Under the pieces are notes generated by a model. It saw nothing but the letters and a program-made list of their open reading frames with translations. It was not told the origin of the DNA and did not search any database. The position numbers were made by a program, and so were the translations under genes. Positions 1 to 64,000 of a stretch of 64,000 nucleotides of DNA are shown piece after piece; positions within the stretch are counted from its first letter, which is position 1, and each line of letters begins with the position of its first letter. Source of the DNA: Naegleria gruberi (lineage: Eukaryota); NCBI GenBank assembly GCA_000004985.1, contig GG738845.1; one strand, written 5' to 3'.

Positions 1-255
1 TACAATTATTGCTCTCTTTTTAATACAACAAGGAAGTTGTAGGATTCCTTTTTGATTGTTGGAGGACCCATTCCACTTACCAAATTGTAAAATAGTTGAA
101 TTAATATTTGTGAAAGTTTTAAAAATTTGATATTATTGTATGAAAAGATAATATGATGAGTATTGTCAATGGCAGTAAACATGCTTGTTGATGAAATTCA
201 AAAGAATGAATTTTGGATGGTTGATGTTTTCAATAAATAATTAATAAATAAAAAA

Positions 256-3200
256 ATGCAGCGAAGTGCTAGTGTAAGACAACCTCAAAGTCAAGCAGTA
301 AACACTTCATCACCTTCATCAAGAGGAAGAAGCAGCTCTAATATTTCAACATCATCATCAAAATATGAGGACAAATTAGCTGCTGAGGAGGATATTTTAA
401 ATTCCGTTTCCAATATTTATTTTCAAGATGTACAACAGGACGAATCTGGGAAAGGGGTTGACCTTGTGGAGTTAATTTTATCACAACCAACTGTGGATTT
501 AACTGATGAAGCATCTATCCTCACAGAGTTAAATAAATATGAAAAAGTCTTGGGGGTTGTAAATAACAGACTTGGTAAAACTGTGATGAATAACTATAAT
601 TCATTTGTTGACGGAATGACAAATGTGCAAGAAGTTGGAGCCGATTTAACAATGACTTCACTCATGTGTAGAAATGGTAGAAAAAGAATTAAAAAGGCCC
701 AAGAAGATTTGGTAAAAGGTGGTTTAATGATTGTGGCACAGTATAGAAAAAAAAAATCTCTCAAGGTAATTATTCCTATTATATTTATTTAAATTATTAA
801 AACGTATAGAATGTGGAACACTATTTACAAAAAATCAAAGAGGTTGTAGATTCTGACAAGGAAATGAATCAATTATTGGAGGATGGAAATTTCCCTGCTG
901 CTATAAAACTAATGATCGATCACAGACAATCTGTTTTGAGTATGAATCAATTTTGTTGCATTCAACAATTGGATAGAAATATTAAAAATGTTTATCAAAG
1001 GATGGAGGCTAAAATGAAGGAAGCTCTTCTCTCTTTGTGTGCCTCTTTTGATAATCTTTCATATGAGAGAATTTTAGTAGCGTATGTATATTATTACACA
1101 AGTTAATTTTCTAATTCAATGAATAGATCAAAAGAGTTATCGTTGGGTGAAATATCATCAGATATTACAAAGAATTATACTGATGCTGTTGACCAATTAC
1201 TAAAAGAGGTTGTCCTTTCTTTTGCCATGCAAAATCCAAAAGTTCAAAATATTGAAAGTCTTGTCAAGTAAGTTTTACTATTATTCCTACATATGACATT
1301 TTTTTTAGAATGGATTATCAAAATCTCTGTAAGAAAATTCACTTTGATCATGTACTATCCTCACTTTTCAGATCATTGAGTACAGTCAGTGATATAATGT
1401 ATAATTACTATCAAATGTATGCTTGGCACTTGCAAGAAAAAGAGCACTTGAAGGATTATGATTTTAAAGTAACAAAAACAAATCTTGACCAGTTCAGAAA
1501 AATACTTTGGGAAAACATTCAAAAAAAGATTTCTGTATTTTTAGAATCTTGTGATCTTTCCCATTTCAAAATTGACAAGTTTTTACAAGTCTTTCACTCT
1601 GTTAATATGGTAAGTGTAGGAAAATTTGATTAATTAATGATCATTATTGAAAGCTTTGTCAATTGGGTGAAGAGTTCAGTCAAAGCAATTGCTTTAGACT
1701 TCAACGAGCCATTAATGCAAAAAGTAATTCCTACTTTACTCATTATCACAAAGATATTTTGGAAAATATTAAAACAATGGTAGAGAATGAGAATTGGCAA
1801 CAATTGGACTCTGTTATTTTTAATATGAATGATATTCCAGAGTTTAGGTCCAAATCAAACAATGCCCTTGATAATTTAGGAAATGTCTACGAGGAATATT
1901 CTAAGAAAGTAAGACAATTTTTAAAGTCAAATGATCGTGATAGTAACCCTTTCAAAGTTGCTTTTGATAAGGGATCATTCTTAATGACACTTGGCAATGA
2001 CCAAGAAGAGGAGAAAGTTGATGATTATTCTTCATCCTCCTCATCATCATCTGAGGAAGAAGATGAAGAATATGTAAATAAGAAAAAACAAAAAAAGAAG
2101 AAAAAGAAGGATTTGGAAGTCTATACAAATGTTTCCTTGACAATGTTAAAGAGAATGGGTGTTTATATTCAGGCTATGGAGGTGCTGCAACCAATATGTC
2201 TCGATGTATTCTCTTCATTCACTACATTGTTCAAGTTTTATGTAAGTTTTTGGAATTTCTACTTGGTAATAATATGAATAATATTTTCCAGTTATACATT
2301 GTTCATGCTTTATTTGCAAACATTTCACCAAATACTGTCAGTTCAACAGTTATTAATCTTGATGAAGATTTTAATTATCCTGAAAATGACACTCGAGTTT
2401 CAGAATCTCTTCAAAAAACGTTCAAAAACATTCGAGAAGAATTAAACAAGTGTGCCAAAGACAATAATAATGGTGAACCATTCTTTAAAATACCAAAAGT
2501 ATCACAAATGATCAACATTAGGCAACCACCATTGTTTGGATTGTATGAGAGATCAATTGCTGCTGAGAGTTTGACCTTCCTCTATAATGCCGTAGAAAAA
2601 ATCATTGAAAAGAGAATGGAAGAATTAATACCAAAGAACAAGAGATCCAATGCTAGCCAATTTTTGAAATCAATGAAATCAGCCACGGAAGAAGTGAAAG
2701 ATTGCATTTATGGAAGAACAGTTAAATATTTACTCTTTGATTTCCCTTATATGGAAAAGTATCCTGACAAGATTGCCAACTGCAAGTATCACATTCAAGT
2801 AATGGGAGATCAATGCAACAAGTTTGTTTTTGAACTAAGAGATGATATTAAGAAATTCTTCTCTATCAAATTACAAACAATTGATGATAGATTACCAGAA
2901 AACTCTATCAATTGCTTGTGGGATCTAGCTGTTAAATATGTGATTGATGTTTTGGTTGAAGGTTTCTCTCGAGTTAAGAAATGTAATAATGAAGGTAGAG
3001 TCCTCATGCAACTCGATCTTCAAACATTTACAACAGAACTTCAAAGAATGGTTCCAAGCTCTCTAATTGAGAAAAATAAGGGTTCTGTTCCTCATGTAGC
3101 CATAGCTCGAAGCTACATTCAGGCCTACTATGAGCAAAATGAGAGCGATCTTTTGGAATGGGTAAAAAAGAATGTACATCACTTTACTGTAAAACAAATG

Positions 3201-3773
3201 GCTGCAATTGCCACTTTAAACTTTGGGGCTAATTTGAAAAAGAATGAACTGAAACAATTGACCTCCCAAGTGGAGCAATTGGCAACATCTTTGAAAATGC
3301 AAAAAGAACACATTCACTTGATGGAAAATTCTACAGATGAAAATACATCCCAACATGAAACCCATGCCACATCTGCAGTAAAGGAAGAGTCTGGATTCTC
3401 ATCCATGATTAGATCAGGATCATTTGCCTCCACTAAAGAGTTACTTTCCTCACTCACAAGAAGTGGCAGCTCAACAACAATAGCCAAAGACTCACAACCA
3501 AGAATAAGCACCGAATCCAATAACTCCTCCACTACAATATCTTCATCAACAACAGCAAATAACCTCTCCACTCCAGCAACCTCCAATACATCAAGAACAA
3601 GCATTGATTCCCAATCAAGACCAAGTTTTGAATCCCCACACAAACAAAGTATAACATCTGCTACAACTGATAAGATGAAAAATTTATTCCAAGGTGGTAT
3701 GAGTTATTTGAAGAGGGCACCCACAGCAACTAATAGTAATCCAACCCCTACTACAAACAATACTAATAAATAA
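256..3773 (+). CDS. Multi-exon gene (at least 5-6 exons), large protein with S-rich N-terminus and S/T-rich C-terminal tail; tentatively a Vps54/syndetin-like tethering-complex subunit
   Basis: Consecutive same-strand ORFs 256-792, 813-1106, 1310-1633, 1663-2277 and 2196-3773 are separated by short GTAAGT...AG segments. The assignment to Vps54/syndetin rests only on the general look of the N-terminal region (e.g. ...LTELNKYEKVLGVVNNRLGKTVMNNYNSFVDGMTNVQEV...) and is weak. Confidence 0.4.
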
Positions 3774-3900
3774 ATTGTCAATTTATTTCACAAGCTAGTT
3801 ATTTCACAGACCAATGTAATTTGTCAAATTAATTCAAAAATTTGTAACATGACCGAAAAATTCGCGAAAAAAAATATTCCTAAACAAACAATACTGATAA

Positions 3901-4744
3901 AATGGCTCACGCTTGGCACGGTAAGTTTTCTAAAACACGAAATATTTATTAAATTGGTGTTTACATTATTTAGATTTGAGTAAGTAATTTTATTTTAATG
4001 AAACGTATTTGATAGAATTGTGATATTTATTTAAATAGGTGTAAGTTTCCCTTTCATGAATTTAATATTAAAACTTTTAAATAGTGGAGATGTGAAGGTG
4101 GTGAAGACGTTGATGAAAACGACCCAACCAAGTTCAATGCTCTCATTGAAATTCCTATGGGTTCAAAGGTTAAGTATGAATTAGACAAGGATTCCGGTCT
4201 CTTGAAGGTCGATCGTATCCTCTCTTCTTCAGTTGTTTATCCTTCAAACTATGGTTTTATTCCACAAACCCTTGGAGATGACAATGATCCAGTAAGTAGA
4301 AAACATTCACCGTTTTGATAACTGTTTATTTCATCATGAATGCAACAACAATAGCTCGATGTTTTAGTCTTGATGCAACAAGCTGTTGCTCCAATGATCT
4401 TCTTGAGAGCCAGACCAATCGGTGTTATGGGTATGATCGATCAAGGAGAAGGTGATGACAAGATTGTTTGTGTTCACTGTGATGATCCAGAATACAGCCA
4501 TTATACCGACATTTCTGAATTGCCACCACACAAGTTGCAAGAAATGCGTATCTTCTTTGAAGATTACAAGAAGTTGGAAAAGAAGGTTGTCCAAGTCACA
4601 GGATTCCAAGGTTCTAAGGCTGCTCGTGAAATTGTTGCTAAGGGTATCAAGACTTACCAAGCTTACATCAAGGAAAAGGAAAAGGCTGGTGAATCGCTCG
4701 TCTCCCCAAAGCTTCAAGCTTATAAGACTTTCTTCAGTGATTAA
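3901..4744 (+). CDS. IPP1: Soluble inorganic pyrophosphatase (family I), 3 exons
   Basis: Exon at ~4081-4292 translates to ...[52 protein letters not shown]. The terminal exon (to 4744) gives ...[45 protein letters not shown].... Both are classic PPase core motifs. ATG at 3901 (MAHAWH) is followed by GTAAGT. Confidence 0.85.
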
Positions 4745-4899
4745 ATAACATCCTATCTAGATCAATAATAATATTAATTCAAATTGACCCAATAAATATT
4801 ATTAAATATCATTTATTTAATTTTGAACGATCGAATTCAAAAAATCTAAACTTCTAAACAAATTCGTTTCTATTTAAATAGTTTTAATTTCAAATAAAA

Positions 4900-5627
4900 A
4901 TGTCATATGGTTCAATAGGCAATAGCCCACACATTTTACATGCAGCATGTAATGTCCCACATTTGGGCCTCGTAATGTATTCTATCAACTCTAGTGTTGT
5001 TACCAAACAACAAAGTCAATTCGTTAGAAATATTTTCGAAAAATTAGTGGTTTCGAACACAAATTCTTCAGGAAAACAAACTTTCAACTCATCAGATAAC
5101 TATGTACACGTGTTAAACAAGAACGGAATGTTGTTTATGTGTTACTCACCAAAGGGAACGAAGTTTAGAGTGGTTTATAACATGTTAGATGATTTGGATA
5201 TGGAATTAACAAAAATACCTCGACTTATCAACGCCAACAAGAATGATATTTTAAATATTATGAAGGAAACTGTTGTAAGTTAATTTCATTGGAAGAATGT
5301 TCATTAATTTCAAAATAGCTCTATTATAATGATCCAACAAATGATAAAATTACAAACCTCCAAAAACAAATTGATTTAAATAAGGACAAGATGATTCAGA
5401 ATATTGACAAGGTATTAGCCAATAGTGATTCCATGAATGTGTTGATTTCTCAAACAGAAGATATTAAAGAAAATGCTGCTCTCTTTGAGAGAGGTGGAAA
5501 AAAGATGAAAAGAAATATGCAATTTCGTCTCTTTCTCATTGTTGGTTTGATTGTATTGATTTGTTCTGTTGTTTTGGGTATTGCTATTTTATTAATAGCC
5601 TTGAAAATTGCTGGAAAGATTTAACAT
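4900..5627 (+). CDS. Longin-domain R-SNARE (VAMP7/Sec22-like), 2 exons, C-terminal TM anchor
   Basis: Exon 1 (4900-~5280) is a longin-like N-terminal domain, followed by a GTAAGT intron. Exon 2 carries a SNARE heptad region (...NIDKVLANSDSMNVLISQTEDIKENAALFERGG...) and a C-terminal hydrophobic anchor LFLIVGLIVLICSVVLGIAILLIAL. Confidence 0.65.
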
Positions 5628-5835
5628 ACCATTATAAAGTGAAATATTAAATTCTCATCTCGAGGAGTGGTCTGGTGACCTAACCAGCAAGTTATCTGCA
5701 TTCATCATCTTAAAAAAAAATTGCTTGGGTAAGGCTCCATCATGCATCATTGAAACATCAATCTTGAGAAGGATCTGCATAAACTCAACAATTACTCCCA
5801 CCACCATCTAACACCACCCTTAATATCTATCCACA

Positions 5836-6450
5836 ATGTATAATAATATTCAACCATTTTTTCCAACCTCAACCCTAGTCATGATAAATACAGCAACGAT
5901 CAATCATCAAGAATGTGCAAAATATGATGTTTTATTCAACTTACAAAATACTTATTTTGCCACCTATAAGGAAGAATCAATGGAGGAGCTGTTAAAGGAG
6001 GGTTTCCAAAGAATTTCAAAAGACGGCTTTAATGTTATTGGAAATTCAAATGTCTCTAATTCTCAATTACTCCTTCCATTGGTTGGTCTATCAGACTCCT
6101 TAATCAATGTAAATACCGAAAAGCTAGAAACAATGGAAGTTTGTAATTGTCAATCCCCGATTAATAATAAGGTTGAGACTCCACCATTGATAGCTAGTGC
6201 AGGTTCTTCATCTCCAAAGAAAAAAAAAAAGAAAACGCCACCATCAGGTTTTTCAGATTTCAAATTGGAAAACCCTGTTGAGCGTAAGAGGAAAAAGCCG
6301 TCTGCAACAATAGTTGTACCTTCATCTGGAGAAGGAAGTTCTGACCAGGTTGATGGGATTGTTGAAATTGATATCTCAAAATATCACCCAAGAAGAAAGC
6401 AAAGAAATTATGACCACATGCTAGCTCAATACAAACTCACCAAAAAGTAA
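5836..6450 (+). CDS. Hypothetical protein (204 aa), K-rich C-terminus
   Basis: Single ORF with ATG in an intergenic context. No recognisable domain. Confidence 0.35.
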   Translation: MYNNIQPFFPTSTLVMINTATINHQECAKYDVLFNLQNTYFATYKEESMEELLKEGFQRISKDGFNVIGNSNVSNSQLLLPLVGLSDSLINVNTEKLETMEVCNCQSPINNKVETPPLIASAGSSSPKKKKKKTPPSGFSDFKLENPVERKRKKPSATIVVPSSGEGSSDQVDGIVEIDISKYHPRRKQRNYDHMLAQYKLTKK

Positions 6451-6491
6451 AGCATGAATGCTTAAATTTCAATGACATTTAATTGTGGAAT

Positions 6492-7923
<1,432 letters not shown>

Positions 7924-8591
7924 GATAAAAATACAAGAGGAAATTCTGATCAGTTAGCAAACGAGTCTAGTAATGAGCAAGGGAATTGGGTAACAACCAA
8001 GTGTCAAACTTGCAAGGAGAAAATTGTGTTTTTTTTTTCAAAGTAGCGAGAAAGAAGCGCGAAAACATGGAAGAATTTATTTGGGAACGATCCGGGGAAT
8101 TTGTTGCTGATACTGCAAGAGACTCAATGCAATTGGATCTCTTCTTGGATCATGTCACAACAAACCACATCCATATATTTAATTTATTAATGTCAATTCC
8201 TTAACAAATTGAAGTAATTACATGTAAAACCAAATAATAATCGGACCATTTTGTTCTTTTTGAATTTTATGGAACATTGTTGGATTATGGAAGGATTTCT
8301 TATTGGATGACTTGATGCAATATTTGGAACTGGTGCACGGAGTTGCACGATTACAGAAGGGAAAAAGTCTTTTTTTATTGTGACTGCAAAATTATTTTGT
8401 AAACATTTGTTCAGTTAACTTAACTGTAGAACCTGCTCAGCTTCAAATTCTTTATTAAACGTAATGATTGTAGAAGTGGATGACAGAGTACAAACTGCTA
8501 TATTGCCCTATTGGTTTCTGCTCAACGACCACTTTGATCAAACTTTCATCATTTTAATAAGGTGGGAAATTCTTAACGTTAAAAAAATGCT

Positions 8592-11587
8592 TAACAACAC
8601 TACAGTGGGAAGGGAAGGACAATCAAATGTTAATAAAATCCCACCCCCTGTAGTAGTATTTAAAGAAAGTGAATTAGTTGAAGATGTCCATTCAAACCCA
8701 TTACAACATGAATATGATGAAATAAATCCAGAACCAAGTCTCCGACGAGAATATTTACAAAGAAAAAAAGAGGAGGAGTTAATTAAAAAACAACAAGCTC
8801 TAAGGCTTCTTCTCAAGTCTGAGGAGAAGAGGAAAAAGAAAATTCATAAAACAATTAATTTAAAAATGGAAGTGGTAAGTTTGTCAGAAATAATCATTAC
8901 TTAAAGTGTTAGGAAAGAGAGAGGATAAAAATGGAAAATGTAGAGAAAACCCTTGACAAGTATTCACTCTTGAAAAGGATAGAAGAAGCTAGAGAATTTG
9001 ATGTAAAGAAAAAGATTTCTCTCCTACAACACAATTCCTTCAACGTATACATGTCGAAAGTTAATCTTGTAAAAAAACTAACTGAAATAGAAGGTGAGTA
9101 TTTGTGTGAAGAATATTCTAACTAGAGTCAGTTAAGGAACAAATAGGAAACCTTTCAATTGAGCTAAAGAATGAGGAGAGTACAGAACAATTGGACAATG
9201 ATAATCAAAGAAGCTATGACGAAGTTAAAAAACTTGCTGTACAACAACAAAGAACAATTATCAAAAATACCATTTGTAAGAATAGAGAGCTTGCTTCAGG
9301 GACCTTTGCAAGTAATTTGGAAAGTCTTACCAGAGTCTCCGAAATGGAGGAAGAAAATGAAATTGAAGAAAGTTTGAATCAATACCTCAAGCCTGCAGTC
9401 GATCATAGATATCAATCTACCATACAGTCTCATGTGAACTCTGAAAAAATCAACAATGGTGTTATTAATTCACTTATTGAATCAAAGAAGAGAGATATTA
9501 CAAAGACGTACGAAAAAAAAATATTTGACACTCATTTGGAGAAGGTCAAGAAATTAAAATATGCTGCGGAAGTTGTAGGAATGAATCCTGATGATATTCA
9601 ACAATTACTAGAATTACCAGCTGAAGAATTTGAGACTGATATTGGCGTAGCTGATGCAGAAATGGACAGTATAAGAGTTGAGATATTTAATTTGGAAAAT
9701 AAGAGAAGGCAAAACCAAGCCAATCATGTTCAAAGCAAGGTCGAGTTGAAGGATGTTATTGAAACTATGGAGCAAAAGAAAAAGCAAACTAAAATTCTCA
9801 TTCCCGAATTGAGGCAAGAATTGCAAGAAAGAAAGGAAGAAGCAAGTAAATATGAGGAGGAGTATGGAGGAATTTCTCTCACTACCATGGACAGAATAAC
9901 AACAGAAAATTTGAATGAAATTCAAAGAATCAAATCCAATCACCAAGAATTGCAAAAAGATATTCAAACAATGGTAAAATCAAAGAAGGATGGGTTAGAA
10001 AGCGAAAAAAAAGATTTAGAGAATGAGGCTAAAGAAATTGATCGTAAATGCAATGAATGGGTACAAAGGGTAAAAGATTTAATGGAAAAGGACAAACAAC
10101 GAGGTATATTCTTAAAAAATTTAGAAAAGAGCATTGAAACATTGAAACATGAATGCGAGAACTTTGTTTCCAACTTTGAAATTAGAAAGAAAGAGACTCA
10201 TCTTAAATGTAATGAAAAATTCTCCGAAATGCTCCTTTATGAACAATTACAACCAATTTTGGAAAAAGCCAAAAAGTTTTACTCACTCGAGGTATCACAA
10301 AGAAGCAACGAAAACTCCTCTCTAATTGAATCCCTTCAAAAAAGAAAGAAAGATCTTGAAGACCAAGTGCTTGAAACTGAAAAATCAATCAAGAAATGCA
10401 TTGATGATGCCACATTTATGAAGTCCATAGCATTCGATAGTATTCATCTTCCTCATAGCATTTTATCCAGGTTTTTGGAAGAGAAGAAGAATCTACTTCC
10501 TGAATGGATGAAATTAATTGAAACCAAAACAAAGATTCTTGCTCAACAAGCAAGTAAGCCATTCATAGAGAATCAAAAAACTCTCTGTGTACTTGATAAG
10601 TTTGCTGATTCGATATTGATTAAAGATATTTTCAGCTCAACTATCGGAGTTGTTTCAAGCCCTGATGATATATTTGAACGAGAATCAGATCTTGAACGAA
10701 TTAAGAAGGAAGTTGTTAAACAAACATTCCAACAACAAAGATTGGCAAAATTTTTACAAGAACTCGTTAATTCGTACGAGAAGAAACGTTATACAAAAGA
10801 ACCTAGAAAAGTGAAACTTGAAGAGCAAAATCTTATTAAGGATATTGCAAAGAAAGTAGAAGAATTGAAGAAGAAACTTGAGGAGAAGAAGGAAATTGAG
10901 TCTGATAGCGAGGAAGAGAGTGATTTAGAACATGACAGCGACTTGGAATCGTCCTCAGAAAGTGAATACTTTAGTGATGAAGAAAATGAGGAGCAAGACT
11001 TAACAATTCCAACCTCTGTAAATGTTGTACAATACGAAGTGTCAAAGATTGTTGAATCAATCAAAATGTCAATTCACTCTAAGATTAATCCAGAACTTGA
11101 GTTTGAGCACCCAACACCAGAAGCCAACTTTTTATCAAAAACATTTTTCAAGAGAAAATCATTGTTACAAGTTTTTTCAAGCAGAAGAAAGGAAGTTCAA
11201 GTTAGAGAGAAGTCAAAAATACTGAACTATTCATTCCTCAAATGCGAAAATGTAAAGGGCAAGAGTCAAGCTAAAGAAAGAGTCTTTTCAAGAATTCAAA
11301 ATATTAGATCAATGCTATCAGAATATGTTGACCTGAAGAGAGTAGATGGAAAATTGGAAAGAGAAGTTTTACCAAATATCAACGCACAAAAACGATACTT
11401 GGAGGTAATCAAGGAAAATATTACCAGGAATGAGACTCTTAACAAGGAGACTGCCACACCACAAAAGGTCAAACAAGGGATTAACCAACTCAGTGAAACT
11501 AACATAGATCCTGCTCATATTGAAAGTTTAAAGAGCAAGTCATATTCATCACTTCCTGTAATCCGTCCATCATCTTTTGGATTGTAA
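8592..11587 (+). CDS. Large coiled-coil protein (about 950 aa), at least 3 exons
   Basis: Exons ~8592-8871, ~8931-9094 and 9191-11587 (798-aa ORF). Strongly heptad/E-K-rich sequence with an acidic serine cluster (SDSEEESDLEHDSDLESSSESEYFSDEENEE). No catalytic domain recognised. Confidence 0.5.
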
Positions 11588-11676
11588 AAGAGAATGTCAA
11601 AATTGAATAACTGCAGGTTGTATGAAGCAATTAAAATAAAATTAAAAATAAAATTTTTTAAATTTAGAACAAAAAA

Positions 11677-13072
11677 ATGTCCACAAAGCATAAGAAGAAC
11701 GACGACGACGAATTAGCTGATTTTGATGAAGACTTGCAAACAAAACCAACAACAGCCTCTGCTGGTGATAAAAAAGCCGCTAATAGCAAGGGATACTCAT
11801 CAGTCAACAGCTCTGGCTTCAGAGATTTTGTTTTGAAACCAGAAATTTTGAAGGCCATAGTTGATTGTGGTTTTGAACATCCTAGTGAAGTCCAACACGA
11901 ATGTATTCCTCAAGCTATGATTGGAAGTGATGTACTTTGCCAAGCTAAATCTGGTATGGGAAAGACAGCTGTCTTTGTCATTTCTGTTCTTCAACAACTC
12001 GAAACTATCGAACCAAAAACAATGTGTGTCATTCTTTGCCATGCCAGAGAATTGGCTTATCAAATTTGTCAAGAATTTAACAGATTCTCTAAATATCTTC
12101 CAGATGTTAGAGTAAAATCTTTTATTGGAGGTATCAATATTAAGACTCACATCGAACAATTGAAGAGTGAAACTCCTCATGTTGTTGTTGGTACTCCAGG
12201 TAGAGTTTTACAATTGGCCAAAGATGGTCACTTGAAGCTCGGTAATGTTAAATATTTTATTGTTGACGAATGCGACAAGGTTTTAGAGTCAGAAGAAATG
12301 AGATCCGATATGCAAGAGGTTTGTTTCATCAATTTTTCTTTCTGACTGATCGTTCCCTATTTCCTCTTTTAACAATAATAATTCATAGATCTTTAAAAAG
12401 ACTCCAAAGACCAAGCAAGTCATGATGTTCAGTGCCACCCTCTCCACAGAAATGCGTTTGACTGCCAAGAAGTTCATGAATCCAAGTTCACTCATGGAAG
12501 TTAAGGTTGACAGTGACTCTAAGCTTACACTTCACGGTCTTCAACAATACTTCATTTTGCTTAAGGAAGAAGAAAAGAATGGAAAGTTGTTGAGCTGGCT
12601 AGATGCATTGGAATTCAATCAGGTTGTTATCTTTGTTAGAACTAAGAATAGAGCAGAAAAGCTAAAGGATATCTTAGAAAAGAATGGATTCCCTTGCTTG
12701 ACAATGCACTCTGATATGTCTCAAGACGAAAGACTCAAACAATATCAATCATTCAAGAATTTCGAAAAGAGAATTATGATTAGTACTGATTTGCTAGGAC
12801 GTGGTATTGATATTCAACGTGTCAACATTGTATTCAATTATGATATGCCAGATGAGCCAGACTCTTACTTGCATAGAGTTGGTAGAGCTGGTAGATTTGG
12901 TACCAAAGGTTTGGCCATTTCATTCATTTCCTCAGATATGCCATCCAAGATTGGATCCTATGAAAGAACCATCAATGATCAAGAAGTTTTAGAGAACATT
13001 CAAAAGCGTTTTGAAGTGAAGATCAAGGAAATGCCAACCCAAATTGATGTTGGTACTTACATGACATCATAA
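11677..13072 (+). CDS. SUB2: DEAD-box ATP-dependent RNA helicase UAP56/Sub2 (mRNA splicing/export), 2 exons
   Basis: [49 protein letters not shown] box ([10 protein letters not shown]), then after the intron (~12321-12384) ...[11 protein letters not shown]..., [18 protein letters not shown]. Near-identical over its length to the UAP56 family. Confidence 0.9.
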
Positions 13073-13122
13073 ATTGTTACCCTAGTTAAGACAAATAAAT
13101 ACATGTTATTTTAATAGATATT

Positions 13123-16100
13123 TTATTGCTTTACAACATATTCTACTAATGTTTGGGAAATTGGAAGAGTCAGTAAAGGCGAAGAGTCCGATTCCATTGA
13201 TTTTTGTACCAATAGTTTTTGTGCTTCAGAAATCTTTCCAAATTCCAAATAAATCCTCAACAACGAATTAGGATCGCATTGTTTTACCAGCCAGTTTGGT
13301 AAGTAACATTCCTCTCTTTGAATGTATCCACTTTGTAATTCTTGATAAATAGTTCTAATTGCGGAAGAGGCAAATAAATAACCTGTAGATGCATTATTAT
13401 ATTTGTTCAACTTCATTCTGAGTAAATTCCACATCTTCTTAGAAGTACCACTAGTGTTAATATCACCACTTTCACAACATTTTTTGGTTAATTTTGAGAA
13501 CAAGATACACATTTCTGGAGTAGTCAATTTACATGCAGAGGCTACCATAAAAGCTTTTTCAACAGTTTCATAATTTCCAGATAAGAATTGTGAAATAATA
13601 TCTATTGGATTACTCAAAAGTACGAGAGAAAGTATGTTAAATGAAGGAGTTTTCTTTTGGGCCTGAAGAATAAAAAGCTTTGATGATGATAGCTGATACC
13701 TCTTTTCCAGATGCGATAGAGTAATAATGTGAGGTTTTGTAAATGTCAAATCTTGTTCAACTTGCATTTGATCATCTCTAATTCTTTTTAGTGGACTAAT
13801 TGCCCTATCCATGGATTCTTCGTCACTGCGTGGATAAAGGAACCATTGATTGTTTTCTGAAACAGTTTTCAAAGCATTGAGAGCAATCAAGAAGCATTCA
13901 GTTTGCTTTTGAAGATAGGCTTCAAGAATTTCAGCATGACAATCGTTAGGAGTTGCAGAAAATGGAACAATTCTTATTTGACTTTCTATTCTTCTTCCCA
14001 ATTCGTAAATGTACATTGCTGCCTTGTTGTAATCTCCTCTATGAATGTTGTAAGAGTAAAGGAGATGATAATAAGTGAAAACAGTATTTAGTTTTTGTGT
14101 GTGTTCTTCTAGAAGTGTGTAATTTCCTGATCTGGATCCATTTGTACACAATACCTTAACATGGGATGTGCCGATATTGGCAAGTCTAATACTGAGATCA
14201 GCGTATTTGGCTCTTTCATGAAGTAAGTCATTGACATCATTTCTGCTTCCACTAAATGGTAGTTCACAGAGCATATTACCAAAATATTTGCATTGTTCGG
14301 TGCTATAGGCAGCCAAATCACAAAGAGTACCCACAAACTTTCTCAAATCCGATTTCTTTCTTTGGATATCATTTTGTGAGTTTAGAGAAACATATGCCAT
14401 GTCAAAGCGTTCAAAGTGTATACAGAGAGAAAATAGTACACTATACAAAATACTAATCTCTTCCGTAGGTATCAAATCACTGTCAGCTTCTGTTAGGGAG
14501 AGATTGATAAACTCCAAAGCTAATTCTGGATGCTTTTCACATAACTGCCTAATATAATTATAGTAATAGAAAAGAAGAGATATTTTCACACGATCTTCAA
14601 TTGTTTGATTATTCAAAGTAGGTTCAACTTTCCAGTAAATATTCATCAGTTTAAATAATGCCAATGTTTCCTGATCTCTTTCTCTATTACTAACACCAAT
14701 AATTGCACATCGCAAAAAGTTTTGCTTTGCTCGAGATAGATCCCCCTCTTGTAAATTTGCAAGGGCCAAGTAATGATAGGTGAGAGGGAATGAAGAGTCA
14801 TAACTTTGAAGGAGCAAGCAGTATCTCTTTAAAGCGCCATATGCTTGCCAATTTAATAGATATTGGGCTATTTCTACAGTGTTTCTTTGGGCTTTGTTGC
14901 TTTCATAGTCCACCAAAATAACACGTTGAATTATCATCAAGCTAATATTAGTTACAAGATAGGAAAGGGGTGGCTGTTCTAGATTTGTTTGCAACTTTTT
15001 CTTAACTTCGTGTTCAGTCAATAACATCTCAATAAAATATTTAGTATCAATGGTTGGGGAAGGATGAGTGAGAAGAAAATCAGCCATATTCAGTTTGGAG
15101 TTTGAAAGGGAGACAGCCAAGTTTAAACTGTTTGTGCTTGATTCTACAATTCTATTGCAAAGCCACCACGCCAAATGGTAGCTTCTAAGTAAGGAGTAGC
15201 AAGTGTTTGCTTCAATATTGTTGTTTTCTCCATTTAAAGTTAATAGACCAGCAATTTCAATAAAAATGCATAACTGGCACAAGAGCTGATATCTTGACTC
15301 TAAAATTTGTATTGAAGAAGCATTAATCAATTGAATAAGAATAGAGTTATCCATTGAAATCAAGTCCTTCTTGGATTCTATTTCAGAAACCATTAAAGTA
15401 CGTATTATGTAATTCAAAATAGAGGATACAGGTGTATTTCTAATGGCTGACATTCTATCAATTAATCCGTTAACAAAAAGCTTCTTGTGATGGCTTTGTT
15501 TAAAGTCTTTGATGAGAGTGTCTGGCGTGTCGCTGTTATGGTTTGAAAGACCAGAAACAAGCTCTGTAGCCATTTTTCTGGCAATTATTGCAGGATTGTC
15601 GTTTGTAGACTCTTGTGAGAAATAGTATGGTAGTACAGTAAAGGTAGATAATAACTCAGATGCTGACTTATCAATAAAGTTCAAAATTCTAAAGAATTCT
15701 ACAAGGTCCCTAGAGAATGTTGATCGTTTGGAGATACTTTCTTTGATTTCTAAATTGTTAGCCAAAAGAAGGTAGTTTCTACTTCCCCTCAAAGATTGAT
15801 TGGCTGTTTGTTGAATAGATTCTAGTATATCAAGTTGACGGAGCAAACAAATTGATTGGTTATACATTACGGCAGGTGTGGAATTCATGAAAACAAAGCC
15901 AGTTGGTTGATTTAAACTTGATATACGTGCTAAGGTTTGCAAAAATTCCAACCAGGTTTGAATTTCAATTTTAGACTCAAGAACGTTTCTCTCTAATAAA
16001 TCTTTTGTTGTGATTTCTGCCCTTTTTTGTGAAATGGTGTATTCAATGGCATATTTGATTTTGTCTGACCAGTATGCGTCATTAATATAAGTAAAGGGAA

Positions 16101-17778
16101 TTAATGGTTTATCCTCGGTTATGCCTAATTCTAGCGTTAGAGAATGTAAACTATCTTTTGGATAGAATGGAACTATAGATCTGAATAATAAGTTCGAATT
16201 TAACTGTAATCTAGTTGTAGAGGTAAATAAAAACTGCTCCACATATGAGCCAATATTTTTTGAATTACTATAAACATTTCCGTAAAACTTAGATACTCCA
16301 CTAGATAATTGTGAATGTAATGTACGGGCAAAACACCAAGCAGAAGGTTGACAAGAATCACTCAATAAAGAACCATAGGCAATAGTATATGAAATATTTG
16401 CATTTTCTTCCAAGTTAGATGTGTAATCTCTAATTGACCAAATACCCCATACAGTACCATTATATAAAGAATAGCTAATAAGATTGGAAAATAAGTTCTT
16501 TCTTTCCCGCTCTACTGAGAAAATATCTTTTGGAAGAAATTCTGAAGAAAAACACTTGACATTTTCAACTCCATTATATGTAATGTCAAATGAATTGTCT
16601 TCACTAAATGTCTGAAAACCAAATACTGTAAATTGTGTTCTATCATTTTGTGTGCCACTTGCAATAATTTGGAATGTTGAATCATCACTTTCTTTTGTTA
16701 TTTTTAGAGGAAGGGAACAAAAGTTAATATCATTAATTCCATCATTGTGAAGATTAATTTTCAAAAGTTTCAAATTATTTGCTGGAAGTATCTCTCTACC
16801 CAGTGAGACACTGGTGTCACTATCTTCTTTCCAAATAAGAAGGCTTCCATCCCTATGCAAAGAGGCAATAATGTTGAGTTGATTTTCATAAAGGCTTAGA
16901 TGTTGTACTGATACCGTAAGATTTTTGAAAACCTCTTTAAGATTCTTCTCAGAAGATTTGTTTGAAAACCAGTTCCAAGAAGATGAGGTTTCAAACAAAA
17001 AAGTGTTATGAATAAAATTTGATCCATCTCTAATAATTCTTAAAAGATTGCCATTAGCTAGACCCACAATAACTGCTTGTGAATCAATTGCACAAAGACA
17101 AGTTGGAAAATGTTCAGAATAAGTCTTGAAAAACTCCATATTATTGCTATCCTGAGATCCGCTTCCAAATAATCCGTTAAAGATAGATTTTTGTTGTAAT
17201 CTATTGTAGGTTCCTTCAATTTCTTGGTCTGAAGTACCAATATTAAATGAGTCAACTTGAAGATTGTTTTCTGTAATTCCTTCAATAAAACTCTTCTCTT
17301 TCTTGTTGATGCTCAAACAAAATAATGTTCTGTTAGAAGATAAAAGCCAAATTACTATTCCTCTTGAAGTTTGCTTGATGGATGTACCTGGCAGAAAAAT
17401 CGAATTTTCGGGTGATTTGATGACTAAAGTTTTGGTACATGAAGTGGCTTTAAAATCTAGTTCATGTAATACAAGATCTCCACCAATGGTTTGCCTATTT
17501 TGTGTCTATATAGAAGTCTATTTAAATACTTACCAAACCAAATTTTTCTCTAAATTATTATCCACAAACGAGAAACTTCCAGAATCACATTGCACACCAA
17601 CATTATCATGAAAATGAGCAGATTTGAGCATATTTTCATAATAATAAGAATTAACCATGTTGTTAGCTCGTTCACTATATTCTTGTAGGTATAATATTTG
17701 TTTGTTATTGTCGGCACTTTGATGGCCAAAGGCAAGATGACTTGCGGTTGGTAGAAAGAGTGGCACTTCCGCAAACAT
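13123..17778 (-). CDS. Very large protein (>1450 aa): N-terminal beta-propeller-like region plus C-terminal alpha-solenoid/TPR-like region. Possibly a Nup160/Nup120-family nucleoporin or Elp1-like scaffold.
   Basis: 1397-aa minus-strand ORF 13123-17316. An upstream exon (~17530-17778, MFAEVPLFLPTASHLAFGH...) is joined through an intron at ~17480-17530. The architecture is inferred from composition only. No diagnostic motif was seen. Confidence 0.55.
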
Positions 17779-17979
17779 TTTTCTATTTTTTTAAAACAAA
17801 CAAATAAACAAGATTATTCCCAGCGTGATTGGTGTTTAATAATTTACACTTGCCATCTCTTCAAGTTATTTATTACATGCTGACAGCATATTAGCACATT
17901 CAAGATTAATTTATTAAACCTACTAATAAAGATTCTCAAGATTTTGTGAGTGTGGATACACCAACTATTAACAAAAAAA

Positions 17980-20900
17980 ATGCAGGCATCCCCGAAAGCA
18001 GCAAAGGAACGAATTAAGGTGTTTGCAAGATGTAGACCAGTAATCGAAGAAGAAAAAAAAGGGAATGATTGTAAATCTTGTGTAGAAATAAAAGGAAATG
18101 AAATTAAAGTGAGCAGACCTAATCATCAGCCTAAAACATTTTCTTTTGACGGAATTTTTGGACCAGATTCAACCCAGGAGCAAGTTTTTAAAACTGTGTC
18201 CTTGGATGCAATTGAGGTTAGTGTGATGTTTTTGGACGTTCTAACAAGAAAAGGACGTTTTTAATGGTTATCACTCTACAATATTTGTGTATGGACAAAC
18301 CGGTACTGGCAAGGTATGTAGTAACACTGATTGAAGACTTATTTATTTAATCATACCAGACAGTAAGTTTTAGAATTATTCCAGCCATTCCTATTCTTTC
18401 CAGCATACTCTTAGCAATATTGATGATTCACAACCAGAGGAACATGGTTTAGTACCAAGATGTGTACAAGAAATATATAGACGAATTGATAGTGATATCA
18501 ACAATGAATACCGTGTCAGAATGAACTATCTTCAAATTTATATGGAAACACTGCAGGACTTGCTGCAGCCTGACCACAAAAATCTGCAAATTAGAGAAGA
18601 TCCAGAACTTGGTATTTATGTATCAGGAATTTGTTTTAGAGATATCAAAAATTATGAAGAATGTATTAAATATTATAGAGAAGGCGATGTAAATAGAGTA
18701 ACAGCACTAACAAAAATGGTAAGTTTGGCTGGAATATGTATTAACAAGTTTAGAATGCGTCCTCGAGTAGAAGTCACTCTTGTTTAATAATTAATATACA
18801 AAAGTCCAGTAAGTTGAATGGAAGAGAAGAATTGGAGGGATTGGAAAAAAAGAAGGTTACAACTGCAAATTTATTTCTTGTTGATCTAGCTGGAAGCGAA
18901 AGATTGAAAAAAACAGAAGCTGAGGGTATAAGAAAAAAAGAAGCCAACTATATAAATCTTTCACTGACAACTCTTGGAATTGTGATTCATAGTCTTGAGG
19001 CAAATCATATTCACATTCCCTTCAGAGATTCAAAATTGACAAGATTATTACAGGACTCACTTGGGGGAAATGGAAAAACAAGAATAGTTATAACAATAAG
19101 TCCAAGTATTATCAACAGCCAAGAAACTATTGGAAGTTTAATGTTTGGTGAAAGAGCCATGAATGTGAAAACAGTTGCAAAGGTCAATGAGGCTGTGGAC
19201 TATCGAGCATTATATCTTAAGACAAAAGCTCAATTAGATTCATTAGAAGAAAAATACTCTGAACTTGAGGAAGACTACTTGGATATTACAAATGAAAATG
19301 ATAAAATGGATATTGAGATTGATTCCCTGCTAGAGGAAAATAAGAAACTTGTTAAAGAAAAAAAGATTTTGGAGAAAGAAAAAGAAAAGGAGAAGGAGAA
19401 AATCGTTTCTTTGATGAAGGGGGATCTTTTGGATTTGGAGAATCAACATGAGAAAGATATTGCAGAACTGAATGACAGACTTCTTTCTGTTTCGAAAGAG
19501 TATGAAAATGATTTTCAAAAGAAAGAGGAAAATTTAAAGAAAATACTTTTTGAAAAGGATAATGATATTGATAGGTTAGAACTATTAGTTCAAGAATTGA
19601 CAAGTGATAAAACATTTTTGGAGGCAGAATTCTCAACTAAAGACAAAGAAATTGAAAATTTAATTGCTTCAACACACCAAATGGAAAGAGATTTGGAAAC
19701 GGCCTCATATCTATGTATTAGAAGAGAAAATGAGCTGGAACAAGTTCAAGAATTAATTCAACAATTGGAAAAACAAATAACTACATATAGAGAAACAATT
19801 GGTAAAAACGTTGATGAAATTGAATTGTTGAAAAGAAAGATTCTTTTTAGTACTGAAGAAATGGAGAATGTGACAAGGTTGAAACAAGAAAGAGAAGCAG
19901 AATTGGAAAAAGAAAAAAGATTTAATAACCAACTTAAGGATGATATTGAATTGTTAAATAATCAAAATACCAAATTGGAGGAGAGACTTGAGTTTGAAGT
20001 GGCTGACAAGGCTCTCCAAAAAGAAATGTTTAGAGAGATTTCAGACAGAGAGTTGCTGAAAGAAAGAAAAATATTGGCAATTACTAAAGAACAGCATCAA
20101 GTTGAACTGGAACAAATGGAGGTAAATATTGAAAAGCTCACAAAAATGGTTAACGAAAAAAATGAAGAAATTGAGGAGAGAGGAATTGATATTGACAAGT
20201 TAAAATTGATGTTGTTCGAAGAACAAAGAGAAAGGGAAAACGACAAAATGGAACTACTGTTAGAACAGGAAAAACAAAGAACTGAAAAGGAGTCTATTCT
20301 TATTGAACTGCAATATTACAAAGACAAGATCGAGGAATTCACCTCCAAAGTTTTCAGCACACCTAATAACACAACTATTATTAATATAGTAGAAGAAACA
20401 AGTGACCCAAGTTCAGTTTTACAAACTCCTCCAACCCCAATGATAGAAAAAGTTCCAATTTTTGATTTTGGAAAAATAGTTAATGTTCAAACAAGTATTA
20501 TCAAACGACATGAACATCAATTTTTCTCTCTGATAATCAAAAACCTCATTTCAGAGCAACAAAGAGATAAGTTAGTTTTGGTAATTAACAAATTAACGAA
20601 AGAAAAAGAAGGATTACAAAAAGAGCTCCAAAAGATCGGATATCAATTAAAGGAATTGCATACTGATATTTCAGAGTTGTTTGCTAACTCTAGATTCCTC
20701 CATGATGACTTGAAATCAACATCAGAATTGTTTGGAACAAACCTCCATCAAACACTGTTCGAAAAGCAAGGTCATTCAAGGAGTTTTGATGTTATTAACG
20801 GAGAGCTAAAAGACTTAAAGTTCATCTCTAAAAAGTTTAGGGATGAAAGCCCAGATGAGGCAGCATTTGATGCCATAAACTATATGGTATGGGCTCTAGA

Positions 20901-22173
20901 ATATTCTCATCCTTATTCGTCATTGTCTGACAATCTTCTGGGAGAAGAAAATTCCAAAGAAATTATCAAATCTCTGCTTGAAGAAAGTGAGAAGCGGGTG
21001 AAGTCGTCCAGTAAAACCTCTGCCGAACACACTCTAGAAATTGACTGCATATGGAAGCATGTAAAGAATTCATTGGACTGTTTTTATGATTCGTCAACAG
21101 ATAATTACAAAACTGTATTGAAAGAACTGGACTGTGAAGAATACTACAAGTTATACAATAACTTTATCAGAAAGAAAAATGCAACAATTGAACTGGAGGA
21201 ATTAGCTGAACTGCCATATTCAATTTATGAAATACTATCCGATTCCAGAATCATGGTCTCTAAGACAAGAAATAATTGTTCAGAAAATTCTGACATGTTT
21301 AGATTAATGTCTTTCTGGTTCTCCATGAGTAGTAAATGTCTTAAAAAGGTTTTGAACAGAGAAGAAATCAATCACAAAGCAGGGGTGTATTTAATGCACG
21401 AGTTTATTCATCTCCTTCATACAGTTAGAAATGTTTTATATCTATTTGATTGTTCGGAAAGAGACGTTTTGATTTACAAATTGGCTCTTCATGGATGTGC
21501 TTCGAAATTATCTAAGTTTATTAACTCTAGTGAAGAAGTAAGAAGAGAAATGGAAGATAGAATCGCGTCATATGAAGAATTGAGAACAAGAACTGAGGCG
21601 GCACTTGTGATACAGAGATTTTACCGAAAGACAAAGAGAAGAATGCAAGAAGACTTTATTCGAAAGCAAAGAACCGAATTGATAGCCCAATCACAAGCTC
21701 AAATGGTAAAGATCAGAGAATTACAAAAATCCGAGTTGACCTTTAAAGCTAGCGTGGGAAAGCAAATTGCGGACACAGGAAGAGTTCTTATCAAACAAGG
21801 TGTATCTGAACTGGATCACATTTTCAATATTCTAAAGGCGTATTTTTTATATGGAGATGATGATGATACACCCTTAACACCCTCCTCTCCAAGAACAAAT
21901 ACCTCCAGAGCTAATAGTATTATTTCACCAAACTCGCCAGTATTAACGACACCAGAAAGAAATAGATCTGGAAGCCTTTCGCCCTCGCCACCAAATCCGT
22001 TAAGGGAAAATTTTGGGGGAAGACCAAAATCAACCGTTTCAAGAGCATACAGCAAAAGGTTCTCTGAGGTTGATGTGGCAGAAATTAATGACATTCTCTC
22101 CAATACTAAAGTTTCTCCAACAGCAAGAAAAGTCTTGGAAAAGTCTTTACCCCCAAACATGACAAAAAGGTAA
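17980..22173 (+). CDS. Kinesin-like protein, N-terminal motor domain plus ~850-aa coiled-coil tail, at least 5 exons
   Basis: Exons reconstruct IKVFARCRP..., then (after an intron starting with the non-canonical donor GTTAGT) DVFNGYHSTIFVYGQTGTGK (P-loop). These are followed by ...NASSSRSHSC... (switch I), LVDLAGSE (switch II) and HIPFRDSKLTRLLQDSLGGN. A long E/K-rich coiled coil follows. Confidence 0.85.
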
Positions 22174-22264
22174 AGCAACATAGAAAATAAGCTATGGAGG
22201 TTAAAACCATTTTCTGAATAAATAATAACATATCATTTATCATTTAAAAAATATTTCGCACCTC

Positions 22265-23656
22265 ATGAAGTTGCTTCTTGCTTACTTAATTATTTTTCTA
22301 GCAGTTGTTAGTAGAGTTATTGCTTCATCAGGTTGTATTCTCAACAGAGATGGTAACTGTGGGATGACATCAAATGCCGCTGGGGAATTGCTTCTATCTG
22401 TTGATCCAAAACAACAATTTAACACTTTTATTAAATCATCATCTGTGGGAAATAATGGGGAAGTTATCTGCAGTACCCCTAATAGTTTCATTTCCAATCC
22501 GTTATGTAAGGAAAGATGGTTTAGAAAAGCACAACACGATAAACAATTTGCCTCCAATTCCCTAAAACTGAGATGTAATATTGATGTTGTTAGGGGCGAT
22601 TGTCAAATTGGAAATTTGCATTTTCCTCCAGAAAATCAATATAAGTTCTATCATAATGATAATCAAGAAACTCATATCTGTTCATCAATCCAAGGCTACT
22701 ATTCAAATCAACTTTGTAAAGAAAAATGGTTTAGAAAATTAACATTATCCCAGCACTCACTTCTTCCTACTAGTGAAACAAGCATTCCATCCTCAATTGT
22801 TTCTCATGAGGTCAATAACATTATTGCTATCAGTTCAACTTCTCAAACCCCATCTGATGTAATTGATTTAGCGGCTTCAACTACGAACAATGTTGAACTC
22901 ACCAATGAACCTCATTTTAATACTGATCTCACTCACGACTATGATATAGTTACAGAGTTGGCAGAGGCTTTTGAGAACAATGATGAAGATGATGAGTTTG
23001 ATGAATTGGAAATTGATGACTCAGACGAAACAGATGTTGATGAAGGAACTGAACTTGTTGAGGAATTACAAAGTGAGGATTCAAACGAAACAGATATTTC
23101 AGAGGAAGAGATTCAAGAAAATGCTAATGACAACACTGGAGATGATTTTAATAATGAAGAAGAAATTGACAACAAAGAAACTTATATTGAAGAGGAAGCA
23201 GAATCCGTATTTGAAATTGATGAAGAGGACAATGTTGTCCACAATGCTGCCGATAAGCCAATCCCTTCTAATGAAATTACTAATTCTTATACCAAGGAAA
23301 TTGAAAAAACACTAAAAGAAATAATTCCCTACATCAAGAACAAACCAAAAATTGTAAATTCTGTACCATATATTCAATCCGCTACAAACGTTTCTGGCTC
23401 AATTGGTAAGGTAAACATCAAAACAGTAATTAACACTGGAAATATTAAAAATAATAGACATCACCACAAAAGGATTTCCAAAAAAAACCAAAGAAAGCTG
23501 CCACGTGTGGGACGCGAGAGAAATGAAGTGAATCAAATTACTAAAGCTGTGAAAGAAATTGAAGAAAATTTGAAATCAAGAAAATATATTGAATCCAGAA
23601 AAGAAGAATTGAAGAGGAGATTTAAAGAATTCCTTCTTAATTCACTCAGAGTTTAA
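22265..23656 (+). CDS. Secreted protein with signal peptide, two Cys-containing repeats, a long acidic tract and a basic C-terminus
   Basis: N-terminus MKLLLAYLIIFLAVVSRVIASSG (signal peptide). Duplicated motif NPLCKERWFRKAQHDKQF / NQLCKEKWFRKLTLSQ. A D/E-rich segment (~aa 230-310), then a K/R/H-rich tail. Single exon. Confidence 0.55.
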   Translation: MKLLLAYLIIFLAVVSRVIASSGCILNRDGNCGMTSNAAGELLLSVDPKQQFNTFIKSSSVGNNGEVICSTPNSFISNPLCKERWFRKAQHDKQFASNSLKLRCNIDVVRGDCQIGNLHFPPENQYKFYHNDNQETHICSSIQGYYSNQLCKEKWFRKLTLSQHSLLPTSETSIPSSIVSHEVNNIIAISSTSQTPSDVIDLAASTTNNVELTNEPHFNTDLTHDYDIVTELAEAFENNDEDDEFDELEIDDSDETDVDEGTELVEELQSEDSNETDISEEEIQENANDNTGDDFNNEEEIDNKETYIEEEAESVFEIDEEDNVVHNAADKPIPSNEITNSYTKEIEKTLKEIIPYIKNKPKIVNSVPYIQSATNVSGSIGKVNIKTVINTGNIKNNRHHHKRISKKNQRKLPRVGRERNEVNQITKAVKEIEENLKSRKYIESRKEELKRRFKEFLLNSLRV

Positions 23657-23700
23657 TAATATTTATTAAGAATAACTGTCACTCTAATTGAATAAATTCT

Positions 23701-24528
23701 TTATTTGGTAATCAAGTAAGGAGTATCTTTTGGAAGGTAGGTAATATTTTTTGCATTTGATAGTGTACTTGCAATTTCCTTACTAGCTTCAATTTTTCTC
23801 AATTCAATTAAACCAGAACCTGATTTGGTCATTGCATTAGATATCATTTGAGCAGCTATGGCTTCTCCTTCAGCCAAAATAATAGCTGCCTCCTTTTCGT
23901 ATTTTGATTTTTCAACAATAAAAGCTTGTCTTTCAGCTTCTTGCTCTGCTACTTGTTTCATTTCAACAGCTCTTGTAAATTCCTTACTAAAACTCAAGTC
24001 AGTAATTGAAACATCAACCAGATCAATATGGAATTTTTGTAATGCTCTTTCTCTGACCATTTTTTGTATTTCCTTTGAAATTTGTTCTCTTCTCTGTATA
24101 ATTTCTTCAGCCTTGTATCTAGCAATAACAGCCTTCATGACTTCATTTCCGACAGATGGTAAAATACGTTCATCATAATCTCCACCAAGATCTTTATAAA
24201 TAACTGGGAGTTTTTCGACAATAGGACGATGTAAAACTCTCAAAGTAATATTTACAGTTTGTAAATCTTTTGTTCCAGTCTTGGTTGTGATTTCTCTTGG
24301 ACGAACACGTACATCAAAAAAGATTGGTTTTTGGATGAACGGAATTTTAAAGTGGGTTCCTTCCCCAGCAACATAATCATCACGAATACCACCATTTACA
24401 TAGTCCATAAGAATAGCTCTCTCTCCTCCATCCACTGTGTACAAACAAGATAATCCCAATCCTAAAACTGCTGTTGAAGCAAAGGTAGCATATGTCATGC
24501 CTTTCAAAAGTTTGTCCAAAGCTTGCAT
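23701..24528 (-). CDS. PHB1: Prohibitin (PHB1-like, SPFH/band-7 family)
   Basis: 275-aa single-exon ORF. ...GTKDLQTVNITLRVLHRP...LPSVGNEVMKAVIARYKAEEIIQRRE...AVEMKQVAEQEAERQAF... aligns along the whole length with prohibitins. The short N-terminus fits PHB1 rather than PHB2. Confidence 0.9.
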   Translation of the reverse strand: MQALDKLLKGMTYATFASTAVLGLGLSCLYTVDGGERAILMDYVNGGIRDDYVAGEGTHFKIPFIQKPIFFDVRVRPREITTKTGTKDLQTVNITLRVLHRPIVEKLPVIYKDLGGDYDERILPSVGNEVMKAVIARYKAEEIIQRREQISKEIQKMVRERALQKFHIDLVDVSITDLSFSKEFTRAVEMKQVAEQEAERQAFIVEKSKYEKEAAIILAEGEAIAAQMISNAMTKSGSGLIELRKIEASKEIASTLSNAKNITYLPKDTPYLITK

Positions 24529-24599
24529 TTTCCGAGAATATTTTTTTAGAAAATTTTGATTGAATTTTCAATCAATAAATTATTTAATAAACCAATTGT

Positions 24600-25560
24600 T
24601 TATTGCAAATGAAATGGCAAGGTAATTGATTTTCCTTTGTAATTTTCTAAATTTTCTCCAGCAAAAGACACAAGAGGAGAAATTTCACACAATTCCTTCT
24701 TGCAATCTCCAATAATGTTTGCTCCTGCTCTTTCAAGGTACTTGGTGTGGAGCACGGATACATCCTTTCTACAGGTCTCTGGTGAATCACTATTGTTTTG
24801 ATTAGGAGCGTTTTTGAGAGGGGAAAATTCAGATTCTCTTTCTACTTGGAAAATTGTAATAGAGTTGGCAAATTCAACAATGTCAAAATTGAACAATTCA
24901 AGCTTTACACCTGCTTGTTTCTTCTTTTCTCCTGAATTGATATCAATAGATTCGATATCCTTCTTTGCAATGTGATAGAGTTTGTGTGTATTTAAAATTT
25001 GAGCACATTTTTCTAAAAAGTCCAAAGTATAGAAAAAGTTAACAATATTTCCAGCATTGAATGAAAGTTGTCCAGTTGTTTGATCAACACTTTCAGCCAT
25101 TTCCTTTGTAATTTCACTGTATTCCACAACATGGTATTTTCCATTTCTCAAAGCAAAAACGCCAACTTTTTCATGAGGCTCTCTTTTTGGAACAACCTTA
25201 GTTCCAAAATCTACACAATTCTTTACGCAATGTCCAACAAATTTTGGATCTCCAACCTTAACAAGTATGTTATCGACACAATATGAATGAATATATTTGA
25301 TTCCTCTCTCCTTCATATGATCTAACATTCCATATTTTGCCAAAGCCTGGTACACTCCTCCATTACCATTTGGTGCAGTAGCTATCAAATTTTTTTCTTG
25401 CAACATTAATTTTCCGTCCATAGAAAAGCATGGAAGAGTACCTTGTTGGAAGAATAAAATTTGGTCTTGACANNNNNNNNNNNNNNNNNNNNNNNNNNNN
25501 NNNNNNNNNNNNNNNNNNNNNNAGTTCAAAGAGCTCCTTTATGGATGTTTGTGATGACAT
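24600..25560 (-). CDS. UAP1: UDP-N-acetylglucosamine pyrophosphorylase (UAP1/QRI1), interrupted by an assembly gap
   Basis: ...NGNGGVYQALAKYGMLDHMKERGIKYIHSYCVDNILVKVGDPKFVGHCVKNCVDFGTKVV... is typical UAP1. The ORF runs into the N-run at 25478-25522. Only 12 codons (MSSQTSIKELFE) lie beyond the gap. The expected ~150 N-terminal residues are missing, so the gap is larger than drawn. Confidence 0.8.
25478..25522. other. Assembly gap (45 N)
   Basis: Run of n characters. It breaks the UAP1 coding region. Confidence 0.99.
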
Positions 25561-26108
25561 TTTTTTTTAAATATTAAATAATCCCACAAAATTCTTCCAG
25601 ATGGCTTGTGGGCAGTGTTTGATTTTGCTCCCAATTCAAATGGCTGCATGATGTCGTTTATTATTGGAAATTTAATTTGGAGAATGATCATCAAACAACA
25701 AATCCCAACACAATCAACTGCCAATAAGAAATCAACTTCAATTTCTATCTACTCCGTAAATAATATGACAACCTCTTTTATTAAATTACTAGAATATTCT
25801 GACAATAAGAAAAATACACTCAACCTTATTATGTCAAATTCAAAACTCATCCAATATCTAAACTCTAGTTCCAAACACAAGTACTTTGCTTCTCCAATAC
25901 TCTTTACTCCATCACAAACTACTTTAATTACCAAACATGCATCCCTTGTTAAAATCAAAACTCACACCAGTTTTGCTATTCATTAAAGGAAATACAAGAT
26001 CCACCAAGGAAAATTAAGATATTCAAAATTACTCATTATTTATACTCTACTTAAACTTTAATTATAAAACAGGCCACAAAAGACCATTAGACATTGAAAA
26101 AGCAATAC

Positions 26109-26965
26109 TAGACTTCCGGAAAAGTCAAAAAGAAATAAAAAGGCGCCTTTTTAAAAAAGTGGTTTGAAAAATGTTTGAGCAATTTTTGAAATTTGTTTGA
26201 GCATAATTCAAGAAATGTTTAAACCTTTCCTGCACATTTATTGAAGCTTTCTTTTTCCTGATGTCAACATTTTCTTTACTGCATTTGCTGAAGTTGAAAG
26301 GTTCCCTAATCTTGCTGATTCTATTGTTGATGGAACGGAAGATGTTGAGGAAGTGGAAGAAAATCTTAATGAAACACCATATTCTGAATTAAGCATAAAA
26401 CAGGAACAAGAAAAAAGTGTGAAACAATTAAAAATCCAGAAGAGGAAGATCTGATTTGAACATCACTCCACCCAGAAAGAGAAAAAACCTGAACCTTATC
26501 AAAAAGAAAACAATCATCAAATCATCATGCCAAGAAAAGTTGAGGAGCTCAAAAGACCAGAGCTTTCAAAAGATTTCGTGATTGATGTAAAAAAATCCAT
26601 CAAAACTACAGTGACCCGAGATGGTGACATTCAAAAACCTTGGATCTCTTAAGGAATTGGTGGATTTTTTGGAAAAGGATATAGTTAAGAAAGAGAGTGA
26701 GTTCAGAAGTTTGAGGGCCCTTGGGGTTTTTTCAGCAAATACTTGAACGTTTTGAGAGTTGAGAAGTAATTAATCATTCTTGAGGAATTGTTTGAAAACA
26801 GTTTGAAAGTTGCTCAAGATTTTCTTGAACAAACTTTGGATGTGTTTCAAGTAGTTTTTAGGTAAAAAAGGCACCTTTTAGGCACCTTTTAGGCGCCTTT
26901 TTGCAAATTAGCGTGAAAGTACCTTAAAAAAGTCGACTTTTAGCAAAACTTTTTCTGGAAGTCTA
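26109..26965. mobile_element. Non-autonomous DNA transposon / MITE-like element, family A, full-length copy (~857 bp)
   Basis: Terminal inverted repeat TAGACTTCCGGAAAAGT (26109-26125) versus ...ACTTTTTCTGGAAGTCTA (26948-26965), 17/18 matching. Subterminal GGCGCC-centred palindromes (AAAAAGGCGCCTTTTT at ~26148 and tandem AGGCACCTTTT repeats at ~26868-26900). A second, truncated copy lies at 31170-31423. Confidence 0.6.
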
Positions 26966-27335
26966 CTAAAGAAAAAAATGAAAAAAAGAAAGTCTATTAA
27001 AAAAGAGTTGTACTAAGAAATCAAAAAAAGAAAATCTGAGAATATTGGTTAACTATTAATTGATCTTGAGTTAATGATGATGATTAAATATAAATGTGTA
27101 CATTATTTGTCAAACCTGTTCCAGAAAACCTTAAGGCTTCATTCTTTTGAATTGTTTATACTTTATCAACTTGACAGAAAGTACAAAAAACATCAAAAAA
27201 AAAACATTTCTAAAACCATATAAGCTTTTTATTGTGATGCAATAAATTGTCTGTTGCTTTTTACGTCATTGTATTCTTAAAGTTGACCAATTATCTTCAA
27301 GCAGCTCAAGATTTCTCCTCAAACTGACTCAGACA

Positions 27336-28185
27336 GAGGGGATGGAAAATCCTCGATCCAAATCCCACGCGGATCAGTCGGATCCAAGATTCCAATAAAA
27401 ACGTGAATCCTGGATCCGGATTATCCGATAGATTCAACACAAGGATTTTTTAAAAATTACTTAATTATTGTTGTTTACACTTGCTTTAACCGAAAAACAA
27501 TCTAGTTCTTCGTAATAAATTGTGAAATTTCTTGTAATGTCTGATAATTGGTAAGTTTCTTAGTTAACAGCAAAAGTTCTAAGCAATACTCGATACTCTG
27601 AAAGCTTATCGCTGCGGCTTAGTGCATACAATTTACCTTGTTTCAATATTATCAGTTCATCATTTAAATTAATATCTTCTGATTCATTAAATTGAGAAAG
27701 TATTTGGGAAGATAATTAACTTGTTTCTGAGCAAAGTTGTAATTGTTTTTGTTTGTCAAATCTTCTAGCTCTTACCAACATCACACGAGTACTTATTTGC
27801 AAAAGTAAGATGTCATCTTTTTCCATAAACATAGATACAAGTCTTGATTTTAATTCTTTAGCATCTTTACCAATTCCTGAGAGTGGATTTTCTAGTAAAT
27901 CATAGCTCTTTGTAGCATTAGATATTTTACAATTTGAGGGGAGAGTAAAGTAATCATCACGAATTGGACAATAGAACTTTTTCTTTTGGGTTGATTGGTT
28001 GTGGTGATGTTTCTCTTTATTTATTAACGTTTGAAATTGTTCCATTAAAAATTGGAAGTGCAATCCTGGATTATCGGTTCCATCTTTTGAAAGATTTTAG
28101 AAAAAGATTCATTGTTTATTAAAAAATAATCCTTCCCATCCTCCTCCAAAACGTGAGATTTGGCTTTAGGATTTTCCATCCCCTC
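27336..28185. mobile_element. Non-autonomous DNA transposon, family B (~850 bp) with ~35-bp imperfect TIRs
   Basis: Left end GAGGGGATGGAAAATCCTCGATCCAAATCCCACG (27336-). Right end ...CGTGAGATTTGGCTTTAGGATTTTCCATCCCCTC (-28185), a reverse complement with the first 18 nt identical. The internal 115-aa ORF (27716-28063, minus) has no transposase features. Confidence 0.6.
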
Positions 28186-28439
28186 CTTCAACACTAATTC
28201 TTCTATTTCTACTAGTACGTTAATTGCAATTACTTATTTTATAATTTTATCAACAACAAAATAAGATGTCGTTTCTGAAATACTAAGTTTATTCTATTAC
28301 ACGCGAGTAGATTAATTCGCAAGAATAATAATAATGATTGAGGATATCATTAATCAACTTTTGTATAATATATAAACTCTAATACTTCAAAGATTTATAT
28401 CCTTTAAAGCAGGTTCCAAGGTTGATTCACTCGTTGGTA

Positions 28440-28610
28440 TCTCAATCCTTGAGCTTTTAATTCATTTGTCTTATTTTATTATTTTATTATTTTGTGAGTT
28501 TAAAAACACTAATACTTCTAATAGTTGCAACTACTAGCCCAAAAAACCATCTAATCAATTCAAAAAACCTTAAAAACCATAAAAACAAAAAATACTGAAA
28601 TATCTGAAAA
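28440..28610. repeat. Dispersed repeat family C, copy 1
   Basis: ~80-85% identical to 30070-30346 (shared segments ...TCTCAATCTTTGAGCTTTTAAT...TTATTTTATTATTTTGTG...TAATAGTTGCAACTACTAGCCCA...CCATCTAATCAATTCAAAAAACC...). Confidence 0.6.
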
Positions 28611-29204
28611 CTTGATAACTAATTCTCTATAGCTTCAATCAATCTTTACATAAGCAACATCAATCACACCACCAAAATCGCAGTAAGCGTTAAGCTTATG
28701 TAGGTTTATTGTAAAAACAATAAAATAAGTGTCAACTAACAAATTTCTCATTTGCAAAAATGGTACATTTCAATAGAAATTTCGGATTTAGTAAGTCAAT
28801 AATTTTTTAATAATTTATTATTTTATTGGATTTCATTTGATCATATCTAATTTGGTGAGGTCAAATGACATTTTCATTTGGATAGCTTTTGTAGTATTGT
28901 TTGGTAGTGGATATCACTATCAAGAAAAGATAGGATCATTTGTTGAGCTGGTTTTTTAATCAAATATGTGAAAATTCTAACAATTTTATATATGATTTGT
29001 GTGTTTATTTAATTTTTTAAATTTAAAGCACTGCTAATGCCAAGGCGATTAGTGATTGATTTTGAAAGCAATTAATAGATCATCTGAATTTTCTATTGAC
29101 AGAAACGTATTTTAGTAGTTCAGTTCTACCTAGTTGTAATAAACACCGGAAATTTATTTATGTTTTTAACATTAAAAGCTGAAAGTAGTAAAATGATGAT
29201 ATTT

Positions 29205-29236
29205 GAAATATATATATATACACATATATATATATT
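29205..29236. repeat. (AT)n/(ATAC) microsatellite
   Basis: atatatatatacacatatatatatat. Confidence 0.8.
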
Positions 29237-30069
29237 TTAATTGATGTTTGACAAACATATCCACCACATGTATGAAAATTCGTATTTTTCATTGAAATAC
29301 TAATAAATTTCTATTTTAATTACTGCCAATTCAAACAGGCAACAAACGACACACATTATCACATTATCAGACATTGTAATAGCAAATGCTAAACCTTTTG
29401 TTGTTTATAATATGTGAAATCTGTAGACAGAAAAAAATGAAACACAGTTTTTAAGAAGAAATCATCGAAAAACTCAAGTAAAATGAAGAATAGAAAATCA
29501 CTTTTAAGGGGTAAAAAATTTAATCTGAATAGATAAATGAATTTGCGAGGAATTATGATGAAAAGGATGTAGTGAGAATGGGATTTGATAAAGAGATAAG
29601 TAAAAAACATGATGAGGAGTATGATGAAGAATAAAAGAGAAATGATTTTTCTAACATAGATAAATATAATTTTTGTTCACATATATTCACCCAATAATTT
29701 ATCAAAACAATAAAATACCCCAAATCAATTCTCATATCACAACAAAATAAATTGTAAAAATATACAAAAATTATATTCAAACTCGAATTTAGATCTACAG
29801 TATTTCAGAAACGACACTTTATGTTGTTGATAAACCTATAAATTTGGATTTTTAGTTTTTTACAATTTTATATGATTTGTGTTTATTTAAAATTTACGGT
29901 TAGAGAGGAATTTTGGATATTATAGTACACTCGTTGTTGAGGTGTTCTTTTTGTCATCATCAGTAAGTGTAATCAGTATGGAGATTCTAGTTGGATATTA
30001 TTGACAGCAATTACAAAAAGTACTTGTTATTATTATAAGACAACAATGGATTAGTGGGATAGTTAAGTG

Positions 30070-30346
30070 GTGTCTCAATCTTTGAACTTTTAATCTATTT
30101 GTCTTAATTTATTATTTTATTATTTTGTGGATTTAAAAACAGAGATTTATCCAAAAAGCCAAGCCAAAAATTCAACCAGATTGTCCTTTTTAAAAAGCCA
30201 TATCCAAAAAAAGCGGTTTGGGATAGATATTGGATATTAATATACTCTCCTTCTAATAGTTGCAACTACTAGCCCATTAAACCATCTAATCAATTCAAAA
30301 AACCATAAATTAGAAATCCAATAAAAACACAAAATAATAAAATAAT
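30070..30346. repeat. Dispersed repeat family C, copy 2 (MITE-like, with a ~95-bp internal insertion relative to copy 1)
   Basis: Homologous to 28440-28610. Ends TTATTTTATTATTTTGTGG (~30108) and CACAAAATAATAAAATAATG (~30327-30346) are inverse complements, i.e. TIR-like. Confidence 0.55.
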
Positions 30347-31130
30347 GTTATTATTATTTGTTTGAGAATTAAAAATTTCAATTTATACGAGACAACAATT
30401 TGTTCTTAAGAGAATAAAATTTGAAAACCATATTCCACACAATATTGTTTTATTGTTGGAAAGTTTGATACTATTTTTCTAAATAATAACAAACTCAGTA
30501 ATTAGTGGAGATGTTATTAATTAACTAATTGATAAAATTAATCGGTGAAAGATAATAGAACCTAATATTTTGACCATATATTCTGGAATAATCGTTCAAA
30601 TACAGCAATACACAACCAACGTTTACCTTTTCAATATCTCTCCTTTACGAATTAGACAAAAGCATGCCTGTACTAGTTATAAACAATCATAAATAGTTTT
30701 CAAAGAAAACCAAGTTGGTGATGTTTAATTCGAAAGTGTATTGAAGAAAGTGTTTACATGAATTACTTAGAGAATTGAAATAATTAAAAAAGGAAAAACA
30801 AACCAAGCCTTATACAAATATTTAAAATTAATTCATCATGCATTTTATATGTATGATGATGTGGATTTAAAAACGAAACAATCTACCAACACTTTACAAA
30901 TAGTAAAATCAAAACTAAAAAATCATTAGAAATGTTGGAGGAGTGGGATGATATTTTTGAGGATATCAATAATACAAATCTTAGTATTACCATTTTATTT
31001 TCATTGTCTATATGTTTTGCCTACACTTTTGTATTATCGAATTATTTAGAGAAAAAGAATTGTAATTTTCAAAATATATATATTAACGATTGTATTTACA
31101 ATGGTAATACAAAGTAAATGGATTTTGTTT

Positions 31131-31423
31131 GGCGGAGGAGTCGTGTGGGATTTGGATAACAGATTTTCCATCGCATCATGCTAAGAAAAGTTGAGGCCTA
31201 AAAGACCAGAGCTTTCAAAAGATTTCTTGATTGATGTAAAAAATCCATCAAAACTAGGATGGTGACATTTAAAAACCTTGGATCTCTAAGGAATTGGTGG
31301 AAAAGCATATAGTTAAGAAAGAGAGTGAGTTTAGAGGTTTGAAGGCACTTAGGGTTTTTTCAGAAGTAATTAATTATACTTGTAAAAAAGGCGCCTTTTA
31401 GTAAAACTTTTTACGGAAGTCTA
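31131..31423. mobile_element. Compound TE fragment: solo family-B-like TIR (31131-31172) abutting a 5'-truncated, internally deleted family-A copy (31170-31423)
   Basis: 31131-31172 (GGCGGAGGAGTCGTGTGGGATTTGGATAACAGATTTTCCATC) is the reverse complement of the family-B TIR consensus (GATGGAAAATC...ATCCAAATCCCAC...). 31170-31423 aligns to 26524-26965 of copy A with two internal deletions. It ends with the same ...AAAAAGGCGCCTTTTAG...CTTTTTACGGAAGTCTA terminus. Confidence 0.55.
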
Positions 31424-31772
31424 AAATAACCATTCAAACTTTAAACAACAAACACCAAAATTCAAAAACACCTCTTTAATACTTTTGACAATAATATTAT
31501 TAAATGTATTACAAAGGTTTTTGAATTCACAAGCCCATTAAATTTCAAAATCAAGTTGTAAATGATGGTGAATGGTATTTCTGATATTTCGCACACTTGG
31601 TCATTTTTATCGTTGAGTTATTATTTATCTTTCCACCTTTCTATTTCGGCATTCCCTTCCAATTAGACTCTAGTTTTGTCCAATCATCACGTCCAATAAT
31701 AAATAATAAAATAATATTTTTATTTTAAAAAAAAAATCTCCAACAATATCCATTCATCACCAACCACAAAAG

Positions 31773-34697
31773 ATGGATGAATTAATTCCTGTTATTAATC
31801 GTTTACAAGATGTTTTTTCAAATATTGGTTTGAATGATCTTGCACAAATTGATCTTCCTCAAATAGCTGTTGTTGGTAGTCAAAGTTCCGGTAAATCATC
31901 AGTTTTGGAAACCATTGTAGGACGAGACTTTCTCCCTCGTGGCTCAGGCATTGTTACAAGAAGACCTCTTGTTTTGCAATTAATTAATGTAAAAAACGAA
32001 GAAGAATGGGGAGAATTTTTGCACGTGCCAAACAAAAAGTTTAACGATTTTGCAGAAATCAAGAATGAAATTGTTAGAGAAACAGATAGATTAACTGGTT
32101 CAAACAAGAATATTTCGGAAAAACCAATTAATTTGAAAATTTTCAGCCCAAAGTGAGTGTTTTAATCATTTTCTTAAACTAATTATTCCGAATAGTGTTT
32201 TGGATTTGACATTAGTAGATCTTCCAGGTATCACAAAAGTTGCCATTGGTGACCAACCTAAAGATATCGAAATTCAAATAAGAAATATGATTATGAACTA
32301 TATTAACAAACCTAATTGTTTGATTCTTGCTGTTACCGCTGCAAACACTGATCTTGCAAACTCTGACGCTCTCAAATTAGCAAAGGAAGTAGATAAAACA
32401 GGAAGTCGTACTTTGGGTGTGTTGACCAAAGTTGATATCATGGATCAAGGGACCGACTGTACAGACATTATAAGAGGAGAAGTACTTCCTCTTAGATTAG
32501 GATATATTGGTGTTGTTAATAGATCACAAAATGATATTAATATGAACAAATCAATTCGTGATGCATTGAAAGACGAAGAACGCTACTTCCAAAATCATCC
32601 AGCATATAAACCAATTGCTGATCGTATGGGCACAGCTCACTTGGCAAGAACCTTGAAAAGAATTTTATTGAACCACATTAAGGAAGTATTGCCAGAGTTG
32701 AAGAATAAGGTATCCATTCTTATTCAACAAGCTCAGATGCGTTTGGCAGAATATGGTGTCCCACTTGATGAAAGTTCTATGAGTAGTGGAGGAATGGTTT
32801 TACAAAAACTTACAGAGTTTTCAACTGAATATGTAGAGACTATTGATGGTAGAAATGCTGAGGTTTCAACATCTGAATTATTTGGAGGAGCAAGAATCAA
32901 CTATATTTTTACAAACAAGTTTTATCCTGTCCTCTCCGAAATTGATGCATGTGAAAATTTGACTGATTTTGATATTAGAACAGCTATCAGAAATGCTAAA
33001 GGCCCAAGAACATCTCTCTTTATTCCGGAAGCTGCATTCGAAATGCTTGTGAAAAGACAGGTAAAACTCTTGGAAACACCAAGTCTAAATTGTGTAGATG
33101 ACGTTTTAGAAGAGTTGTTTGGAATTGAGGAACATTGTGAAAGAGTGTTGGCAAGGTAGGTTTTAATTACATACCTTTACTTACCAAAGGTAAAGATTCC
33201 CAAATCTTAAAAGTAGGACCCATGAATTTGTTGTTGATTTGCTAAGAAAGTATTCTGATCCATTGAAAGAATTTATTAGTAACATTATTAGAATTGAATT
33301 GGCATATATCAACACTAATCATCCAGACTTTTTCAGTAACAATAAGGTTGTAGGCGTTTTAGGTGAACAAAAACGTAAGTTGTCTATTGCATTTTTTTCA
33401 CATGACATGCAAAACTAGAGCCTCCTCTACCACAACAAGGATATCAACAACAAGGTTACCCACCTCAACAACCAATGCATCCAAACATCAATCAACAACA
33501 AGGCTATCCACCTCAACAACCACAACAACAAGGAAGAAGACCACCAACAATTAATCAACAAGTTGCCCAACAACCACCACAACAAGTGAGTATCTAACAA
33601 AGAAACACCGACACTTTACACACATACATTAATTTTTCATCTCACCATTGCTTGACCATAATAATTTGATTGAATGACTTATTTGGCGGACTGTTGTTAT
33701 ACCAATACCTCAAAACACTATGTTTCCACAATTATTTAATTACAATTCATACTAACAATTATTTTTTAATAATCTCAGATTGAAGAACAACAACCTGAAG
33801 ACGGGGAATGGGAGCAAGTTGAAACCTATCCACCACCAAAAAATCCAAACCAAATTACTATCAAAAATAGTTTGAAGGGAACAGGATCAAGCACTTCCTC
33901 TTCCCATAAAGAGTCGCAAAAAGAGTCCCATGGTGTAACAGGACGTATTTTCAACTTTTTTGGTATGCACAAGGATTCCAAGGATAAACCTTCTGGTAAG
34001 TTTCTTTAGAGATTATATTTCTTAACCTTTAATAGGAAACAATGACAATTCATTTTTTGATAATATGACTGGTAGTGTTTCTCTCAATTCCAACAAAGAA
34101 GTTGAAGTCAATGTTTCTCTCCCAAAGAAGAATTCTAAATCAAGACAACCTCCTCAGCCACAACAGCCTCCACAAGTTGTTAATCAACCCCCTCAAATTT
34201 TAAACAGTCCGCCAAATGAAGTGCAACAATATAATGAGTATTATGGTCAAAACAATTATGAGGTTTGCATTTTACTAACACATTATCATTTTTACTAACC
34301 TTTCTTTTTTATTTACACATAATCGATGAATGTCATTTTAAAAAAGGATTACAATATCCCACAACAAAATCCAAATGCTGCCTTCTTGAGTAATTTTGAG
34401 GAACGTGAAACTAAGGAGACTGAAACAATCAAAACACTTTTGCAACATTATTTTGAAATTGTTAGAACTTCAGTATCAGATAGCGTACCTAAAGCAATTA
34501 TTCATTTCCTTGTTTCCAAATCCAAGATTAATATGCAAAGTGAGTTGGTAAGGAACTTGTATAGAGTAGAGCTTTATGAGGAGCTTTTGAAAGAAAATGA
34601 GGTAATGGCTCAAAAGAGAAAGAGAACAGAAAAGATGTTAACCACCTTACTCAAAGCACAAGATGCTCTCAATGATGTAAAAAATAAGAAAATTTAA
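31773..34697 (+). CDS. Dynamin-related GTPase (Dnm1/Drp1/Vps1 family), multi-exon, with a Q/P-rich variable insert and a C-terminal GED
   Basis: Exon 1 [70 protein letters not shown] (dynamin G1). Exon 2 (32161-33159) ...[14 protein letters not shown]...[40 protein letters not shown].... Later exons include a Gln/Pro-rich low-complexity insert (~33420-33600). The terminal exon (34326-34697) is a GED-like helix. Confidence 0.85.
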
Positions 34698-34796
34698 ATA
34701 TTATTTGAATATTGATTATAAATATGTTGATGTAAAATATTTTTTAAATTGATTGAACGTTGTTGATTAAATTATATTTTTAAATTTGAATAAAAA

Positions 34797-35066
34797 ATGT
34801 TTTCACCATTCGGAAAGGGAAAGCCTCAACCTCCACCAAAAAGAAAGGCCCACAATGAAATGAAGAGAAAACTCGTGTACTTTATTTTAGGCTGTGCTGT
34901 TGTTGGTGTTGCTCCTTATGTTAGTGAACCTGTGTCGAAATTTTTAGGATCATTCTTTGGTGCTGGTAAGTAATAATTAAATTATCATCACGTCATTAAA
35001 ATTTAAAACATTAGAAAATTCCAACGCCGAGACTGTGATTTCATATGATCCTGACTTGTTATAAAT
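34797..35066 (+). CDS. Small (~75 aa) single-TM protein, 2 exons (tentative)
   Basis: ATG at 34797 gives MFSPFGKGKPQPPPKRKAHNEMKRKLVYFILGCAVVGVAPYVSEPVSKFLGSFFGAG, then GTAAGT. A short second exon ends at a stop near 35066. No homology recognised. Confidence 0.3.
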
Positions 35067-35166
35067 GCCCAATATAACATACATCATCATTAGATCCGAT
35101 CCTAATCTTCAACTGCCTACCTCCTTCCATCATCTTCAATAAAAAATTCAAGTTTTAATTAAGAAC

Positions 35167-37788
35167 CTATACTAATCCTTTACTAAATTCTAAATAGAGC
35201 TGAACACAATCGTCTCTCCTTGTGTAGTCCATACATGAGTGTACAATTTGGTAAAAATCTCTCAAAAGAGAAACAAGAGGAATTCCATTCTTATCCTCTT
35301 GGTCCGTGCATTGAGAAATAACTCTTCTAAGGATAGAAAAAAGCTCTTTGAGATGAGAATGGTCAATTGTTTGTGTACAATTGAAAAGAAGGATTATTAA
35401 TTGCTTTACGAGCTTTTTTTGATTAGATATTTCACTCCTCAAGATTAATTGCTCAATTTGTCTGAGTGTAAAGTCTATCAAGATGTTGTCGTGTAGGTAG
35501 TTTAGAATTAAATGAAAGGTACTACAAAATAATTGTTGGAGTTGATTCGACGACTTTTGCTTATCCTCTTGTATGACAAGTTTTAAATAATAAGGTAGAA
35601 TAAGGTTGCTAATCTTGTATCCATCCATAAAGAAGGTAATGAATAGTTGGTGAGCTTGTTGAACTATTTGCTTATTATTGTGAATGAGACAATTAAACAT
35701 GAAGGGAACAAGCTGATTTTTAAACAAATTTTCATTAGAAAATTGCTTACTCTGAAGTATTAGACTAAAGAATCCCAAATAAAAATAAACTGTTGATAGA
35801 TACACCATATTATTTTGATAACTCTTTAAAAAGAGTGAATCTCCCAAAGTCTTGATTGTTGTATCAGAGAATATAAATTGTTCAATAGTTTGCGGATGAT
35901 ATTGTATTATTTTCTTTAAAAATATGGTGTACATTGAAACTGAATCCAGATCTTTCATAAATTCAGTGCTTGCAAGTATTTTTAATATTAAAATAATATC
36001 CTCGTGAGTAATATTCTTATTCTTCTCCATTAATGAGAGATTTTGCCGTATATTGTTGAATAATTTTGTGTTGTCTGTGTATATCTTTAAAATAAATATC
36101 AACAGTGAACTAGATATATTTTTTAAATGAAATTTCAATTCTTCCATTGATACTAGATCTTCAATAATTCTATCCTTCTTTGGTTTGCTAAAAGATTTTG
36201 AAAATGATTGACTTAGCATACTGACCATATCATACATTGTTTGAATATATTTGGAATGAGAGATGGAGATAATCATTACAAGGTTATTAATTAATAGATA
36301 AATATAAGAGTAGAGACTTGACTTTTGATATTCTGAAAATAATGCCTTCAAATCTGTAATTGATAAATCATGTTTTAAAGCAGACACTAGAGTGGGAATC
36401 ATATAAAGCCTCTCCTTTAGTGAATGGTTTAGTAGTCTGTCAATGAAAATATCGAAATGTTTGAATAAACTTAAATGAGAAGCAACTTGAACTGCAATAA
36501 GTGAATAAACTGTTGACAATGTATTTTCGACATTGTTAATTATTTGAGATTGTACAATTTTCCAAATTTCTTCCAATAGATTTTTAGAAAGGGAGGAATT
36601 AATTAATTTGTTATGCTGAAAATAGGCCACTAGGGCAACTAGTTTAGTAAAACCATCCTGTGAAAAGTTGACAAGGAAAGTTCCAATCGTTTCTGTATTG
36701 TTTAATTGTTCGGATAGTTGAGAAATAAATATATATATTGTAGAGCAAAATTTAAGAATAAAATCAATTAATCTTATGGAGACGTGGTTGTGAACATTGG
36801 TTGAAATAATCTTTGCAACATCCTTATTAGCTATTATGTGTTGTTCCATTTTAAGAATTGATGTTAATAATTTTTGCTTCTTTTCATCAGTTAATTTTCC
36901 ATATATAAAAAGTGTACCAGTTGATTTGATAAGATCTTCAAAAAGGTCCCTATTTCCAGAAACAATCTTCTCTCCTGTAATTTGATTATCATATCTAAAA
37001 GATATAATATCTTTAATTTTATAAATTAAATAAGTACAAAATACACTAAATATAGTATCTATATCATTTTGATTTTGCAAAAATTTACAGCAGTGAGAAA
37101 GAATATGTAAACAAATTCCAACTAATTTTGTAATACTGTGATAATTAGTTAAAAATTTAATTGATGTCTTGTAGAGATAATTAGAGTAAAATGAAATGTC
37201 ATATTCTGTTAAATATTTGTGAAATTCATGAGTTTCATATTTTAAAAATAAAATTAGAATTTTCATATGATAAAGTAACTTGCTCATAGTGAGTGGGTTA
37301 GAGTTGTATGCTGTATTAAACTTTTCTACATATTTAACTTGATCCACACAATATTTAAAAAAACTTGCAAGAATATTGAGTATAACTTGTTTCTTTTCTG
37401 TATTATTCGATTCCAATTTACTATTATCAAGCAATCTTTGAATATTTCCAAATATATATAATAAATATTTCATTTCTCCATTTTTTTGGGAGTCAGTAAG
37501 TTGATGGTTAGTTTGTGCATCTGTCCAATTAATGGGACAATTTTCCATTAAATAATTCATACAAACAATACATTGTTGAGAAAGTTCTTCCAACAAGGAC
37601 GATTGAATAGTAATTCCTATTGATCCTGATGAATCGGAAGATATTGATTTTTTCATCACATCACCAACCAATCCTACAATGTAATTCTGAGAATTTGTTC
37701 TACCACCATTACTGGACGAAGAATGATTGGAAGATTGAGACATATTTTTTAAAATTGTGTACAACAATTTACAAAATACATACCACAA
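35167..37788 (-). CDS. Hypothetical 873-aa protein, alpha-helical repeat (HEAT/ARM-like) composition
   Basis: Single long minus-strand ORF. No catalytic motif. Leucine-rich helical repeats throughout. Start probably MSQSSNHSSSSNGG (37742). Confidence 0.5.
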   Translation of the reverse strand: MWYVFCKLLYTILKNMSQSSNHSSSSNGGRTNSQNYIVGLVGDVMKKSISSDSSGSIGITIQSSLLEELSQQCIVCMNYLMENCPINWTDAQTNHQLTDSQKNGEMKYLLYIFGNIQRLLDNSKLESNNTEKKQVILNILASFFKYCVDQVKYVEKFNTAYNSNPLTMSKLLYHMKILILFLKYETHEFHKYLTEYDISFYSNYLYKTSIKFLTNYHSITKLVGICLHILSHCCKFLQNQNDIDTIFSVFCTYLIYKIKDIISFRYDNQITGEKIVSGNRDLFEDLIKSTGTLFIYGKLTDEKKQKLLTSILKMEQHIIANKDVAKIISTNVHNHVSIRLIDFILKFCSTIYIFISQLSEQLNNTETIGTFLVNFSQDGFTKLVALVAYFQHNKLINSSLSKNLLEEIWKIVQSQIINNVENTLSTVYSLIAVQVASHLSLFKHFDIFIDRLLNHSLKERLYMIPTLVSALKHDLSITDLKALFSEYQKSSLYSYIYLLINNLVMIISISHSKYIQTMYDMVSMLSQSFSKSFSKPKKDRIIEDLVSMEELKFHLKNISSSLLIFILKIYTDNTKLFNNIRQNLSLMEKNKNITHEDIILILKILASTEFMKDLDSVSMYTIFLKKIIQYHPQTIEQFIFSDTTIKTLGDSLFLKSYQNNMVYLSTVYFYLGFFSLILQSKQFSNENLFKNQLVPFMFNCLIHNNKQIVQQAHQLFITFFMDGYKISNLILPYYLKLVIQEDKQKSSNQLQQLFCSTFHLILNYLHDNILIDFTLRQIEQLILRSEISNQKKLVKQLIILLFNCTQTIDHSHLKELFSILRRVISQCTDQEDKNGIPLVSLLRDFYQIVHSCMDYTRRDDCVQLYLEFSKGLV

Positions 37789-37931
37789 AATAAATTTTAA
37801 ACAACAGTTAATTTAATCAATTGTTTTAAAACAATGTATTTTAAAATCTCTCGGAGTTTGCATCCGGAAAACCTCTATTAGAAATCATACCCGAAAAATT
37901 ATTAATATTTTAATTTTTAATTTCGAAAAAA

Positions 37932-38699
37932 ATGAAAACCTTCCCATCCTCCACCATTTTACTCGTATTGGTGGCCCTTTTAGCTACCGTTTTGATGGTC
38001 AACGCCATTGGAGAAAATAGAAACTACATTCAAAACTTAAAGAACAAGAGAGAAATTAAATTCAATAATCCAGCAAGCACTATTGGCGGTCTTGTTCAAC
38101 ATTTAGGCTCCGTTTTGAAGGGATATCCATCAAAATTGGAATCAATTTCTTCATTGGATCTCTTTGAAAGACCATTAGTTGGTATTGTCCTTTCTCCATC
38201 AAAATCTAACGAAGTCAATGATGTTATTATCAAGAAGATTCAAAACTTGTTTGAAAATGATGTTGTTACTACCGTCTCATCTTTGAAGGAAATTAATTTT
38301 GCTACTATCCAATCTGGTATTGTTGTTGTTACCCATGTTGAAGTAAGTTTAAATTGTTGTGGATATTTCTTACGCATTCAATAGAATGTTGACAATGAAA
38401 TGAAGTTGGCTCCAGAAAGATCCGAAGTTGTTGTTTTGAATTTGGAAAAGAATCTCCAAGTAATGACACCTGCCCAAAGATTACTCTTGTCTGTTTATGA
38501 TATTAACAATACTACCACCAATAGTACAAACGTCACTGTGATTACTGACTTTGAACGTGCTGATTATCAAATGCAATTGTGGGTTTGGGTCTTTACTATT
38601 GTTTGTGTCATTTTGGCTATTTTTGCAGTCAACAAGATTGACTATTCTGCCGACCAAATGTTGTATGCACTTGAAATGACAAAGAGTCACCACGACTAA
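37932..38699 (+). CDS. Small secreted/type-I membrane protein (signal peptide plus C-terminal TM), 2 exons
   Basis: MKTFPSSTILLVLVALLATVLMVNA signal peptide. Exon 2 (from ~38393) has N-glycosylation sequons (NNTTTNSTNVT) and the TM segment LWVWVFTIVCVILAIFAV. Confidence 0.5.
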
Positions 38700-38947
38700 G
38701 ACAAAAACCTCCACACAATCTATTCCTCAATAATAAATAAACTCCTCGATTAAATTATTTTTTAACCCACAATTTTTTATTGTTAAAGAAAATTAAAGTT
38801 TTTTAATAATCCTAACACCTATCCTCTAGCAATGAAATGATGTATACAAATGTAGCGTAGGGACAACTGAAATACATTGAAGATAAGCTACTGGAATCTC
38901 AAATTACTGATCTTGTGAATTGTTTTTTAAGCAAAATTGAAATTTAT

Positions 38948-40462
38948 TTACGAGAGCTCGTCTTGTTGGTTCAAAATTTGGAGTAGCCAATTTGGGGTAA
39001 CCAGTTGTTCGTTTGTACATTTTCTTGGAGGGAAGATAACGTATAAATAATCATTTTCACCACTAATCGAATAGGTATGATTAAAATCTTTCCAACTCAC
39101 CACTGAATCTTCCATACCAGTTACCAACATCAGGTTGTAACATTTATCATTTACAGTCATATTTTTCCAAATTTTCTCAAAAATATTGTCAATGAATAAA
39201 GGAGGAAGAATACCTTCCAATTTGATAATAAAGGTTTGATCGACTCTTGAAAAAGACACTTCCTCTGTAAGAGAATTTGAGAAGAGCAATGAATTTTTTT
39301 GGCTAATTATTTCCTCTGCTGAGTCATTAATTGGTTGTTGATCCTTATTATAAGATCCAATAAAATCATTTGCCATTCCACCACTCAATAAACCAACACA
39401 GTTAAGGAGAGCTTTGGCTGTTTGTTGTTTTACCAATTCTTTTTCTTCTTCAACAGTTTGAACCTTTGTAAAAAAGTCAGTGTTGATGTAATCCTCCTCT
39501 TCATCAACATCTTCTTCTTCATCAGAATTCTCATTCATGGCATTATATGATTGAGAAGGTTCTGTGGTACTTGAACTAGAGGAGCTACTGGTTGACTTGT
39601 TACTGAGAACTTCTGTAAGGGATATGCCTACTTGTGGAAGCAATAGATTTTCCTCTTTTAAAACTCTAACATTAAAAAATTCTTTTCCAGAAATCTTTTT
39701 GATTTTTGACTCGTTAGAGTTCATGTACTCTTCGAAATTATCAAGACTAATCCAACAATTATTTTGAATACTATAAATACCAAAGTAGCAATGAATAGGA
39801 TTAAGCTCTTCCCTATTTAAGGCCCATTTCAATCTTTCGTATTGTTTAGAATTGTTTTTGAATGGCAGATCATAAGAAACTGTAGAGTAGGTATCACTTT
39901 CGAATTGAGCAGAGTTGGCGCTTGTTTTTTTAGAGTTTGTCTTATTTTTCTCAGTTCTCTGTAATCCCATTTCTAATAAAGTATCCTTGTCAAATCTAAA
40001 TCGTAAATGATGAATTCTTTCACTATTTTCAGATTTGTTAAATGTTGGATAAATTGCCATTTGGTTGGAGCTCATGGAATCGGAATTTGCTCCTAAGGTA
40101 TGACAATAAATCAAGTAATCATCACTCTTGTTGAGAATTTCATCTTGAACAAAGGTTATAATATCAATTGGTTGAATATTTGAACAAATATAGATGGCAG
40201 AATTTTCTTTAAATTTTGTACAAGTATCCAATAATTGTTGGATGATTTGATTGTTTTTTTCGTCTTTAATTTCTGACTCGAGTGCGTCGGAATAATTGAC
40301 AATACTTTCTGTACTATGATTTAACACTATTTCCATTCTGTAATTGAAAGGATGATTTTTAATAATATCATGATGGTTGGCTTTTTCGTGTTCTAGATAT
40401 GTATCACTCCACAAAATAATGCGGGATGGTAGTGGTTCAACACCTGCTGCAAAATTTAACAT
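38948..40462 (-). CDS. Hypothetical 504-aa protein with a Ser-rich/acidic linker
   Basis: Single minus-strand ORF. Poly-S then D/E tract (SSSSSSSTTEPSQ...DEEEDVDEEEDY). No recognised domain. Confidence 0.45.
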   Translation of the reverse strand: MLNFAAGVEPLPSRIILWSDTYLEHEKANHHDIIKNHPFNYRMEIVLNHSTESIVNYSDALESEIKDEKNNQIIQQLLDTCTKFKENSAIYICSNIQPIDIITFVQDEILNKSDDYLIYCHTLGANSDSMSSNQMAIYPTFNKSENSERIHHLRFRFDKDTLLEMGLQRTEKNKTNSKKTSANSAQFESDTYSTVSYDLPFKNNSKQYERLKWALNREELNPIHCYFGIYSIQNNCWISLDNFEEYMNSNESKIKKISGKEFFNVRVLKEENLLLPQVGISLTEVLSNKSTSSSSSSSTTEPSQSYNAMNENSDEEEDVDEEEDYINTDFFTKVQTVEEEKELVKQQTAKALLNCVGLLSGGMANDFIGSYNKDQQPINDSAEEIISQKNSLLFSNSLTEEVSFSRVDQTFIIKLEGILPPLFIDNIFEKIWKNMTVNDKCYNLMLVTGMEDSVVSWKDFNHTYSISGENDYLYVIFPPRKCTNEQLVTPNWLLQILNQQDELS

Positions 40463-40690
40463 TTTTTAAAATCGAGAAAAATAAATAAAAAATTTCAAAA
40501 GCCAAATAATTTAGATAGAAAAAGAAGTCAAGAAAAATTTGAAGGTGGTTTTCTAAATTTGCATAGTTAATTTTAGAGATGGGTTTTATTTAGATTTTTA
40601 AACTGAATATTTTTAGAATTTTAAAAGAGTCTCAATAAATAATAACCATCTCTCCGTAAAAAATAGATAATAAAATTTGAATTAAAAAAA

Positions 40691-43600
40691 TGAGCACAAC
40701 CGAAGCAAAGGTAATTATCAACAATTTTTATTTTAATATTTATTAGATCACACCAGGAAACCAAGGTACAACAAGCAAAAGGTACAGCCAAGAGAGACTT
40801 CTTGATTGATATTGAGAAGAAATATCAACAAGAATGGGAAGATAATCACATTTATGAATCTTCGGCCAGCGATTTGGAAAACAAGGAAAAATTCTTTGCT
40901 ACTTTCCCATATCCATACATGAACGGTAGACTCCACTTGGGTCACGCTTTCTCTATGACAAAAGCTGAATTCCAAACTCGTTTCCAAAGACTTTTGGGAA
41001 AGAATGTTTTGTTCCCATTCGGGTTCCACTGTACAGGTATGCCAATTGCTGCTTGTGCTGATAGATTGAAGAGAGAAATTGAAGATTTTGGAAATCCACC
41101 TAAATTCCCAGATGTTCAAGTTAAAAAAACAGATGATGACGAAAAAGTTGAGGATGAATCTGCTGAAGTTAAAACTGGTGAATATCAATGGAATATTATG
41201 AGAAAGAACGGATTGTCAGATGAAGATATTGCTAAATTTGCTGATGCCAAATATTGGTTGGAATATTTCCCACCACTTGCCAAGAAGGATCTTCAAAGGT
41301 TTGGAGTTGCTTGTGATTTCCGTCGTAGTTTTATCACAACAGATTTGAATCCGTATTATGATTCTTTCATTCGTTGGCAATTTAACCAATTGAAAGAACA
41401 AGGAAGAATTAGTTTTGGTAAACGTTACAGCATTTTCTCTCCAAAGGATAACCAACTTTGTGCAGACCACGATAGAGCTGTTGGTGAAGGTGCTAAGCCA
41501 CAAGAATATACAGTTGTAAAATTGTTCTTGCAAAAACCATACCCAAAGGTTTTGGAACACTTGCAAGATAAGAGAGTTTATTTGGGAGCTGCCACTTTGC
41601 GTCCAGAGACAATGTTTGGACAAACAAATTGTTGGCTTTTGCCTGATGGAGAATATGGCGCTTTTGAAACTAATAATGGTGAAGTTATAATTTGTACTGC
41701 AAGAGCTGCCAGAAATCTTGCTTGGCAAGAATTGAGTCCAAGACCTGGTGAAGTAGTTCAACTTGCCAAATTTTTGGGAGCTGATTTGATGGGAGCTGCT
41801 GTTGATGCACCAATGTCTCCACTCAAAACTATCCATGTTTTGCCAATGATGTCAATTTCTACAAGAAAAACAACTGGTGTTGTCACATCTGTGCCTAGTG
41901 ATGCACCTGCTGATTTTGCAGCTCTTCAAGATTTGAAGAACAAGGCTGATCTCAGAACAAAATTCAACATCAAAGAAGAATATCTTCATGATCCTATTCC
42001 AATTATTGAAGTTCCAGAGTATGGTACTTTGTGTGCTCCAGCTCTCTGTGAAAAATACAAGATTAAATCTCAAAACGATAAGGATGGTTTGGAAAAAGCT
42101 AAGGATGAAGCTTATCTTCTCGGATTTAGTAAGGGTGTATTTGTAATGGAAGGTGAATTCAAGGGAATGTCAGTTAAGGACACAAAGAACAGAATTCGTC
42201 AAAAATTACTAGATGAAGGAATGGCTGTTCCATATGCTGAACCAGACAAGGAAGTTATCAGTAGATCAGGTGACAGATGTGTTGTCAGTTTGACTGATCA
42301 ATGGTATTTGGCCTACGGTGAAGAAGAATGGAAGAATGTTGTAATGAATCATCTTAAGACTAAATTCCATGTCTATAACTCTGCCACTATCAATGAACTT
42401 GAATCAACAGTGGAATGGTTGAAAGAATGGGGATGTTCAAGATCATATGGTCTTGGTACTAAGCTCCCATGGGATGAACAATTCTTGATTGAATCATTGA
42501 GCGATTCTACAATTTACATGGCATACTATACTGTTGCTCATCTTTTGCAAGGTGGAGTTTTGGATGGATCTGGTCAAAGTCCAGCAGGTGTTAAACCAGA
42601 GCAATTGACTGACGATATTTGGAGTTACATCTTCCATGGTAAGCCTCTCACTTCAACCAATGGAATTAACCAAGAAGTATTGGATTCATTGAGAAAGGAA
42701 TTCCAATACTGGTATCCTGTTGATTTGCGTGTCAGTGGTAAGGATTTGATTAAGAACCATTTGACCATGTTCCTTTATAACCATGCTGCTATCTTCCCAG
42801 ATCAAATGCCAGGATCTATTTTTGCTAACGGTTATGTTATGGTAAACGGTGAAAAGATGAGTAAGCAAGCTGGTAACTTTTTGACTTTGCAAGGTGTTAT
42901 CGAAATGTATGGCGCTGATGCTACTAGACTTGCTCTTTGTGACAGTGGTGATACTCACGATGATGCTAACTTTGAGCAAAATAATGCCAACAGTGCTGTT
43001 CTCAAGCTCAATACCTTCTTGGAATGGATAGAAGAGACACTCACCAAGGGTGATATGAGAGATGAAGAAAGTGAATACCTCTTTGCTGACAAGATCTTTG
43101 ATGCCAAGATGAATTTGTATGTTACTGAATCAAAGAAACACTACGAGGCTATGGTTTATAAGGAAGTTTTCAAGACTGTTTGGGTTTCAATGCAAGATGC
43201 TCTTTCTAAGTATATTGAAACTATGAAGAGAGATTCTATCAAATTGCACAAGAAGCTTATTTTGAGATTTATTGAACTCCAAAGTATTATTCTTTCACCT
43301 GTACTTCCTCACTGTACTGAACATATTTGGAAGGAATATCTTAAGAAGGACGGATCAATTGTTAACACTAAATGGCCTGTAGTACCAGCTGCTGATGAAT
43401 CACTCTTGCTTAGTGATGAATATCTTAAAGATGCTCTCCACAAATTCCGTCAATCTTTCCAAAAGGAATCCAAGGCCAAGAAGAAGGCTCTTAAGGCTTA
43501 TATTTATGTTGCTGACAAGTATTTGGATTGGCAAATTAAGAGTTTGGAAATTCTTTCAAAGCACAAAGAATCTTTCCATGATAAGGAAAAGGAAGATGCC

Positions 43601-43891
43601 GCTATGAAGGTTATTTCTCAAGAGCTTAAGGAATTTATGAAGTTCAAGCCAATGCCTTTTGTAGCCCTCAAGAAGGAACAATACAAAAAGGATGGTGATT
43701 CGGCTTTGAGCACAGAGTTGCCATTTAATGAATTTGAACTTCTCAACTCAAATATTAACCTTATTAAGGCTTGCTTTGGAGATATTGAAGTTGAAATTTA
43801 TTCACTTTCTCAAACATATCCAGATCCTTTGAAGAGAGCTACCAGAGCTCAACCAATGGATCCTTCATTTGGTGTTGAATGGGAAAAATAA
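40691..43891 (+). CDS. LARS1: Cytoplasmic leucyl-tRNA synthetase (archaeal/eukaryal-type LeuRS), 2 exons
   Basis: ATG 40691 (MSTTEAK) plus a short intron, then the 1029-aa ORF. HIGH-class motif region PYPYMNGRLHLGHAFS, KMSKS motif as GEKMSKQAGN, CP1 editing and anticodon-binding regions, all in LeuRS order. Confidence 0.9.
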
Positions 43892-44223
43892 ATTATTTAT
43901 AATTATTACTATTTAATCATAACATAATTTCGTTCGTGGCAGGGAAGGTTTGAATATTTGCTAATAGCTAAAGTCAATCCCTTAACTCAAAACTATGAGT
44001 TGCTTTGATCACAAAAAGTCCAATTATTCAGTCATCGTAAAAATTATTGAGTTAATTAACATTGGTTGGGAAAAAGAGTTTTGCAGACATTAGTGACATT
44101 CCGGTTCGAATCATCACTGTATAGAAGACTAAAGAAAACAGCTGTTGAATTAAAAAAACAATCCAATAACCTGGAGAATCCCATACCAGTGTTGGATCTG
44201 CAGCATTTCTCGTAAATTCATAC

Positions 44224-44580
44224 TTATTCCAAGTTCGTTAATTTCATCCAAAAAATTCCACTTACAATCTTAAATACTGATGCTCCTCCAATAAGGCAGA
44301 TATGAAAAATATAGGCCAATATTAAAAATTTAACCAATTTGAAAAAAGCTTGAAATATAAGACCCGATGTAAACATAAGAGTTCTTGAAATAATGATGTA
44401 GACAATAACAGCATGAGAAACAAGTGAAGCAACATGAACTCCTAATATTGCATAATAAGCATATGAATTTGTAATCAGAGAAGGACCTATTGCATTACAC
44501 AGCAAATCTACAAACAATGAAATGAGAAGGAAGGTAATGCTTAATTTCATTTTTTTTGTATGATCAAATCTTAAATACAT
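44224..44580 (-). CDS. Small hydrophobic ORF (118 aa), possibly one exon of a membrane protein
   Basis: Multiple predicted TM helices. Weak evidence, and it could be spurious. Confidence 0.2.
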   Translation of the reverse strand: MYLRFDHTKKMKLSITFLLISLFVDLLCNAIGPSLITNSYAYYAILGVHVASLVSHAVIVYIIISRTLMFTSGLIFQAFFKLVKFLILAYIFHICLIGGASVFKIVSGIFWMKLTNLE

Positions 44581-44824
44581 TCTCGGAAAAAGGAGGGAAA
44601 CGAAATGCGTGGAATTGTTCTCTCACGCTTGAAGAATCCGTATTTCAATTCGAAAATTAATAAAAACTACAATTCTTTGTCTTTGGTGAATTGGTGTGAT
44701 AGGTGATGAAGTAATGGGAAAATCGGTGACGACAATAATCAAAACAAAAATACATCACACCATTAGTTGACCGCTGCTGAAAAAATAGTATTATAACCAA
44801 CAGATATTTCTCCAAATCATCAAC

Positions 44825-46014
44825 ATGTTGGCGAGTATTATTGGAACGGATTTTAAAGATCGTATTTTGTTGACGATTTCTTTAGTATTTGCATTGGTAC
44901 AGTTAACCTATGCTCAGAGTAATAATGCAACTACCAACGGCACTCCGAGTATTGTTTTTGAAAAGACTAATGAACCAATGATGGTGTTTTTAGCAATAGG
45001 TGTTTCTCAATGGATTTCCTGTTATTTTGTTGCTACTATTATGTATAATTCAGCCATTTCTAGCCCTTCTTTTAAATTCCCACAAATTAGTGAGAAAATG
45101 ACAGTTTCCTTTATTACAATTTTGAGATATGCCTATAGCGAACAACCACTATTTATGAGAAGAATTATTGATGCCTATTTTGTAAAGGCACTGTTTTATT
45201 TTATTGCCTTCTCTGTTGGTTTTTATTCTGGTATGTGTAATTAATTAGATTTTTACAATGTTCCTGATAGCTATTCAATTGTGGTTTGTTACAAACACAA
45301 ATGATTTGAGCAAATTGACAACAGTCAATGTTTTTCACATTGAAGTTAATAGAGGAGTTTTGATTGGTGGTGCTTCCTTATATTTCCTAGAATTGGTTTA
45401 CAGATCTAGAACTCAAATTATCATGATTGCGCACCATTTGGTAACTTTAGTAAATATTGTTTGGATGATTGAGTATGAAAAGACCAATTTGGCATATATG
45501 AAGATTTTCATGGTATATGTTTATTTTGTATTTTTGGGTAAGTGCTTGTTAGAATAATATTATTAACAATCCATTAGAATTCCCAGAATCATTTATTATG
45601 ATTGGATATCGTTTATTCTGTTGTTGGGTTTCTGATTCTAAAATACCTTTGAAAATAAGAGTTGTCTACAAGAGACGTATGAAATATTCAGTACTTGCTC
45701 TTGCTTGGATTGATACAATTTTCAAAATTATTGGAAATATTATTGTTCTAGCTATGATTATTATTATGTGGGACGAATTCCCAGTTGAGGTCAGAATTGT
45801 ATTGATTATTAGTTTTACTGTATTTTTAATTGCTCAAGCTTGGGGACCATACATTTTCTTCAAATTATATTTCAAACTTAGTAAGGCAATTGAAGAGGAT
45901 AAAGAAAGAGAACATCGCGCCTTGTTAGAAGAAGATTCTGATGAATCAGCTCTTAGCACATACAAACCAATCAATGATGGTAACGAAGTTCAACTCAGAA
46001 GCCAACACATGTAG
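44825..46014 (+). CDS. Multi-pass membrane protein, 3 exons
   Basis: ORFs 44825-45244, 45258-45557 and 45598-46014 are joined by GTATGT/GTAAGT...AG introns. They contain numerous hydrophobic helices. The acidic C-terminus is EEDSDESALSTYKPINDGNEVQLRSQHM. Confidence 0.5.
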
Positions 46015-46058
46015 TTTAGTTTCTTATGGAATAAATAAGTTTATCAATTTTACAATTT

Positions 46059-46559
46059 TCATTTATTTGAATTGACACCCAGATTTCTATTCAAAGTTGG
46101 AAGGGAGGAGGATTGAGAAGGTTGTGAAGAGTTTTGTCTAGCAAGTTTGGCTTCTGTATTTTCAAAGAAATTTTCTCTAACATTCCCCCTTTCATAAACT
46201 TTTGAATAAATAGAGTATGCATCGTCTGAAATATATTGGAGAGGTGTGTTTGGTTCTTGTCCAATTTCCGAACGTAAACATTTGATGTATGTTGAAAGAA
46301 GTGAAAAACTGATGCTTGGGTTGAATGTTTTCCAAGTGCCAGCATAAAACTCCTCTAATCTAATATCACACCTATGTGGACGAACATAATCAAGTGTGCG
46401 GTTATCCTTTTTCTTTTTAGCTCCCTTGTTGTTTGTACTCTTATCGTTAATTGTTAATTTTGTTGAATCATTTTCCACTCTTTCCGATTGTATTGTTTCT
46501 TCTTGTGTTTGCTTGTTCATTTTTTCTTGTTCGTTTAAATGAGTTTGATGTGGCGCCAA
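46059..46559 (-). CDS. Hypothetical 166-aa protein
   Basis: Single ORF convergent with the membrane-protein gene. No recognised domain. Confidence 0.4.
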   Translation of the reverse strand: MAPHQTHLNEQEKMNKQTQEETIQSERVENDSTKLTINDKSTNNKGAKKKKDNRTLDYVRPHRCDIRLEEFYAGTWKTFNPSISFSLLSTYIKCLRSEIGQEPNTPLQYISDDAYSIYSKVYERGNVRENFFENTEAKLARQNSSQPSQSSSLPTLNRNLGVNSNK

Positions 46560-46591
46560 ATAAATAAACTTTATCTACAATTTAAAAAAAA

Positions 46592-49500
46592 ATGAATCCA
46601 AATGAATTGTTACAGCTTCGACAAGCCCGACTTGAAGCTTTACGAGAAAACAAGAAGTTTAAGGATGAATGGGCAGAGAACAATGAAAAAATACATAAAA
46701 GAAATATGGACATTAAGAAGGAACGAGAAGCTATTGATATAAAAATTAAAACATCAATGTCTTTGAAAAAAAAAAGACAAGAGGAGGTAAGATGTCTTTA
46801 GATCCGATTATTAATTAATGTAGTTGAGAAAAAAAGTTTCAAGATCCGAAGTGTTTTCAGGCATTGAGGAGTTTGAAAAAAAGTTGGAGCATACCGAAAC
46901 CAATAAAGAACCACAACTGGAAAAAGCATCTGTGCCAGTCAATGCTAATACATCAGTCACCTCAATAGAAAAACTAGAAAAGGAAAGTTCGAACACAAGA
47001 GATGCCAACTCTTATCTTAAAAAGATAAAAGCTAAAAGAAGTGAAGAGCATGCAAGTAGAAAGGAGAAGGAGCAAAGAAGAAGAAAAGTTCTAATGGAAC
47101 AACAACAGGTGTTTAAAGACTTAGAAGAATCCAGAAGAAGAGAGGTACTACTGGAAAAATTAATGAAAAAATCTATGGAGGAAAGACAGTTAGCCAAAGA
47201 GTTAAACGAAATTAAACAATTAAAACAGGTGATGAAGGAAAATAGAGAAATAAGAGAAAAACAATATGCTGAAAGAAGAAGAAAAGATTTTGAAGAGAAG
47301 CAAAGAAGAGAAACTGACCTTATGGAAAAGGAAAAGGAGGAAAGAAAAATCAAAAAGAGGGAGTTAATTGAAAAGCACAAACTATTGTTGGAAGAGAAGT
47401 CGAAACAAAAAAGAGAAAAACATTGGAATATTTGCTTTGAGATTTCTAATCAGATCATTGATTTATCATTTAAAGAAATTGAATATGCTGAAACAACAGA
47501 AGGAGAAAAGCCAACAACAGCAGAGATTCTTGAATGGAGAAAAATGTTCGTAAAGGGTGTCTATGATGATGAATCCACAAAGGAAGATGATGCTGAGCTC
47601 GAACAGTCTAGAGAAATGGAACAAAGTCTTCAAACACATGAAACTGTTGATTTAGATGTGATTGATATGGCAGAATTTAAGGATTATTTATCATGTAAGG
47701 GAGTTTGGAAAGAATCTTCTGATGAAACAGAAAAGGTATCCAACTTTATCAAAGATGTAGTCTCAAAACTTCACGATAAGATTCATCCTCTACCTTCACC
47801 AAAGACTGAACCTGTTCTCAAGAGCAAATATTCATATAATGTAATTTTGACAGGAAAACCAATGAGCGGGAAATCAACTGTTTGCAAAAAAATAGCATCT
47901 CAACTTTCTCTCTTTCACATCAATACAGAGGCTATTTTAAAATCACTCCTGGATGGGGAGAACAAGTCATCAGAGTATTCAGAAATTGCTAATAGAGCTA
48001 GAGCCTGTTTGTTGGATGGTAGGGAAATAGATGAAGAAATAATAGTTGACTTGATATTATTGGAGATAGAAAAAGTTGAAAAAATAGAAAATACAACATA
48101 CCAAGGGTGGTTGATAGAAGGTTATCCATTGACTCTGGAGGCAGCAAAAATTTTAGAGAGAAGAATATCAGGATACACACCATCTGTGGAGGAATTTGTT
48201 GGGACAGATTCTGAAGTCAAGCTGAACTCTGTTATTCTAAATCAAAATAGTTGCAAGAAGTCTGATGAAGAGCTTATGAAGCGTTTAGTACCATTCCAGG
48301 CATTCACATCTGTAATATTTATTGATGTTGAAGATGAATTAGTTTTCGAACGATTGGCAGACCAAAAAGTGGATCCTCTTACTGGAACTGTTTACCACAT
48401 GATTTACTCACCACCTGAGAGTGTGGACATTTCTACAAGACTTGTACCAATTGATGAACATGTAAGATTGGACAAGGCTCAAATTAATTCCCAACTGGTT
48501 TCGTTTGCTAAATCAAAGCGTGAACTAATGAATTGGTATAAGAAATTTGAAAATGTGTTTGAAGCAAAAGAAAACAGTATTGATGATTTGGTAAAAGAAT
48601 GTTCCAATATTATTACTAATCACAAGAGAGAACCATTCCAAAACCACATTCAAACGGAACCAGAAAATTCAGAAATAGAGCAAAGTGGTGGACCTGAAAA
48701 AAAAGAACTCGATGTTGAATTTTGCAAGTTATTCTTGAGTGAGTGGATGTCAATAGAACAAAATTATGTGGGCAGCTGCAAATTGGTGTTTAGGAATTTG
48801 AGAGATTTTAGAAAGTCATTCTTTAAGCAATTTTCAGATCTCAAAGAGCAATTCATGAACTTTTTACTTAGACCAGACGACAAACAAGTGTATATCACTC
48901 AATTCCAGAATGACTTCAACAGATTACCATTAGAACTTAGGAGTAATTCTCAAGTGAAAGATGAGCTTCATAGAAGGTCTGAAGATCTCAAGGAAACTCT
49001 TTGGACTCTATGTGACGAGAAAAAGTTAGAGGCAGAAAAGGAATTAGAAGAGCACCAGAAAGAATCATGGTTAAAAACACACAAAAAAGCTGTCACACGC
49101 CAATACATGCAACTCATTCAATTGGAGCTTAACAGATTTATAGAACAGAGCAAGTTTTTATTTGATTATTTTGTTGAACAATACTTTTCTAACGATTTAA
49201 GCATTGGTGCAACAATTGATCTAAAGAAAACTTTATCTGCCCCAATTCTTTCTGTAAATATTGAGGAGTTATTTGTTGATGTCATCTCAGGGGCTTCAAA
49301 CACCAAATCAACAAACAAAAAGCCAACAAAACCTTCCACGAATTCCAGCACCAGATCAAAGATTGATCAACAAGACCAAGACCTTAACATTGAAGATTGC
49401 TTTGAAAGAGCAAAAACTACATGTGATACTCTAGATCTTTTAATTACACTGCAAAATTACATTGATAAAAACGGGAAAAAGAAAAAGGAGAAAACAAAGG

Positions 49501-50684
49501 ATCCCTATGTTGATATTCCTTTGGAAGTGAGAGAGTGTATGGGGAAAGAGAAGGAGATATTTTTGAGAAGGATTACGCTCATTAAGGAAAGATGTCTAAA
49601 TTCCCTTAAAGACCAACTTGAATCAAAATCTAATCATATTTTCGGCACCATGAGAGATTGGATAGGACAACGTTACAGAACCGATATGGCAAATATTGGT
49701 CTCCTTTCCAGAACCATACAAGATTTTATTGAAAAGGAAACTCCTATAGTTAACGAGATGAGAATAGAAGGTAACAAGTGTATAATAGATGAGAGTGTAC
49801 AGATGACTAACCCGTTACCATTGCACTCTACAAGTAGATCTCAATTGACTACGCAAGAAGCTCCGGAGACAGTGGTTTCCTTCACTAAATCATTCACACC
49901 ACATCAAGTATTTTCATTATACGAAAGGCTACAAGCACCAAGTCCTAGCGGATTTGTTGAGCTAGAAGAGATTACTACTACACTTTTAATTCTTATCGAT
50001 TCAACATTCGGATCAATGGAACTGCCAAACCAATGGTTAGACTATGACAATGACAAGGTTAGAGAAATTACAAAAAGGTTTGATCCATTCAAGAAGGGAT
50101 ATATTAATTGGAGAACATTTTTATTATCTGCTTTATTTACATTTTTCCATCGTCTTCCAACCATTGAGGATATTAGAAAACTCCTTTTAATAGTTCATCC
50201 GCTTGTGTCATCTGGAGAAACCAACTTAAAGCAAGAACAATTTACGGATCTTTTAATCAGATGGATTGGCGAAACAGGTATTTCAAGTAATGAGGAAGAG
50301 GTATCAAAAGTGTTGTTCAACCTTTTCAAACCATTTATTAATGCAACAGTCTCCAACACTGTAAATATTAGAAGCGTTCTCCTTTACCTTTGTTTAGATA
50401 ATCAATCAATTATTGGAACTCTCACAAAGGGATTTGAAGTATTGTCCTATCTGAATGGAACAGAAGGTTTGGATGATAGTGGTGTCTTTGAAATCATGAA
50501 TTTTAATATTGATGTTGAAGAGGACGTAGAAGATTCATTTTCACTTTCTCAAATAAGAGCAGTTTTTGCAGAACTGAAAAAGTCAAAGTCTAGTGTGTCC
50601 CTTGAAGAATTTTCATGTGCCTCCATTGGCAAGACAATGCTAAAAAAAAGTGTACATTTGAAATTGGGTTCTGTATTCTATTAG
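46592..50684 (+). CDS. Large (~1350 aa) coiled-coil protein containing an adenylate-kinase-like P-loop NMP-kinase domain, 2 or more exons
   Basis: Exon 1 46592-~46795, then the 1286-aa ORF. E/K/R-rich coiled coil at the N-terminus. VILTGKPMSGKSTVCKKIA (P-loop) ... GWLIEGYPLTLEAAKILE (the NMP-binding 'GFLxDGFPRT'-like motif), a dispersed adenylate-kinase fold. Long C-terminal region of unknown function. Confidence 0.6.
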
Positions 50685-50697
50685 AGAAATAAAACAT

Positions 50698-53421
50698 TTA
50701 CAATTTATTTTCGAGCAATTTCAATGCCATTTCTTCAGCTTCATCAAGACCAACAGTTTGCTTCTTCTTTTTTGGAACAATAGTTGGCAGATTGGATTGA
50801 GTAGCCATTAACTGGTCGAACTTTCTCTTCTTTTCGTCTGCTTTTTCTTTGACTTGCTTGTCATGTTCTGCCTTTTCTTTGAACCTTTGTGTTGTAGAAA
50901 CTTTTTGCTCTGGTTGTTCCATAGCATTCACAAAGTCTTCATAAGATTCATCAACATCCTCTTCATCAGGCAAGGCACTTGTACTGGTGTTGGGAGTGTT
51001 GGCTTTAACAACCCTTTGGTAGTCAAATGGATCTTCCTCCAAAAGATCAGCCTTTCTTCTAAGCTCTTCCAATTCTTTCTCTCTCTTCTTTGTAATTTCC
51101 TTCTGATTTTTTAATCTCTCCTTATCCTGTTCTTTATCTGTGGAAGCAGTCTTTTTCATTCTAGTTTTAATTTCATTTAGAAACTCAGAACGATCATTAG
51201 TCAAATTGGATAAGTTGGTATTCTTTAATTCGCTCAAAACAGACTCCAACTTGGATATTTTCCCACCTTCCTTGTTAAAAATAATGTGCTTTTTTCCATC
51301 AATCTTTTGCATGAATTTCTTCTTATTTACATAGAGTGGGACATTATCCTTTTCATCCAATTTGTGATTTTCTCTTTTCATATAAAAGAAATCATCATCT
51401 GCTGTAACCTCCTCTCCTATTACAATCTTGTCTAATTCTGCCTTCTTTTGCATGAATTTGTCAATTTTAGATAATTTCTTCTTTTTCTTTTCTTCTCCCT
51501 CTTCTGGTTCATTTTCCAAATCTTTTTCAGAATCTGAATCGTCTGAGTCATCGTCTGAATCGTCTGAATCGCTAGATACAGCGTTAGGATCGTACTCCAC
51601 CTGATATTGAATATCGTCATCTGCATCATCAACAGGAATACTGTCAATCATATTTTGAATTTTGACATCTTCCTCTTCGTCGCTTTCTTCATTTCTTGGA
51701 TTTTCTTCTCCTTCTGCGCTATCATAGTCAACCTCTGGTTGCTCCTCTTCATCTCCTTTTTGAATTTTACCATTCTCTGTGGTTACGTCTGATTCTGAAT
51801 CGCTTGAATCACTGGAGTCCATTTCATCCGAATCATCATCACTGCTTTGATCGTCCTCTGCATCATCCTCTGTCATATTAAGGCGTACTTCCTTCTTTAC
51901 TCTATCGCTTGGGTTCAGGATCAATACAGGTTTAATAGCAAGCCCCAGCTTGACAGCAAATGCATCCAAATTGAGTGCCTTAAAATCAATATCATAACCA
52001 TAATGTTTGTAAACATGTTTAAGATATGTTTGGAAATATTTAACAGCAGCTTGCTTTAAATTTGTATCGTGTGATAGAAGGGCAGCGAGTTGAGCTCTGA
52101 TAGTGACAATCTTTTCTGGATTAATTTTCATTTCCTTTAAACTTCCTGTTTCCAAACTATCCTTATCAAATAAAAATGTTAAGAGAGGCTTTTCTTGTGG
52201 AGTTACAACAACGACTGATTTTCCATCAGCATCATTTCTAGCAGTTCTTCCCATTCTATGAATGTAAAAAGCTTTGGAAACTGGTGCATCGAGTTGTAAA
52301 ACGAAATCTACGCGAGGAAAATCCAATCCACGAGCTGCTATATCTGTTGCAAAGAGAACTGCTGCTTTAGCTGATGTAAACCCTTCGAACATTTCTCTTC
52401 TAGAGCCTTGCGACATTCTTCCTGCCAATTTGAACATTTTAACTGATAGTGGTAAGTGTTTAAACACAGTATGTAAAAATGAGACTTGTTTCACAGTGGA
52501 CGAAAAAACAATAACCTTCTTATTTTGGTGAGACTTGAGGAAAGAGAATAAAATATCAATCTTATCTTCCAATTGACATTCAATATAGTGTTGAGTTAAT
52601 TGTTTTGGAACTGGTTCTGATTCGTGGACAGATATATATTCTGTATTTGTCTTACTTAATGAAAGTCGTGCAAGATCTTTGATATCTCTAGTTTGAGTAG
52701 CACTAAACAAAAGTGTTTGTCTGCTTTTTGGTAAGCCATCCAAAATTGAGTTCAATTCATTTCTGAAACCTAATTCAAGTAATCTATCAGCTTCATCCAA
52801 AACAAGAACTTGTAGGTTTGAACAAATAAATCCTGCTGTTTCATCCATATGTTGAAGTAATCTACCAGGTGTTGCAACAAGAATATTCATATTACAAATA
52901 TGTTCTTTTTCCTCTTTTAAATTCTTAGTACCACCAACAAGTAAACCTGCTGAAAAATGGTGGTATCTTCCACAAAGTTTTAAAACTTCGAATATTTGCT
53001 GTGCTAATTCTCTATTTGGTGATAAAATCAATGCACCAAGTCCATCAAGTTTTCCCCATCTTTTTCTATATAATAATTCTAATACTGGCAATACAAATGC
53101 TAAAGTTTTACCGGAGCCTGTTCTGGCAGCACCTAGAATATCCCTTCCTCCTAGTGCATGTAGTATTGATGCCTTTTGAATGTCCTTCATAGTGACAAAG
53201 CCAGCTTTTTTAAGTGCATCTTTAGAATATTGAGAGATTGGTAATTCTAAAAATTTACTAAATTGTGATGGCAATGCTACAGAAGATTTGGTTGATGTTT
53301 TAGCAAGAGGGTTAATTCCTTTTGGTGGTGTTAATTCAATAACTTTTTGTTTAAGTATTTCCACTTCCTCGTTCTCCTTCTTTAACTTTTCAACAGGAGT
53401 TAACCGCGTAGATCTTGGCAT
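50698..53421 (-). CDS. DBP4: DEAD-box RNA helicase DDX10/Dbp4 (ribosome biogenesis)
   Basis: 907-aa single ORF. GFVTMKDIQKASILHALGGRDILGAARTGSGKTLAF, VLDEADRLLELGF, SAT, HRMGRTAR. A long C-terminal extension with acidic tracts (DSDDDSDDSDSEKD...) is characteristic of Dbp4/DDX10. Confidence 0.85.
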   Translation of the reverse strand: MPRSTRLTPVEKLKKENEEVEILKQKVIELTPPKGINPLAKTSTKSSVALPSQFSKFLELPISQYSKDALKKAGFVTMKDIQKASILHALGGRDILGAARTGSGKTLAFVLPVLELLYRKRWGKLDGLGALILSPNRELAQQIFEVLKLCGRYHHFSAGLLVGGTKNLKEEKEHICNMNILVATPGRLLQHMDETAGFICSNLQVLVLDEADRLLELGFRNELNSILDGLPKSRQTLLFSATQTRDIKDLARLSLSKTNTEYISVHESEPVPKQLTQHYIECQLEDKIDILFSFLKSHQNKKVIVFSSTVKQVSFLHTVFKHLPLSVKMFKLAGRMSQGSRREMFEGFTSAKAAVLFATDIAARGLDFPRVDFVLQLDAPVSKAFYIHRMGRTARNDADGKSVVVVTPQEKPLLTFLFDKDSLETGSLKEMKINPEKIVTIRAQLAALLSHDTNLKQAAVKYFQTYLKHVYKHYGYDIDFKALNLDAFAVKLGLAIKPVLILNPSDRVKKEVRLNMTEDDAEDDQSSDDDSDEMDSSDSSDSESDVTTENGKIQKGDEEEQPEVDYDSAEGEENPRNEESDEEEDVKIQNMIDSIPVDDADDDIQYQVEYDPNAVSSDSDDSDDDSDDSDSEKDLENEPEEGEEKKKKKLSKIDKFMQKKAELDKIVIGEEVTADDDFFYMKRENHKLDEKDNVPLYVNKKKFMQKIDGKKHIIFNKEGGKISKLESVLSELKNTNLSNLTNDRSEFLNEIKTRMKKTASTDKEQDKERLKNQKEITKKREKELEELRRKADLLEEDPFDYQRVVKANTPNTSTSALPDEEDVDESYEDFVNAMEQPEQKVSTTQRFKEKAEHDKQVKEKADEKKRKFDQLMATQSNLPTIVPKKKKQTVGLDEAEEMALKLLENKL

Positions 53422-53573
53422 TTTTTTCCTTCAAACATCTTAAGTCGTCTGTATTTAGTTTGTCTAAAGTCTTCCAACATTCAACAATAACCTTGAAACT
53501 TTTGTTTTAAATTGAAGGTGATAAAGGATTGATTTTGATTGCATAAAACGAATATAATTATTCATTAAAAAAA

Positions 53574-55094
53574 ATGCTCAAGTCTAGTGGATTCATATTC
53601 AACCCTCGAGTCATTGCCAATAATGTCATCGGAATCACAAGGAAGAGTAACAATTCACCATTCATGAATTGTTATAATGCTCCATCAAGAGTGATTAGTG
53701 CCTTGTATCATTTTAACATTATTGCGAACAAGAAGTTTTCCTCTTTTACCAGTGGAGGAGGAGCCGATAGAACTCAACTAACTATTTATGAACAATTGAG
53801 ATCAAGAACATCATCTCATAGAGAAGATAATGAAGATAATGAAGAAAGAGTAAAAGAAAAACCAAGAGTTGTCAATAAGAATCAGAGGTATTTGGACCGA
53901 AATGAAAAGAGACATTCCAGACAAGCTCACGATGATGGAAGCAGAAGAAGAGAAGGAAGGGATAGAGACTACCATAGTAGAGACAGAAGAAGGAAACAAA
54001 ACCATTTCGAAGAAGATGATCCTTGGGCTGAAAAGCCAAAAGTAAAGAAATATTTACCGCCTCCTGAGCTCACTAGAAACAAATACATCACAGATGACTT
54101 GGAGCATCATTTTTCGAATAGCAAACCTAAGACTAAGGTTCCAGCCTTCTTTGCAAATATTTCTAACTCTGCACAAGATGTACAAAAGATGAAATCTAAT
54201 GTAATCAACCATATTGCAGATCATAAAATGAAAAGGGGACACATTCAGAACATCTCACACAAGAACTCAACAACGAAAATTGAAACCCCAATTGTAGATA
54301 AGATTGATTCTGAGCTAAGTGAATTATTAGGAGGTGAAGATATTGAACTTTCACAAAATTCTAAAAGATTTGAAATTATTGATAGTATCGCCAATCTTGA
54401 AGATAATGCTCTCTTTGATGAAATTGAAAATGAAGAAATAGATCTCTCTCAAATCAACCTATCTCCTGAAGAAAATCGTTCAAGACTTCAAACTTTTTAC
54501 TTTTCAACTCTTCCTGAATACATAGAAGAATGTTTATTGAACATTTTGAAAAATCAAGACTCAATGACAGACAGTGAATATTACAAATATCTCAATATGG
54601 AAAGGTTGTACATTACCAGTGCAAAACTTTCTGAAGATTATAGAACAATAACGTTAAACTATAGATTGTTGGTAAGAGAAGGTATTGATGAAATGGGAGA
54701 GGAAGCTAACCAAAGAGATGCTCAAATTATTGATAAATTATTTGCCACCCAATTTGTCAAACCAACACTAGAAACCTTTGAGAATATGCATGGTAGAGTG
54801 ATGTTGCGTGATTTTGAAAAGCCAAAGACTATCAAACTCAATTTTAAGGGAATCAAATTGCATGAACCAAGTATTTTTGACGAGCCATTACCAAATGTTA
54901 AACCTGGTGAGAGAAGACCACACATTAACCCATTTGCAGAACTGCCATATTTTACAGGAAAACCAATGAGTGGTGAAAGAGCAATTAACATTCTCAATAA
55001 CTTGGGTATTAGCATCCCAGACGATTCAGAAGCAGCAGAAAAAAAGAACTCAGATAAACCAACCACAACGAGAAAACAAAGAGAAACAAAATAA
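53574..55094 (+). CDS. Hypothetical 506-aa protein, R/D/E-rich N-terminal region
   Basis: Single ORF. RS/RD-like low complexity (SRRREGRDRDYHSRDRRRK). No recognised catalytic motif. Confidence 0.45.
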   Translation: MLKSSGFIFNPRVIANNVIGITRKSNNSPFMNCYNAPSRVISALYHFNIIANKKFSSFTSGGGADRTQLTIYEQLRSRTSSHREDNEDNEERVKEKPRVVNKNQRYLDRNEKRHSRQAHDDGSRRREGRDRDYHSRDRRRKQNHFEEDDPWAEKPKVKKYLPPPELTRNKYITDDLEHHFSNSKPKTKVPAFFANISNSAQDVQKMKSNVINHIADHKMKRGHIQNISHKNSTTKIETPIVDKIDSELSELLGGEDIELSQNSKRFEIIDSIANLEDNALFDEIENEEIDLSQINLSPEENRSRLQTFYFSTLPEYIEECLLNILKNQDSMTDSEYYKYLNMERLYITSAKLSEDYRTITLNYRLLVREGIDEMGEEANQRDAQIIDKLFATQFVKPTLETFENMHGRVMLRDFEKPKTIKLNFKGIKLHEPSIFDEPLPNVKPGERRPHINPFAELPYFTGKPMSGERAINILNNLGISIPDDSEAAEKKNSDKPTTTRKQRETK

Positions 55095-55134
55095 ACATGC
55101 TGGATAATATCCGTATTATTGGTTGTTTTTGGAT

Positions 55135-55693
55135 TTACATCTTTAATTCTTCTTGGAATTTTTGCAAGGTTTCCTCAGGAGTAAGTTCCTTCTTTTCATT
55201 CTTTTCAAAAAGAAACTCTGGCGCCTTTTCTTTATCTAAAAGTGTAATAGTTGCCATGGTTGCATTGTCACCCTTTCTGTTCTTCCACAATCTTTCAATT
55301 GATGTATAACCTCCTTGTCGTTCCTTGAATCTCTCTGGGAATGTTTGGATAGCTTTTTGGATAGCTTCTTCTTCATATAAATACGATTTAATTTGATTGT
55401 GGGCATGCTCGCTATTTCTCTTAGAAAGTGTAACCATCTTGTCGATGAAGGTTCTCAATTGCTTTGCTTTCACTATCGTTGTTGTTATTTTATCGTGTTT
55501 AATCAAGTTTGTGGTCAAACTTCTCATAAGAGCTTTATATCCAATCCATAACAAATTAATAAATGTAAAACATCCAATCCGTATCATGTTCAAAATTAAC
55601 ACGTTCCAATTTAATATCCACTACGAAATTTCGTTTACACATACCTTCTCTTTGGGCGGCGTCTCTTGAAAAATGTTTAAAGAAATGTCCTCT
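55135..55693 (-). CDS. Mitochondrial ribosomal protein bL17m (L17 family), 2 exons
   Basis: Exon 1 (~55641-55693): MRGHFFKHFSRDAAQRE plus GTATGT intron. Exon 2: ...LMRSLTTNLIKHDKITTTIVKAKQLRTFIDKMVTLSKR..., which matches the bL17 consensus (...L.RNL..SL..HERI.TT..KAKELR...). Confidence 0.75.
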
Positions 55694-55875
55694 CATTTTT
55701 TGTATTTTTATTTATTCAATTTTTTCATATCAATTTGAAATTTATTATTAATAAACCTTCAAAGAGAGTGACCTGATTAACTACAGCTTATTATTGCAAT
55801 GATTGTTACTTAAAATTTAACGTTGCCTCCAAAATAACTCTGTAGTTTTCTTTGTAGTTGCAAACCGCTAAAAAA

Positions 55876-58800
55876 ATGATCAACCGACATCATTATGCTT
55901 TCATAGGTGATTCCAGAAAGAATGGAAGTGAGTACAATCCAATACAAATGTTATTTTAATATAGATCTTTAGAACCTTATGAGCCAAAGAAAGGATCAGA
56001 CATAAACTTACCACCATTAGGGGTTAGAAAAGAGAAGGAAAGTGCAATTCTTGAAGCAGATGAATCTTCTCGGAATGATGTTTTTAAATTCAATAGAGAT
56101 GATGTATTTAATTTTGATATTAAGGATATGAGAATATCAAGCACCAGGGAGGTACGTCAAAACCCAAATCTGCTCCAGGCCAATGCTCCCCCACCAAAGA
56201 GAACTAAAGTCACGTTCAAAGGTATGTGAGGAATTGATACTTTAGTACTTAAATACAACCAGATGCGGACGAATCAATGCAAGAGAGTGCTATTGCTGAA
56301 GGAATTTCTGTTGAGGATTGGATGAAGGAAAATGAAAATATTTATGATGTTAAATTTAGGAAGGATGAAAAAACAAAACAACAGGGAAGAAGGTCTCTCA
56401 CCAGACCAGAGTCACAATCATCGTTGGATTCTAGTACATTAAAGGAAGGAAACACTAAACTACCTTATTTGAAGGATGTATTCATGAAGGAACGGGCTCC
56501 ATCAAAGCAATTAGTTCATTATTTGGATATTATTGGAGGAGAAAAACAAGTGAATACAAAAAAAATACTTAAAGTGGCTCCAGATGACGAGGAAGAAATA
56601 GCAAAGTTAAAAACTGGTGATGATGCTGTTGCCTTTTTCTCGAAAGCAGGAAAAAGTAGTAGGTATTATTTAAACTATTTGGATAACTTTGATTTTTTAA
56701 AGCTGCTGTCAAGTTTGTATATTTAAATAGAGCAGATTCAAATGGAGTTGATTACCGACCATATGATCTAGTTGTAGTTTCTAAAAGTGACACTAACCCA
56801 GAATATTTTACCATGTCTTCGACAGGTGTTGTACATATTTGCCCAGGTCAACCTACTGAGTACATGTCCCTCTCTGAATGGATGAAAGAATCAACAATGT
56901 TTAACGTTCTAAGAAGAATTAGATTTTTCAAGTACTATCTTGTTCATAAGTGCTTTAGACTCTGGTATCAAAGTAAGTTGACAACCTTAGTCATTCAATT
57001 ATCTAACGTATTTATCCAGATGCAAGATATCTTAAATATAGTAAGAAGAGAATGGATTTGGCAAGAAATTTCTTCCTTGCCAAGAAAACTTTCTCTTCTT
57101 CTGTCATGAAGATTCACAAACTTTCACACGACTTGCAATATACTCCAATTATGGACTTGAGAGATAAAGAAAATTCAAATGAGCCATCAGTAACTATTGA
57201 ACAGTTCCATGAGGCTCAAAAAGAATTGAGATCAAAATCATCTAAAACCTTTGACGAAATTATTGAGAAAATGGAGGAAATTTTGGTACAACTTTGTGAG
57301 GATGTTACTTCTAGGTCAAGAGTTCCAGATATGAATGCTTCTGAAAATATTGAAGCCTATCTCAGTGGTAAAATACCTACTCTTGAAGCTGAGGATGATT
57401 TCACAGCTAAAAAATCCAAATCTATGGTTGAGGCCCAAGAGGAAGAAGAAAAGAGACAGAGAGCCCTTAAAAAAGCAAGAGAAGAGGCGGATATGCTTGG
57501 TAATTTCATTAGAGTTTCCGACTATATGGCTGTAGAATCTTTGGTAACTTTATCAAAGAAGATTCTCGACAAATTCAAGGTTACTCTCCAAGAAACCAAG
57601 TCAATACTTTTCCTTGTAAACTTACTTTTCAAATCCGATGGTTCTGACATTGTTTTTGAACCATCTGAGGGTGCAATAATGCATGTTCTTCAATCCAACT
57701 CTGATGAAATTGTAACAACTGTCAGTCAAGTTCCAAGACTTTTATACATGCGTAAATTCAAAGTTTATTTTGATAATCTGGATAAATTCAAGATGGAAGA
57801 ACATTTAAGACAACTTCATGTTGGAAAAGTATTGCAGAGAGATGAGGTATTTAACTCAATCAAGTCTCAAATAGAAATGATGTTACACAATGATTTCTTG
57901 AAGGCGTTAGAATATGGAAAGGATTTCGAAGGATTGAAACATTGGTTCAAGTTTGGAAAAGAATGGGATGATAAGTATGCAGAAAAGAGACACACTGTCC
58001 AAGAATTTACTGAAAAAATTAAGCATGTCAATGATGCTCTCCTTGAGTTGAAGAGAATGAACTTTGTGCAAGAAAAAGGAATTCTTTTTATTGACAGCAA
58101 ACAGTTAAGAAATACTTTGCAACCAATTATGGAGAGTATTTACGAGCAAATTAAACTTTCTATAAGTGTTACATCCCGAGAAATGTGTCTAGAACTTAAT
58201 AAGAAGTTCATTGAGAGAGTAAGAATCATGAAGGAAGAGCCAACCAAGCTGAAGGACTTTGCCAAGTTCATAGATAACCACAATAAGATCAGAAAGGAAA
58301 CTCGTCAACTCATGATAGCGGCTGATGAAGTTGAAAAGATGAATGAACTTGCTGCAAAGAACAAGGTTGAAATGGACAGAGCAGACCAAGTTGCTTTGGA
58401 ATCATTGAAAGAAATTAAGGATGAGTTTTTGCAAGTATTCAAAAAGGCAGAACTCTACAAGGAGAATAATATGGCTTCAAAGAAAAGCGAGTTGGAAGAA
58501 AATGTTCAAAAGGTTAGTGATGACCTTTTGGACATGATGACAGTGCTCAGAAATCCTCCATTCATTACAGCTGATGCTGACCCAGTTGATGTTTTGGAAA
58601 GACTTTCTAGACTTGGTGAGGAGATTGCCCAATTTAAAGAAAAAACAGAAATCTACAAAGAGTACCAAATTCTACTTGAGGCACCAGTTAAGGAATGGAC
58701 CAATTTAACAGGCGCTGAAACTCAATTCAATGTTAGAAGTCAAATTTGGAAGGCTATAGATGAATTTTCAAAGAAGTCTGACCTTTGGGATACCACTGAC

Positions 58801-59712
58801 ATCCAAAAACAAGATATTAGTGACATTGAGCAAGAGGTTGAAAAATATTATCAACTTGGAATTGAAATGGCCAAATTTGGAGAGGATGATGTTGTAAAGT
58901 TGTTGAAGAAAACTGTGCAGGTTTGGAAAGATAATTTACCAATAATTTTAATGATTGGTAATAAGGACTTGAAGCCTCATCACTGGGAACAAATATTCAA
59001 AGGTATGAATAAGGAATCTGCCAAAGGAGCTTCCTATACACTTAGACAATTGGGTACTCTTGGTATTTTTATGTACAAAGATTTGATAACAGACGTTTCA
59101 AAAGCAGCAACAGGAGAAGCTCAATTATTTAAAAGCTTGGAAGTTATCGCTCAAACCTGGAGAGAAACTGATTTTGATTTCAAAGCTCTTCCACATAGAA
59201 AAGATTTTTACATATTGAATCAAACTGATAATATTCAAATGCTCTTGGATACTCATAAGAGAACCCTCAGAGAAATGTTGGATTCAAAATATGTTTCTGT
59301 AATTAGAACTAGAGTTGAGGATTGGATAAAAAAGTTGGAAAATGTAACTGTAATATTCCAAGAGTGGCTTTCTTGCCAGAGAAGACTTTTATCTTTGGAA
59401 TACATTCTCACATCTGATCTCATCAAGAAAGAGAATCCAGAAGATGTTGCCAAATACATTTCTGTCAGTTCAGAATTCAAAGATTTAATAAGCAAAACAA
59501 GTCTTAATAGAAATGTGCTGGTAGCTACTCATGAGGAAGGAATTTTAGAAACATTTGGTCGTTGGAATATGGCTTTTGATGAAATTGAGAGGAACGTAAA
59601 AACCTCAGAGGAGGGAGCTGCTGCTCTTGCTGAAGAAAGCGAGGACGACCAAGATGTTTCCTCTGAATCTGATTTGGATGAGCATGCCTACGATGAAGAG
59701 GATGAGTATTAA
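55876..59712 (+). CDS. Dynein heavy chain N-terminal (tail + start of linker) protein lacking the AAA+ motor. A truncated DHC-like gene, at least 5 exons.
   Basis: Exon ~56727-56970: ...YRPYDLVVVSKSDTNPEYFTMSSTGVVHICPGQPTEYMSLSEWMKESTMFNVLRRIRFFKYYLVHKCFRLWYQS (DHC_N1-type motif). Within the 886-aa terminal ORF: ...ILMIGNKDLKPHHWEQIFKGMN... and ...VIFQEWLSCQRRLLSLEYILTSDLIKKENPEDVAKYISVSSEFKDLI.... These match the conserved start of the dynein linker (DHC_N2: NPxLRxRHWxQ...; EEWLxxQxxWLYLEPIFSSEDIxxQ). The ORF terminates at 59712 in an acidic tail (SEDDQDVSSESDLDEHAYDEEDEY), not in AAA1. Confidence 0.6.
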
Positions 59713-59732
59713 AAAATTCAAACAAAAACTAT

Positions 59733-62147
59733 TTATTGTGTTTCGTCCATCTTTTTGTTTTGTTCTGGTTCTTGTTTTTGTTCAGTTGGCTTTTCTTCCT
59801 TCTTTGGTTCTTCTTTTGGTTTTGGCTTTGTGACAATTGGAGTGGCAACCTTTCTTAAATCCTTCTTACGATTTTCAATGAAAGCACATGTTAAAATTGG
59901 GTCAGAAGACTTGGCAACCTTATCTTGTTGAGCAAGTTGTTCATTCAACCAAGTATTTGTTTCGGATACCTTATCAGCAACTTTTTGTTTTTCTTCATTG
60001 GTAATATGGTTGTATTGTTCAGTATTGGCATTATCTACAAAGGTTTGGAATTCCTTGATTGTTTCTTGTAATTGTTTAATGCCTTCTGGTCTAGCTTCGA
60101 ATTCCTTCAACCTATTTTCAACTCTATCACCAACCTTCTTGAGTTCAGCAAGTTTTTCTTGATAGACAGTCTTTGTTGTGTTTTCACCATCACCATATAA
60201 CCATGATTCAGTATCATCCAATGTGAGGATAAAGTTATCTCTATCTTGATCATTAATAAATTCATAGAGATCACCACCTTCATAAAGTCTTTCCTTCATA
60301 TTATAACAGAAACTTTCAACGTTATTCTTTGCTTCAGCAGTAGTACGAACGTCCTTGTCACGATTTCTCATTGATTGTTCAACATTCAAGTATTGATTGA
60401 AAAGCTCTGTAGTGATACCTGGAACTGTGGTGAGGACCTTCAAGTTGTGTTTAATAGTCTTCTTCTTCTTGACAAGTCTTGTTTTTGGTTTTTCATCCTT
60501 CTTTTCTTCAGCAGGCTTTTCTTGAGATACTTCTTCAGTTGTATCCATCTTGTTTTGTTCCAATTCTTCTTTTGGAATTGGTTCTTCTTCTTCAACTTCA
60601 ATTTCTTCAGAGGCAGTAGCTTCTTGAACTTCAACTAAACCCAACATGTTGTGTCTCATCTTGATCTTAATCTTCAATGGTTCATTTCTTTGTGGAATGT
60701 CAGTAATTGTGAATTTACCCATAATACTACTAGTACCAGCTGGAAGAAGGGAAGGATCAGAGTAGACTGTAAACAAATCAAATGTCTTAGACTTGTTAAA
60801 AGTAAGCATCTTGGATGAAGGAGTACCTTCAAATTGTTTGAAAAGTGTTGATTGTTTCAATGAAGAGAGAACAGATGCTTCATCATCATCGACCATTTTG
60901 TCATCACTTTCTGGATTGGCAACCCATCCCAAATTGACACCATGATAAATTGAATCAATAACATTAAATTCACGAGCAAGAGTAAACTTTGGACTAATCA
61001 TGGCAGCTTGAATAGCAGCTCCCTTAGCAACACTTTCAGTTGTGTTTAAAGTGGATTGTACTTCCTTTCCGATAATCTTTGCCAATGTTTCTCTAATAAC
61101 TGGAATATATGAAGCACCACCCAACAATTCAACAGTTGTCAATTGTTCAGCTGTAATACCAGCTGATTCCAAAGCTCTTTTAACTGGAGCTTCAAATCTA
61201 GATAAGACTGGTTGAACCAATTGAATGTATTCGTCTCTCTTAATTTGGAATTGAATATCCTTTTCATTCATCAAACATTCAATTCTCAAATTAGAAACTG
61301 GATTAGAACTCAAGAATTTCTTCAATTTTTCACATTCTCTTGCCAAACGAATAACTGCCTTAGGATTTGTAGTAACATCCATCTTGTATTTGGTCTTGAT
61401 TTCTTCAACGTAGTGGTCATACAAAGCCTTTTCAAGTGCATAAGCTCCCAAGTTTGGATCACTAGCACAAGATAAGACACGAAGTTGTGACTTTTTGAAT
61501 TCAATAATGTAGACGGAAGTATCAAGGTGACCAACATCAACAAAGGCAATGTTTTGAGCTTCCTCAGGGAAATCCTTATAGATGCCATAACCCAAAGCAG
61601 CAGCAGTGACATCGTGCATAACACGAATAACATTCAAACCAGCAATTTCAGCTGCTTTGACCACATCACGTCTTTGAATTTCATTAAAGTAGCAAGGTAC
61701 GGTAATAACACAATCGGATTCACGGAATCCAACAGAGCTTTCAACATCATCTACAATTTTACCAAACAGCATACCTAATAACTGAACTGGGCTAAGAAGT
61801 TTGGATTCAGCATCGTTATCATGGAGCTTATAACCATCAATCTTGAATAGAATTTCATCATTTGGGCCTTGGAAAATTGGAACAGAAATATTAGCATGGA
61901 GAACTTCTGGTGTAAGTTGACTATATTTTAATCCAATGAATCGTTTAATAAGTGAAATGGTTCTTTGATAGTGACTGATTTGTGCACCCATACCACTTTC
62001 TCCAATCAATCTTTCATTTTCCGAGAAGGAAACATAGACTGGTGTATATCTTCGGGAGAATTCATTGGTAACAATATCAATAGAACCTTTCTTTGCAATA
62101 CCAACTACACAATTTTGAGAACCCAAATCAATTCCGAGAACTGGCAT
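59733..62147 (-). CDS. SSE1: Hsp110/Sse1-type Hsp70-family nucleotide-exchange chaperone
   Basis: 804-aa single ORF. MPVLGIDLGSQNCVVGIAKKGSIDIVTNEFSRRYTPVYVSFSENERLIGESG... (Hsp70 NBD with Hsp110-specific features). An extended acidic insertion and long C-terminal helical domain are typical of Hsp110 rather than canonical Hsp70. Confidence 0.9.
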   Translation of the reverse strand: MPVLGIDLGSQNCVVGIAKKGSIDIVTNEFSRRYTPVYVSFSENERLIGESGMGAQISHYQRTISLIKRFIGLKYSQLTPEVLHANISVPIFQGPNDEILFKIDGYKLHDNDAESKLLSPVQLLGMLFGKIVDDVESSVGFRESDCVITVPCYFNEIQRRDVVKAAEIAGLNVIRVMHDVTAAALGYGIYKDFPEEAQNIAFVDVGHLDTSVYIIEFKKSQLRVLSCASDPNLGAYALEKALYDHYVEEIKTKYKMDVTTNPKAVIRLARECEKLKKFLSSNPVSNLRIECLMNEKDIQFQIKRDEYIQLVQPVLSRFEAPVKRALESAGITAEQLTTVELLGGASYIPVIRETLAKIIGKEVQSTLNTTESVAKGAAIQAAMISPKFTLAREFNVIDSIYHGVNLGWVANPESDDKMVDDDEASVLSSLKQSTLFKQFEGTPSSKMLTFNKSKTFDLFTVYSDPSLLPAGTSSIMGKFTITDIPQRNEPLKIKIKMRHNMLGLVEVQEATASEEIEVEEEEPIPKEELEQNKMDTTEEVSQEKPAEEKKDEKPKTRLVKKKKTIKHNLKVLTTVPGITTELFNQYLNVEQSMRNRDKDVRTTAEAKNNVESFCYNMKERLYEGGDLYEFINDQDRDNFILTLDDTESWLYGDGENTTKTVYQEKLAELKKVGDRVENRLKEFEARPEGIKQLQETIKEFQTFVDNANTEQYNHITNEEKQKVADKVSETNTWLNEQLAQQDKVAKSSDPILTCAFIENRKKDLRKVATPIVTKPKPKEEPKKEEKPTEQKQEPEQNKKMDETQ

Positions 62148-62439
62148 ATTTATAATCTAGATTATTTAACAAGTAAAATTCTTGTTGTATTTGTTGTGGC
62201 CACGTGGTGGAGTCTTTTTTTTAAAAGTTATTTTCTATGGGCTGCTTTCAAGTTTTATTGTGATGGAAGTAAATTTAGCACACACGGAATATTCATCTAG
62301 GAATTGTAAAATCCGAAGTAAATTCCGAAGAAAAGGTTTTATTTGATTTTTTGTCATCCTCTCCAATAACAAGCCAAGATTTAATAACAAAGCTCCCAAA
62401 ACACTTCTATCGTTGGGTAGCCAGTAGTTTATTGTCACA

Positions 62440-62787
62440 TTAAAAATACAAATATCCTCCACCACCAAAATTTGTTGTTTGTCTCTTTGAAAATAATGAA
62501 GAGAAGAAGCTGTGTGTCACACCAATACCATCATCTTCTAGGTTTCTAATTTGAAACTCTTTTACCTGTTCTTTGGCTCGGATGTAGTTATCTGATAACG
62601 TTAAAATATTTGTTTTTTCTCTTCTCTGCAGTGAAGAAACGCTTCGAGAGAGTCTTTTTCGATAAGTTTCTTGATCAATGATTTGAGAGGCTTCATATGA
62701 AAGGTTTAATATTAAACCTCTTGTGTCTTCATTCATCTCTGAAGAATCCAATGTTTGCTTTCGTTTTTTCGATAATCGTTGACCCAT
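62440..62787 (-). CDS. Small 115-aa protein with an N-terminal myristoylation-type motif (MGQRLSKK...)
   Basis: Single ORF between Hsp110 and the HMG gene. Gly2 followed by Ser6 and basic residues. No homology recognised. Confidence 0.35.
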   Translation of the reverse strand: MGQRLSKKRKQTLDSSEMNEDTRGLILNLSYEASQIIDQETYRKRLSRSVSSLQRREKTNILTLSDNYIRAKEQVKEFQIRNLEDDGIGVTHSFFSSLFSKRQTTNFGGGGYLYF

Positions 62788-63241
62788 TATTTTTTTACAA
62801 TATTTGATAAACTATTTTTGTAAATAGTTTAAAAGGAGAAATAAACGCTTTTTTTTTCGTTGTGAATAATATGTCCTGAGGCAAGACAATTTTTGAAAGA
62901 GATAACATTAACATAGGGAAGAGAACATAGCGTATATCTTGCCATCTGAGTCATGCATGGTGTGGAAGTATTGAATAGGGCTAGGAAACAACATCTCTTG
63001 TTATCAACATTTATTAATTCAGATATTCACCAAGAAAAATGATTGCTAAGTTCAAATCAATATTGAAACTATTTCTACCTTAAACTGAAGACTACTAATC
63101 TTTTAACTCAAAATCTGGATGACAGCCGTTTTAGTAAAGCTCTGCTTTTGAATTGGATGAACATCAAGTTTTTCAGTCTTATTGTCTTGTACATCAAATC
63201 CATTCATTACCTTTAATTCTATAGAAATTGGGAAATATTAT

Positions 63242-64000
63242 TTATTTTCGAGATTTGTAAGAGTTTTTCTCTTCTTCACTTAGACTCTTCCAAGCTTCTG
63301 CAACTTTTTTTGAAATCTGGTTGATTGTAAGATTAGGATGTTGTTGTTGAAATTCGAGAAAGTGAATTTTGCAGAAAATATTATATGCATTGAGTGGCTT
63401 CTTAAGGACTGGAGTTGAATTTTTTGACTTTTCAATGTAAGGTTGTTTTTCATCATTGGAAAGGGATTTCCACTTCTCACCTATAAATTTAGAAATTTGG
63501 TTAATAGTTAAATCAGGATATTGTTCTTGGAATTCTGGAAAGTGAACTTTGCAAAAAATGTTATATGCGTTAAGTGGTCTTTTGACTCGAGAGTACTTTC
63601 CATTGTTATCCTTAATTATTTCCGAGAATTCATCATCTAATTGAAGAAATAGCTCACTATTCGAAAGGTCTCCCAGTTGAGCGACACCCATAACAACGGA
63701 TCGCTTCAAATAGCGATCACGCTCATCTTGCATTAAAGCTTTCCATTGCTCTCTAAGTAACAATGAATTCGATGCAGCATCTCTATGTAGTGGAACTGTT
63801 TCTCTACAATAAAGTTCAAACCCTAAACGATCCTCTTCAACAACTTCAGCACTTACATTACTTGGGTTGACAGGAGAACTTGATACAGTTGAATGAGTAT
63901 TGTTAGAATCTGATGATTCTAATACTTCGCTTCCTGGATTGATTGATCCATGTGTTGTATCAATTAAGCTAGCTAGCCTTGACCTATCAGCAGATGAAAA
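63242..64000 (-). CDS. Tandem HMG-box DNA-binding protein (MATA-HMG-like), 5'-partial (runs off window end)
   Basis: Two HMG boxes: KRPLNAYNIFCKVHFPEFQEQYPDLTINQISKFIGEKWKSLSNDEKQPY and KKPLNAYNIFCKIHFLEFQQQHPNLTINQISKKVAEAWKSLSEEEKNSY. The minus-strand frame stays open upstream of the first Met to position 64000. Confidence 0.75.
   Translation of the reverse strand, partial: FSSADRSRLASLIDTTHGSINPGSEVLESSDSNNTHSTVSSSPVNPSNVSAEVVEEDRLGFELYCRETVPLHRDAASNSLLLREQWKALMQDERDRYLKRSVVMGVAQLGDLSNSELFLQLDDEFSEIIKDNNGKYSRVKRPLNAYNIFCKVHFPEFQEQYPDLTINQISKFIGEKWKSLSNDEKQPYIEKSKNSTPVLKKPLNAYNIFCKIHFLEFQQQHPNLTINQISKKVAEAWKSLSEEEKNSYKSRK

Follow-up and report, generated by a model that had tools for sequence, protein, structure and literature searches.

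What kind of gene, if any, encodes a product with a hydrophobic N-terminus, a repeated cysteine motif and long segments of opposite charge, and what would such a protein do? The question is raised by an open reading frame in a 64,000-nucleotide stretch of Naegleria gruberi DNA (contig GG738845.1; hereafter the window). A preliminary description, made from the letters of the DNA, had proposed a secreted effector-like protein of the kind found in symbiotic or pathogenic fungi.

The locus is a genuine protein-coding gene, constrained and carrying an internal duplication (Table 1). Its start is the first ATG downstream of an in-frame stop, and the probability that an open frame of its length, 475 codons, arises by chance at the base composition of the window is about 2e-17; across 50 shuffled versions of the window the longest open frame reached 194 codons. 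In frame, the codon log-likelihood comes to -3.74 per codon, inside the -3.67 to -3.84 span of 11 neighbours, with clearly worse scores off frame, gene-like usage in every segment and a coding log-likelihood ratio of 96. The gene sits between a kinesin gene (ending at 22173) and a convergent prohibitin gene (ending at 23701), from which it is separated by spacers of 91 bp and 44 bp, respectively. A splice fusion to the upstream kinesin was rejected: the kinesin stop codon falls within a donor-like GTAAAG site, but no in-phase AG acceptor leads into the frame studied here. The start context, cacctcATG, is atypical in having C at -3, where nine of nine other genes examined have A. A second sequence of the locus comes from an environmental contig, ERR1078381 (1845 bp), which spans prohibitin and the final 139 codons of the gene with one substitution and an intact frame, a copy too similar to inform on constraint.

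Table 1. Positions of the gene and of its observed and predicted segments in the window
Feature	Position	Strand	Basis
Complete single-exon coding sequence, 463 codons plus TAA stop	22265..23656	+	ORF listing, coding statistics, chance expectation
Predicted cleavable signal peptide MKLLLAYLIIFLAVVSRVIA, residues 1-20	22265..22324	+	hydrophobicity, AF2 helix, -3/-1 rule
4-Cys module, copy 1, residues 23-99 (Cys 24, 32, 69, 81)	22331..22561	+	alignment
Conserved motif NPLCKERWFRK, residues 78-88, at predicted helix start	22496..22528	+	alignment, AF2
4-Cys module, copy 2, residues 103-170 (Cys 104, 113, 139, 151)	22571..22774	+	alignment
Conserved motif NQLCKEKWFRK, residues 148-158, at predicted helix start	22706..22738	+	alignment, AF2
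Ser/Thr/Asn-rich linker without basic residues, residues 166-240, predicted disordered	22760..22984	+	composition, AF2
Polyanionic tract, residues 241-335, 43/95 Asp/Glu (45%)	22985..23269	+	composition
Polybasic patch RHHHKRISKKNQRKLPRVGRERN, residues 397-420, dibasic KR402, KK406, RK410	23453..23524	+	composition
C-terminal Lys/Glu/Arg-rich amphipathic helices, residues 416-462	23510..23650	+	AF2

The gene appears to be missing from the reference annotation, listed in UniProt as UP000006671. The exact protein is absent among approximately 15 billion public protein sequences, a collection that does contain nearby N. gruberi proteins (RefSeq entries XP_002683120, 122, 126, 129 and 453). Plus-strand RefSeq models are numbered consecutively along the scaffold, with XP_002683120 corresponding to the ORF at 5836, XP_002683122 to the helicase UAP56, XP_002683126 to leucyl-tRNA synthetase (LeuRS) and XP_002683129 to the ORF at 53574. 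The interval between UAP56 and LeuRS therefore leaves three numbers (XP_002683123-125), and it holds four plus-strand coding candidates: kinesin, the gene described here, dynamin and a small gene at 37.9 kb. Three free numbers for four candidates fit, though indirectly, this gene being the one that the annotation missed. Its unusual start context possibly contributed to the miss. The N. gruberi genome is compact, at about 41 Mb with 15,711 predicted genes (PMC6125883).

We examined the N-terminus for evidence of secretion. The protein has a single hydrophobic segment, residues 1-20, in the N-terminal sequence MKLLLAYLIIFLAVVSRVIASS (KD19 exceeds 1.6 only where the 19-residue span starts at residues 1-9), in agreement with the signal peptide that had been called from the sequence. 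Its best 12-residue hydrophobicity is 3.14, compared with at most 1.6 in eight non-secretory neighbours, and another signal-peptide-like protein in the window has a core value of 3.25. The h-region is short, small residues occupy -3/-1 (V-I-A / A-S-S), and AF2 models the segment as a helix with pLDDT 72-81. By this heuristic call the N-terminus fits a cleavable signal peptide, and the -3/-1 rule would place the cut between MKLLLAYLIIFLAVVSRVIA and the SS that follows it. Only two N-glycosylation sequons are present in the protein.

All eight cysteines are confined to the region just after the hydrophobic segment, even in number and regularly spaced. They fall into two tandem modules with spacings C-x7-C-x36-C-x11-C in copy 1 and C-x8-C-x25-C-x11-C in copy 2, which are 40% identical. 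Local alignment of one half against the other scored 80, whereas shuffled sequences (n=2000) scored 23.3 +/- 4.2 and none reached 80 (0/2000), confirming the earlier report of a duplicated N[PQ]LCKE[RK]WFRK motif, found at residues 78-88 and 148-158. The full consensus common to both modules is SNxLCKE[RK]WFRK. Between the copies pS is 0.73, essentially saturated; within the consensus motif pN is 0.15 and pS 0.65, while in the remainder of the module pN is 0.48, and all four cysteine positions are retained in both copies. Saturated synonymous sites alongside a preserved motif and preserved cysteines indicate that the duplication is old and that the cysteines and motif are under selection. To judge from this divergence, the gene is neither a young de novo ORF nor a decaying one. 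A search of the window in six frames found no further copy of CKE[RK]WFRK. Modelled by AF2 without an alignment, the Cys domain had a pLDDT of about 30, both within the whole protein and by itself, and both motifs were placed at helix starts.

The remainder of the protein is built of segments with strongly contrasting composition. The Ser/Thr/Asn-rich linker has AF2 pLDDT below 50 and unassigned secondary structure. The Asp/Glu-rich tract claimed in the preliminary description spans residues 241-335 and contains 17 D, 26 E, 2 K and 0 R. It is the most extreme acidic tract among the 26 ORFs of the window, of which two others reach 26-28 D/E per 60 residues; such tracts are thus common in the N. 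gruberi genome, including in intracellular proteins. The basic C-terminus, likened earlier to a nuclear localisation signal (NLS), needs a correction of place: the string HHHKRISKKNQRKLPRVGRERN is indeed present, at residues 399-420, but it is not the very C-terminus, as the protein continues for 43 more residues of Lys/Glu/Arg-rich helix. When a protein is secreted, such a run of basic residues could equally be a dibasic processing region or a polyanion-binding one. AF2 without an alignment modelled C-terminal helices at residues 416-437 and 439-462 (pLDDT 67-81), and these, with the signal helix, are the only confidently modelled parts of the protein. Heptads are only partly regular in the tail, where 8/16 a/d positions are hydrophobic. 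The three zones differ sharply in pI, which is 8.6 for the Cys head, 4.05 for the Ser/Thr-rich and polyanionic middle and 10.4 for the tail; the mature protein would have a mass of about 50 kDa and a pI of 4.8.

The claim that the protein lacks recognisable homology withstood every search. There were 0 matches in a word-indexed full-length search of 5.8 billion clusters and 0 in an exhaustive phmmer search of 1.84 billion representatives. Pfam was queried with the complete sequence and separately with the Cys domain and the C-terminal region; up to an E of 10 it returned noise only (DnaA_N at E 0.014 among it), and nothing was found in NCBIfam with the protein or in PDB sequences with the Cys domain and a two-repeat profile. 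Relatives were likewise absent from a tblastn scan of JGI metagenomes and from a scan of viral contigs. A degenerate DNA pattern for CKE[RK]WFRK gave 62 matches in metagenome contigs, all attributable to chance, with flanking stops and no alignment beyond the motif. A scan of prokaryotes with the repeat profile picked out two Blautia loci at 32 bits, with E-values relative to pre-filtered candidates only; both encode AraC-type regulators sharing just the 9-mer NPLCKERWF, a coincidence.

Closer to N. gruberi, we looked for a relative beside prohibitin and found none at two loci of N. fowleri or at the loci of N. lovaniensis and Willaertia magna, which have prohibitin alone in common with the window. 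This limited overlap is consistent with the low level of synteny published for N. gruberi and N. fowleri (PMC6125883). One analysis counted 626 gene families specific to N. gruberi (PMC6125883), and with so many species-specific families an orphan secreted protein is unremarkable. A search of the literature on proteins of the Naegleria cyst wall or secretome, on a cyst-wall proteome or encystment dataset, and on metagenome project PRJEB11402 returned nothing relevant. As far as these searches reach, the gene is lineage-restricted, and the N-terminal features make it quite probable that its product enters the secretory pathway.

We then compared the protein with known secreted systems of similar layout. 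Cyst-wall lectins of amoebae (Jacob and Jessie of Entamoeba; Luke, Leo and Jonah of Acanthamoeba) and spore-coat proteins of Dictyostelium combine a signal peptide with tandem short Cys modules of the disulfide type bearing aromatic residues, have low-complexity spacers that are Ser/Thr-rich or acidic, and are each restricted to a single lineage; the N. gruberi protein shares all of these features. It differs from the cyst-wall lectins in having no similarity to Pfam chitin- or cellulose-binding modules and a 4-Cys spacing that matches none of them, and neither the cyst-wall lectins nor the spore-coat proteins end in a basic helical tail as it does. Its four cysteines per module (x7-8 / x25-36 / x11) depart from the 6- and 8-Cys patterns of CBM14, CBM18, Jacob-type 6-Cys and CBM49-type domains, and Pfam returned none of these profiles. 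Precursors of cathelicidins and defensins have the same order of parts and basic cleavage sites at the junction, where the N. gruberi protein has dibasic pairs. The N. gruberi protein, however, has no homology to them, is far larger, has a far longer acidic tract and ends in a Glu-rich, weakly cationic helix; neither Pfam nor PDB gave a match to a cathelin-like pro-domain. A saposin-like 6-Cys domain of the naegleriapore type was also absent, with no SapB/saposin match in Pfam and a different cysteine pattern. Granin-like and matrix-type acidic secretory proteins such as chromogranins and SIBLING proteins likewise join a signal peptide and an N-terminal disulfide region to long polyanionic disorder with multiple dibasic sites, but these are metazoan families without sequence relation to this protein, and the likeness is an analogy. 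Since all profile-based membership tests were negative, the protein is a member of none of these families. It resembles, in architecture only, the lineage-restricted secreted Cys-repeat wall and coat proteins of other amoebae and, more loosely, antimicrobial-peptide precursors and granins.

Our best explanation, which we advance tentatively, is that the product belongs to an extracellular, surface or cyst-wall matrix, in a structural or adhesive capacity, and is not a host-directed effector. On this proposal, residues 1-20 would serve as a cleavable signal peptide, and the head would consist of two tandem, anciently duplicated 4-Cys modules with two presumed disulfides each. Basic, and with many aromatic residues near the invariant LCKE[RK]WFRK helix start, the head is taken as the putative ligand-binding part. 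The disordered spacer of about 170 residues, first Ser/Thr-rich and then polyanionic, could act as a hydrated cation-binding extender. The polybasic patch and the 45-residue amphipathic helical tail may provide self-association or electrostatic attachment to an anionic surface such as a membrane, a polysaccharide of the wall or the acidic tract of the same protein. The disulfides and the oligomerisation are predictions, and a specific part in the cyst wall or in adhesion is a conjecture from the architecture. Several observations count against the proposal, namely the atypical start, the unmodelled Cys domain, the presence of just two sequons, the partial heptads and the frequency of acidic tracts in intracellular proteins. 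A specific matrix or adhesive role is graded lower, as a possible but doubtful assignment suggested by the order and composition of the parts.

The order of parts also invites comparison with a processed pro-protein, in which a kexin/furin-type cut at the dibasic sites around residues 402-411 would free a cationic C-terminal peptide with antibacterial, membrane-active or signalling activity. The acidic tract would then be an intramolecular neutralising pro-piece, as in defensin and cathelicidin precursors, and the Cys head would serve in sorting or as a pro-domain. A signal peptide is followed by a Cys-containing pro-region, an anionic segment and a cationic C-terminus, with KR402, KK406 and RK410 clustered exactly at the transition from acid to base; N. 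gruberi is a bacterivore, and a bacterivorous organism would plausibly use such molecules. The putative peptide itself fits less well. The C-terminal helices carry nine Glu and are weakly cationic (net charge +1 to +2 per 20 residues past residue 420), and their hydrophobic moment is modest, at most 0.6, with values of 0.6-0.7 only in the non-helical patch. Negative charge, at about -45, greatly outweighs the cationic charge, no cathelin, defensin or saposin-like family was matched in Pfam, and the strongest conservation lies in the Cys modules rather than in the tail. We regard processing of this kind as unlikely.

A protein that is not secreted at all would account for some of the same features. 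Translation might start at Met34, or the N-terminal helix might act as an anchor, and the product would be a nuclear or nucleolar acidic-basic protein with zinc-binding Cys4 modules. An acidic tract, an NLS-like polybasic patch and a helical tail form a layout common in nucleolar and chromatin proteins, and several clearly intracellular proteins of the window have similar acidic runs. Met1 lies in a poor context, with C at -3, Met34 follows a G at that position, and each module does contain four cysteines. Met1, however, is the first ATG of the frame and leads into a textbook hydrophobic core, and a start at Met34 would remove Cys24 and Cys32, both conserved in repeat 2. The cysteine spacings of x7/x8 and x11 differ from those of zinc-finger knuckles (CxxC or Cx4C), and Pfam gave no match to zinc-finger or nuclear-protein families; a Cys4 zinc-finger profile and CxxC/Cx2-4C knuckles were both lacking. 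Together, these observations make a nuclear protein a rather improbable reading.

About equally improbable is a more far-reaching version of the secreted protein, in which the 4-Cys modules would constitute a new disulfide-rich fold restricted to the N. gruberi lineage. The gene, missed by annotation, would encode the precursor of a new class of secreted amoebal factor; its polyanionic tract would mask the basic tail until proteolysis or cations released it, and the tail would then bind bacterial or wall polyanions.

The effector reading had been framed around a symbiotic or pathogenic fungus. Its appeal lies in the signal-peptide-like N-terminus, the NLS-like polybasic patch, the cysteine repeats and the lineage specificity, and small secreted Cys-rich effectors of fungi and oomycetes with NLS-like motifs do share secretion, cysteines, lineage specificity and a basic patch with this protein. 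Under this reading a symbiont or pathogen would secrete the protein and deliver it to the interior of a host cell, with the basic segment serving there as a nuclear localisation signal. To our knowledge, there is no host, host nucleus or delivery system for an NLS-bearing effector of N. gruberi, and we know of no translocation motif for its lineage. The window is nuclear DNA of N. gruberi, in which five proteins match N. gruberi RefSeq entries at 100% identity: LeuRS (ORF 40802-43888, matching a protein on a 1.56-Mb scaffold), prohibitin (23701-24528, minus strand), the spliced UAP56 helicase and two hypothetical proteins. The next-best LeuRS matches come from other Naegleria, Willaertia and Acrasis. 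N. gruberi itself, a heterolobosean amoeboflagellate, is free-living and non-pathogenic (PMC6125883), and no homologue occurs in the proteome of the pathogenic N. fowleri or near its prohibitin locus. Nor is the protein small: it has 463 aa, most of it acidic, whereas effectors usually have fewer than 300 aa. The effector reading is largely refuted by the identity of the organism, and we consider it very improbable. Effector reasoning does not transfer to a free-living amoeba, and the organismal frame is corrected here.

No more credible is a spurious or decaying ORF without a functional product, which would explain the absence from the N. gruberi protein set, the atypical start context and the lack of homologues but runs against a chance of about 1e-17 for such an open frame, gene-like in-frame codon usage throughout, cysteines and a motif conserved between repeats despite saturated synonymous sites, and a frame that stays intact over the 139 codons covered by the second, environmental N. 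gruberi sequence.

The finding is real but ordinary, of modest practical value, and no long-standing open question turns on it. Through it the N. gruberi reference annotation gains a gene that it apparently lacked, and there is one more example of an old, constrained and taxonomically isolated protein that is probably secreted. If the product is a component of the cyst wall or of adhesion, as the preferred matrix reading would have it, it may serve as a possible marker for encystment or surface biology in Naegleria, where protein-level knowledge is poor.

RefSeq plus-strand models of N. gruberi are numbered consecutively along the window. Between UAP56 and LeuRS there are four plus-strand coding candidates (kinesin, the ORF for the predicted secreted Cys-repeat protein, dynamin and a small gene at 37.9 kb) but only three unassigned RefSeq numbers, and one gene of this interval therefore seems to be absent from the reference annotation. 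The gene left out is most likely the Cys-repeat ORF. The small gene also encodes a strongly signal-peptide-like N-terminus (MKTFPSSTILLVLVALLATVLMVNA...) and probably includes a second exon; its single-ORF product was absent from the protein collection. Further along the same strand, ENA, not NCBI, supplies the only record of an 886-aa ORF product, in a metagenome contig. Directly upstream of this ORF are open frames that look coding, and the N. gruberi reference model at this locus is probably a longer multi-exon gene.

Features of the window and their RefSeq accessions
Feature	Window position	Strand	RefSeq
ORF	5836	+	XP_002683120
UAP56		+	XP_002683122
LeuRS		+	XP_002683126
ORF	53574	+	XP_002683129
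Donor-like site with kinesin TAA stop	22168-22176	+	
Cys-repeat ORF	22265-23656	+	
Start context of Cys-repeat ORF	22250-22267	+	
N run (50 bases)	25473-25522		
AT-rich stretch (~6 kb)	25600-31700		
Second small gene	37932-38696	+	
Its probable second exon	38385-38696	+	
Frames upstream of 886-aa ORF	55960-57106	+	
886-aa ORF	57052-59712	+	

The start context of the Cys-repeat ORF is cacctcATG, which places C at -3. In each of the nine other window genes examined this position is A, most of them reading aaaaaATG. The kinesin stop sits within AG/GTAAAG, which resembles a splice donor. Fusion of the two genes by splicing was nevertheless ruled out because, on reading through the sequence, no acceptor leads from this site in phase into the Cys-repeat ORF.

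The exact 9-mer NPLCKERWF of the first motif also occurs in AraC-type regulators of Blautia spp. (loci L069, 3001-3186, and L070, 3001-3114). The remaining cysteines are not in common; these regulators were rejected as relatives, and the shared 9-mer is a chance hit of the pattern-prefiltered search that returned it.

An 1845-bp metagenome contig (ENA ERZ929261; Logan ERR1078381; project PRJEB11402), compared with window 23235-25079, is nearly identical to N. gruberi NEG-M, showing one substitution within its first 1317 bp and, beyond them, an indel near 24552 in the prohibitin-UAP intergenic spacer. That sample therefore contains N. gruberi-like DNA; a literature search for the project gave no identification. 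The N run breaks the UDP-N-acetylglucosamine pyrophosphorylase gene, and the AT-rich stretch (GC 26-32%), in an otherwise tightly packed region, is almost devoid of open frames with coding potential.

Prohibitin itself keeps 82-93% identity in Naegleria and Willaertia, here the loci of N. fowleri (L003, L067), N. lovaniensis (L068) and Willaertia magna (L004). Compared with window 13-35 kb, none of these loci has a prohibitin neighbour in common with N. gruberi: synteny around the gene is wholly broken between N. gruberi and all four loci.

What the first reader, a model, noticed from the sequence alone, without database searches (positions are those of the whole stretch)
25990..31700. AT-rich transposon graveyard between UAP1 and the dynamin gene, with at least three MITE-like families
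This ~5.7 kb stretch has no convincing gene but contains structured repeats: family A (26109-26965; TIR TAGACTTCCGGAAAAGT), family B (27336-28185; ~35-bp TIR GAGGGGATGGAAAATCC...), and family C (28440-28610 and 30070-30346; TIR-like TTATTTTATTATTTTGTG / CACAAAATAATAAAATAA). There are also shorter duplicated segments (~28940-29030 vs ~29820-29900) and an AT microsatellite. Everywhere else the window is gene-dense (~2 kb per gene), so this is a localised accessory island.
Basis: seen in the sequence. Interest (0 to 1): 0.5.

Follow-up and report, generated by a model that had tools for sequence, protein, structure and literature searches.

The report
Decayed transposon cluster in Naegleria spacer
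This gene-free, AT-rich 6-kb stretch of the Naegleria gruberi genome is a small pile-up of old, broken "cut-and-paste" transposon copies next to an assembly gap, which is an ordinary feature of eukaryotic genomes.

Summary
The window is Naegleria gruberi: its prohibitin is 100% identical to XP_002683453.1. The described repeats exist at about the stated coordinates and exceed chance. A1 (26109-26965) has a 15-17-nt terminal inverted repeat (TIR), palindromic subterminal motifs and a perfect 5-bp flanking repeat, TACTA. B (27336-28185) has a 34-nt TIR (30/34). C1 and C2 (28435-28602, 30068-30344) are 85-89% alike.

- a truncated second A copy (31174-31423);
- a solo B-like TIR abutting it (31142-31177);
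- a 45-nt inverted pair (28238-28284 / 29799-29842) that may bound a fourth, 1.6-kb element;
- a decayed reading frame inside B related to a small protein of unknown function;
- that UAP1 is cut by the 50-N assembly gap, with its N-terminal 181 residues absent from the window.

No Pfam domain, tRNA or Rfam RNA lies in the island. It holds every dispersed repeat found in the 64 kb.

The best reading is a cluster of dead non-autonomous DNA transposons. "MITE" is not shown: A and B are about 850 bp, C's inverted repeat is not terminal, and genome-wide copy number could not be tested. Superfamilies remain unassigned. Ordinary; low interest.

The parts
25473..25522 (.). Assembly gap (50 N) inside the UAP1 gene. 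It forms the true left limit of the island as assembled.
   Evidence: The N run was located. NCBI calls the N. gruberi protein 'partial' at 289 aa (P0006). The N. lovaniensis orthologue is 474 aa, and its first 181 aa match nowhere in the window.
26109..26965 (+). A1, the full-length copy of family A. The TIRs are 26109-26125 and 26949-26965. The core element GACTTCC...GGAAGTC spans 26111-26963 and is flanked by a perfect direct repeat TACTA (26106-26110 and 26964-26968).
   Evidence: TIR hits number 3 against 0.18 expected. No Pfam domain was found.
26138..26151 (.). Palindromic subterminal motif AAAAGGCGCCTTTT at the left end of A1. Further copies lie at 26866-26879 (part of a 3 x 11-bp tandem AGGCACCTTTT at 26869-26901), at 26928-26941, and in A2 at 31386-31399.
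   Evidence: There are 4 hits within 2 mismatches in 64 kb against 0.51 expected, all in A subtermini.
27336..28185 (.). B, an 850-bp element bounded by 34-nt TIRs (27336-27369 and 28152-28185).
   Evidence: The arms are 88% complementary (I2). The 18-mer GAGGGGATGGAAAATCCT is exact at both ends and occurs nowhere else (0.05 expected). The only candidate TSD is a 5/8 match, CTCAGACA / CTTCAACA (read from the sequence; one search found nothing better).
27464..28096 (-). Decayed reading frame inside B: 211 codons with 2 stops. The part 27815-28033 is homologous to a small protein family of unknown function (P0126, P0127).
   Evidence: The open-frame statistic gives p about 0.007 against Markov-1 simulations. 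An exhaustive HMMER search gave E = 2.2e-5 and 9.7e-5. tblastn gave 38% identity over 86 aa and 43% over 53 aa. No Pfam family matched.
28238..29842 (.). Candidate element D, bounded by inverted arms X1 (28238-28284) and X2 (29799-29842). It encloses C1 and the (AT)14 microsatellite at 29208-29235.
   Evidence: The arms are 87% identical over 47 nt, with BLASTN E about 1e-7 (I4, 5, 60, 72). No convincing TSD was found.
28435..28602 (+). C1, the shorter copy of family C.
   Evidence: It is 89% and 85% identical to C2 in two blocks. Its right inverted arm is degenerate.
30068..30344 (+). C2, the longer copy of family C, with 109 extra bases at 30142-30249. It has an internal 25-nt inverted repeat at 30111-30135 / 30322-30346.
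   Evidence: (D1, D3, I9). The inverted repeat begins 43 nt inside the repeat unit on the left, and its extension to the ends is not significant.
31142..31177 (-). Solo B-like TIR, 76% identical to the right TIR of B. It abuts the truncation point of A2, with 4 nt (CATC, 31174-31177) shared by both.
   Evidence: (D14, I1), plus direct reading of the sequence.
31174..31423 (+). A2, a second family-A copy that is 5'-truncated and internally deleted. It ends at the same terminal GGAAGTCTA as A1.
   Evidence: It is 84% identical over 213 nt (E = 8e-60) and 88% over the terminal 41 nt (D2/D6/D9/D13, 5).

Best explanation
The stretch is a cluster of old, inactive, non-autonomous class II (terminal-inverted-repeat, cut-and-paste) transposon copies and fragments. 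It lies in the spacer upstream of the dynamin gene of Naegleria gruberi.

At least two families are well defined. Family A has one full copy, A1, and one truncated copy, A2. Family B has one 850-bp copy plus a solo TIR. Two further repeats are less certain: C, with two copies, and the X-bounded 1.6-kb unit D.

Inferred mechanism when the elements were alive:
1. A transposase encoded elsewhere bound the TIRs. For A it probably also bound the repeated palindromic subterminal motif AAAAGGCGCCTTTT.
2. It excised the element and re-inserted it, duplicating a short target (TACTA, or TA, for A1).
3. Insertions piled up here because AT-rich, gene-free spacer tolerates them.
4. Later nested insertions and deletions left truncated pieces. 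One example is the junction between A2 and the B-like TIR, which shares 4 nt of microhomology.

B's interior is a decayed fragment of a gene for a small protein. It was either captured from the host or is a remnant of the parent element.

Shown: the repeats, TIRs, motif, flanking repeat, truncations, lack of coding capacity, and confinement of the repeats to the island.
Inferred: past mobility, trans-mobilisation, superfamily, and the presence of other copies elsewhere in the genome.
For: - Organism: prohibitin at 23704-24528(-) is 100% identical to N. gruberi XP_002683453.1.
- TIRs exceed chance: A has 3 hits against 0.18 expected. B's exact 18-mer occurs twice against 0.05 expected, within a 34-nt, 88% inverted repeat.
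- A's subterminal palindrome occurs 4 times against 0.51 expected, only in A ends.
- A2 is homologous to A1 (E = 8e-60), and the homology stops at the same terminal base as the TIR.
- A1 is flanked by a perfect 5-bp direct repeat with symmetric offsets.
- The order A1-C1-C2-A2, all direct, is incompatible with a single tandem or inverted duplication.
- No Pfam domain in six frames, no tRNA, no Rfam RNA.
- All dispersed repeats of the 64 kb lie in this island, which is also the longest ORF-free stretch and has the lowest GC.
- B's frame is related to P0126 and P0127.
- Literature context: about 5.1% of the N. gruberi genome is repeats (PMC6125883). Only a small fraction is classifiable as known TEs, including DNA transposons (PMC12344493).
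Against: - Copy number outside this locus is unknown. Every family was seen only within these 5.7 kb.
- DNA scans of JGI metagenomes, IMG/VR and prokaryote genomes gave only chance matches.
- None of 10 island ORFs is in the protein collection.
- No transposase remnant and no autonomous partner was found, so no superfamily can be assigned.
- TSD evidence is good only for A1. It is marginal for B (5/8) and absent for C and D.
- A's TIR alone (15-17 nt with mismatches) would not be significant among all inverted pairs in AT-rich DNA. Its support comes from coinciding with the copy boundaries.
- The region adjoins an assembly gap, so the arrangement may be incomplete.
Confidence: 0.7

Rival explanations
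1. Family A copies are long terminal repeats. A1 would be a solo LTR, or A1 and A2 would be the two LTRs of one degenerate 5.3-kb LTR retrotransposon (26109-31423). B, C and D would then be later insertions into it.
For: - A1 and A2 are direct repeats 4.5 kb apart.
- At 857 bp, A is LTR-sized rather than MITE-sized.
- A 5-bp flanking repeat, as seen at A1, is typical of LTR-element integration (established knowledge).
- LTRs often have short terminal inverted repeats (established knowledge).
Against: - The termini are not the canonical TG...CA (sequence).
- No RT, integrase, gag or protease domain lies anywhere between A1 and A2, even at E<=1.
- There is no matching TSD outside the A1...A2 pair (AATAC versus AAATA, read from the sequence).
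- No TGG primer-binding site follows A1.
- The palindromic motif is repeated at both subtermini, which is more typical of transposase binding sites.
Confidence: 0.12
2. The repeats are purely local. They would be products of small segmental, inverted and slippage duplications in a fast-evolving AT-rich spacer, with no transposition. In that case the families are single-locus.
For: - Every repeat pair lies within the same 5.7 kb and none elsewhere in the 64 kb.
- All pairs have similar divergence, 84-89%.
- C's inverted repeat is low-complexity and not terminal.
- No copy was found in any searchable collection.
Against: - The order A1, C1, C2, A2 with all pairs direct needs several independent events.
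- A2's homology ends precisely at the TIR terminus.
- A1 has TIR, subterminal motifs and a perfect flanking repeat.
- B's 34-nt G+C-rich TIR cannot be explained by AT-rich low complexity.
- The searchable collections do not contain the N. gruberi genome, so absence there says little.
Confidence: 0.12
3. The arrangement is partly an assembly artefact. Repeat-induced mis-joins or collapse next to the gap would have produced the truncated copies and the odd junctions.
For: - A 50-N gap lies at 25473-25522, directly at the island's edge.
- UAP1 lacks its conserved N-terminal 181 aa anywhere in the window and is annotated as partial.
- The published assembly is 1,977 contigs in 784 scaffolds (PMC6125883).
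Against: - The repeats are 84-89% identical, too diverged to be collapsed or confused by an assembler.
- The sequence from 25523 to the dynamin gene is contiguous, with no further N.
- An independent metagenome contig matches the adjoining genes at 99.8%.
Confidence: 0.05

Closest known systems
Non-autonomous TIR DNA transposons and MITEs (for example Stowaway/Tourist-type elements, or the small TIR elements of Dictyostelium)
   Same: Like these, A and B have terminal inverted repeats and no transposase, and A also has subterminal repeated motifs. A1 has a short flanking direct repeat. Copies are truncated and possibly nested (C1 lies within candidate D), they sit in AT-rich non-coding DNA next to genes, and there is more than one copy of a family.
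   Different: A and B are about 850 bp, above the usual MITE size. High copy number is not shown. B carries a decayed coding fragment. C's inverted repeat is not at the ends of the repeat unit. No autonomous partner or superfamily was identified.
Tc1/mariner-derived elements (TA target duplication)
   Same: A1's core GACTTCC...GGAAGTC is flanked by TA on both sides. A2's surviving end is also followed by TA.
   Different: The flanking repeat is equally well read as 5 bp (TACTA). TA is common in 29% GC DNA. The TIR sequence was not compared with any mariner-family consensus, and no DDE_3 or HTH_Tnp remnant was found.
hAT elements and gene-fragment-carrying (Pack-type) non-autonomous elements
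   Same: B has longish TIRs. Its left end reads CAGAG when the two bases outside the conserved TIR are included. Its 8-bp flanks match 5/8. It carries a fragment of a protein-coding gene between its TIRs. The resemblance of the TIR start to hAT termini is my recollection, not a test.
   Different: The right end does not keep CAG. The 8-bp TSD is only 5/8, with chance about 0.04 by my own rough estimate. No hAT dimerisation domain was found. The parent gene in N. gruberi was not identified, so capture versus remnant of the parent element is open.
Solo LTRs of LTR retrotransposons
   Same: A shares the size (857 bp), a 5-bp flanking repeat, short terminal inverted repeats, and direct orientation of the two A copies.
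   Different: There are no TG...CA termini, no pol or gag remnant between the copies, and no shared TSD around the pair. A also has palindromic subterminal repeats.

Membership tests
MITE | Terminal inverted repeats at the very ends of the repeat unit | tested here: met
   Met for A and B. Not met for C, whose inverted repeat starts 43 nt inside the C1/C2 homology; its extension scores z about 1.8 against shuffles.
MITE | Target-site duplication flanking the element | tested here: inconclusive
   A1 has a perfect 5-bp TACTA, or TA. B has only 5/8. C1, C2 and D have nothing convincing. Only one full copy per family is available.
MITE | Small size (usually under about 600-800 bp) and no coding capacity | tested here: not met
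   A is 857 bp and B is 850 bp. B holds a 211-codon frame with 2 stops that is homologous to P0126 and P0127. C (168 and 277 bp) meets the size criterion. No Pfam domain was found anywhere.
MITE | Many dispersed copies in the genome | not testable with these tools
   The N. gruberi genome is not held as searchable DNA. Within the 64 kb all copies lie in the island. Scans of other collections gave only chance hits.
Tc1/mariner superfamily | TA target-site duplication | tested here: inconclusive
   TA flanks the GACTTCC...GGAAGTC core at A1 and at the A2 right end. The data fit a 5-bp TSD equally well, and TA is frequent in AT-rich DNA.
Tc1/mariner superfamily | DDE/D transposase, or a partner element sharing the TIRs | tested here: not met
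   No transposase domain appears in any frame of the island. A partner elsewhere in the genome could not be searched for.
hAT superfamily | 8-bp target-site duplication | tested here: inconclusive
   B's flanks CTCAGACA and CTTCAACA match 5/8. One search found no better offset.
hAT superfamily | hAT transposase or its C-terminal dimerisation domain | tested here: not met
   No Pfam hit for B's frame at E<=10 or for six-frame translations. The relatives P0126 and P0127 also have no Pfam domain.
LTR retrotransposon (A as LTR) | TG...CA termini, reverse transcriptase or integrase between the two LTRs, and a shared TSD around the pair | tested here: not met
   The termini are TAGAC...GTCTA. There is no RVT, rve or gag hit between 26966 and 31173. 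The flanks AATAC and AAATA differ.
Gene-fragment-carrying (Pack-type) transposon | TIRs enclosing a fragment of a cellular gene whose intact parent exists elsewhere in the same genome | tested here: inconclusive
   A fragment homologous to P0126 and P0127 lies between B's TIRs. P0127 sits on a 32% GC contig, L063, without B-like TIRs, from the metagenome that also holds 99.8% N. gruberi DNA. The parent gene in N. gruberi itself was not identified.

The most novel reading that the evidence does not exclude
The island is not just junk. As the lowest-GC, gene-free, repeat-bearing stretch of a gene-dense region in a TE-poor genome, it could be, or lie at the edge of, a centromere or another chromosomal landmark of N. 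gruberi, whose centromeres are, as far as I recall, uncharacterised. Its adjacency to an unclosed assembly gap would fit a larger repeat-rich domain.

A milder novel reading is that B is the first described gene-fragment-carrying TIR element in Heterolobosea, and that A to D are undescribed families.
Probability: 0.03. Interest if true: 0.6.

Novelty: new member of a known kind. Interest (0 to 1): 0.15.

Why it matters
It matters little beyond annotation, in four ways.
- It gives concrete termini for at least two unclassified N. gruberi repeat families. These could seed a genome-wide search for copies and for the autonomous transposons that moved them. That is useful because most N. gruberi repeats remain unclassified (PMC12344493).
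- It flags that the only UAP1 gene visible for this species is truncated by an assembly gap next to repeats, which is an annotation problem rather than biology.
- The gene fragment inside B points to a small conserved protein family with no known domain.
- The island would become interesting only if it turned out to mark a chromosomal landmark such as a centromere. Nothing here supports that directly.

Tried and rejected
Searches for coding or RNA content:
- Pfam on six-frame translations of 25990-31700 found nothing.
- tRNA and Rfam searches found nothing.
- A bacterial promoter and terminator scan was uninformative for a eukaryote and no different from shuffles.

Attempts to reach the same locus in other assemblies or species:
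- Exact look-ups of the 463-aa ORF and of dynamin exon 1 were not on record.
- The prohibitin look-up returned only a 1.8-kb metagenome contig. The N. gruberi scaffold itself was not among the contigs returned.
- N. lovaniensis and a fowleri-like Logan contig share no synteny here, so no empty-site comparison was possible.

Attempts to find other copies:
- The word-index protein search with B's 115-aa ORF gave no hit.
- DNA pattern scans of IMG/VR found nothing.
- The A core pattern was absent from JGI metagenomes. The B TIR pattern gave 58 hits there, all only 24-31 nt and therefore chance.
- In prokaryote genomes the A core pattern gave no hit. The B 18-mer gave 23 single hits, about the number I estimate from database size, so chance.
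- Exact look-up of 10 island ORFs found none in the collection.
- P0126 has no relatives in viral contigs, and a PDB search with P0126 gave nothing meaningful.

Other rejected ideas:
- Extending C's inverted repeat to the ends of the unit was not better than shuffles.
- 'MSSQTSIKELFE' just right of the gap looked like UAP1. However, tblastn with the N. lovaniensis and Willaertia orthologues found no N-terminal UAP1 sequence anywhere.
- Literature searches found no description of these families. The N. gruberi genome paper is not held in the library.

Full report
**Source organism**

The single-exon prohibitin gene at 23704-24528(-) is identical to Naegleria gruberi XP_002683453.1 / EFC50709.1, on a 1.56-Mb scaffold. 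The window has 33% GC and closely packed genes with short introns. Published figures for this genome are about 5.1% repeats (PMC6125883, Table 1) and 0.28% classifiable TEs (bioRxiv 10.64898/2026.06.24.734286). [quoted passage not shown]

**Check of the observation**

- Family A: the 17-mer TAGACTTCCGGAAAAGT occurs three times within 3 mismatches in 64 kb, against 0.18 expected. The hits are at 26109(+), 26949(-) and 31407(-).
- Family B: 27336-27369 and 28152-28185 are 34 nt and 30/34 complementary. The outer 18 nt are identical in both arms and found nowhere else (0.05 expected).
- Family C: 28435-28602 and 30068-30344 align at 85-89%, with a 109-nt indel. The quoted 18-mers are exact reverse complements in C2.
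- The short duplicate (about 28951-29017 versus 29823-29895) is weak but real.
- (AT)14 lies at 29208-29235.
- No Pfam domain is found in any frame at E<=1, no tRNA and no Rfam family.
- The island is the longest stretch of the window without a 150-codon open frame; the next longest is 2.05 kb. Its core has 25.5% GC.
- A whole-window self-BLASTN finds dispersed repeats only here.

1. A second family-A copy, A2, lies at 31174-31423. It is 84% identical to A1 over 213 nt (E = 8e-60) and 88% over the last 41 nt. It is 5'-truncated and internally deleted. It ends at exactly the same GGAAGTCTA terminus as A1.
2. A solo B-like TIR lies at 31142-31177, 76% identical to B's right TIR (D14). It abuts A2's truncation point, and the two share 4 nt (CATC).
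3. An inverted pair X lies at 28238-28284 and 29799-29842 (87%, E about 1e-7). It may bound a fourth, 1.6-kb element, D, that contains C1 and the microsatellite.
4. A palindromic motif AAAAGGCGCCTTTT occurs in both subtermini of A1, including a 3 x 11-bp tandem, and in A2. That is 4 hits against 0.51 expected, all in A ends.
5. A1's core GACTTCC...GGAAGTC (26111-26963) is flanked by a perfect direct repeat TACTA with symmetric offsets. This can also be read as a TA duplication.

**The left border**

The UAP1 ORF (24600-25529, minus strand) runs into a 50-N gap at 25473-25522. NCBI annotates the N. gruberi protein as 'partial' at 289 aa (P0006). The N. lovaniensis orthologue is 83% identical and 474 aa long. 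Its first 181 residues, including highly conserved motifs, match nowhere in the 64 kb.

No other protein labelled N. gruberi appears among the 120 best UAP1 hits listed. The missing half is therefore most likely hidden in an under-sized gap, not truly lost. The island thus begins at an unresolved gap, and its real extent to the left is unknown.

**Element B**

On the minus strand, 27464-28096 is one frame of 211 codons with only two stops (p about 0.007 against Markov-1 simulations).

- The word-index protein search found nothing.
- The exhaustive HMMER search of 1.84 billion representatives found two proteins, P0126 (E = 2.2e-5) and P0127 (E = 9.7e-5).
- The three sequences share a conserved core: EKH, K.YCP.R..., F.L, ISNA, Y..L.
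- None has a Pfam domain.
- P0127 lies on L063, a 3.5-kb, 32% GC contig from the same metagenome (ERZ929261) that contains DNA 99.8% identical to this window. It sits next to an F-box-like ORF, and no B-like TIRs are present.

B therefore encloses a decayed gene fragment. It was either captured from the host or is a remnant of a longer parent element.

**Interpretation**

A and B have the anatomy of non-autonomous cut-and-paste transposons. The supporting points are:

- TIRs well above chance for both families;
- subterminal repeats, in A;
- a flanking duplication, at A1;
- a second copy whose homology stops at the TIR terminus, in A;
- a solo TIR, for B.

The order A1, C1, C2, A2, with both pairs direct, cannot arise from one duplication. 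All pairs are 84-89% identical and no transposase remnant survives, so the elements are old and dead.

C is weaker. Its inverted repeat is low-complexity and lies 43 nt inside the repeat unit on the left. Extending it to the ends is not better than shuffles, and it has no TSD. D rests on its 45-nt arms alone.

**Rivals**

- A as an LTR fits its size, the 5-bp flanking repeat and the direct orientation of the two copies. It is opposed by the lack of TG...CA termini, the lack of pol or gag between the copies, and the lack of a TSD around the pair.
- Purely local duplication cannot be excluded, because copy number elsewhere is untested.
- An assembly artefact is unlikely to create repeats that are 84-89% diverged.

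**Limits**

No tool here holds the N. gruberi genome as searchable DNA. The decisive copy-number test, classification against Repbase or Dfam, and empty-site comparisons were therefore impossible. Scans of JGI metagenomes, IMG/VR and prokaryote genomes returned only chance matches. N. lovaniensis shows no synteny at this locus.

**Verdict**

The 'transposon graveyard' reading is largely right. 'Three MITE-like families between UAP1 and dynamin' is only partly right. This is an ordinary cluster of unclassified, decayed DNA-transposon remnants beside an assembly gap, and it is of low interest.

Noticed in passing
window 24600-25529 (-) and gap 25473-25522: The UAP1 gene is cut by the 50-N assembly gap. 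Only its C-terminal 289 aa are present, and NCBI annotates the protein as 'partial'. The conserved N-terminal 181 aa, judged from the 474-aa N. lovaniensis orthologue, match nowhere in the 64 kb. The gap is therefore larger than 50 bp, or the scaffold is mis-joined there.
   Followed up: yes
L001/L002 (ERZ929261 / ERR1078381, PRJEB11402) versus window 23235-25077: A public metagenome contains a 1.8-kb contig 99.7-99.8% identical to this N. gruberi locus. The same sample yields L063, which encodes P0127, the relative of element B's internal frame. No paper mentioning the project was found.
   Followed up: partly
window 22265-23656 (+): A 463-aa ORF has a signal-peptide-like start and a long acidic region. 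It has no homologue at E<=1e-10 among 5.8 billion protein clusters, and its exact product is not on record. It is an apparent orphan gene.
   Followed up: partly
window 26987-27006: About 30 bp downstream of A1's right end there is a second, partial copy of the terminus plus its flank. GAAAGTCTATTAAAAAAGAG matches GGAAGTCTACTAAAGAAAAA at 15/20. It may be the stub of another A-family end or a slippage duplication.
   Followed up: no
L004 (N. lovaniensis PYSW02000032.1) and L003 (Logan SRR29240419): Gene order around prohibitin is not conserved between N. gruberi and N. lovaniensis or a fowleri-like Naegleria. There is no UAP1 or dynamin nearby, which prevented an orthologous empty-site comparison.
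   Followed up: partly
window 35167-37788 (-): The second lowest-GC stretch of the window (26-28% at 36-38 kb) is not a repeat island. It lies inside an 873-aa open reading frame, so low GC alone does not mark non-coding DNA here.
   Followed up: no
P0126 contig (JGI metagenome 3300059473, 3463 bp; no DNA retrievable): P0126, the closest relative of B's internal frame, is followed 45 bp downstream on the same strand by a 788-aa ORF with no Pfam hit on record. Whether this pair is a mobile element or ordinary genes is unknown.
   Followed up: no

What the first reader, a model, noticed from the sequence alone, without database searches (positions are those of the whole stretch)
55876..59733. 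Dynein heavy-chain gene reduced to its N-terminal tail and linker start, with no motor domain
Translated exons carry motifs I recognise from DHC_N1 (...EYFTMSSTGVVHICPGQPTEYMSLSEWMKESTMFNVLRRIRFFKYYLVHKCFRLW) and from the start of the linker, DHC_N2 (...IGNKDLKPHHWEQI... and ...QEWLSCQRRLLSLEYILTSDLIKKENPEDVAKYISVSSEF...). The 'SSEDI/TSDLI' flavour looks closer to axonemal than cytoplasmic dynein. All known dynein heavy chains are >3000 aa with six AAA+ modules. Here the reading frame ends at 59712 in an acidic tail after only ~1100 aa, and the Hsp110 gene begins 20 bp later on the other strand, so the truncation is not a window-edge artefact. The homocitrate synthase and tandem-HMG genes suggest a non-flagellated early-diverging fungus. 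If so, this would be a retained or neofunctionalised remnant of an axonemal dynein. If the organism is flagellated, it is still an unusual stand-alone dynein tail protein.
Basis: partly seen in the sequence, partly recalled or inferred. Interest (0 to 1): 0.7.

Follow-up and report, generated by a model that had tools for sequence, protein, structure and literature searches.

The report
Headless inner-arm dynein heavy chain
A gene of the amoeboflagellate Naegleria gruberi encodes only the anchoring tail and the first half of the lever arm of a flagellar inner-arm dynein, with no motor; similar motor-less copies are kept under selection in related protists, so a dynein tail probably has a job of its own.

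Summary
Window 55876-59712 (+) holds a 5-exon gene for a 1219-aa protein. It matches, end to end, the first ~1130 residues of 4100-aa single-headed inner-arm dynein heavy chains of the DNAH6 type. It stops in the middle of the linker (Pfam DHC_N2 positions 4-301 of 403), then adds a disordered acidic tail. There is no AAA+ motor in the gene, the window or the orthologues' flanks.

The organism is Naegleria gruberi, a flagellate-forming protist, not a fungus. Pfam DHC_N1 does not match.

The truncation is not an artefact. Three Naegleria species end at the same residue with different downstream neighbours, and non-synonymous change is low while synonymous sites are saturated. Tail-only genes ending at DHC_N2 297-305 also occur in Acrasis kona, in a transcriptome and in an unnamed assembly. 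Acrasis also carries a full-length gene of the same subfamily.

In tail-only proteins the tail keeps 45 of 46 conserved positions. The last ~70 linker residues lose about a third of theirs, differently in each lineage.

Best reading (0.6): a motor-less dynein tail protein that still docks but cannot generate force. Main rival (0.2): the N-terminal half of a split gene. I could not search the rest of the Naegleria genome.

The parts
55876..55927 (+). Exon 1 (putative start ATG at 55876; 17 codons plus 1 base)
   Evidence: Only in-frame ATG upstream of exon 2. A GT donor follows it. Not verified by RNA data.
55973..56221 (+). Exon 2 (poorly conserved N-terminal region)
   Evidence: GT-AG borders and the reading frame are conserved with N. 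fowleri P0001.
56263..56658 (+). Exon 3
   Evidence: The corrected donor at 56659 restores 'KSTAVKFVYLNRAD', which is present in N. fowleri and in other dyneins.
56703..56972 (+). Exon 4 (contains EYFTMSSTGVVH...FRLWYQ)
57020..59712 (+). Exon 5, ending with stop codon TAA at 59710-59712
   Evidence: The 886-aa ORF 57052-59712 lies within it. The splice acceptor is at 57019.
56583..57066 (+). Most conserved module of the tail (aa 208-338). This is the N-terminal module shared by DNAH6-type single-headed inner-arm heavy chains. It spans introns 3 and 4.
   Evidence: Identity is 58-70% to other heterolobosean copies, both tail-only and full-length, and 44-49% to Trypanosoma vivax and a dinoflagellate. 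There is no Pfam DHC_N1 hit.
57067..58713 (+). Helical tail (aa 339-887)
   Evidence: Aligns collinearly with the tails of PDB inner-arm heavy chains. The AF2 model is mostly helical with pLDDT 83.5. Identity between N. gruberi and N. fowleri is 95-96%.
58714..59598 (+). N-terminal part of the dynein linker (aa 888-1182), equal to Pfam DHC_N2 positions 4-301 of 403. The last ~70 residues (aa 1112-1182) are degenerate.
   Evidence: Pfam E = 5.5e-57. Only 25 of 37 otherwise conserved columns are retained, and the losses cluster in aa 1112-1182. This part diverges 3-4 times faster than the tail within Naegleria.
59605..59709 (+). Acidic C-terminal extension (aa 1185-1219) with no dynein homology
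   Evidence: pLDDT is below 50. Composition is conserved across three Naegleria species but sequence is not (pN 0.38-0.48).
59713..59732 (.). 20-nt spacer between the convergent stop codons of the dynein-tail gene and Hsp110
59733..62147 (-). Context: Hsp110/Hsp70-family gene, identical to N. gruberi XP_002683458.1
   Evidence: It is not the downstream neighbour in N. fowleri or in the third Naegleria species.
55135..55602 (-). Context: mitochondrial-type ribosomal protein L17 gene, divergent from the dynein-tail gene. It is the syntenic upstream neighbour in all three Naegleria loci.
   Evidence: Pfam Ribosomal_L17 E = 9e-29. The same neighbour is seen in L002 and L003.

Best explanation
The gene encodes a stand-alone, motor-less ('headless') derivative of a DNAH6-type single-headed inner-arm dynein heavy chain.

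Shown:
- The protein consists of the complete tail, the first ~55% of the linker, and a disordered acidic end.
- It is intact and under strong purifying selection in several Naegleria species.
- Equivalent tail-only genes exist in other Heterolobosea.
- In Acrasis kona such a gene coexists with a full-length gene of the same subfamily.
- The tail keeps essentially all positions that motor-bearing relatives conserve. The linker segment next to the break has lost them.

Inferred:
- The protein still folds and docks like a dynein tail. That would be on the doublet microtubule at an inner-arm site, with the usual tail partners, or in the cytoplasmic pre-assembly and transport machinery.
- It cannot bind ATP or microtubules and cannot produce a power stroke.
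- It therefore acts as a structural occupant, spacer or competitor for the site or partners of the corresponding motor. Which of these applies is not known.
For: (1) Architecture. DHC_N2 matches only positions 4-301 of 403, and there are no AAA, stalk or C-terminal domains. The protein is collinear with residues ~128-1129 of 4100-aa inner-arm heavy chains. The best Foldseek matches are Chlamydomonas 8glv_Mm and T. brucei 9e5c_6c from 96-nm repeat structures.

(2) No motor sequence lies in the 64-kb window or within 10 kb of the orthologues in N. fowleri, a third Naegleria species or Acrasis.

(3) Selection. Among three Naegleria species pS is 0.75 or higher (saturated). pN is 0.04-0.07 in the tail and 0.08-0.17 in the linker remnant.

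(4) Tail-only genes end at DHC_N2 positions 297, 301, 302 and 305 in Acrasis P0004, N. gruberi, Logan protein P0140 and transcriptome ORF P0005. P0005 is flagged as a complete ORF.

(5) Acrasis kona has both forms in one assembly. P0004 is tail-only. An uninterrupted ORF of at least 3527 aa carries complete DHC_N2, AAA_6, AAA_7, AAA_8, MT and AAA_9. There, the tail-only gene is not needed to complete a motor.

(6) Shift of constraint. In a closely related full-length pair, the tail is 83-88% identical and the linker half is 90-91%. In Naegleria tail-only pairs, the tail is 95-97% and the linker remnant is 82-85%.

(7) Of 46 tail columns at least 85% conserved in 16 motor-bearing relatives, N. 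gruberi keeps 45. Of 37 such linker columns, motor-bearing proteins keep 34-37. Every tail-only protein keeps only 24-25. The losses sit in aa 1112-1182 (motif W.YLE.IF..DI..QLP) and the substitutions differ in each lineage.

(8) The break lies near the middle of the linker. The published hinge, a cleft between subdomains 2 and 3 spanned by one helix, is there too (PMC3469822, PMC3704981). A two-piece lever cut at that point looks mechanically implausible; this last step is inference.
Against: I could not search the rest of any Naegleria genome. It is therefore unknown whether Naegleria has a full-length gene of this subfamily, a motor-only gene, or neither.

The Naegleria protein is more similar to the Acrasis full-length gene than to the Acrasis tail-only gene in every region. 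My approximate ML analysis groups the two with RELL support 0.75. The Naegleria gene could therefore be the orthologue of the full-length gene's 5' part, which is what a split gene would look like.

The first two thirds of the linker remnant are still well conserved.

There are no expression, localisation or proteomic data for the Naegleria gene. A docking role is inferred from conservation only.
Confidence: 0.6

Rival explanations
1. Split gene. The locus encodes the N-terminal polypeptide of a two-piece inner-arm dynein. The rest of the linker and the AAA+ ring are encoded elsewhere in the Naegleria genome. The two polypeptides are translated separately and assemble non-covalently, as reported for Giardia DHC4 and basidiomycete DHC1.
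For: Independently translated dynein fragments have precedent (Kollmar 2016, PMC5100056). That paper also reports a single DHC7-class motor in Heterolobosea.

The Naegleria protein is closest to the tail of the Acrasis full-length gene, with RELL 0.75 for that pairing.

The whole linker remnant is under strong purifying selection within Naegleria. I detected no second tail of this subfamily from Naegleria. That search could not have seen long or cluster-hidden proteins.
Against: The ~70 residues next to the break would form the interface and lever of a reassembled motor. They have lost a third of the positions that are nearly invariant in motor-bearing dyneins.

The linker remnant evolves 3-4 times faster than the tail, the reverse of the full-length pair.

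The C-terminal extension is disordered and not conserved in sequence.

In Acrasis the same architecture coexists with a full-length gene.

The cut is at the linker's thinnest point (PMC3704981).
Confidence: 0.2
2. Trans-spliced gene. The mRNA from this locus is joined to a motor-encoding RNA from another locus, as for Giardia DHC3, and the acidic tail is not translated.
For: In N. gruberi the codon at the end of the homology is GTA, which could serve as a splice donor. Giardia provides a precedent (PMC5100056).
Against: The GT is not conserved: N. fowleri and the third Naegleria species have ATC there. An open frame with an acidic extension and a stop is kept in all three species. In the transcriptome ORF P0005 the stop follows directly. 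The degenerate linker end also argues against a functional continuation.
Confidence: 0.03
3. Neofunctionalised tail with a non-axonemal (cytoplasmic) role, for example as a scaffold unrelated to flagella.
For: A tail-only gene is retained in Acrasis kona, for which I know of no flagellate stage (from memory). Its genome paper does not mention flagella.
Against: Acrasis also keeps an intact ORF of at least 3527 aa for an axonemal inner-arm dynein, so its flagellar gene set is not obviously lost. The tail keeps 45 of 46 positions conserved in axonemal relatives, which suggests unchanged partners.
Confidence: 0.12
4. Decaying pseudogene fragment or assembly artefact.
For: The gene appears to be missing from the N. 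gruberi reference annotation: no N. gruberi NCBI protein was among the hits.
Against: The 3.6-kb frame is intact in three Naegleria species. pN is 0.04-0.17 with saturated pS. The end is the same in independent assemblies with different neighbours.
Confidence: 0.02

Closest known systems
DNAH6-type single-headed inner-arm dynein heavy chains: human/bovine DNAH6, Chlamydomonas chain 8glv_Mm, T. brucei chain 9e5c_6c, Leishmania chain 9y6s_7C. This is Kollmar's class DHC7. I recall this as the 'dynein g' position, from memory and not tested.
   Same: The tail and the first ~300 linker residues are collinear and clearly homologous, with E values from 1e-58 to 3e-114. They are also the best structural matches. 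The protein keeps 45 of 46 conserved tail positions.
   Different: It lacks the second half of the linker, all six AAA+ modules, the stalk and microtubule-binding domain, and the C-terminal domain. It is 1219 aa instead of ~4100. The segment before the break is degenerate.
Split dynein heavy-chain genes: Giardia DHC4 and DHC3, Spironucleus, Ustilago and other basidiomycete DHC1 (Kollmar 2016, PMC5100056; Straube 2001 and Roy 2012 as cited there)
   Same: A separate gene encodes an N-terminal dynein fragment that ends with its own stop codon. The fragment is conserved across species.
   Different: No complementary motor gene has been found. The cut is inside the linker rather than before the motor or inside an AAA module. 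The sequence next to the cut has lost conservation. In Acrasis a full-length gene of the same subfamily is also present.
Tail-only homologues in other Heterolobosea: Acrasis kona KAL0478288.1 (P0004), N. fowleri XP_044557886.1, transcriptome ORF GECH01002594 (P0005; I believe Pharyngomonas kirbyi, from memory), and Logan contig SRR22388222_4990179 (P0140)
   Same: The architecture is the same, with the end at DHC_N2 positions 297-305, and the same pattern of a conserved tail and a degenerate linker end.
   Different: The C-terminal extensions are unrelated. My trees do not recover these proteins as one clade. None has been studied experimentally as far as my literature searches show.
Engineered motor-less fragments of Chlamydomonas I1 inner-arm heavy chains that still assemble into axonemes (recalled from the literature of about 1999-2000; not checked here)
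   Same: They show in principle that a dynein tail without its head can dock at its axonemal site.
   Different: Those are laboratory truncations of two-headed I1 dynein. This is a natural, conserved gene of a single-headed class.

Membership tests
Dynein heavy chain (complete motor protein) | N-terminal tail homologous to dynein heavy-chain tails | tested here: met
   phmmer against PDB aligns aa 198-1176 to residues 128-1129 of inner-arm heavy chains, E = 3e-114. Supported by Foldseek.
Dynein heavy chain (complete motor protein) | Complete linker (Pfam DHC_N2 plus the remainder up to AAA1) | tested here: not met
   DHC_N2 matches only positions 4-301 of 403. Homology ends at '..DEIERNV', before the canonical 'YLETKR..FPRFYFLS'.
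Dynein heavy chain (complete motor protein) | Six AAA+ modules with the AAA1 ATP site | tested here: not met
   No AAA_6, AAA_7, AAA_8 or AAA_9 hits in the protein. No dynein motor domain in the ten largest other ORFs of the window. tblastn with post-break dynein sequence is negative on the window and the orthologous loci.
Dynein heavy chain (complete motor protein) | Coiled-coil stalk with a microtubule-binding domain | tested here: not met
   No Pfam MT hit. The protein ends 37 residues after the linker break.
   No DHC_N1 hit at E up to 1 for the whole protein or its exons.
DNAH6-type (class DHC7) single-headed inner-arm dyneins | Best and full-length tail similarity to members of this class rather than to outer-arm, I1, IFT or cytoplasmic dyneins | tested here: met
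   The top PDB hits cover the whole tail: 9e5c_6c, 8glv_Mm, 9y6s_7C and DNAH6. Other classes match only the linker part, with E of 1e-24 or weaker. Class membership is formally defined by motor-domain phylogeny (PMC5100056), which cannot be applied here.
Split dynein genes (Giardia / basidiomycete type) | A separate gene for an N-terminal fragment with its own stop, conserved across species | tested here: met
Split dynein genes (Giardia / basidiomycete type) | A complementary gene encoding exactly the missing remainder | not testable with these tools
   No Naegleria genome is searchable here. Protein searches returned no target longer than about 1.7 times the query. The metagenome scan found no Naegleria-like motor.
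Split dynein genes (Giardia / basidiomycete type) | No intact full-length copy of the same gene in the same genome | tested here: inconclusive
   Not met in Acrasis kona, which has both a full-length and a tail-only gene. Unknown for Naegleria.
Split dynein genes (Giardia / basidiomycete type) | Motor-grade conservation retained on both sides of the split | tested here: not met
   Only 25 of 37 conserved linker columns are kept, against 34-37 in motor-bearing proteins. The losses lie next to the break. The linker remnant evolves faster than the tail.
Pseudogene / decaying remnant | Frame disruptions or dN/dS near 1 | tested here: not met
   The ORF is intact in three Naegleria species. pN is 0.04-0.17 while pS is at least 0.75.

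The most novel reading that the evidence does not exclude
Heterolobosean flagellates keep a dedicated 'headless dynein': a heavy-chain tail cut at the linker hinge. It occupies an inner-arm docking site, or that site's partners, without producing force. This form either arose more than once at the same structural boundary, or has been repeatedly re-templated by gene conversion from the full-length gene. My ML comparison disfavours a single tail-only clade by 31 lnL units (RELL 0.017). The Naegleria copy groups with the Acrasis full-length gene.
Probability: 0.3. Interest if true: 0.8.

Novelty: new variant of a known kind. Interest (0 to 1): 0.6.

Why it matters
Dynein heavy chains are treated as indivisible motors of about 4000 residues. 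The known exceptions are split genes whose pieces together rebuild the whole motor.

A naturally occurring, selectively maintained heavy chain that keeps only the tail and the distal linker would show that the tail has an independent cellular function. That function could be structural occupancy of a site in the 96-nm repeat, regulation of motor number, or a role in assembly and transport.

It would give cilia biologists a natural counterpart to engineered headless dyneins. It would mark the mid-linker hinge as a tolerated domain boundary. It would also caution against counting dynein motors from tail or DHC_N2 hits in genome surveys.

If it instead proves to be a split gene, it would be the first split of an inner-arm dynein and the first split inside the linker.

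Tried and rejected
- Looked for the motor half in the window. Pfam on the ten largest other ORFs and tblastn with three post-break dynein segments against the window and loci L001-L003 found nothing.
- Looked next to the orthologues. The neighbours in N. fowleri, a third Naegleria species, Acrasis and contig L006 are unrelated genes.
- Tried to retrieve a Naegleria motor with the search for homologous proteins, using a ciliate-like post-break query and then the Acrasis full-length ORF. Only the best 120 hits are listed, and no target was longer than ~1.7 times the query. Long Naegleria proteins were therefore invisible, and no heterolobosean hit appeared.
- Tried to walk along the N. gruberi scaffold from Hsp110. 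The protein is not on record in the contig index.
- Ran the metagenome scan with the Acrasis break-spanning segment. It found an Acrasis-like contig at 88% identity and distant dyneins, but no Naegleria.
- Considered a trans-splice donor at the break. Rejected because the GT is not conserved.
- Considered the Hsp110 gene nested in a dynein intron. Rejected because there is no dynein-like coding sequence downstream and the neighbours differ in other Naegleria species.
- Searched for residues shared by all tail-only proteins and absent from full-length ones. Found essentially none. NJ trees were poorly resolved.
- A first ML run timed out.
- Literature searches for a described Naegleria split or motor-less dynein found nothing.
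- Could not confirm that TSA prefix GECH01 is Pharyngomonas kirbyi. Roy et al. 2012 is not held.

Full report
**What is there**

The + strand between 55876 and 59712 carries a gene of five exons: 55876-55927, 55973-56221, 56263-56658, 56703-56972 and 57020-59712. It has four short GT-AG introns of 45, 41, 44 and 47 nt. I moved the third intron after comparison with the N. fowleri orthologue, which restores the conserved 'TAVKFVYLNR'. The product is 1219 aa and ends at TAA 59710-59712. The first exon and its ATG are plausible but unverified.

The Hsp110 gene (59733-62147, minus strand; Pfam HSP70 E = 3e-116) converges on this gene. The two stop codons are 20 nt apart, so Hsp110 ends there rather than begins.

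**What the protein is**

- Pfam finds DHC_N2 (E = 5.5e-57), but only profile positions 4-301 of 403. It finds no AAA module and no DHC_N1.
- Against all PDB chains, aa ~198-1176 align collinearly with residues ~128-1129 of 4100-4200-aa single-headed inner-arm heavy chains:
  - T. brucei 9e5c_6c, E = 3e-114
  - Chlamydomonas 8glv_Mm, E = 3e-111
  - Leishmania 9y6s_7C
  - DNAH6
- Other dynein classes match only the linker part.
- An AlphaFold model of the last exon's ORF has mean pLDDT 83.5. It is helical up to a final long helix, and the last 30 residues are disordered. Its best Foldseek matches are the same inner-arm chains.
- Homology stops at '...FDEIERNV', immediately before the canonical 'YLETKR..FPRFYFLS'. 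About 295 linker residues are present and about 230 are missing.
- The break is therefore near the middle of the linker. Cryo-EM and crystallography place the hinge there: a cleft between subdomains 2 and 3 bridged by a single helix (PMC3469822; PMC3704981). I did not map the break onto the hinge residue by residue.

**Which organism**

The Hsp110 ORF is identical to Naegleria gruberi XP_002683458.1. The window also contains a CPC1/SPEF2 central-pair gene. This is an amoeboflagellate, not a fungus. No N. gruberi reference protein for the dynein-tail gene turned up, so the gene seems to be unannotated in that species. In N. fowleri it is 'uncharacterized protein FDP41_008380'.

**Is the truncation real?**

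Yes.

- N. fowleri (1185 aa, 86% identical) and a third Naegleria species from an ENA metagenome end at the same residue.
- All three share the upstream mitochondrial L17 neighbour but have different downstream genes.
- Among the three species, synonymous sites are saturated (pS at least 0.75). pN is 0.04-0.07 in the tail, 0.08-0.17 in the linker remnant and 0.38-0.48 in the acidic extension.
- The GT at the break in N. gruberi (codon GTA) is ATC in the other two species. There is thus no conserved splice donor, which argues against trans-splicing.
- No post-break dynein sequence occurs in the window or in the flanks of the orthologues.

**Relatives**

Tail-only genes with the same end occur in:
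- Acrasis kona (P0004, 1248 aa, single exon, unrelated neighbours)
- a transcriptome ORF flagged complete (P0005, prefix GECH01; I believe Pharyngomonas kirbyi, unverified)
- a Logan contig (P0140), where the next gene starts 20 nt later

Their DHC_N2 matches end at profile positions 297, 305 and 302. N. gruberi ends at 301.

The exhaustive representative search also brought up two further proteins:
- P0139, a 4123-aa full-length dynein encoded as a single ORF on a Logan contig.
- P0142, a 381-aa 'partial' Acrasis kona protein that is 65% identical to the Naegleria tail.

Reading the Acrasis contig shows that this 'partial' gene is an uninterrupted ORF of at least 3527 aa running to the contig end. 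It has a complete DHC_N2 plus AAA_6, AAA_7, AAA_8, MT and AAA_9. Acrasis therefore has both a full-length and a tail-only gene of this subfamily in one assembly, and both loci are 40% GC.

**Pattern of constraint**

This is the most informative result.

- A closely related full-length pair (the Acrasis ORF against contig L008, found) is 83-88% identical in the tail and 90-91% in the linker half.
- In Naegleria tail-only pairs the tail is 95-97% identical (N. gruberi against N. fowleri). The linker remnant is 82-85%.
- The ratio of linker divergence to tail divergence thus shifts about five-fold.
- Of 46 tail columns at least 85% conserved in 16 motor-bearing relatives, N. gruberi keeps 45.
- Of 37 such linker columns, motor-bearing proteins keep 34-37, but each tail-only protein keeps only 24-25.
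- All losses lie in aa 1112-1182, the otherwise near-invariant 'W.YLE.IF..DI..QLP.E..F' segment just before the break. The substitutions differ in each lineage.

The tail, and the part of the linker adjoining it, behave like those of a working dynein. The part that would join the proximal linker behaves as if its partner were gone.

**Evolutionary history (unresolved)**

- All heterolobosean copies, tail-only and full-length, form one clade (84% NJ bootstrap).
- The Naegleria protein is closer to the Acrasis full-length gene than to the Acrasis tail-only gene in every region.
- I wrote a likelihood comparison using a BLOSUM62-derived exchange model with four gamma categories. It is approximate. 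The best tree places Naegleria with the Acrasis full-length gene (RELL 0.75).
- Monophyly of the tail-only proteins is worse by 31.4 lnL (SE 16.7, RELL 0.017).
- The signal is mosaic. aa 339-608 favour Naegleria plus the Acrasis full-length gene. aa 1039-1184 favour tail-only monophyly.
- This fits three scenarios: repeated truncation at the same boundary, one old truncation followed by gene conversion of the tail, or rate artefacts. The identical break argues for common origin or for a strongly preferred boundary.

**Interpretation**

I favour (0.6) a motor-less, stand-alone dynein tail protein. It would still dock through its conserved tail but could not hydrolyse ATP, bind microtubules or stroke. 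It would act as a structural occupant of, or competitor for, the corresponding inner-arm site or its partners. The docking step is inferred.

The main rival (0.2) is the N-terminal half of a split gene. Precedents are Giardia DHC4 and basidiomycete DHC1 (PMC5100056). The closeness of the Naegleria copy to the Acrasis full-length gene speaks for it. The degenerate sequence at the break, the reversed constraint pattern and the coexistence seen in Acrasis speak against it.

Trans-splicing (0.03), a non-axonemal role (0.12) and a pseudogene or artefact (0.02) are less likely.

**Limits**

- I could not search any Naegleria genome beyond this window.
- Protein searches returned no target longer than about 1.7 times the query.
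- The contig index does not hold the N. gruberi scaffold.
- The metagenome scan found no Naegleria-like motor.
- Kollmar (2016) states that Heterolobosea have single-copy single-headed inner-arm dyneins and does not list Naegleria among split genes. The supplements were not available.
- My literature searches found no description of a natural motor-less axonemal heavy chain or of this gene family.

Noticed in passing
L005 9962-20543 (Acrasis kona JAOPGA020000769.1, contig end): The protein annotated as 'hypothetical protein AKO1_012332, partial' (381 aa) is the start of an uninterrupted ORF of at least 3527 aa. It encodes an axonemal inner-arm dynein with DHC_N2, AAA_6, AAA_7, AAA_8, MT and AAA_9. 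It is largely unannotated. I know of no flagellate stage for this organism, and its genome paper never mentions flagella or dynein.
   Followed up: partly
window 55876-59712: The gene seems to be missing from the N. gruberi reference annotation. The only 100%-identical database entry is an unnamed 886-aa ORF from an ENA contig, whereas the neighbouring Hsp110 is present as XP_002683458.1.
   Followed up: partly
window 46824-50681 (+): Large ORF with SPEF2_D5, adenylate kinase and SPEF2_C domains. This is a CPC1/SPEF2 central-pair protein, a marker of motile 9+2 flagella, only 5 kb upstream of the dynein-tail gene.
   Followed up: no
window 18814-22170 (+); 13126-17316 (-); 40802-43888 (+); 50701-53421 (-); 2196-3770 (+): Other large ORFs: the C-terminal part of a kinesin motor plus a long tail, a Nup160/Nup120-like nucleoporin, leucyl-tRNA synthetase, a DEAD-box helicase, and a syndetin C-terminal domain protein. 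Three further ORFs of 460-870 aa (35170-37788 -, 9191-11584 +, 22265-23653 +) have no Pfam hit.
   Followed up: no
L004 10001-22372 (Logan SRR23962323 contig, 28% GC): A 4123-aa full-length dynein of the same subfamily encoded as one intron-less ORF. Its tail is 41% identical to the Naegleria tail-only protein. The organism is unknown. It branches inside the heterolobosean clade in my trees.
   Followed up: partly
window 59713-59732 and L003 5340-5346, L006 2859-2879: Intergenic spacers after the tail-only genes are extremely short: 20 nt to a convergent stop in N. gruberi, and 6 nt and 20 nt to the next gene in two other contigs. The 3' UTRs and poly(A) sites must overlap the neighbouring genes.
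   Followed up: no
tool behaviour: In all three homologous-protein searches no listed target exceeded about 1.72 times the query length (2077 for a 1211-aa query, 1246 for 714, 1506 for 874). Full-length dyneins never appeared. Negative results for long proteins from that tool should not be read as absence.
   Followed up: partly

What the first reader, a model, noticed from the sequence alone, without database searches (positions are those of the whole stretch)
63242..64000. Tandem HMG-box (MATA-HMG-like) gene at the window edge
Two adjacent HMG boxes sharing the KRPLNAYNIFCK.HF.EFQ..P.LTINQISK...WKSLS..EK..Y pattern lie within one ORF. This is the box type used by mating-type/sex-determining HMG proteins of early-diverging fungi, where large MATA-HMG families exist. 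The internal duplication of the box (two ~80% similar copies in tandem) is itself notable. The gene is truncated by the window, so its N-terminus is unknown.
Basis: partly seen in the sequence, partly recalled or inferred. Interest (0 to 1): 0.5.

Follow-up and report, generated by a model that had tools for sequence, protein, structure and literature searches.

The report
Annotated Naegleria triple HMG-box gene
The flagged stretch is the 3' half of an already annotated, intron-less Naegleria gruberi gene for a DNA-binding protein with three HMG boxes that is specific to this group of amoebae. It is not a fungal mating-type gene, and it is ordinary apart from a small internal gene-conversion patch.

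Summary
On the minus strand, 63242-64000 is an open frame of 252 codons running off the window, with two HMG boxes (Pfam PF00505, E=1.8e-35).

The organism is the heterolobosean amoeba Naegleria gruberi, not a fungus. The ORF is the C-terminal half of XP_002683459.1, a 521-aa "HMG-box domain-containing protein". A 99.9%-identical metagenome contig supplies the missing 5' part and shows a single exon.

Orthologues occur in N. lovaniensis and Willaertia magna, and N. gruberi has a paralogue.

The tandem is ancient. The high box similarity is specific to N. gruberi. The first 32 residues of box 2 are 81% identical to box 1, against 31-59% in relatives. This points to an old intragenic gene conversion.

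Class HMMs built from published MATA, SOX and HMGB datasets put every box of the family in HMGB-UBF.

The most likely function is a nuclear DNA-bending regulator; this is inferred, not shown.

Interest is low.

The parts
63242..64000 (-). C-terminal 252 codons plus the TAA stop of N. gruberi gene XP_002683459.1 / EFC50715.1 / D2UY07 (521 aa, single exon). The CDS continues about 0.8 kb beyond the window end.
   Evidence: Open frame. 100% match to residues 258-509 of P0003, which clusters with P0152 = XP_002683459.1. Contig L001 overlaps the last 1062 nt of the window at 99.9% and carries the whole uninterrupted ORF.
63962..64000 (-). Tail (FSSADRSRLASLI) of the family-specific basic motif KKGIKKKRKYIKSGL[FY]RKDxxGxF[LI]FSSxDR[AS]RL. 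The rest of the motif lies outside the window. It looks like a nuclear localisation signal.
   Evidence: 14 invariant columns across 10 family members. Net charge +11. Modelled as a beta-hairpin plus helix at pLDDT 51-67. No Pfam or PDB relative.
63677..63838 (-). Box 0: a degenerate HMG box (aa 55-108 of the window ORF) that lacks the basic N-terminal strand and has net charge -1. It probably does not bind DNA by itself.
   Evidence: In-window tblastn to box 1, E=0.003. hhalign gives 91% and 90.5% probability to the box 1 and box 2 profiles. Best PDB profile hits are a UBF1 HMG box (1v64, E=7.9e-7) and TFAM box B. Three helices in the AF2 model, block-mean pLDDT about 66-83. Not detected by Pfam.
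63422..63586 (-). Box 1: an HMG box (aa 139-193) with a short helix 3 of 12 residues. It runs straight into the N-terminal strand of box 2, giving a 60-aa period.
   Evidence: Pfam best stretch 139-193, matching profile positions 1-55 of 69. Helices 414-429, 435-448 and 451-462 in P0152, with pLDDT 81-91. The 60-61 aa spacing holds in all 10 family members.
63245..63409 (-). Box 2: an HMG box (aa 198-252) whose helix 3 is cut to 9 residues by the stop codon. Orthologues continue with YYEDAxKQRQEN...
   Evidence: helices 474-489, 495-508, 511-519. Alignment with orthologues. The lost tail is not in any downstream frame. An independent assembly has the same stop.
63308..63403 (-). Acceptor of the inferred intragenic conversion: residues 1-32 of box 2 (KKPLNAYNIFCKIHFLEFQQQHPNLTINQISK), which carry the box-1 signature.
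   Evidence: 79% nt and 81% aa identity to box 1 here, against 43% nt in the remainder of the box. 81-84% identity to orthologous box-1 N-halves against 47-53% to orthologous box-2 N-halves. Box-1-like at 10 of 11 diagnostic sites and box-2-like at none; bootstrap 100%.
63488..63583 (-). Donor of the inferred conversion: residues 1-32 of box 1.
63242..63244 (-). TAA stop codon.

Best explanation
The region is the 3' half of an intron-less Naegleria gruberi gene that RefSeq has already annotated automatically (XP_002683459.1, 521 aa). The gene belongs to an uncharacterised, heterolobosean-restricted family of multi-HMG-box proteins. SHOWN: the window part encodes three HMG-fold domains. These are a degenerate, non-basic box 0 and two basic boxes, box 1 and box 2. 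Boxes 1 and 2 form an unusually compact tandem with a 60-aa period and third helices of only 12 and 9 residues. By sequence class the boxes fall in the broad HMGB-UBF group, not MATA or SOX. The tandem predates the Naegleria/Willaertia split. In N. gruberi the first ~32 codons of box 2 were overwritten by box-1 sequence in an old intragenic conversion, and the end of box 2 was lost. This explains why the two boxes look so alike here. INFERRED: the protein is nuclear, because of the strongly basic KKGIKKKRKYIK motif. Boxes 1 and 2 bind and bend DNA through the minor groove. The long low-complexity N-terminus, the conserved N-terminal block, the acidic patch and box 0 would recruit partners. That makes it an architectural transcription regulator, similar in logic to UBF, HMO1 or SOX proteins. 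Whether binding is sequence-specific is open. The Asn typical of sequence-specific boxes is present (PLNAY) but not invariant in the family. The usual hydrophobic DNA wedge is replaced by an invariant Asn (AYN), as in TFAM box B.
For: Identity: the neighbouring Hsp110-like gene is an exact match to N. gruberi XP_002683458.1. The ORF is 100% identical to residues 258-509 of P0003, which clusters with XP_002683459.1. L001 extends the locus and carries one uninterrupted ORF. Domains: Pfam E=1.8e-35. The AF2 model has pLDDT 81-91 in boxes 1 and 2 and three helices in each box. Foldseek against the PDB returns only HMG-box structures, including tandem HMGB1, Abf2p, TFAM and SOX. Box 0 is supported by hhalign and PDB profile searches. 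Family: orthologues in N. lovaniensis (58%) and Willaertia magna (55%), paralogues in N. gruberi and N. fowleri, and metagenome relatives, all collinear. Class: all 19 boxes score best with HMGB-UBF. PDB profile searches place the boxes about equally far from SOX, NHP6A, HMGB1 and TFAM. Conversion. Wedge and Asn positions: alignments to SRY and TFAM and invariant columns Y10 and N11. Charge pattern.
Against: No expression, localisation or DNA-binding data exist, and no paper mentions the gene. The functional part rests on domain logic only. The truncated third helices could weaken or change DNA binding. The AF2 model is confident only within the boxes (mean pLDDT 52.8, pTM 0.24). The HMGB-UBF profile is the broadest of the three and acts partly as a default class. 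Box 1's margin over MATA is only 8.8 bits. The conversion is inferred from protein mosaicism in a single species, without orthologue DNA.
Confidence: 0.7

Rival explanations
1. One reading: a mating-type or sex-determining HMG gene of the MATA type that specifies mating identity as a sequence-specific transcription factor.
For: Both boxes carry the Asn of the RP.NA[FY] motif that is near-universal in MATA and SOX references (26/27 and 16/16) and rare in HMGB references (1/30), by counting the sequences used. Box 1's MATA score is not negligible at 41 bits. From general knowledge, HMG factors control sex in fungi and animals, and Naegleria has meiosis genes but no known mating system.
Against: The organism is not a fungus, and MATA_HMG is described as fungal-only (PMC2999568). 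Every box classifies as HMGB-UBF. The Asn is replaced by Ser in N. lovaniensis box 2 and in box 1 of the paralogue subfamily. The two independent N. gruberi-type copies are 508/510 identical, so there is no idiomorph-like divergence. One collinear orthologue was recovered in each of N. lovaniensis and Willaertia magna, and there is no expanded family. The nearest named relatives found were plant HMGB7 and Histomonas HMGB3.
Confidence: 0.04
2. A mitochondrial DNA-packaging or transcription factor of the TFAM/Abf2 type, in which two tandem HMG boxes wrap mtDNA.
For: The box 2 profile's top-ranked PDB entry by summed score is TFAM (69.9 bits over two boxes, box A 44.5; the best single-box score is TOX, 49.1), and the box 1 profile hits Abf2p box 1 at 43 bits. 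Abf2p gives the best tandem superposition (TMt 0.42-0.44). The AYN motif matches TFAM box B. Short relatives P0053 and P0057 (165-200 aa) have the same compact tandem and presequence-like N-termini.
Against: The protein has 521 aa. Its N-terminus starts MEFLSS, is not conserved among orthologues, is rich in N, Q and S, and is not Arg-rich. It has a strong NLS-like basic motif and an acidic patch. It also carries an extra degenerate box and conserved N-terminal modules that TFAM and Abf2 lack. No targeting predictor was available, so the N-terminus was judged by eye.
Confidence: 0.05
3. A generic, abundant, non-sequence-specific chromatin protein of the HMGB/NHP6 type that loosens chromatin genome-wide rather than regulating particular genes.
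For: The HMGB-UBF class is the best match for all boxes. NHP6A and HMGB1 are among the best PDB sequence matches. Named database relatives are HMGB proteins.
Against: Canonical HMGB and NHP6 proteins are small, with one or two boxes plus an acidic tail (general knowledge). Here the boxes make up the last third of a 521-aa protein with family-specific modules and long low-complexity regions. Asn, rather than Ser or Thr, occupies the specificity position. The family is restricted to one lineage and has diverged into subfamilies, which fits a regulator better than a housekeeping chromatin protein.
Confidence: 0.15
4. A decaying gene in N. gruberi: the conversion patch and the loss of the box 2 tail reflect relaxed constraint, and a paralogue does the work.
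For: N. gruberi alone lacks the conserved YYEDAxKQRQEN tail and has a mosaic box 2. A paralogue, XP_002669270.1, exists.
Against: The ORF is intact over 521 codons. It is identical across the 252 window codons and 508/510 identical overall in an independent metagenome assembly. Most differences between the converted tract and its donor are at third codon positions (13 of 20), which fits continued purifying selection. Unrelated metagenome relatives also end in a box 2 with a short helix 3 (P0116, P0138, P0149).
Confidence: 0.04

Closest known systems
HMGB-UBF class of HMG boxes (HMGB1, NHP6A, UBF, HMO1, SSRP1)
   Same: Pfam HMG_box fold with three helices and the conserved aromatic core (Y, W, Y). 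Best-scoring class profile for every box. Several boxes in one protein, including a degenerate non-basic one, as in UBF; the best PDB hit of box 0 is a UBF1 box.
   Different: Asn instead of Ser/Thr at the base-contacting position of the N-terminal strand. Asn instead of a hydrophobic wedge residue. Third helices of 9-12 residues, matching only profile positions 1-55 of 69. A 60-aa box period, against about 74 in Abf2p and about 105 in TFAM from the alignment coordinates. Family-specific N-terminal modules with no Pfam match.
TFAM / Abf2p (mitochondrial tandem HMG-box proteins)
   Same: Two adjacent boxes. Best tandem structural match (Abf2p). The AYN motif of TFAM box B.
   Different: More than twice as long. 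No evident presequence. NLS-like motif. A third box. A much shorter inter-box spacing.
Sequence-specific HMG transcription factors (SOX/TCF of animals, MATA_HMG of fungi)
   Same: The KRPLNAY / KKPLNAY motif with Asn. Transcription-factor-like architecture, with a DNA-binding domain plus long low-complexity regions. SOX-5 and SOX-2 are the best single-box PDB matches of box 1 (56 and 53 bits).
   Different: The class profiles score 9-14 bits below HMGB-UBF for the N. gruberi boxes. The organism lies outside Opisthokonta. There are two or three boxes rather than one. The wedge position is Asn rather than Ile or Met. The Asn is not invariant in the family.

Membership tests
HMG-box superfamily (Pfam PF00505 / PF09011) | Significant match to the HMG_box profile above the gathering threshold | tested here: met
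   121.6 bits against a cutoff of 25.4, E=1.8e-35, two stretches. The same result holds for full-length P0152 and 7 relatives.
HMG-box superfamily (Pfam PF00505 / PF09011) | Three-helix L-shaped fold | tested here: met
   The AF2 model has three helices per box at pLDDT 81-91. All significant Foldseek PDB hits are HMG boxes. Helix 3 is shorter than usual, at 12 and 9 residues.
HMG-box superfamily (Pfam PF00505 / PF09011) | Conserved aromatic core (aromatic residue in the N-terminal strand/helix 1, Trp in helix 2, Tyr in helix 3) and a basic N-terminal strand | tested here: met
   Invariant Y10, W41, Y52, K4, P6 and L7 in the alignments of box 1 and box 2. Box 0 keeps F, W and Y but lacks the basic strand.
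MATA_HMG (fungal mating-type HMG class, CDD cd01389) | The box sequence groups with the MATA_HMG class rather than with SOX-TCF or HMGB-UBF | tested here: not met
   Class HMMs built from Martin et al. 2010 Datasets S2-S4. All 19 family boxes score best with HMGB-UBF. N. gruberi box 1 scores MATA 41.1 against HMGB 49.9; box 2 scores 31.5 against 45.3. Leave-one-out was 72/73 correct. CDD itself and early-diverging fungal references were not available.
MATA_HMG (fungal mating-type HMG class, CDD cd01389) | Occurs in Fungi | tested here: not met
   The genome is Naegleria gruberi. MATA_HMG is described as confined to Fungi (PMC2999568).
MATA_HMG (fungal mating-type HMG class, CDD cd01389) | Sits at a mating-type or sex locus with divergent alleles or idiomorphs (for Mucorales, flanked by TPT and RNA helicase genes) | tested here: inconclusive
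   Only two copies were available, and they are 508/510 identical. A DEAD-box helicase lies about 10 kb away with five genes between. The other flank is outside the window.
MATA_HMG (fungal mating-type HMG class, CDD cd01389) | Asn in the RP.NA[FY] motif of the N-terminal strand | tested here: met
   KRPLNAY and KKPLNAY. The feature is shared with SOX/TCF, so it is not diagnostic for MATA. It is Ser in some family members.
SOX-TCF HMG class | The box sequence groups with the SOX-TCF class; metazoan distribution | tested here: not met
   SOX profile scores of 37.7 and 26.5 bits are below HMGB-UBF. The organism is a heterolobosean.
HMGB-UBF HMG class | The box sequence groups with the HMGB-UBF class | tested here: met
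   Best class for all 19 boxes, with margins from +1.4 to +36 bits. This is the broadest class, so membership says little.
HMGB-UBF HMG class | Ser/Thr (not Asn) at the specificity position and a hydrophobic wedge residue after the aromatic residue | tested here: not met
   The position holds Asn in most family boxes. The wedge position is an invariant Asn. Only 1 of the 30 HMGB references used has Asn at the specificity position (sequences).
TFAM/Abf2 mitochondrial HMG proteins | N-terminal mitochondrial presequence and a small two-box protein | tested here: inconclusive
   521 aa with three boxes. The N-terminus is not conserved and not presequence-like by inspection. No targeting predictor was available.

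The most novel reading that the evidence does not exclude
The heterolobosean family may be an independently evolved set of sequence-specific HMG transcription factors outside Opisthokonta. Its features would be Asn at the specificity position, a compact 60-aa double box with truncated third helices and no hydrophobic wedge, plus a new basic accessory motif. It might control a developmental switch such as amoeba-to-flagellate or cyst differentiation, or a cryptic sexual cycle.
Probability: 0.1. Interest if true: 0.5.

Novelty: new member of a known kind. Interest (0 to 1): 0.15.

Why it matters
It matters little beyond annotation. The gene is already in RefSeq and UniProt as an HMG-box protein, and nothing links it to mating type. 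Three modest points remain. First, the family is an uncharacterised DNA-binding family, restricted to one lineage, in a group where almost no transcription factors have been studied. Second, its very compact double box with short third helices and no wedge residue tests what an HMG box needs in order to bend DNA. Third, the N. gruberi mosaic box is a clear small example of intragenic gene conversion between repeated domains. It shows how such an event can make an ancient repeat look like a recent duplication.

Tried and rejected
- Contig extension through the neighbouring Hsp110 gene failed, because that protein is not on record in the gene-position index. Extension succeeded through P0003, giving L001.
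- The two word-index protein searches missed the 100%-identical N. gruberi protein and all orthologues. They returned only a fragment (P0001) and, among named hits, plant HMGB7 and one Histomonas HMGB3. Only the exhaustive HMMER search found the family.
- The source assembly of P0001 (GCA_041447055.1) could not be read.
- The bacterial promoter/terminator scan is irrelevant for a eukaryote.
- I looked for the lost box 2 tail in the three downstream frames and by tblastn, to test for a frameshift or an intron. Nothing was found, and there is no GT donor before the stop.
- A PDB profile search with the basic motif found nothing significant.
- Pfam finds no domain other than HMG boxes in eight full-length family members.
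- Literature searches for Naegleria plus HMG box and for the accession numbers found nothing relevant.
- sexM/sexP sequences are cited only by accession in the supplements of PMC2999568, so no direct comparison with early-diverging fungal boxes was possible.
- In one search my translation of L001 was off by one base. That part of the output is meaningless and is not used. Only the mismatch position and the charge table are used.
- The DEAD-box helicase 10 kb away was considered as Mucorales-like sex-locus synteny and rejected as coincidence.

Full report
**Observation.** The finding lies on the minus strand. Reading from 64000 downwards gives 252 sense codons and a TAA stop at 63242-63244. Pfam HMG_box matches at E=1.8e-35 with two stretches, and HMG_box_2 at E=1.2e-24. 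A phmmer search of the PDB returns only HMG-box proteins. Box 1 is aa 139-193 (63422-63586) and box 2 is aa 198-252 (63245-63409). Their KRPLNAY and KKPLNAY starts are exactly 60 residues apart. No other HMG box occurs elsewhere in the 64-kb window.

**Organism and gene.** The convergent neighbour at 59733-62147(-) is an Hsp110-type Hsp70. Its 804-aa product is letter-for-letter N. gruberi XP_002683458.1 / EFC50714.1, on a 1.56-Mb scaffold. An exhaustive HMMER search of 1.84 billion representatives matched the window ORF at 100% identity to residues 258-509 of P0003. P0003 clusters with XP_002683459.1 / EFC50715.1 / D2UY07, a 521-aa "HMG-box domain-containing protein [Naegleria gruberi NEG-M]". 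So the gene is already annotated, and the genome is a heterolobosean amoeba, not a fungus. The metagenome contig L001 (ERZ929261, 1974 bp) overlaps the last 1062 nt of the window with one mismatch, at 63047 in the 3' flank. It supplies the missing 912 nt. The ORF is uninterrupted and collinear with orthologues, so the gene has a single exon. The NEG-M and metagenome proteins are 508/510 identical.

**Family.**
- Orthologues: N. lovaniensis XP_044554009.1 (775 aa, 58%), Willaertia magna KAL9644837.1 (578 aa, 55%), and metagenome sequences.
- A second subfamily includes N. gruberi XP_002669270.1 (695 aa) and N. fowleri XP_044556235.1.
- Shorter metagenome relatives (373-536 aa) also exist.

The alignment shows a shared plan:
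- a variable N-terminus rich in N, Q and S;
- a conserved block (..NVLNADETKQTK..MPT..), present in the orthologues;
- an acidic patch;
- a striking basic motif, KKGIKKKRKYIKSGL[FY]RKDxxGxF[LI]FSSxDR[AS]RL, with 14 invariant columns;
- the HMG boxes.

Pfam sees nothing but HMG boxes, and the basic motif has no PDB relative. No paper mentions the gene or the family.

**Anatomy of the window part.** A third, degenerate box sits upstream at aa 55-108 (63677-63838).
- It has weak in-window similarity to box 1 (E=0.003).
- hhalign gives 91% and 90.5% probability to the box 1 and box 2 profiles.
- Its family profile hits a UBF1 HMG box (1v64, E=7.9e-7) and TFAM box B.
- AlphaFold models three helices there, with block-mean pLDDT about 66-83.
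- It lacks the basic N-terminal strand and has net charge -1.

Boxes 1 and 2 are modelled confidently (pLDDT 81-91) with three helices each. Their third helices have only 12 and 9 residues, and Pfam matches only positions 1-55 of 69. The 60-61-aa period is present in all ten family members, so the compact tandem is an old family trait. Foldseek against the PDB finds only HMG-box structures. The best tandem superposition is on Abf2p (TMt 0.42-0.44).

**The internal duplication.** In every other family member, box 1 and box 2 are 31-59% identical in their first 32 residues. In N. gruberi they are 81% identical there (79% in DNA), against 43% aa and 43% nt in the remaining 21 residues (53% aa over residues 33-49). 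The break falls sharply after ..INQISK.
- The N-half of N. gruberi box 2 is 81-84% identical to the box-1 N-halves of N. gruberi, N. lovaniensis and a metagenome orthologue (72% to Willaertia). It is only 47-53% identical to the orthologous box-2 N-halves.
- Its C-half is 71% identical to orthologous box 2.
- At sites that separate orthologous box 1 from box 2, it is box-1-like at 10 of 11 sites in residues 13-30 and box-2-like at 5 of 6 sites in residues 33-43.
- Bootstrap support is 100% for the N-half and 88% for the C-half.

This is the signature of an intragenic conversion from box 1 into the 5' half of box 2, in the N. gruberi lineage. It is not recent: 11 of 26 identical residues use different codons. 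Most differences are at third positions (13 of 20), which fits continued constraint. N. gruberi has also lost the conserved end of box 2 (YYEDAxKQRQEN...). The tail is not in another frame or behind an intron, and the same stop occurs in the independent assembly.

**Class test.** Martin et al. 2010 (PMC2999568) state that HMGB is the oldest class and that SOX and MATA_HMG are confined to Metazoa and Fungi. Their supplements hold the core sequences of each class. I built HMMs from 27 MATA_HMG, 16 SOX-TCF and 30 HMGB-UBF cores; a few of these came from the PDB alignments. Leave-one-out classification was 72/73 correct.
- All 19 boxes of the Naegleria family scored best with HMGB-UBF.
- N. gruberi box 1 scored 49.9 against MATA 41.1 and SOX 37.7.
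- N. gruberi box 2 scored 45.3 against 31.5 and 26.5.
- Genuine MATA members prefer their own class by a median of 32 bits and a minimum of 10 bits.

Profile searches of the PDB agree that the boxes are not close to any one class. For box 1 the best hits are SOX-5 (56 bits), SOX-2 (53) and NHP6A (51). For box 2 they are TOX (49), SOX-18 and BBX (46), NHP6A (46) and TFAM box A (44.5). The only named relatives found by the word-index search were plant HMGB7 and Histomonas HMGB3.

There are two limits. HMGB-UBF is the broadest profile, and the MATA references are all ascomycete. Sequences of sexM/sexP and Glomeromycotina were not obtainable. According to the same paper, sexM groups with SOX and sexP with MATA, and both of those classes score lower here.

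**Mechanism (inferred).** Boxes 1 and 2 keep the basic N-terminal strand, the aromatic core and a positive net charge (+3 and +5). They should therefore bind the DNA minor groove like other HMG boxes. Two positions stand out.
- The residue aligned with SRY Asn10 is Asn in most family boxes. This is the state typical of sequence-specific boxes: 26/27 MATA and 16/16 SOX references against 1/30 HMGB references. However, it is Ser in N. lovaniensis box 2 and in box 1 of the paralogue subfamily.
- The residue aligned with the intercalating wedge is an invariant Asn in both boxes of all members, as in TFAM box B. That the aligned residues (SRY Ile13, TFAM Leu58) are wedges comes from the structural literature as I recall it.

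So bending probably relies on another contact, or is weaker. Together with the +11 basic motif (NLS-like), the acidic patch and the long low-complexity N-terminus, the most economical reading is a nuclear architectural transcription regulator. Sequence specificity is unresolved.

**Rivals.**
- Mating-type factor, about 0.04: wrong taxon, wrong class, no allelic divergence in the two copies available.
- TFAM/Abf2-like mitochondrial protein, about 0.05: structural and motif resemblance, but 521 aa, no evident presequence and an NLS-like motif. Short relatives P0053 and P0057 do look mitochondrial.
- Generic abundant HMGB chromatin protein, about 0.15: right class, but the wrong architecture and distribution.
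- Decaying gene, about 0.04: the ORF is intact and conserved.

**Verdict.** The HMG-box call is right and the MATA reading is not supported. The gene is an already annotated but uncharacterised member of the HMG-box superfamily, from a family confined to heteroloboseans. Its only unusual features are a compact short-helix tandem, a degenerate third box and a species-specific conversion patch. Interest is low.

Noticed in passing
window 57052-59712 (+): An 886-aa ORF matches only dynein heavy chain N-terminal region 2 (DHC_N2, E=3e-57). It ends 20 nt from the stop of the convergent Hsp110 gene, so there is no room for the AAA motor downstream. It may be a truncated dynein-heavy-chain-like gene or a fragmented gene model.
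   Followed up: no
window 50698-53421 (-): A DEAD-box RNA helicase lies about 10 kb from the HMG gene. Mucorales sex loci are TPT-HMG-RNA helicase. Here five genes intervene and the other flank is outside the window, so I treated this as coincidence.
   Followed up: partly
window 46824-50684 (+), 55135-55602 (-), 59733-62147 (-): The neighbouring genes are ordinary: a SPEF2/CPC1-like flagellar protein with an adenylate kinase domain, a ribosomal protein L17 family gene (Pfam Ribosomal_L17), and an intron-less Hsp110-type Hsp70 (XP_002683458.1).
   Followed up: partly
window 62440-62787 (-): A 115-aa ORF starting MGQRLSKKRK lies between the Hsp110 and HMG genes. It has no Pfam match, and whether it is a real gene is unknown.
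   Followed up: no
proteins P0053 (200 aa) and P0057 (165 aa), ENA metagenome contigs: These short proteins consist of the same compact 60-aa double HMG box, closest to the P0010/P0011 subfamily. It is preceded by a presequence-like N-terminus (MISSRRVVQSSAYL...). They are candidate mitochondrial Abf2/TFAM analogues; their source organisms are unknown but may be heteroloboseans.
   Followed up: partly
proteins P0116, P0138, P0149 (JGI metagenome contigs): These Q-rich proteins from unidentified eukaryotes also end in a compact double HMG box whose last helix is cut short by the stop codon, as in N. gruberi. A short terminal helix 3 may therefore be tolerated widely.
   Followed up: no
tool behaviour: The word-index homology search missed a 100%-identical database protein and all orthologues, which the exhaustive HMMER search found. 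A 'no homologues' result from the word-index tool should not be trusted for low-complexity eukaryotic proteins.
   Followed up: yes
window 28001-32000 and 36001-38000: These stretches have lower G+C (0.26-0.28) than the window average of about 0.33. I did not examine them.
   Followed up: no
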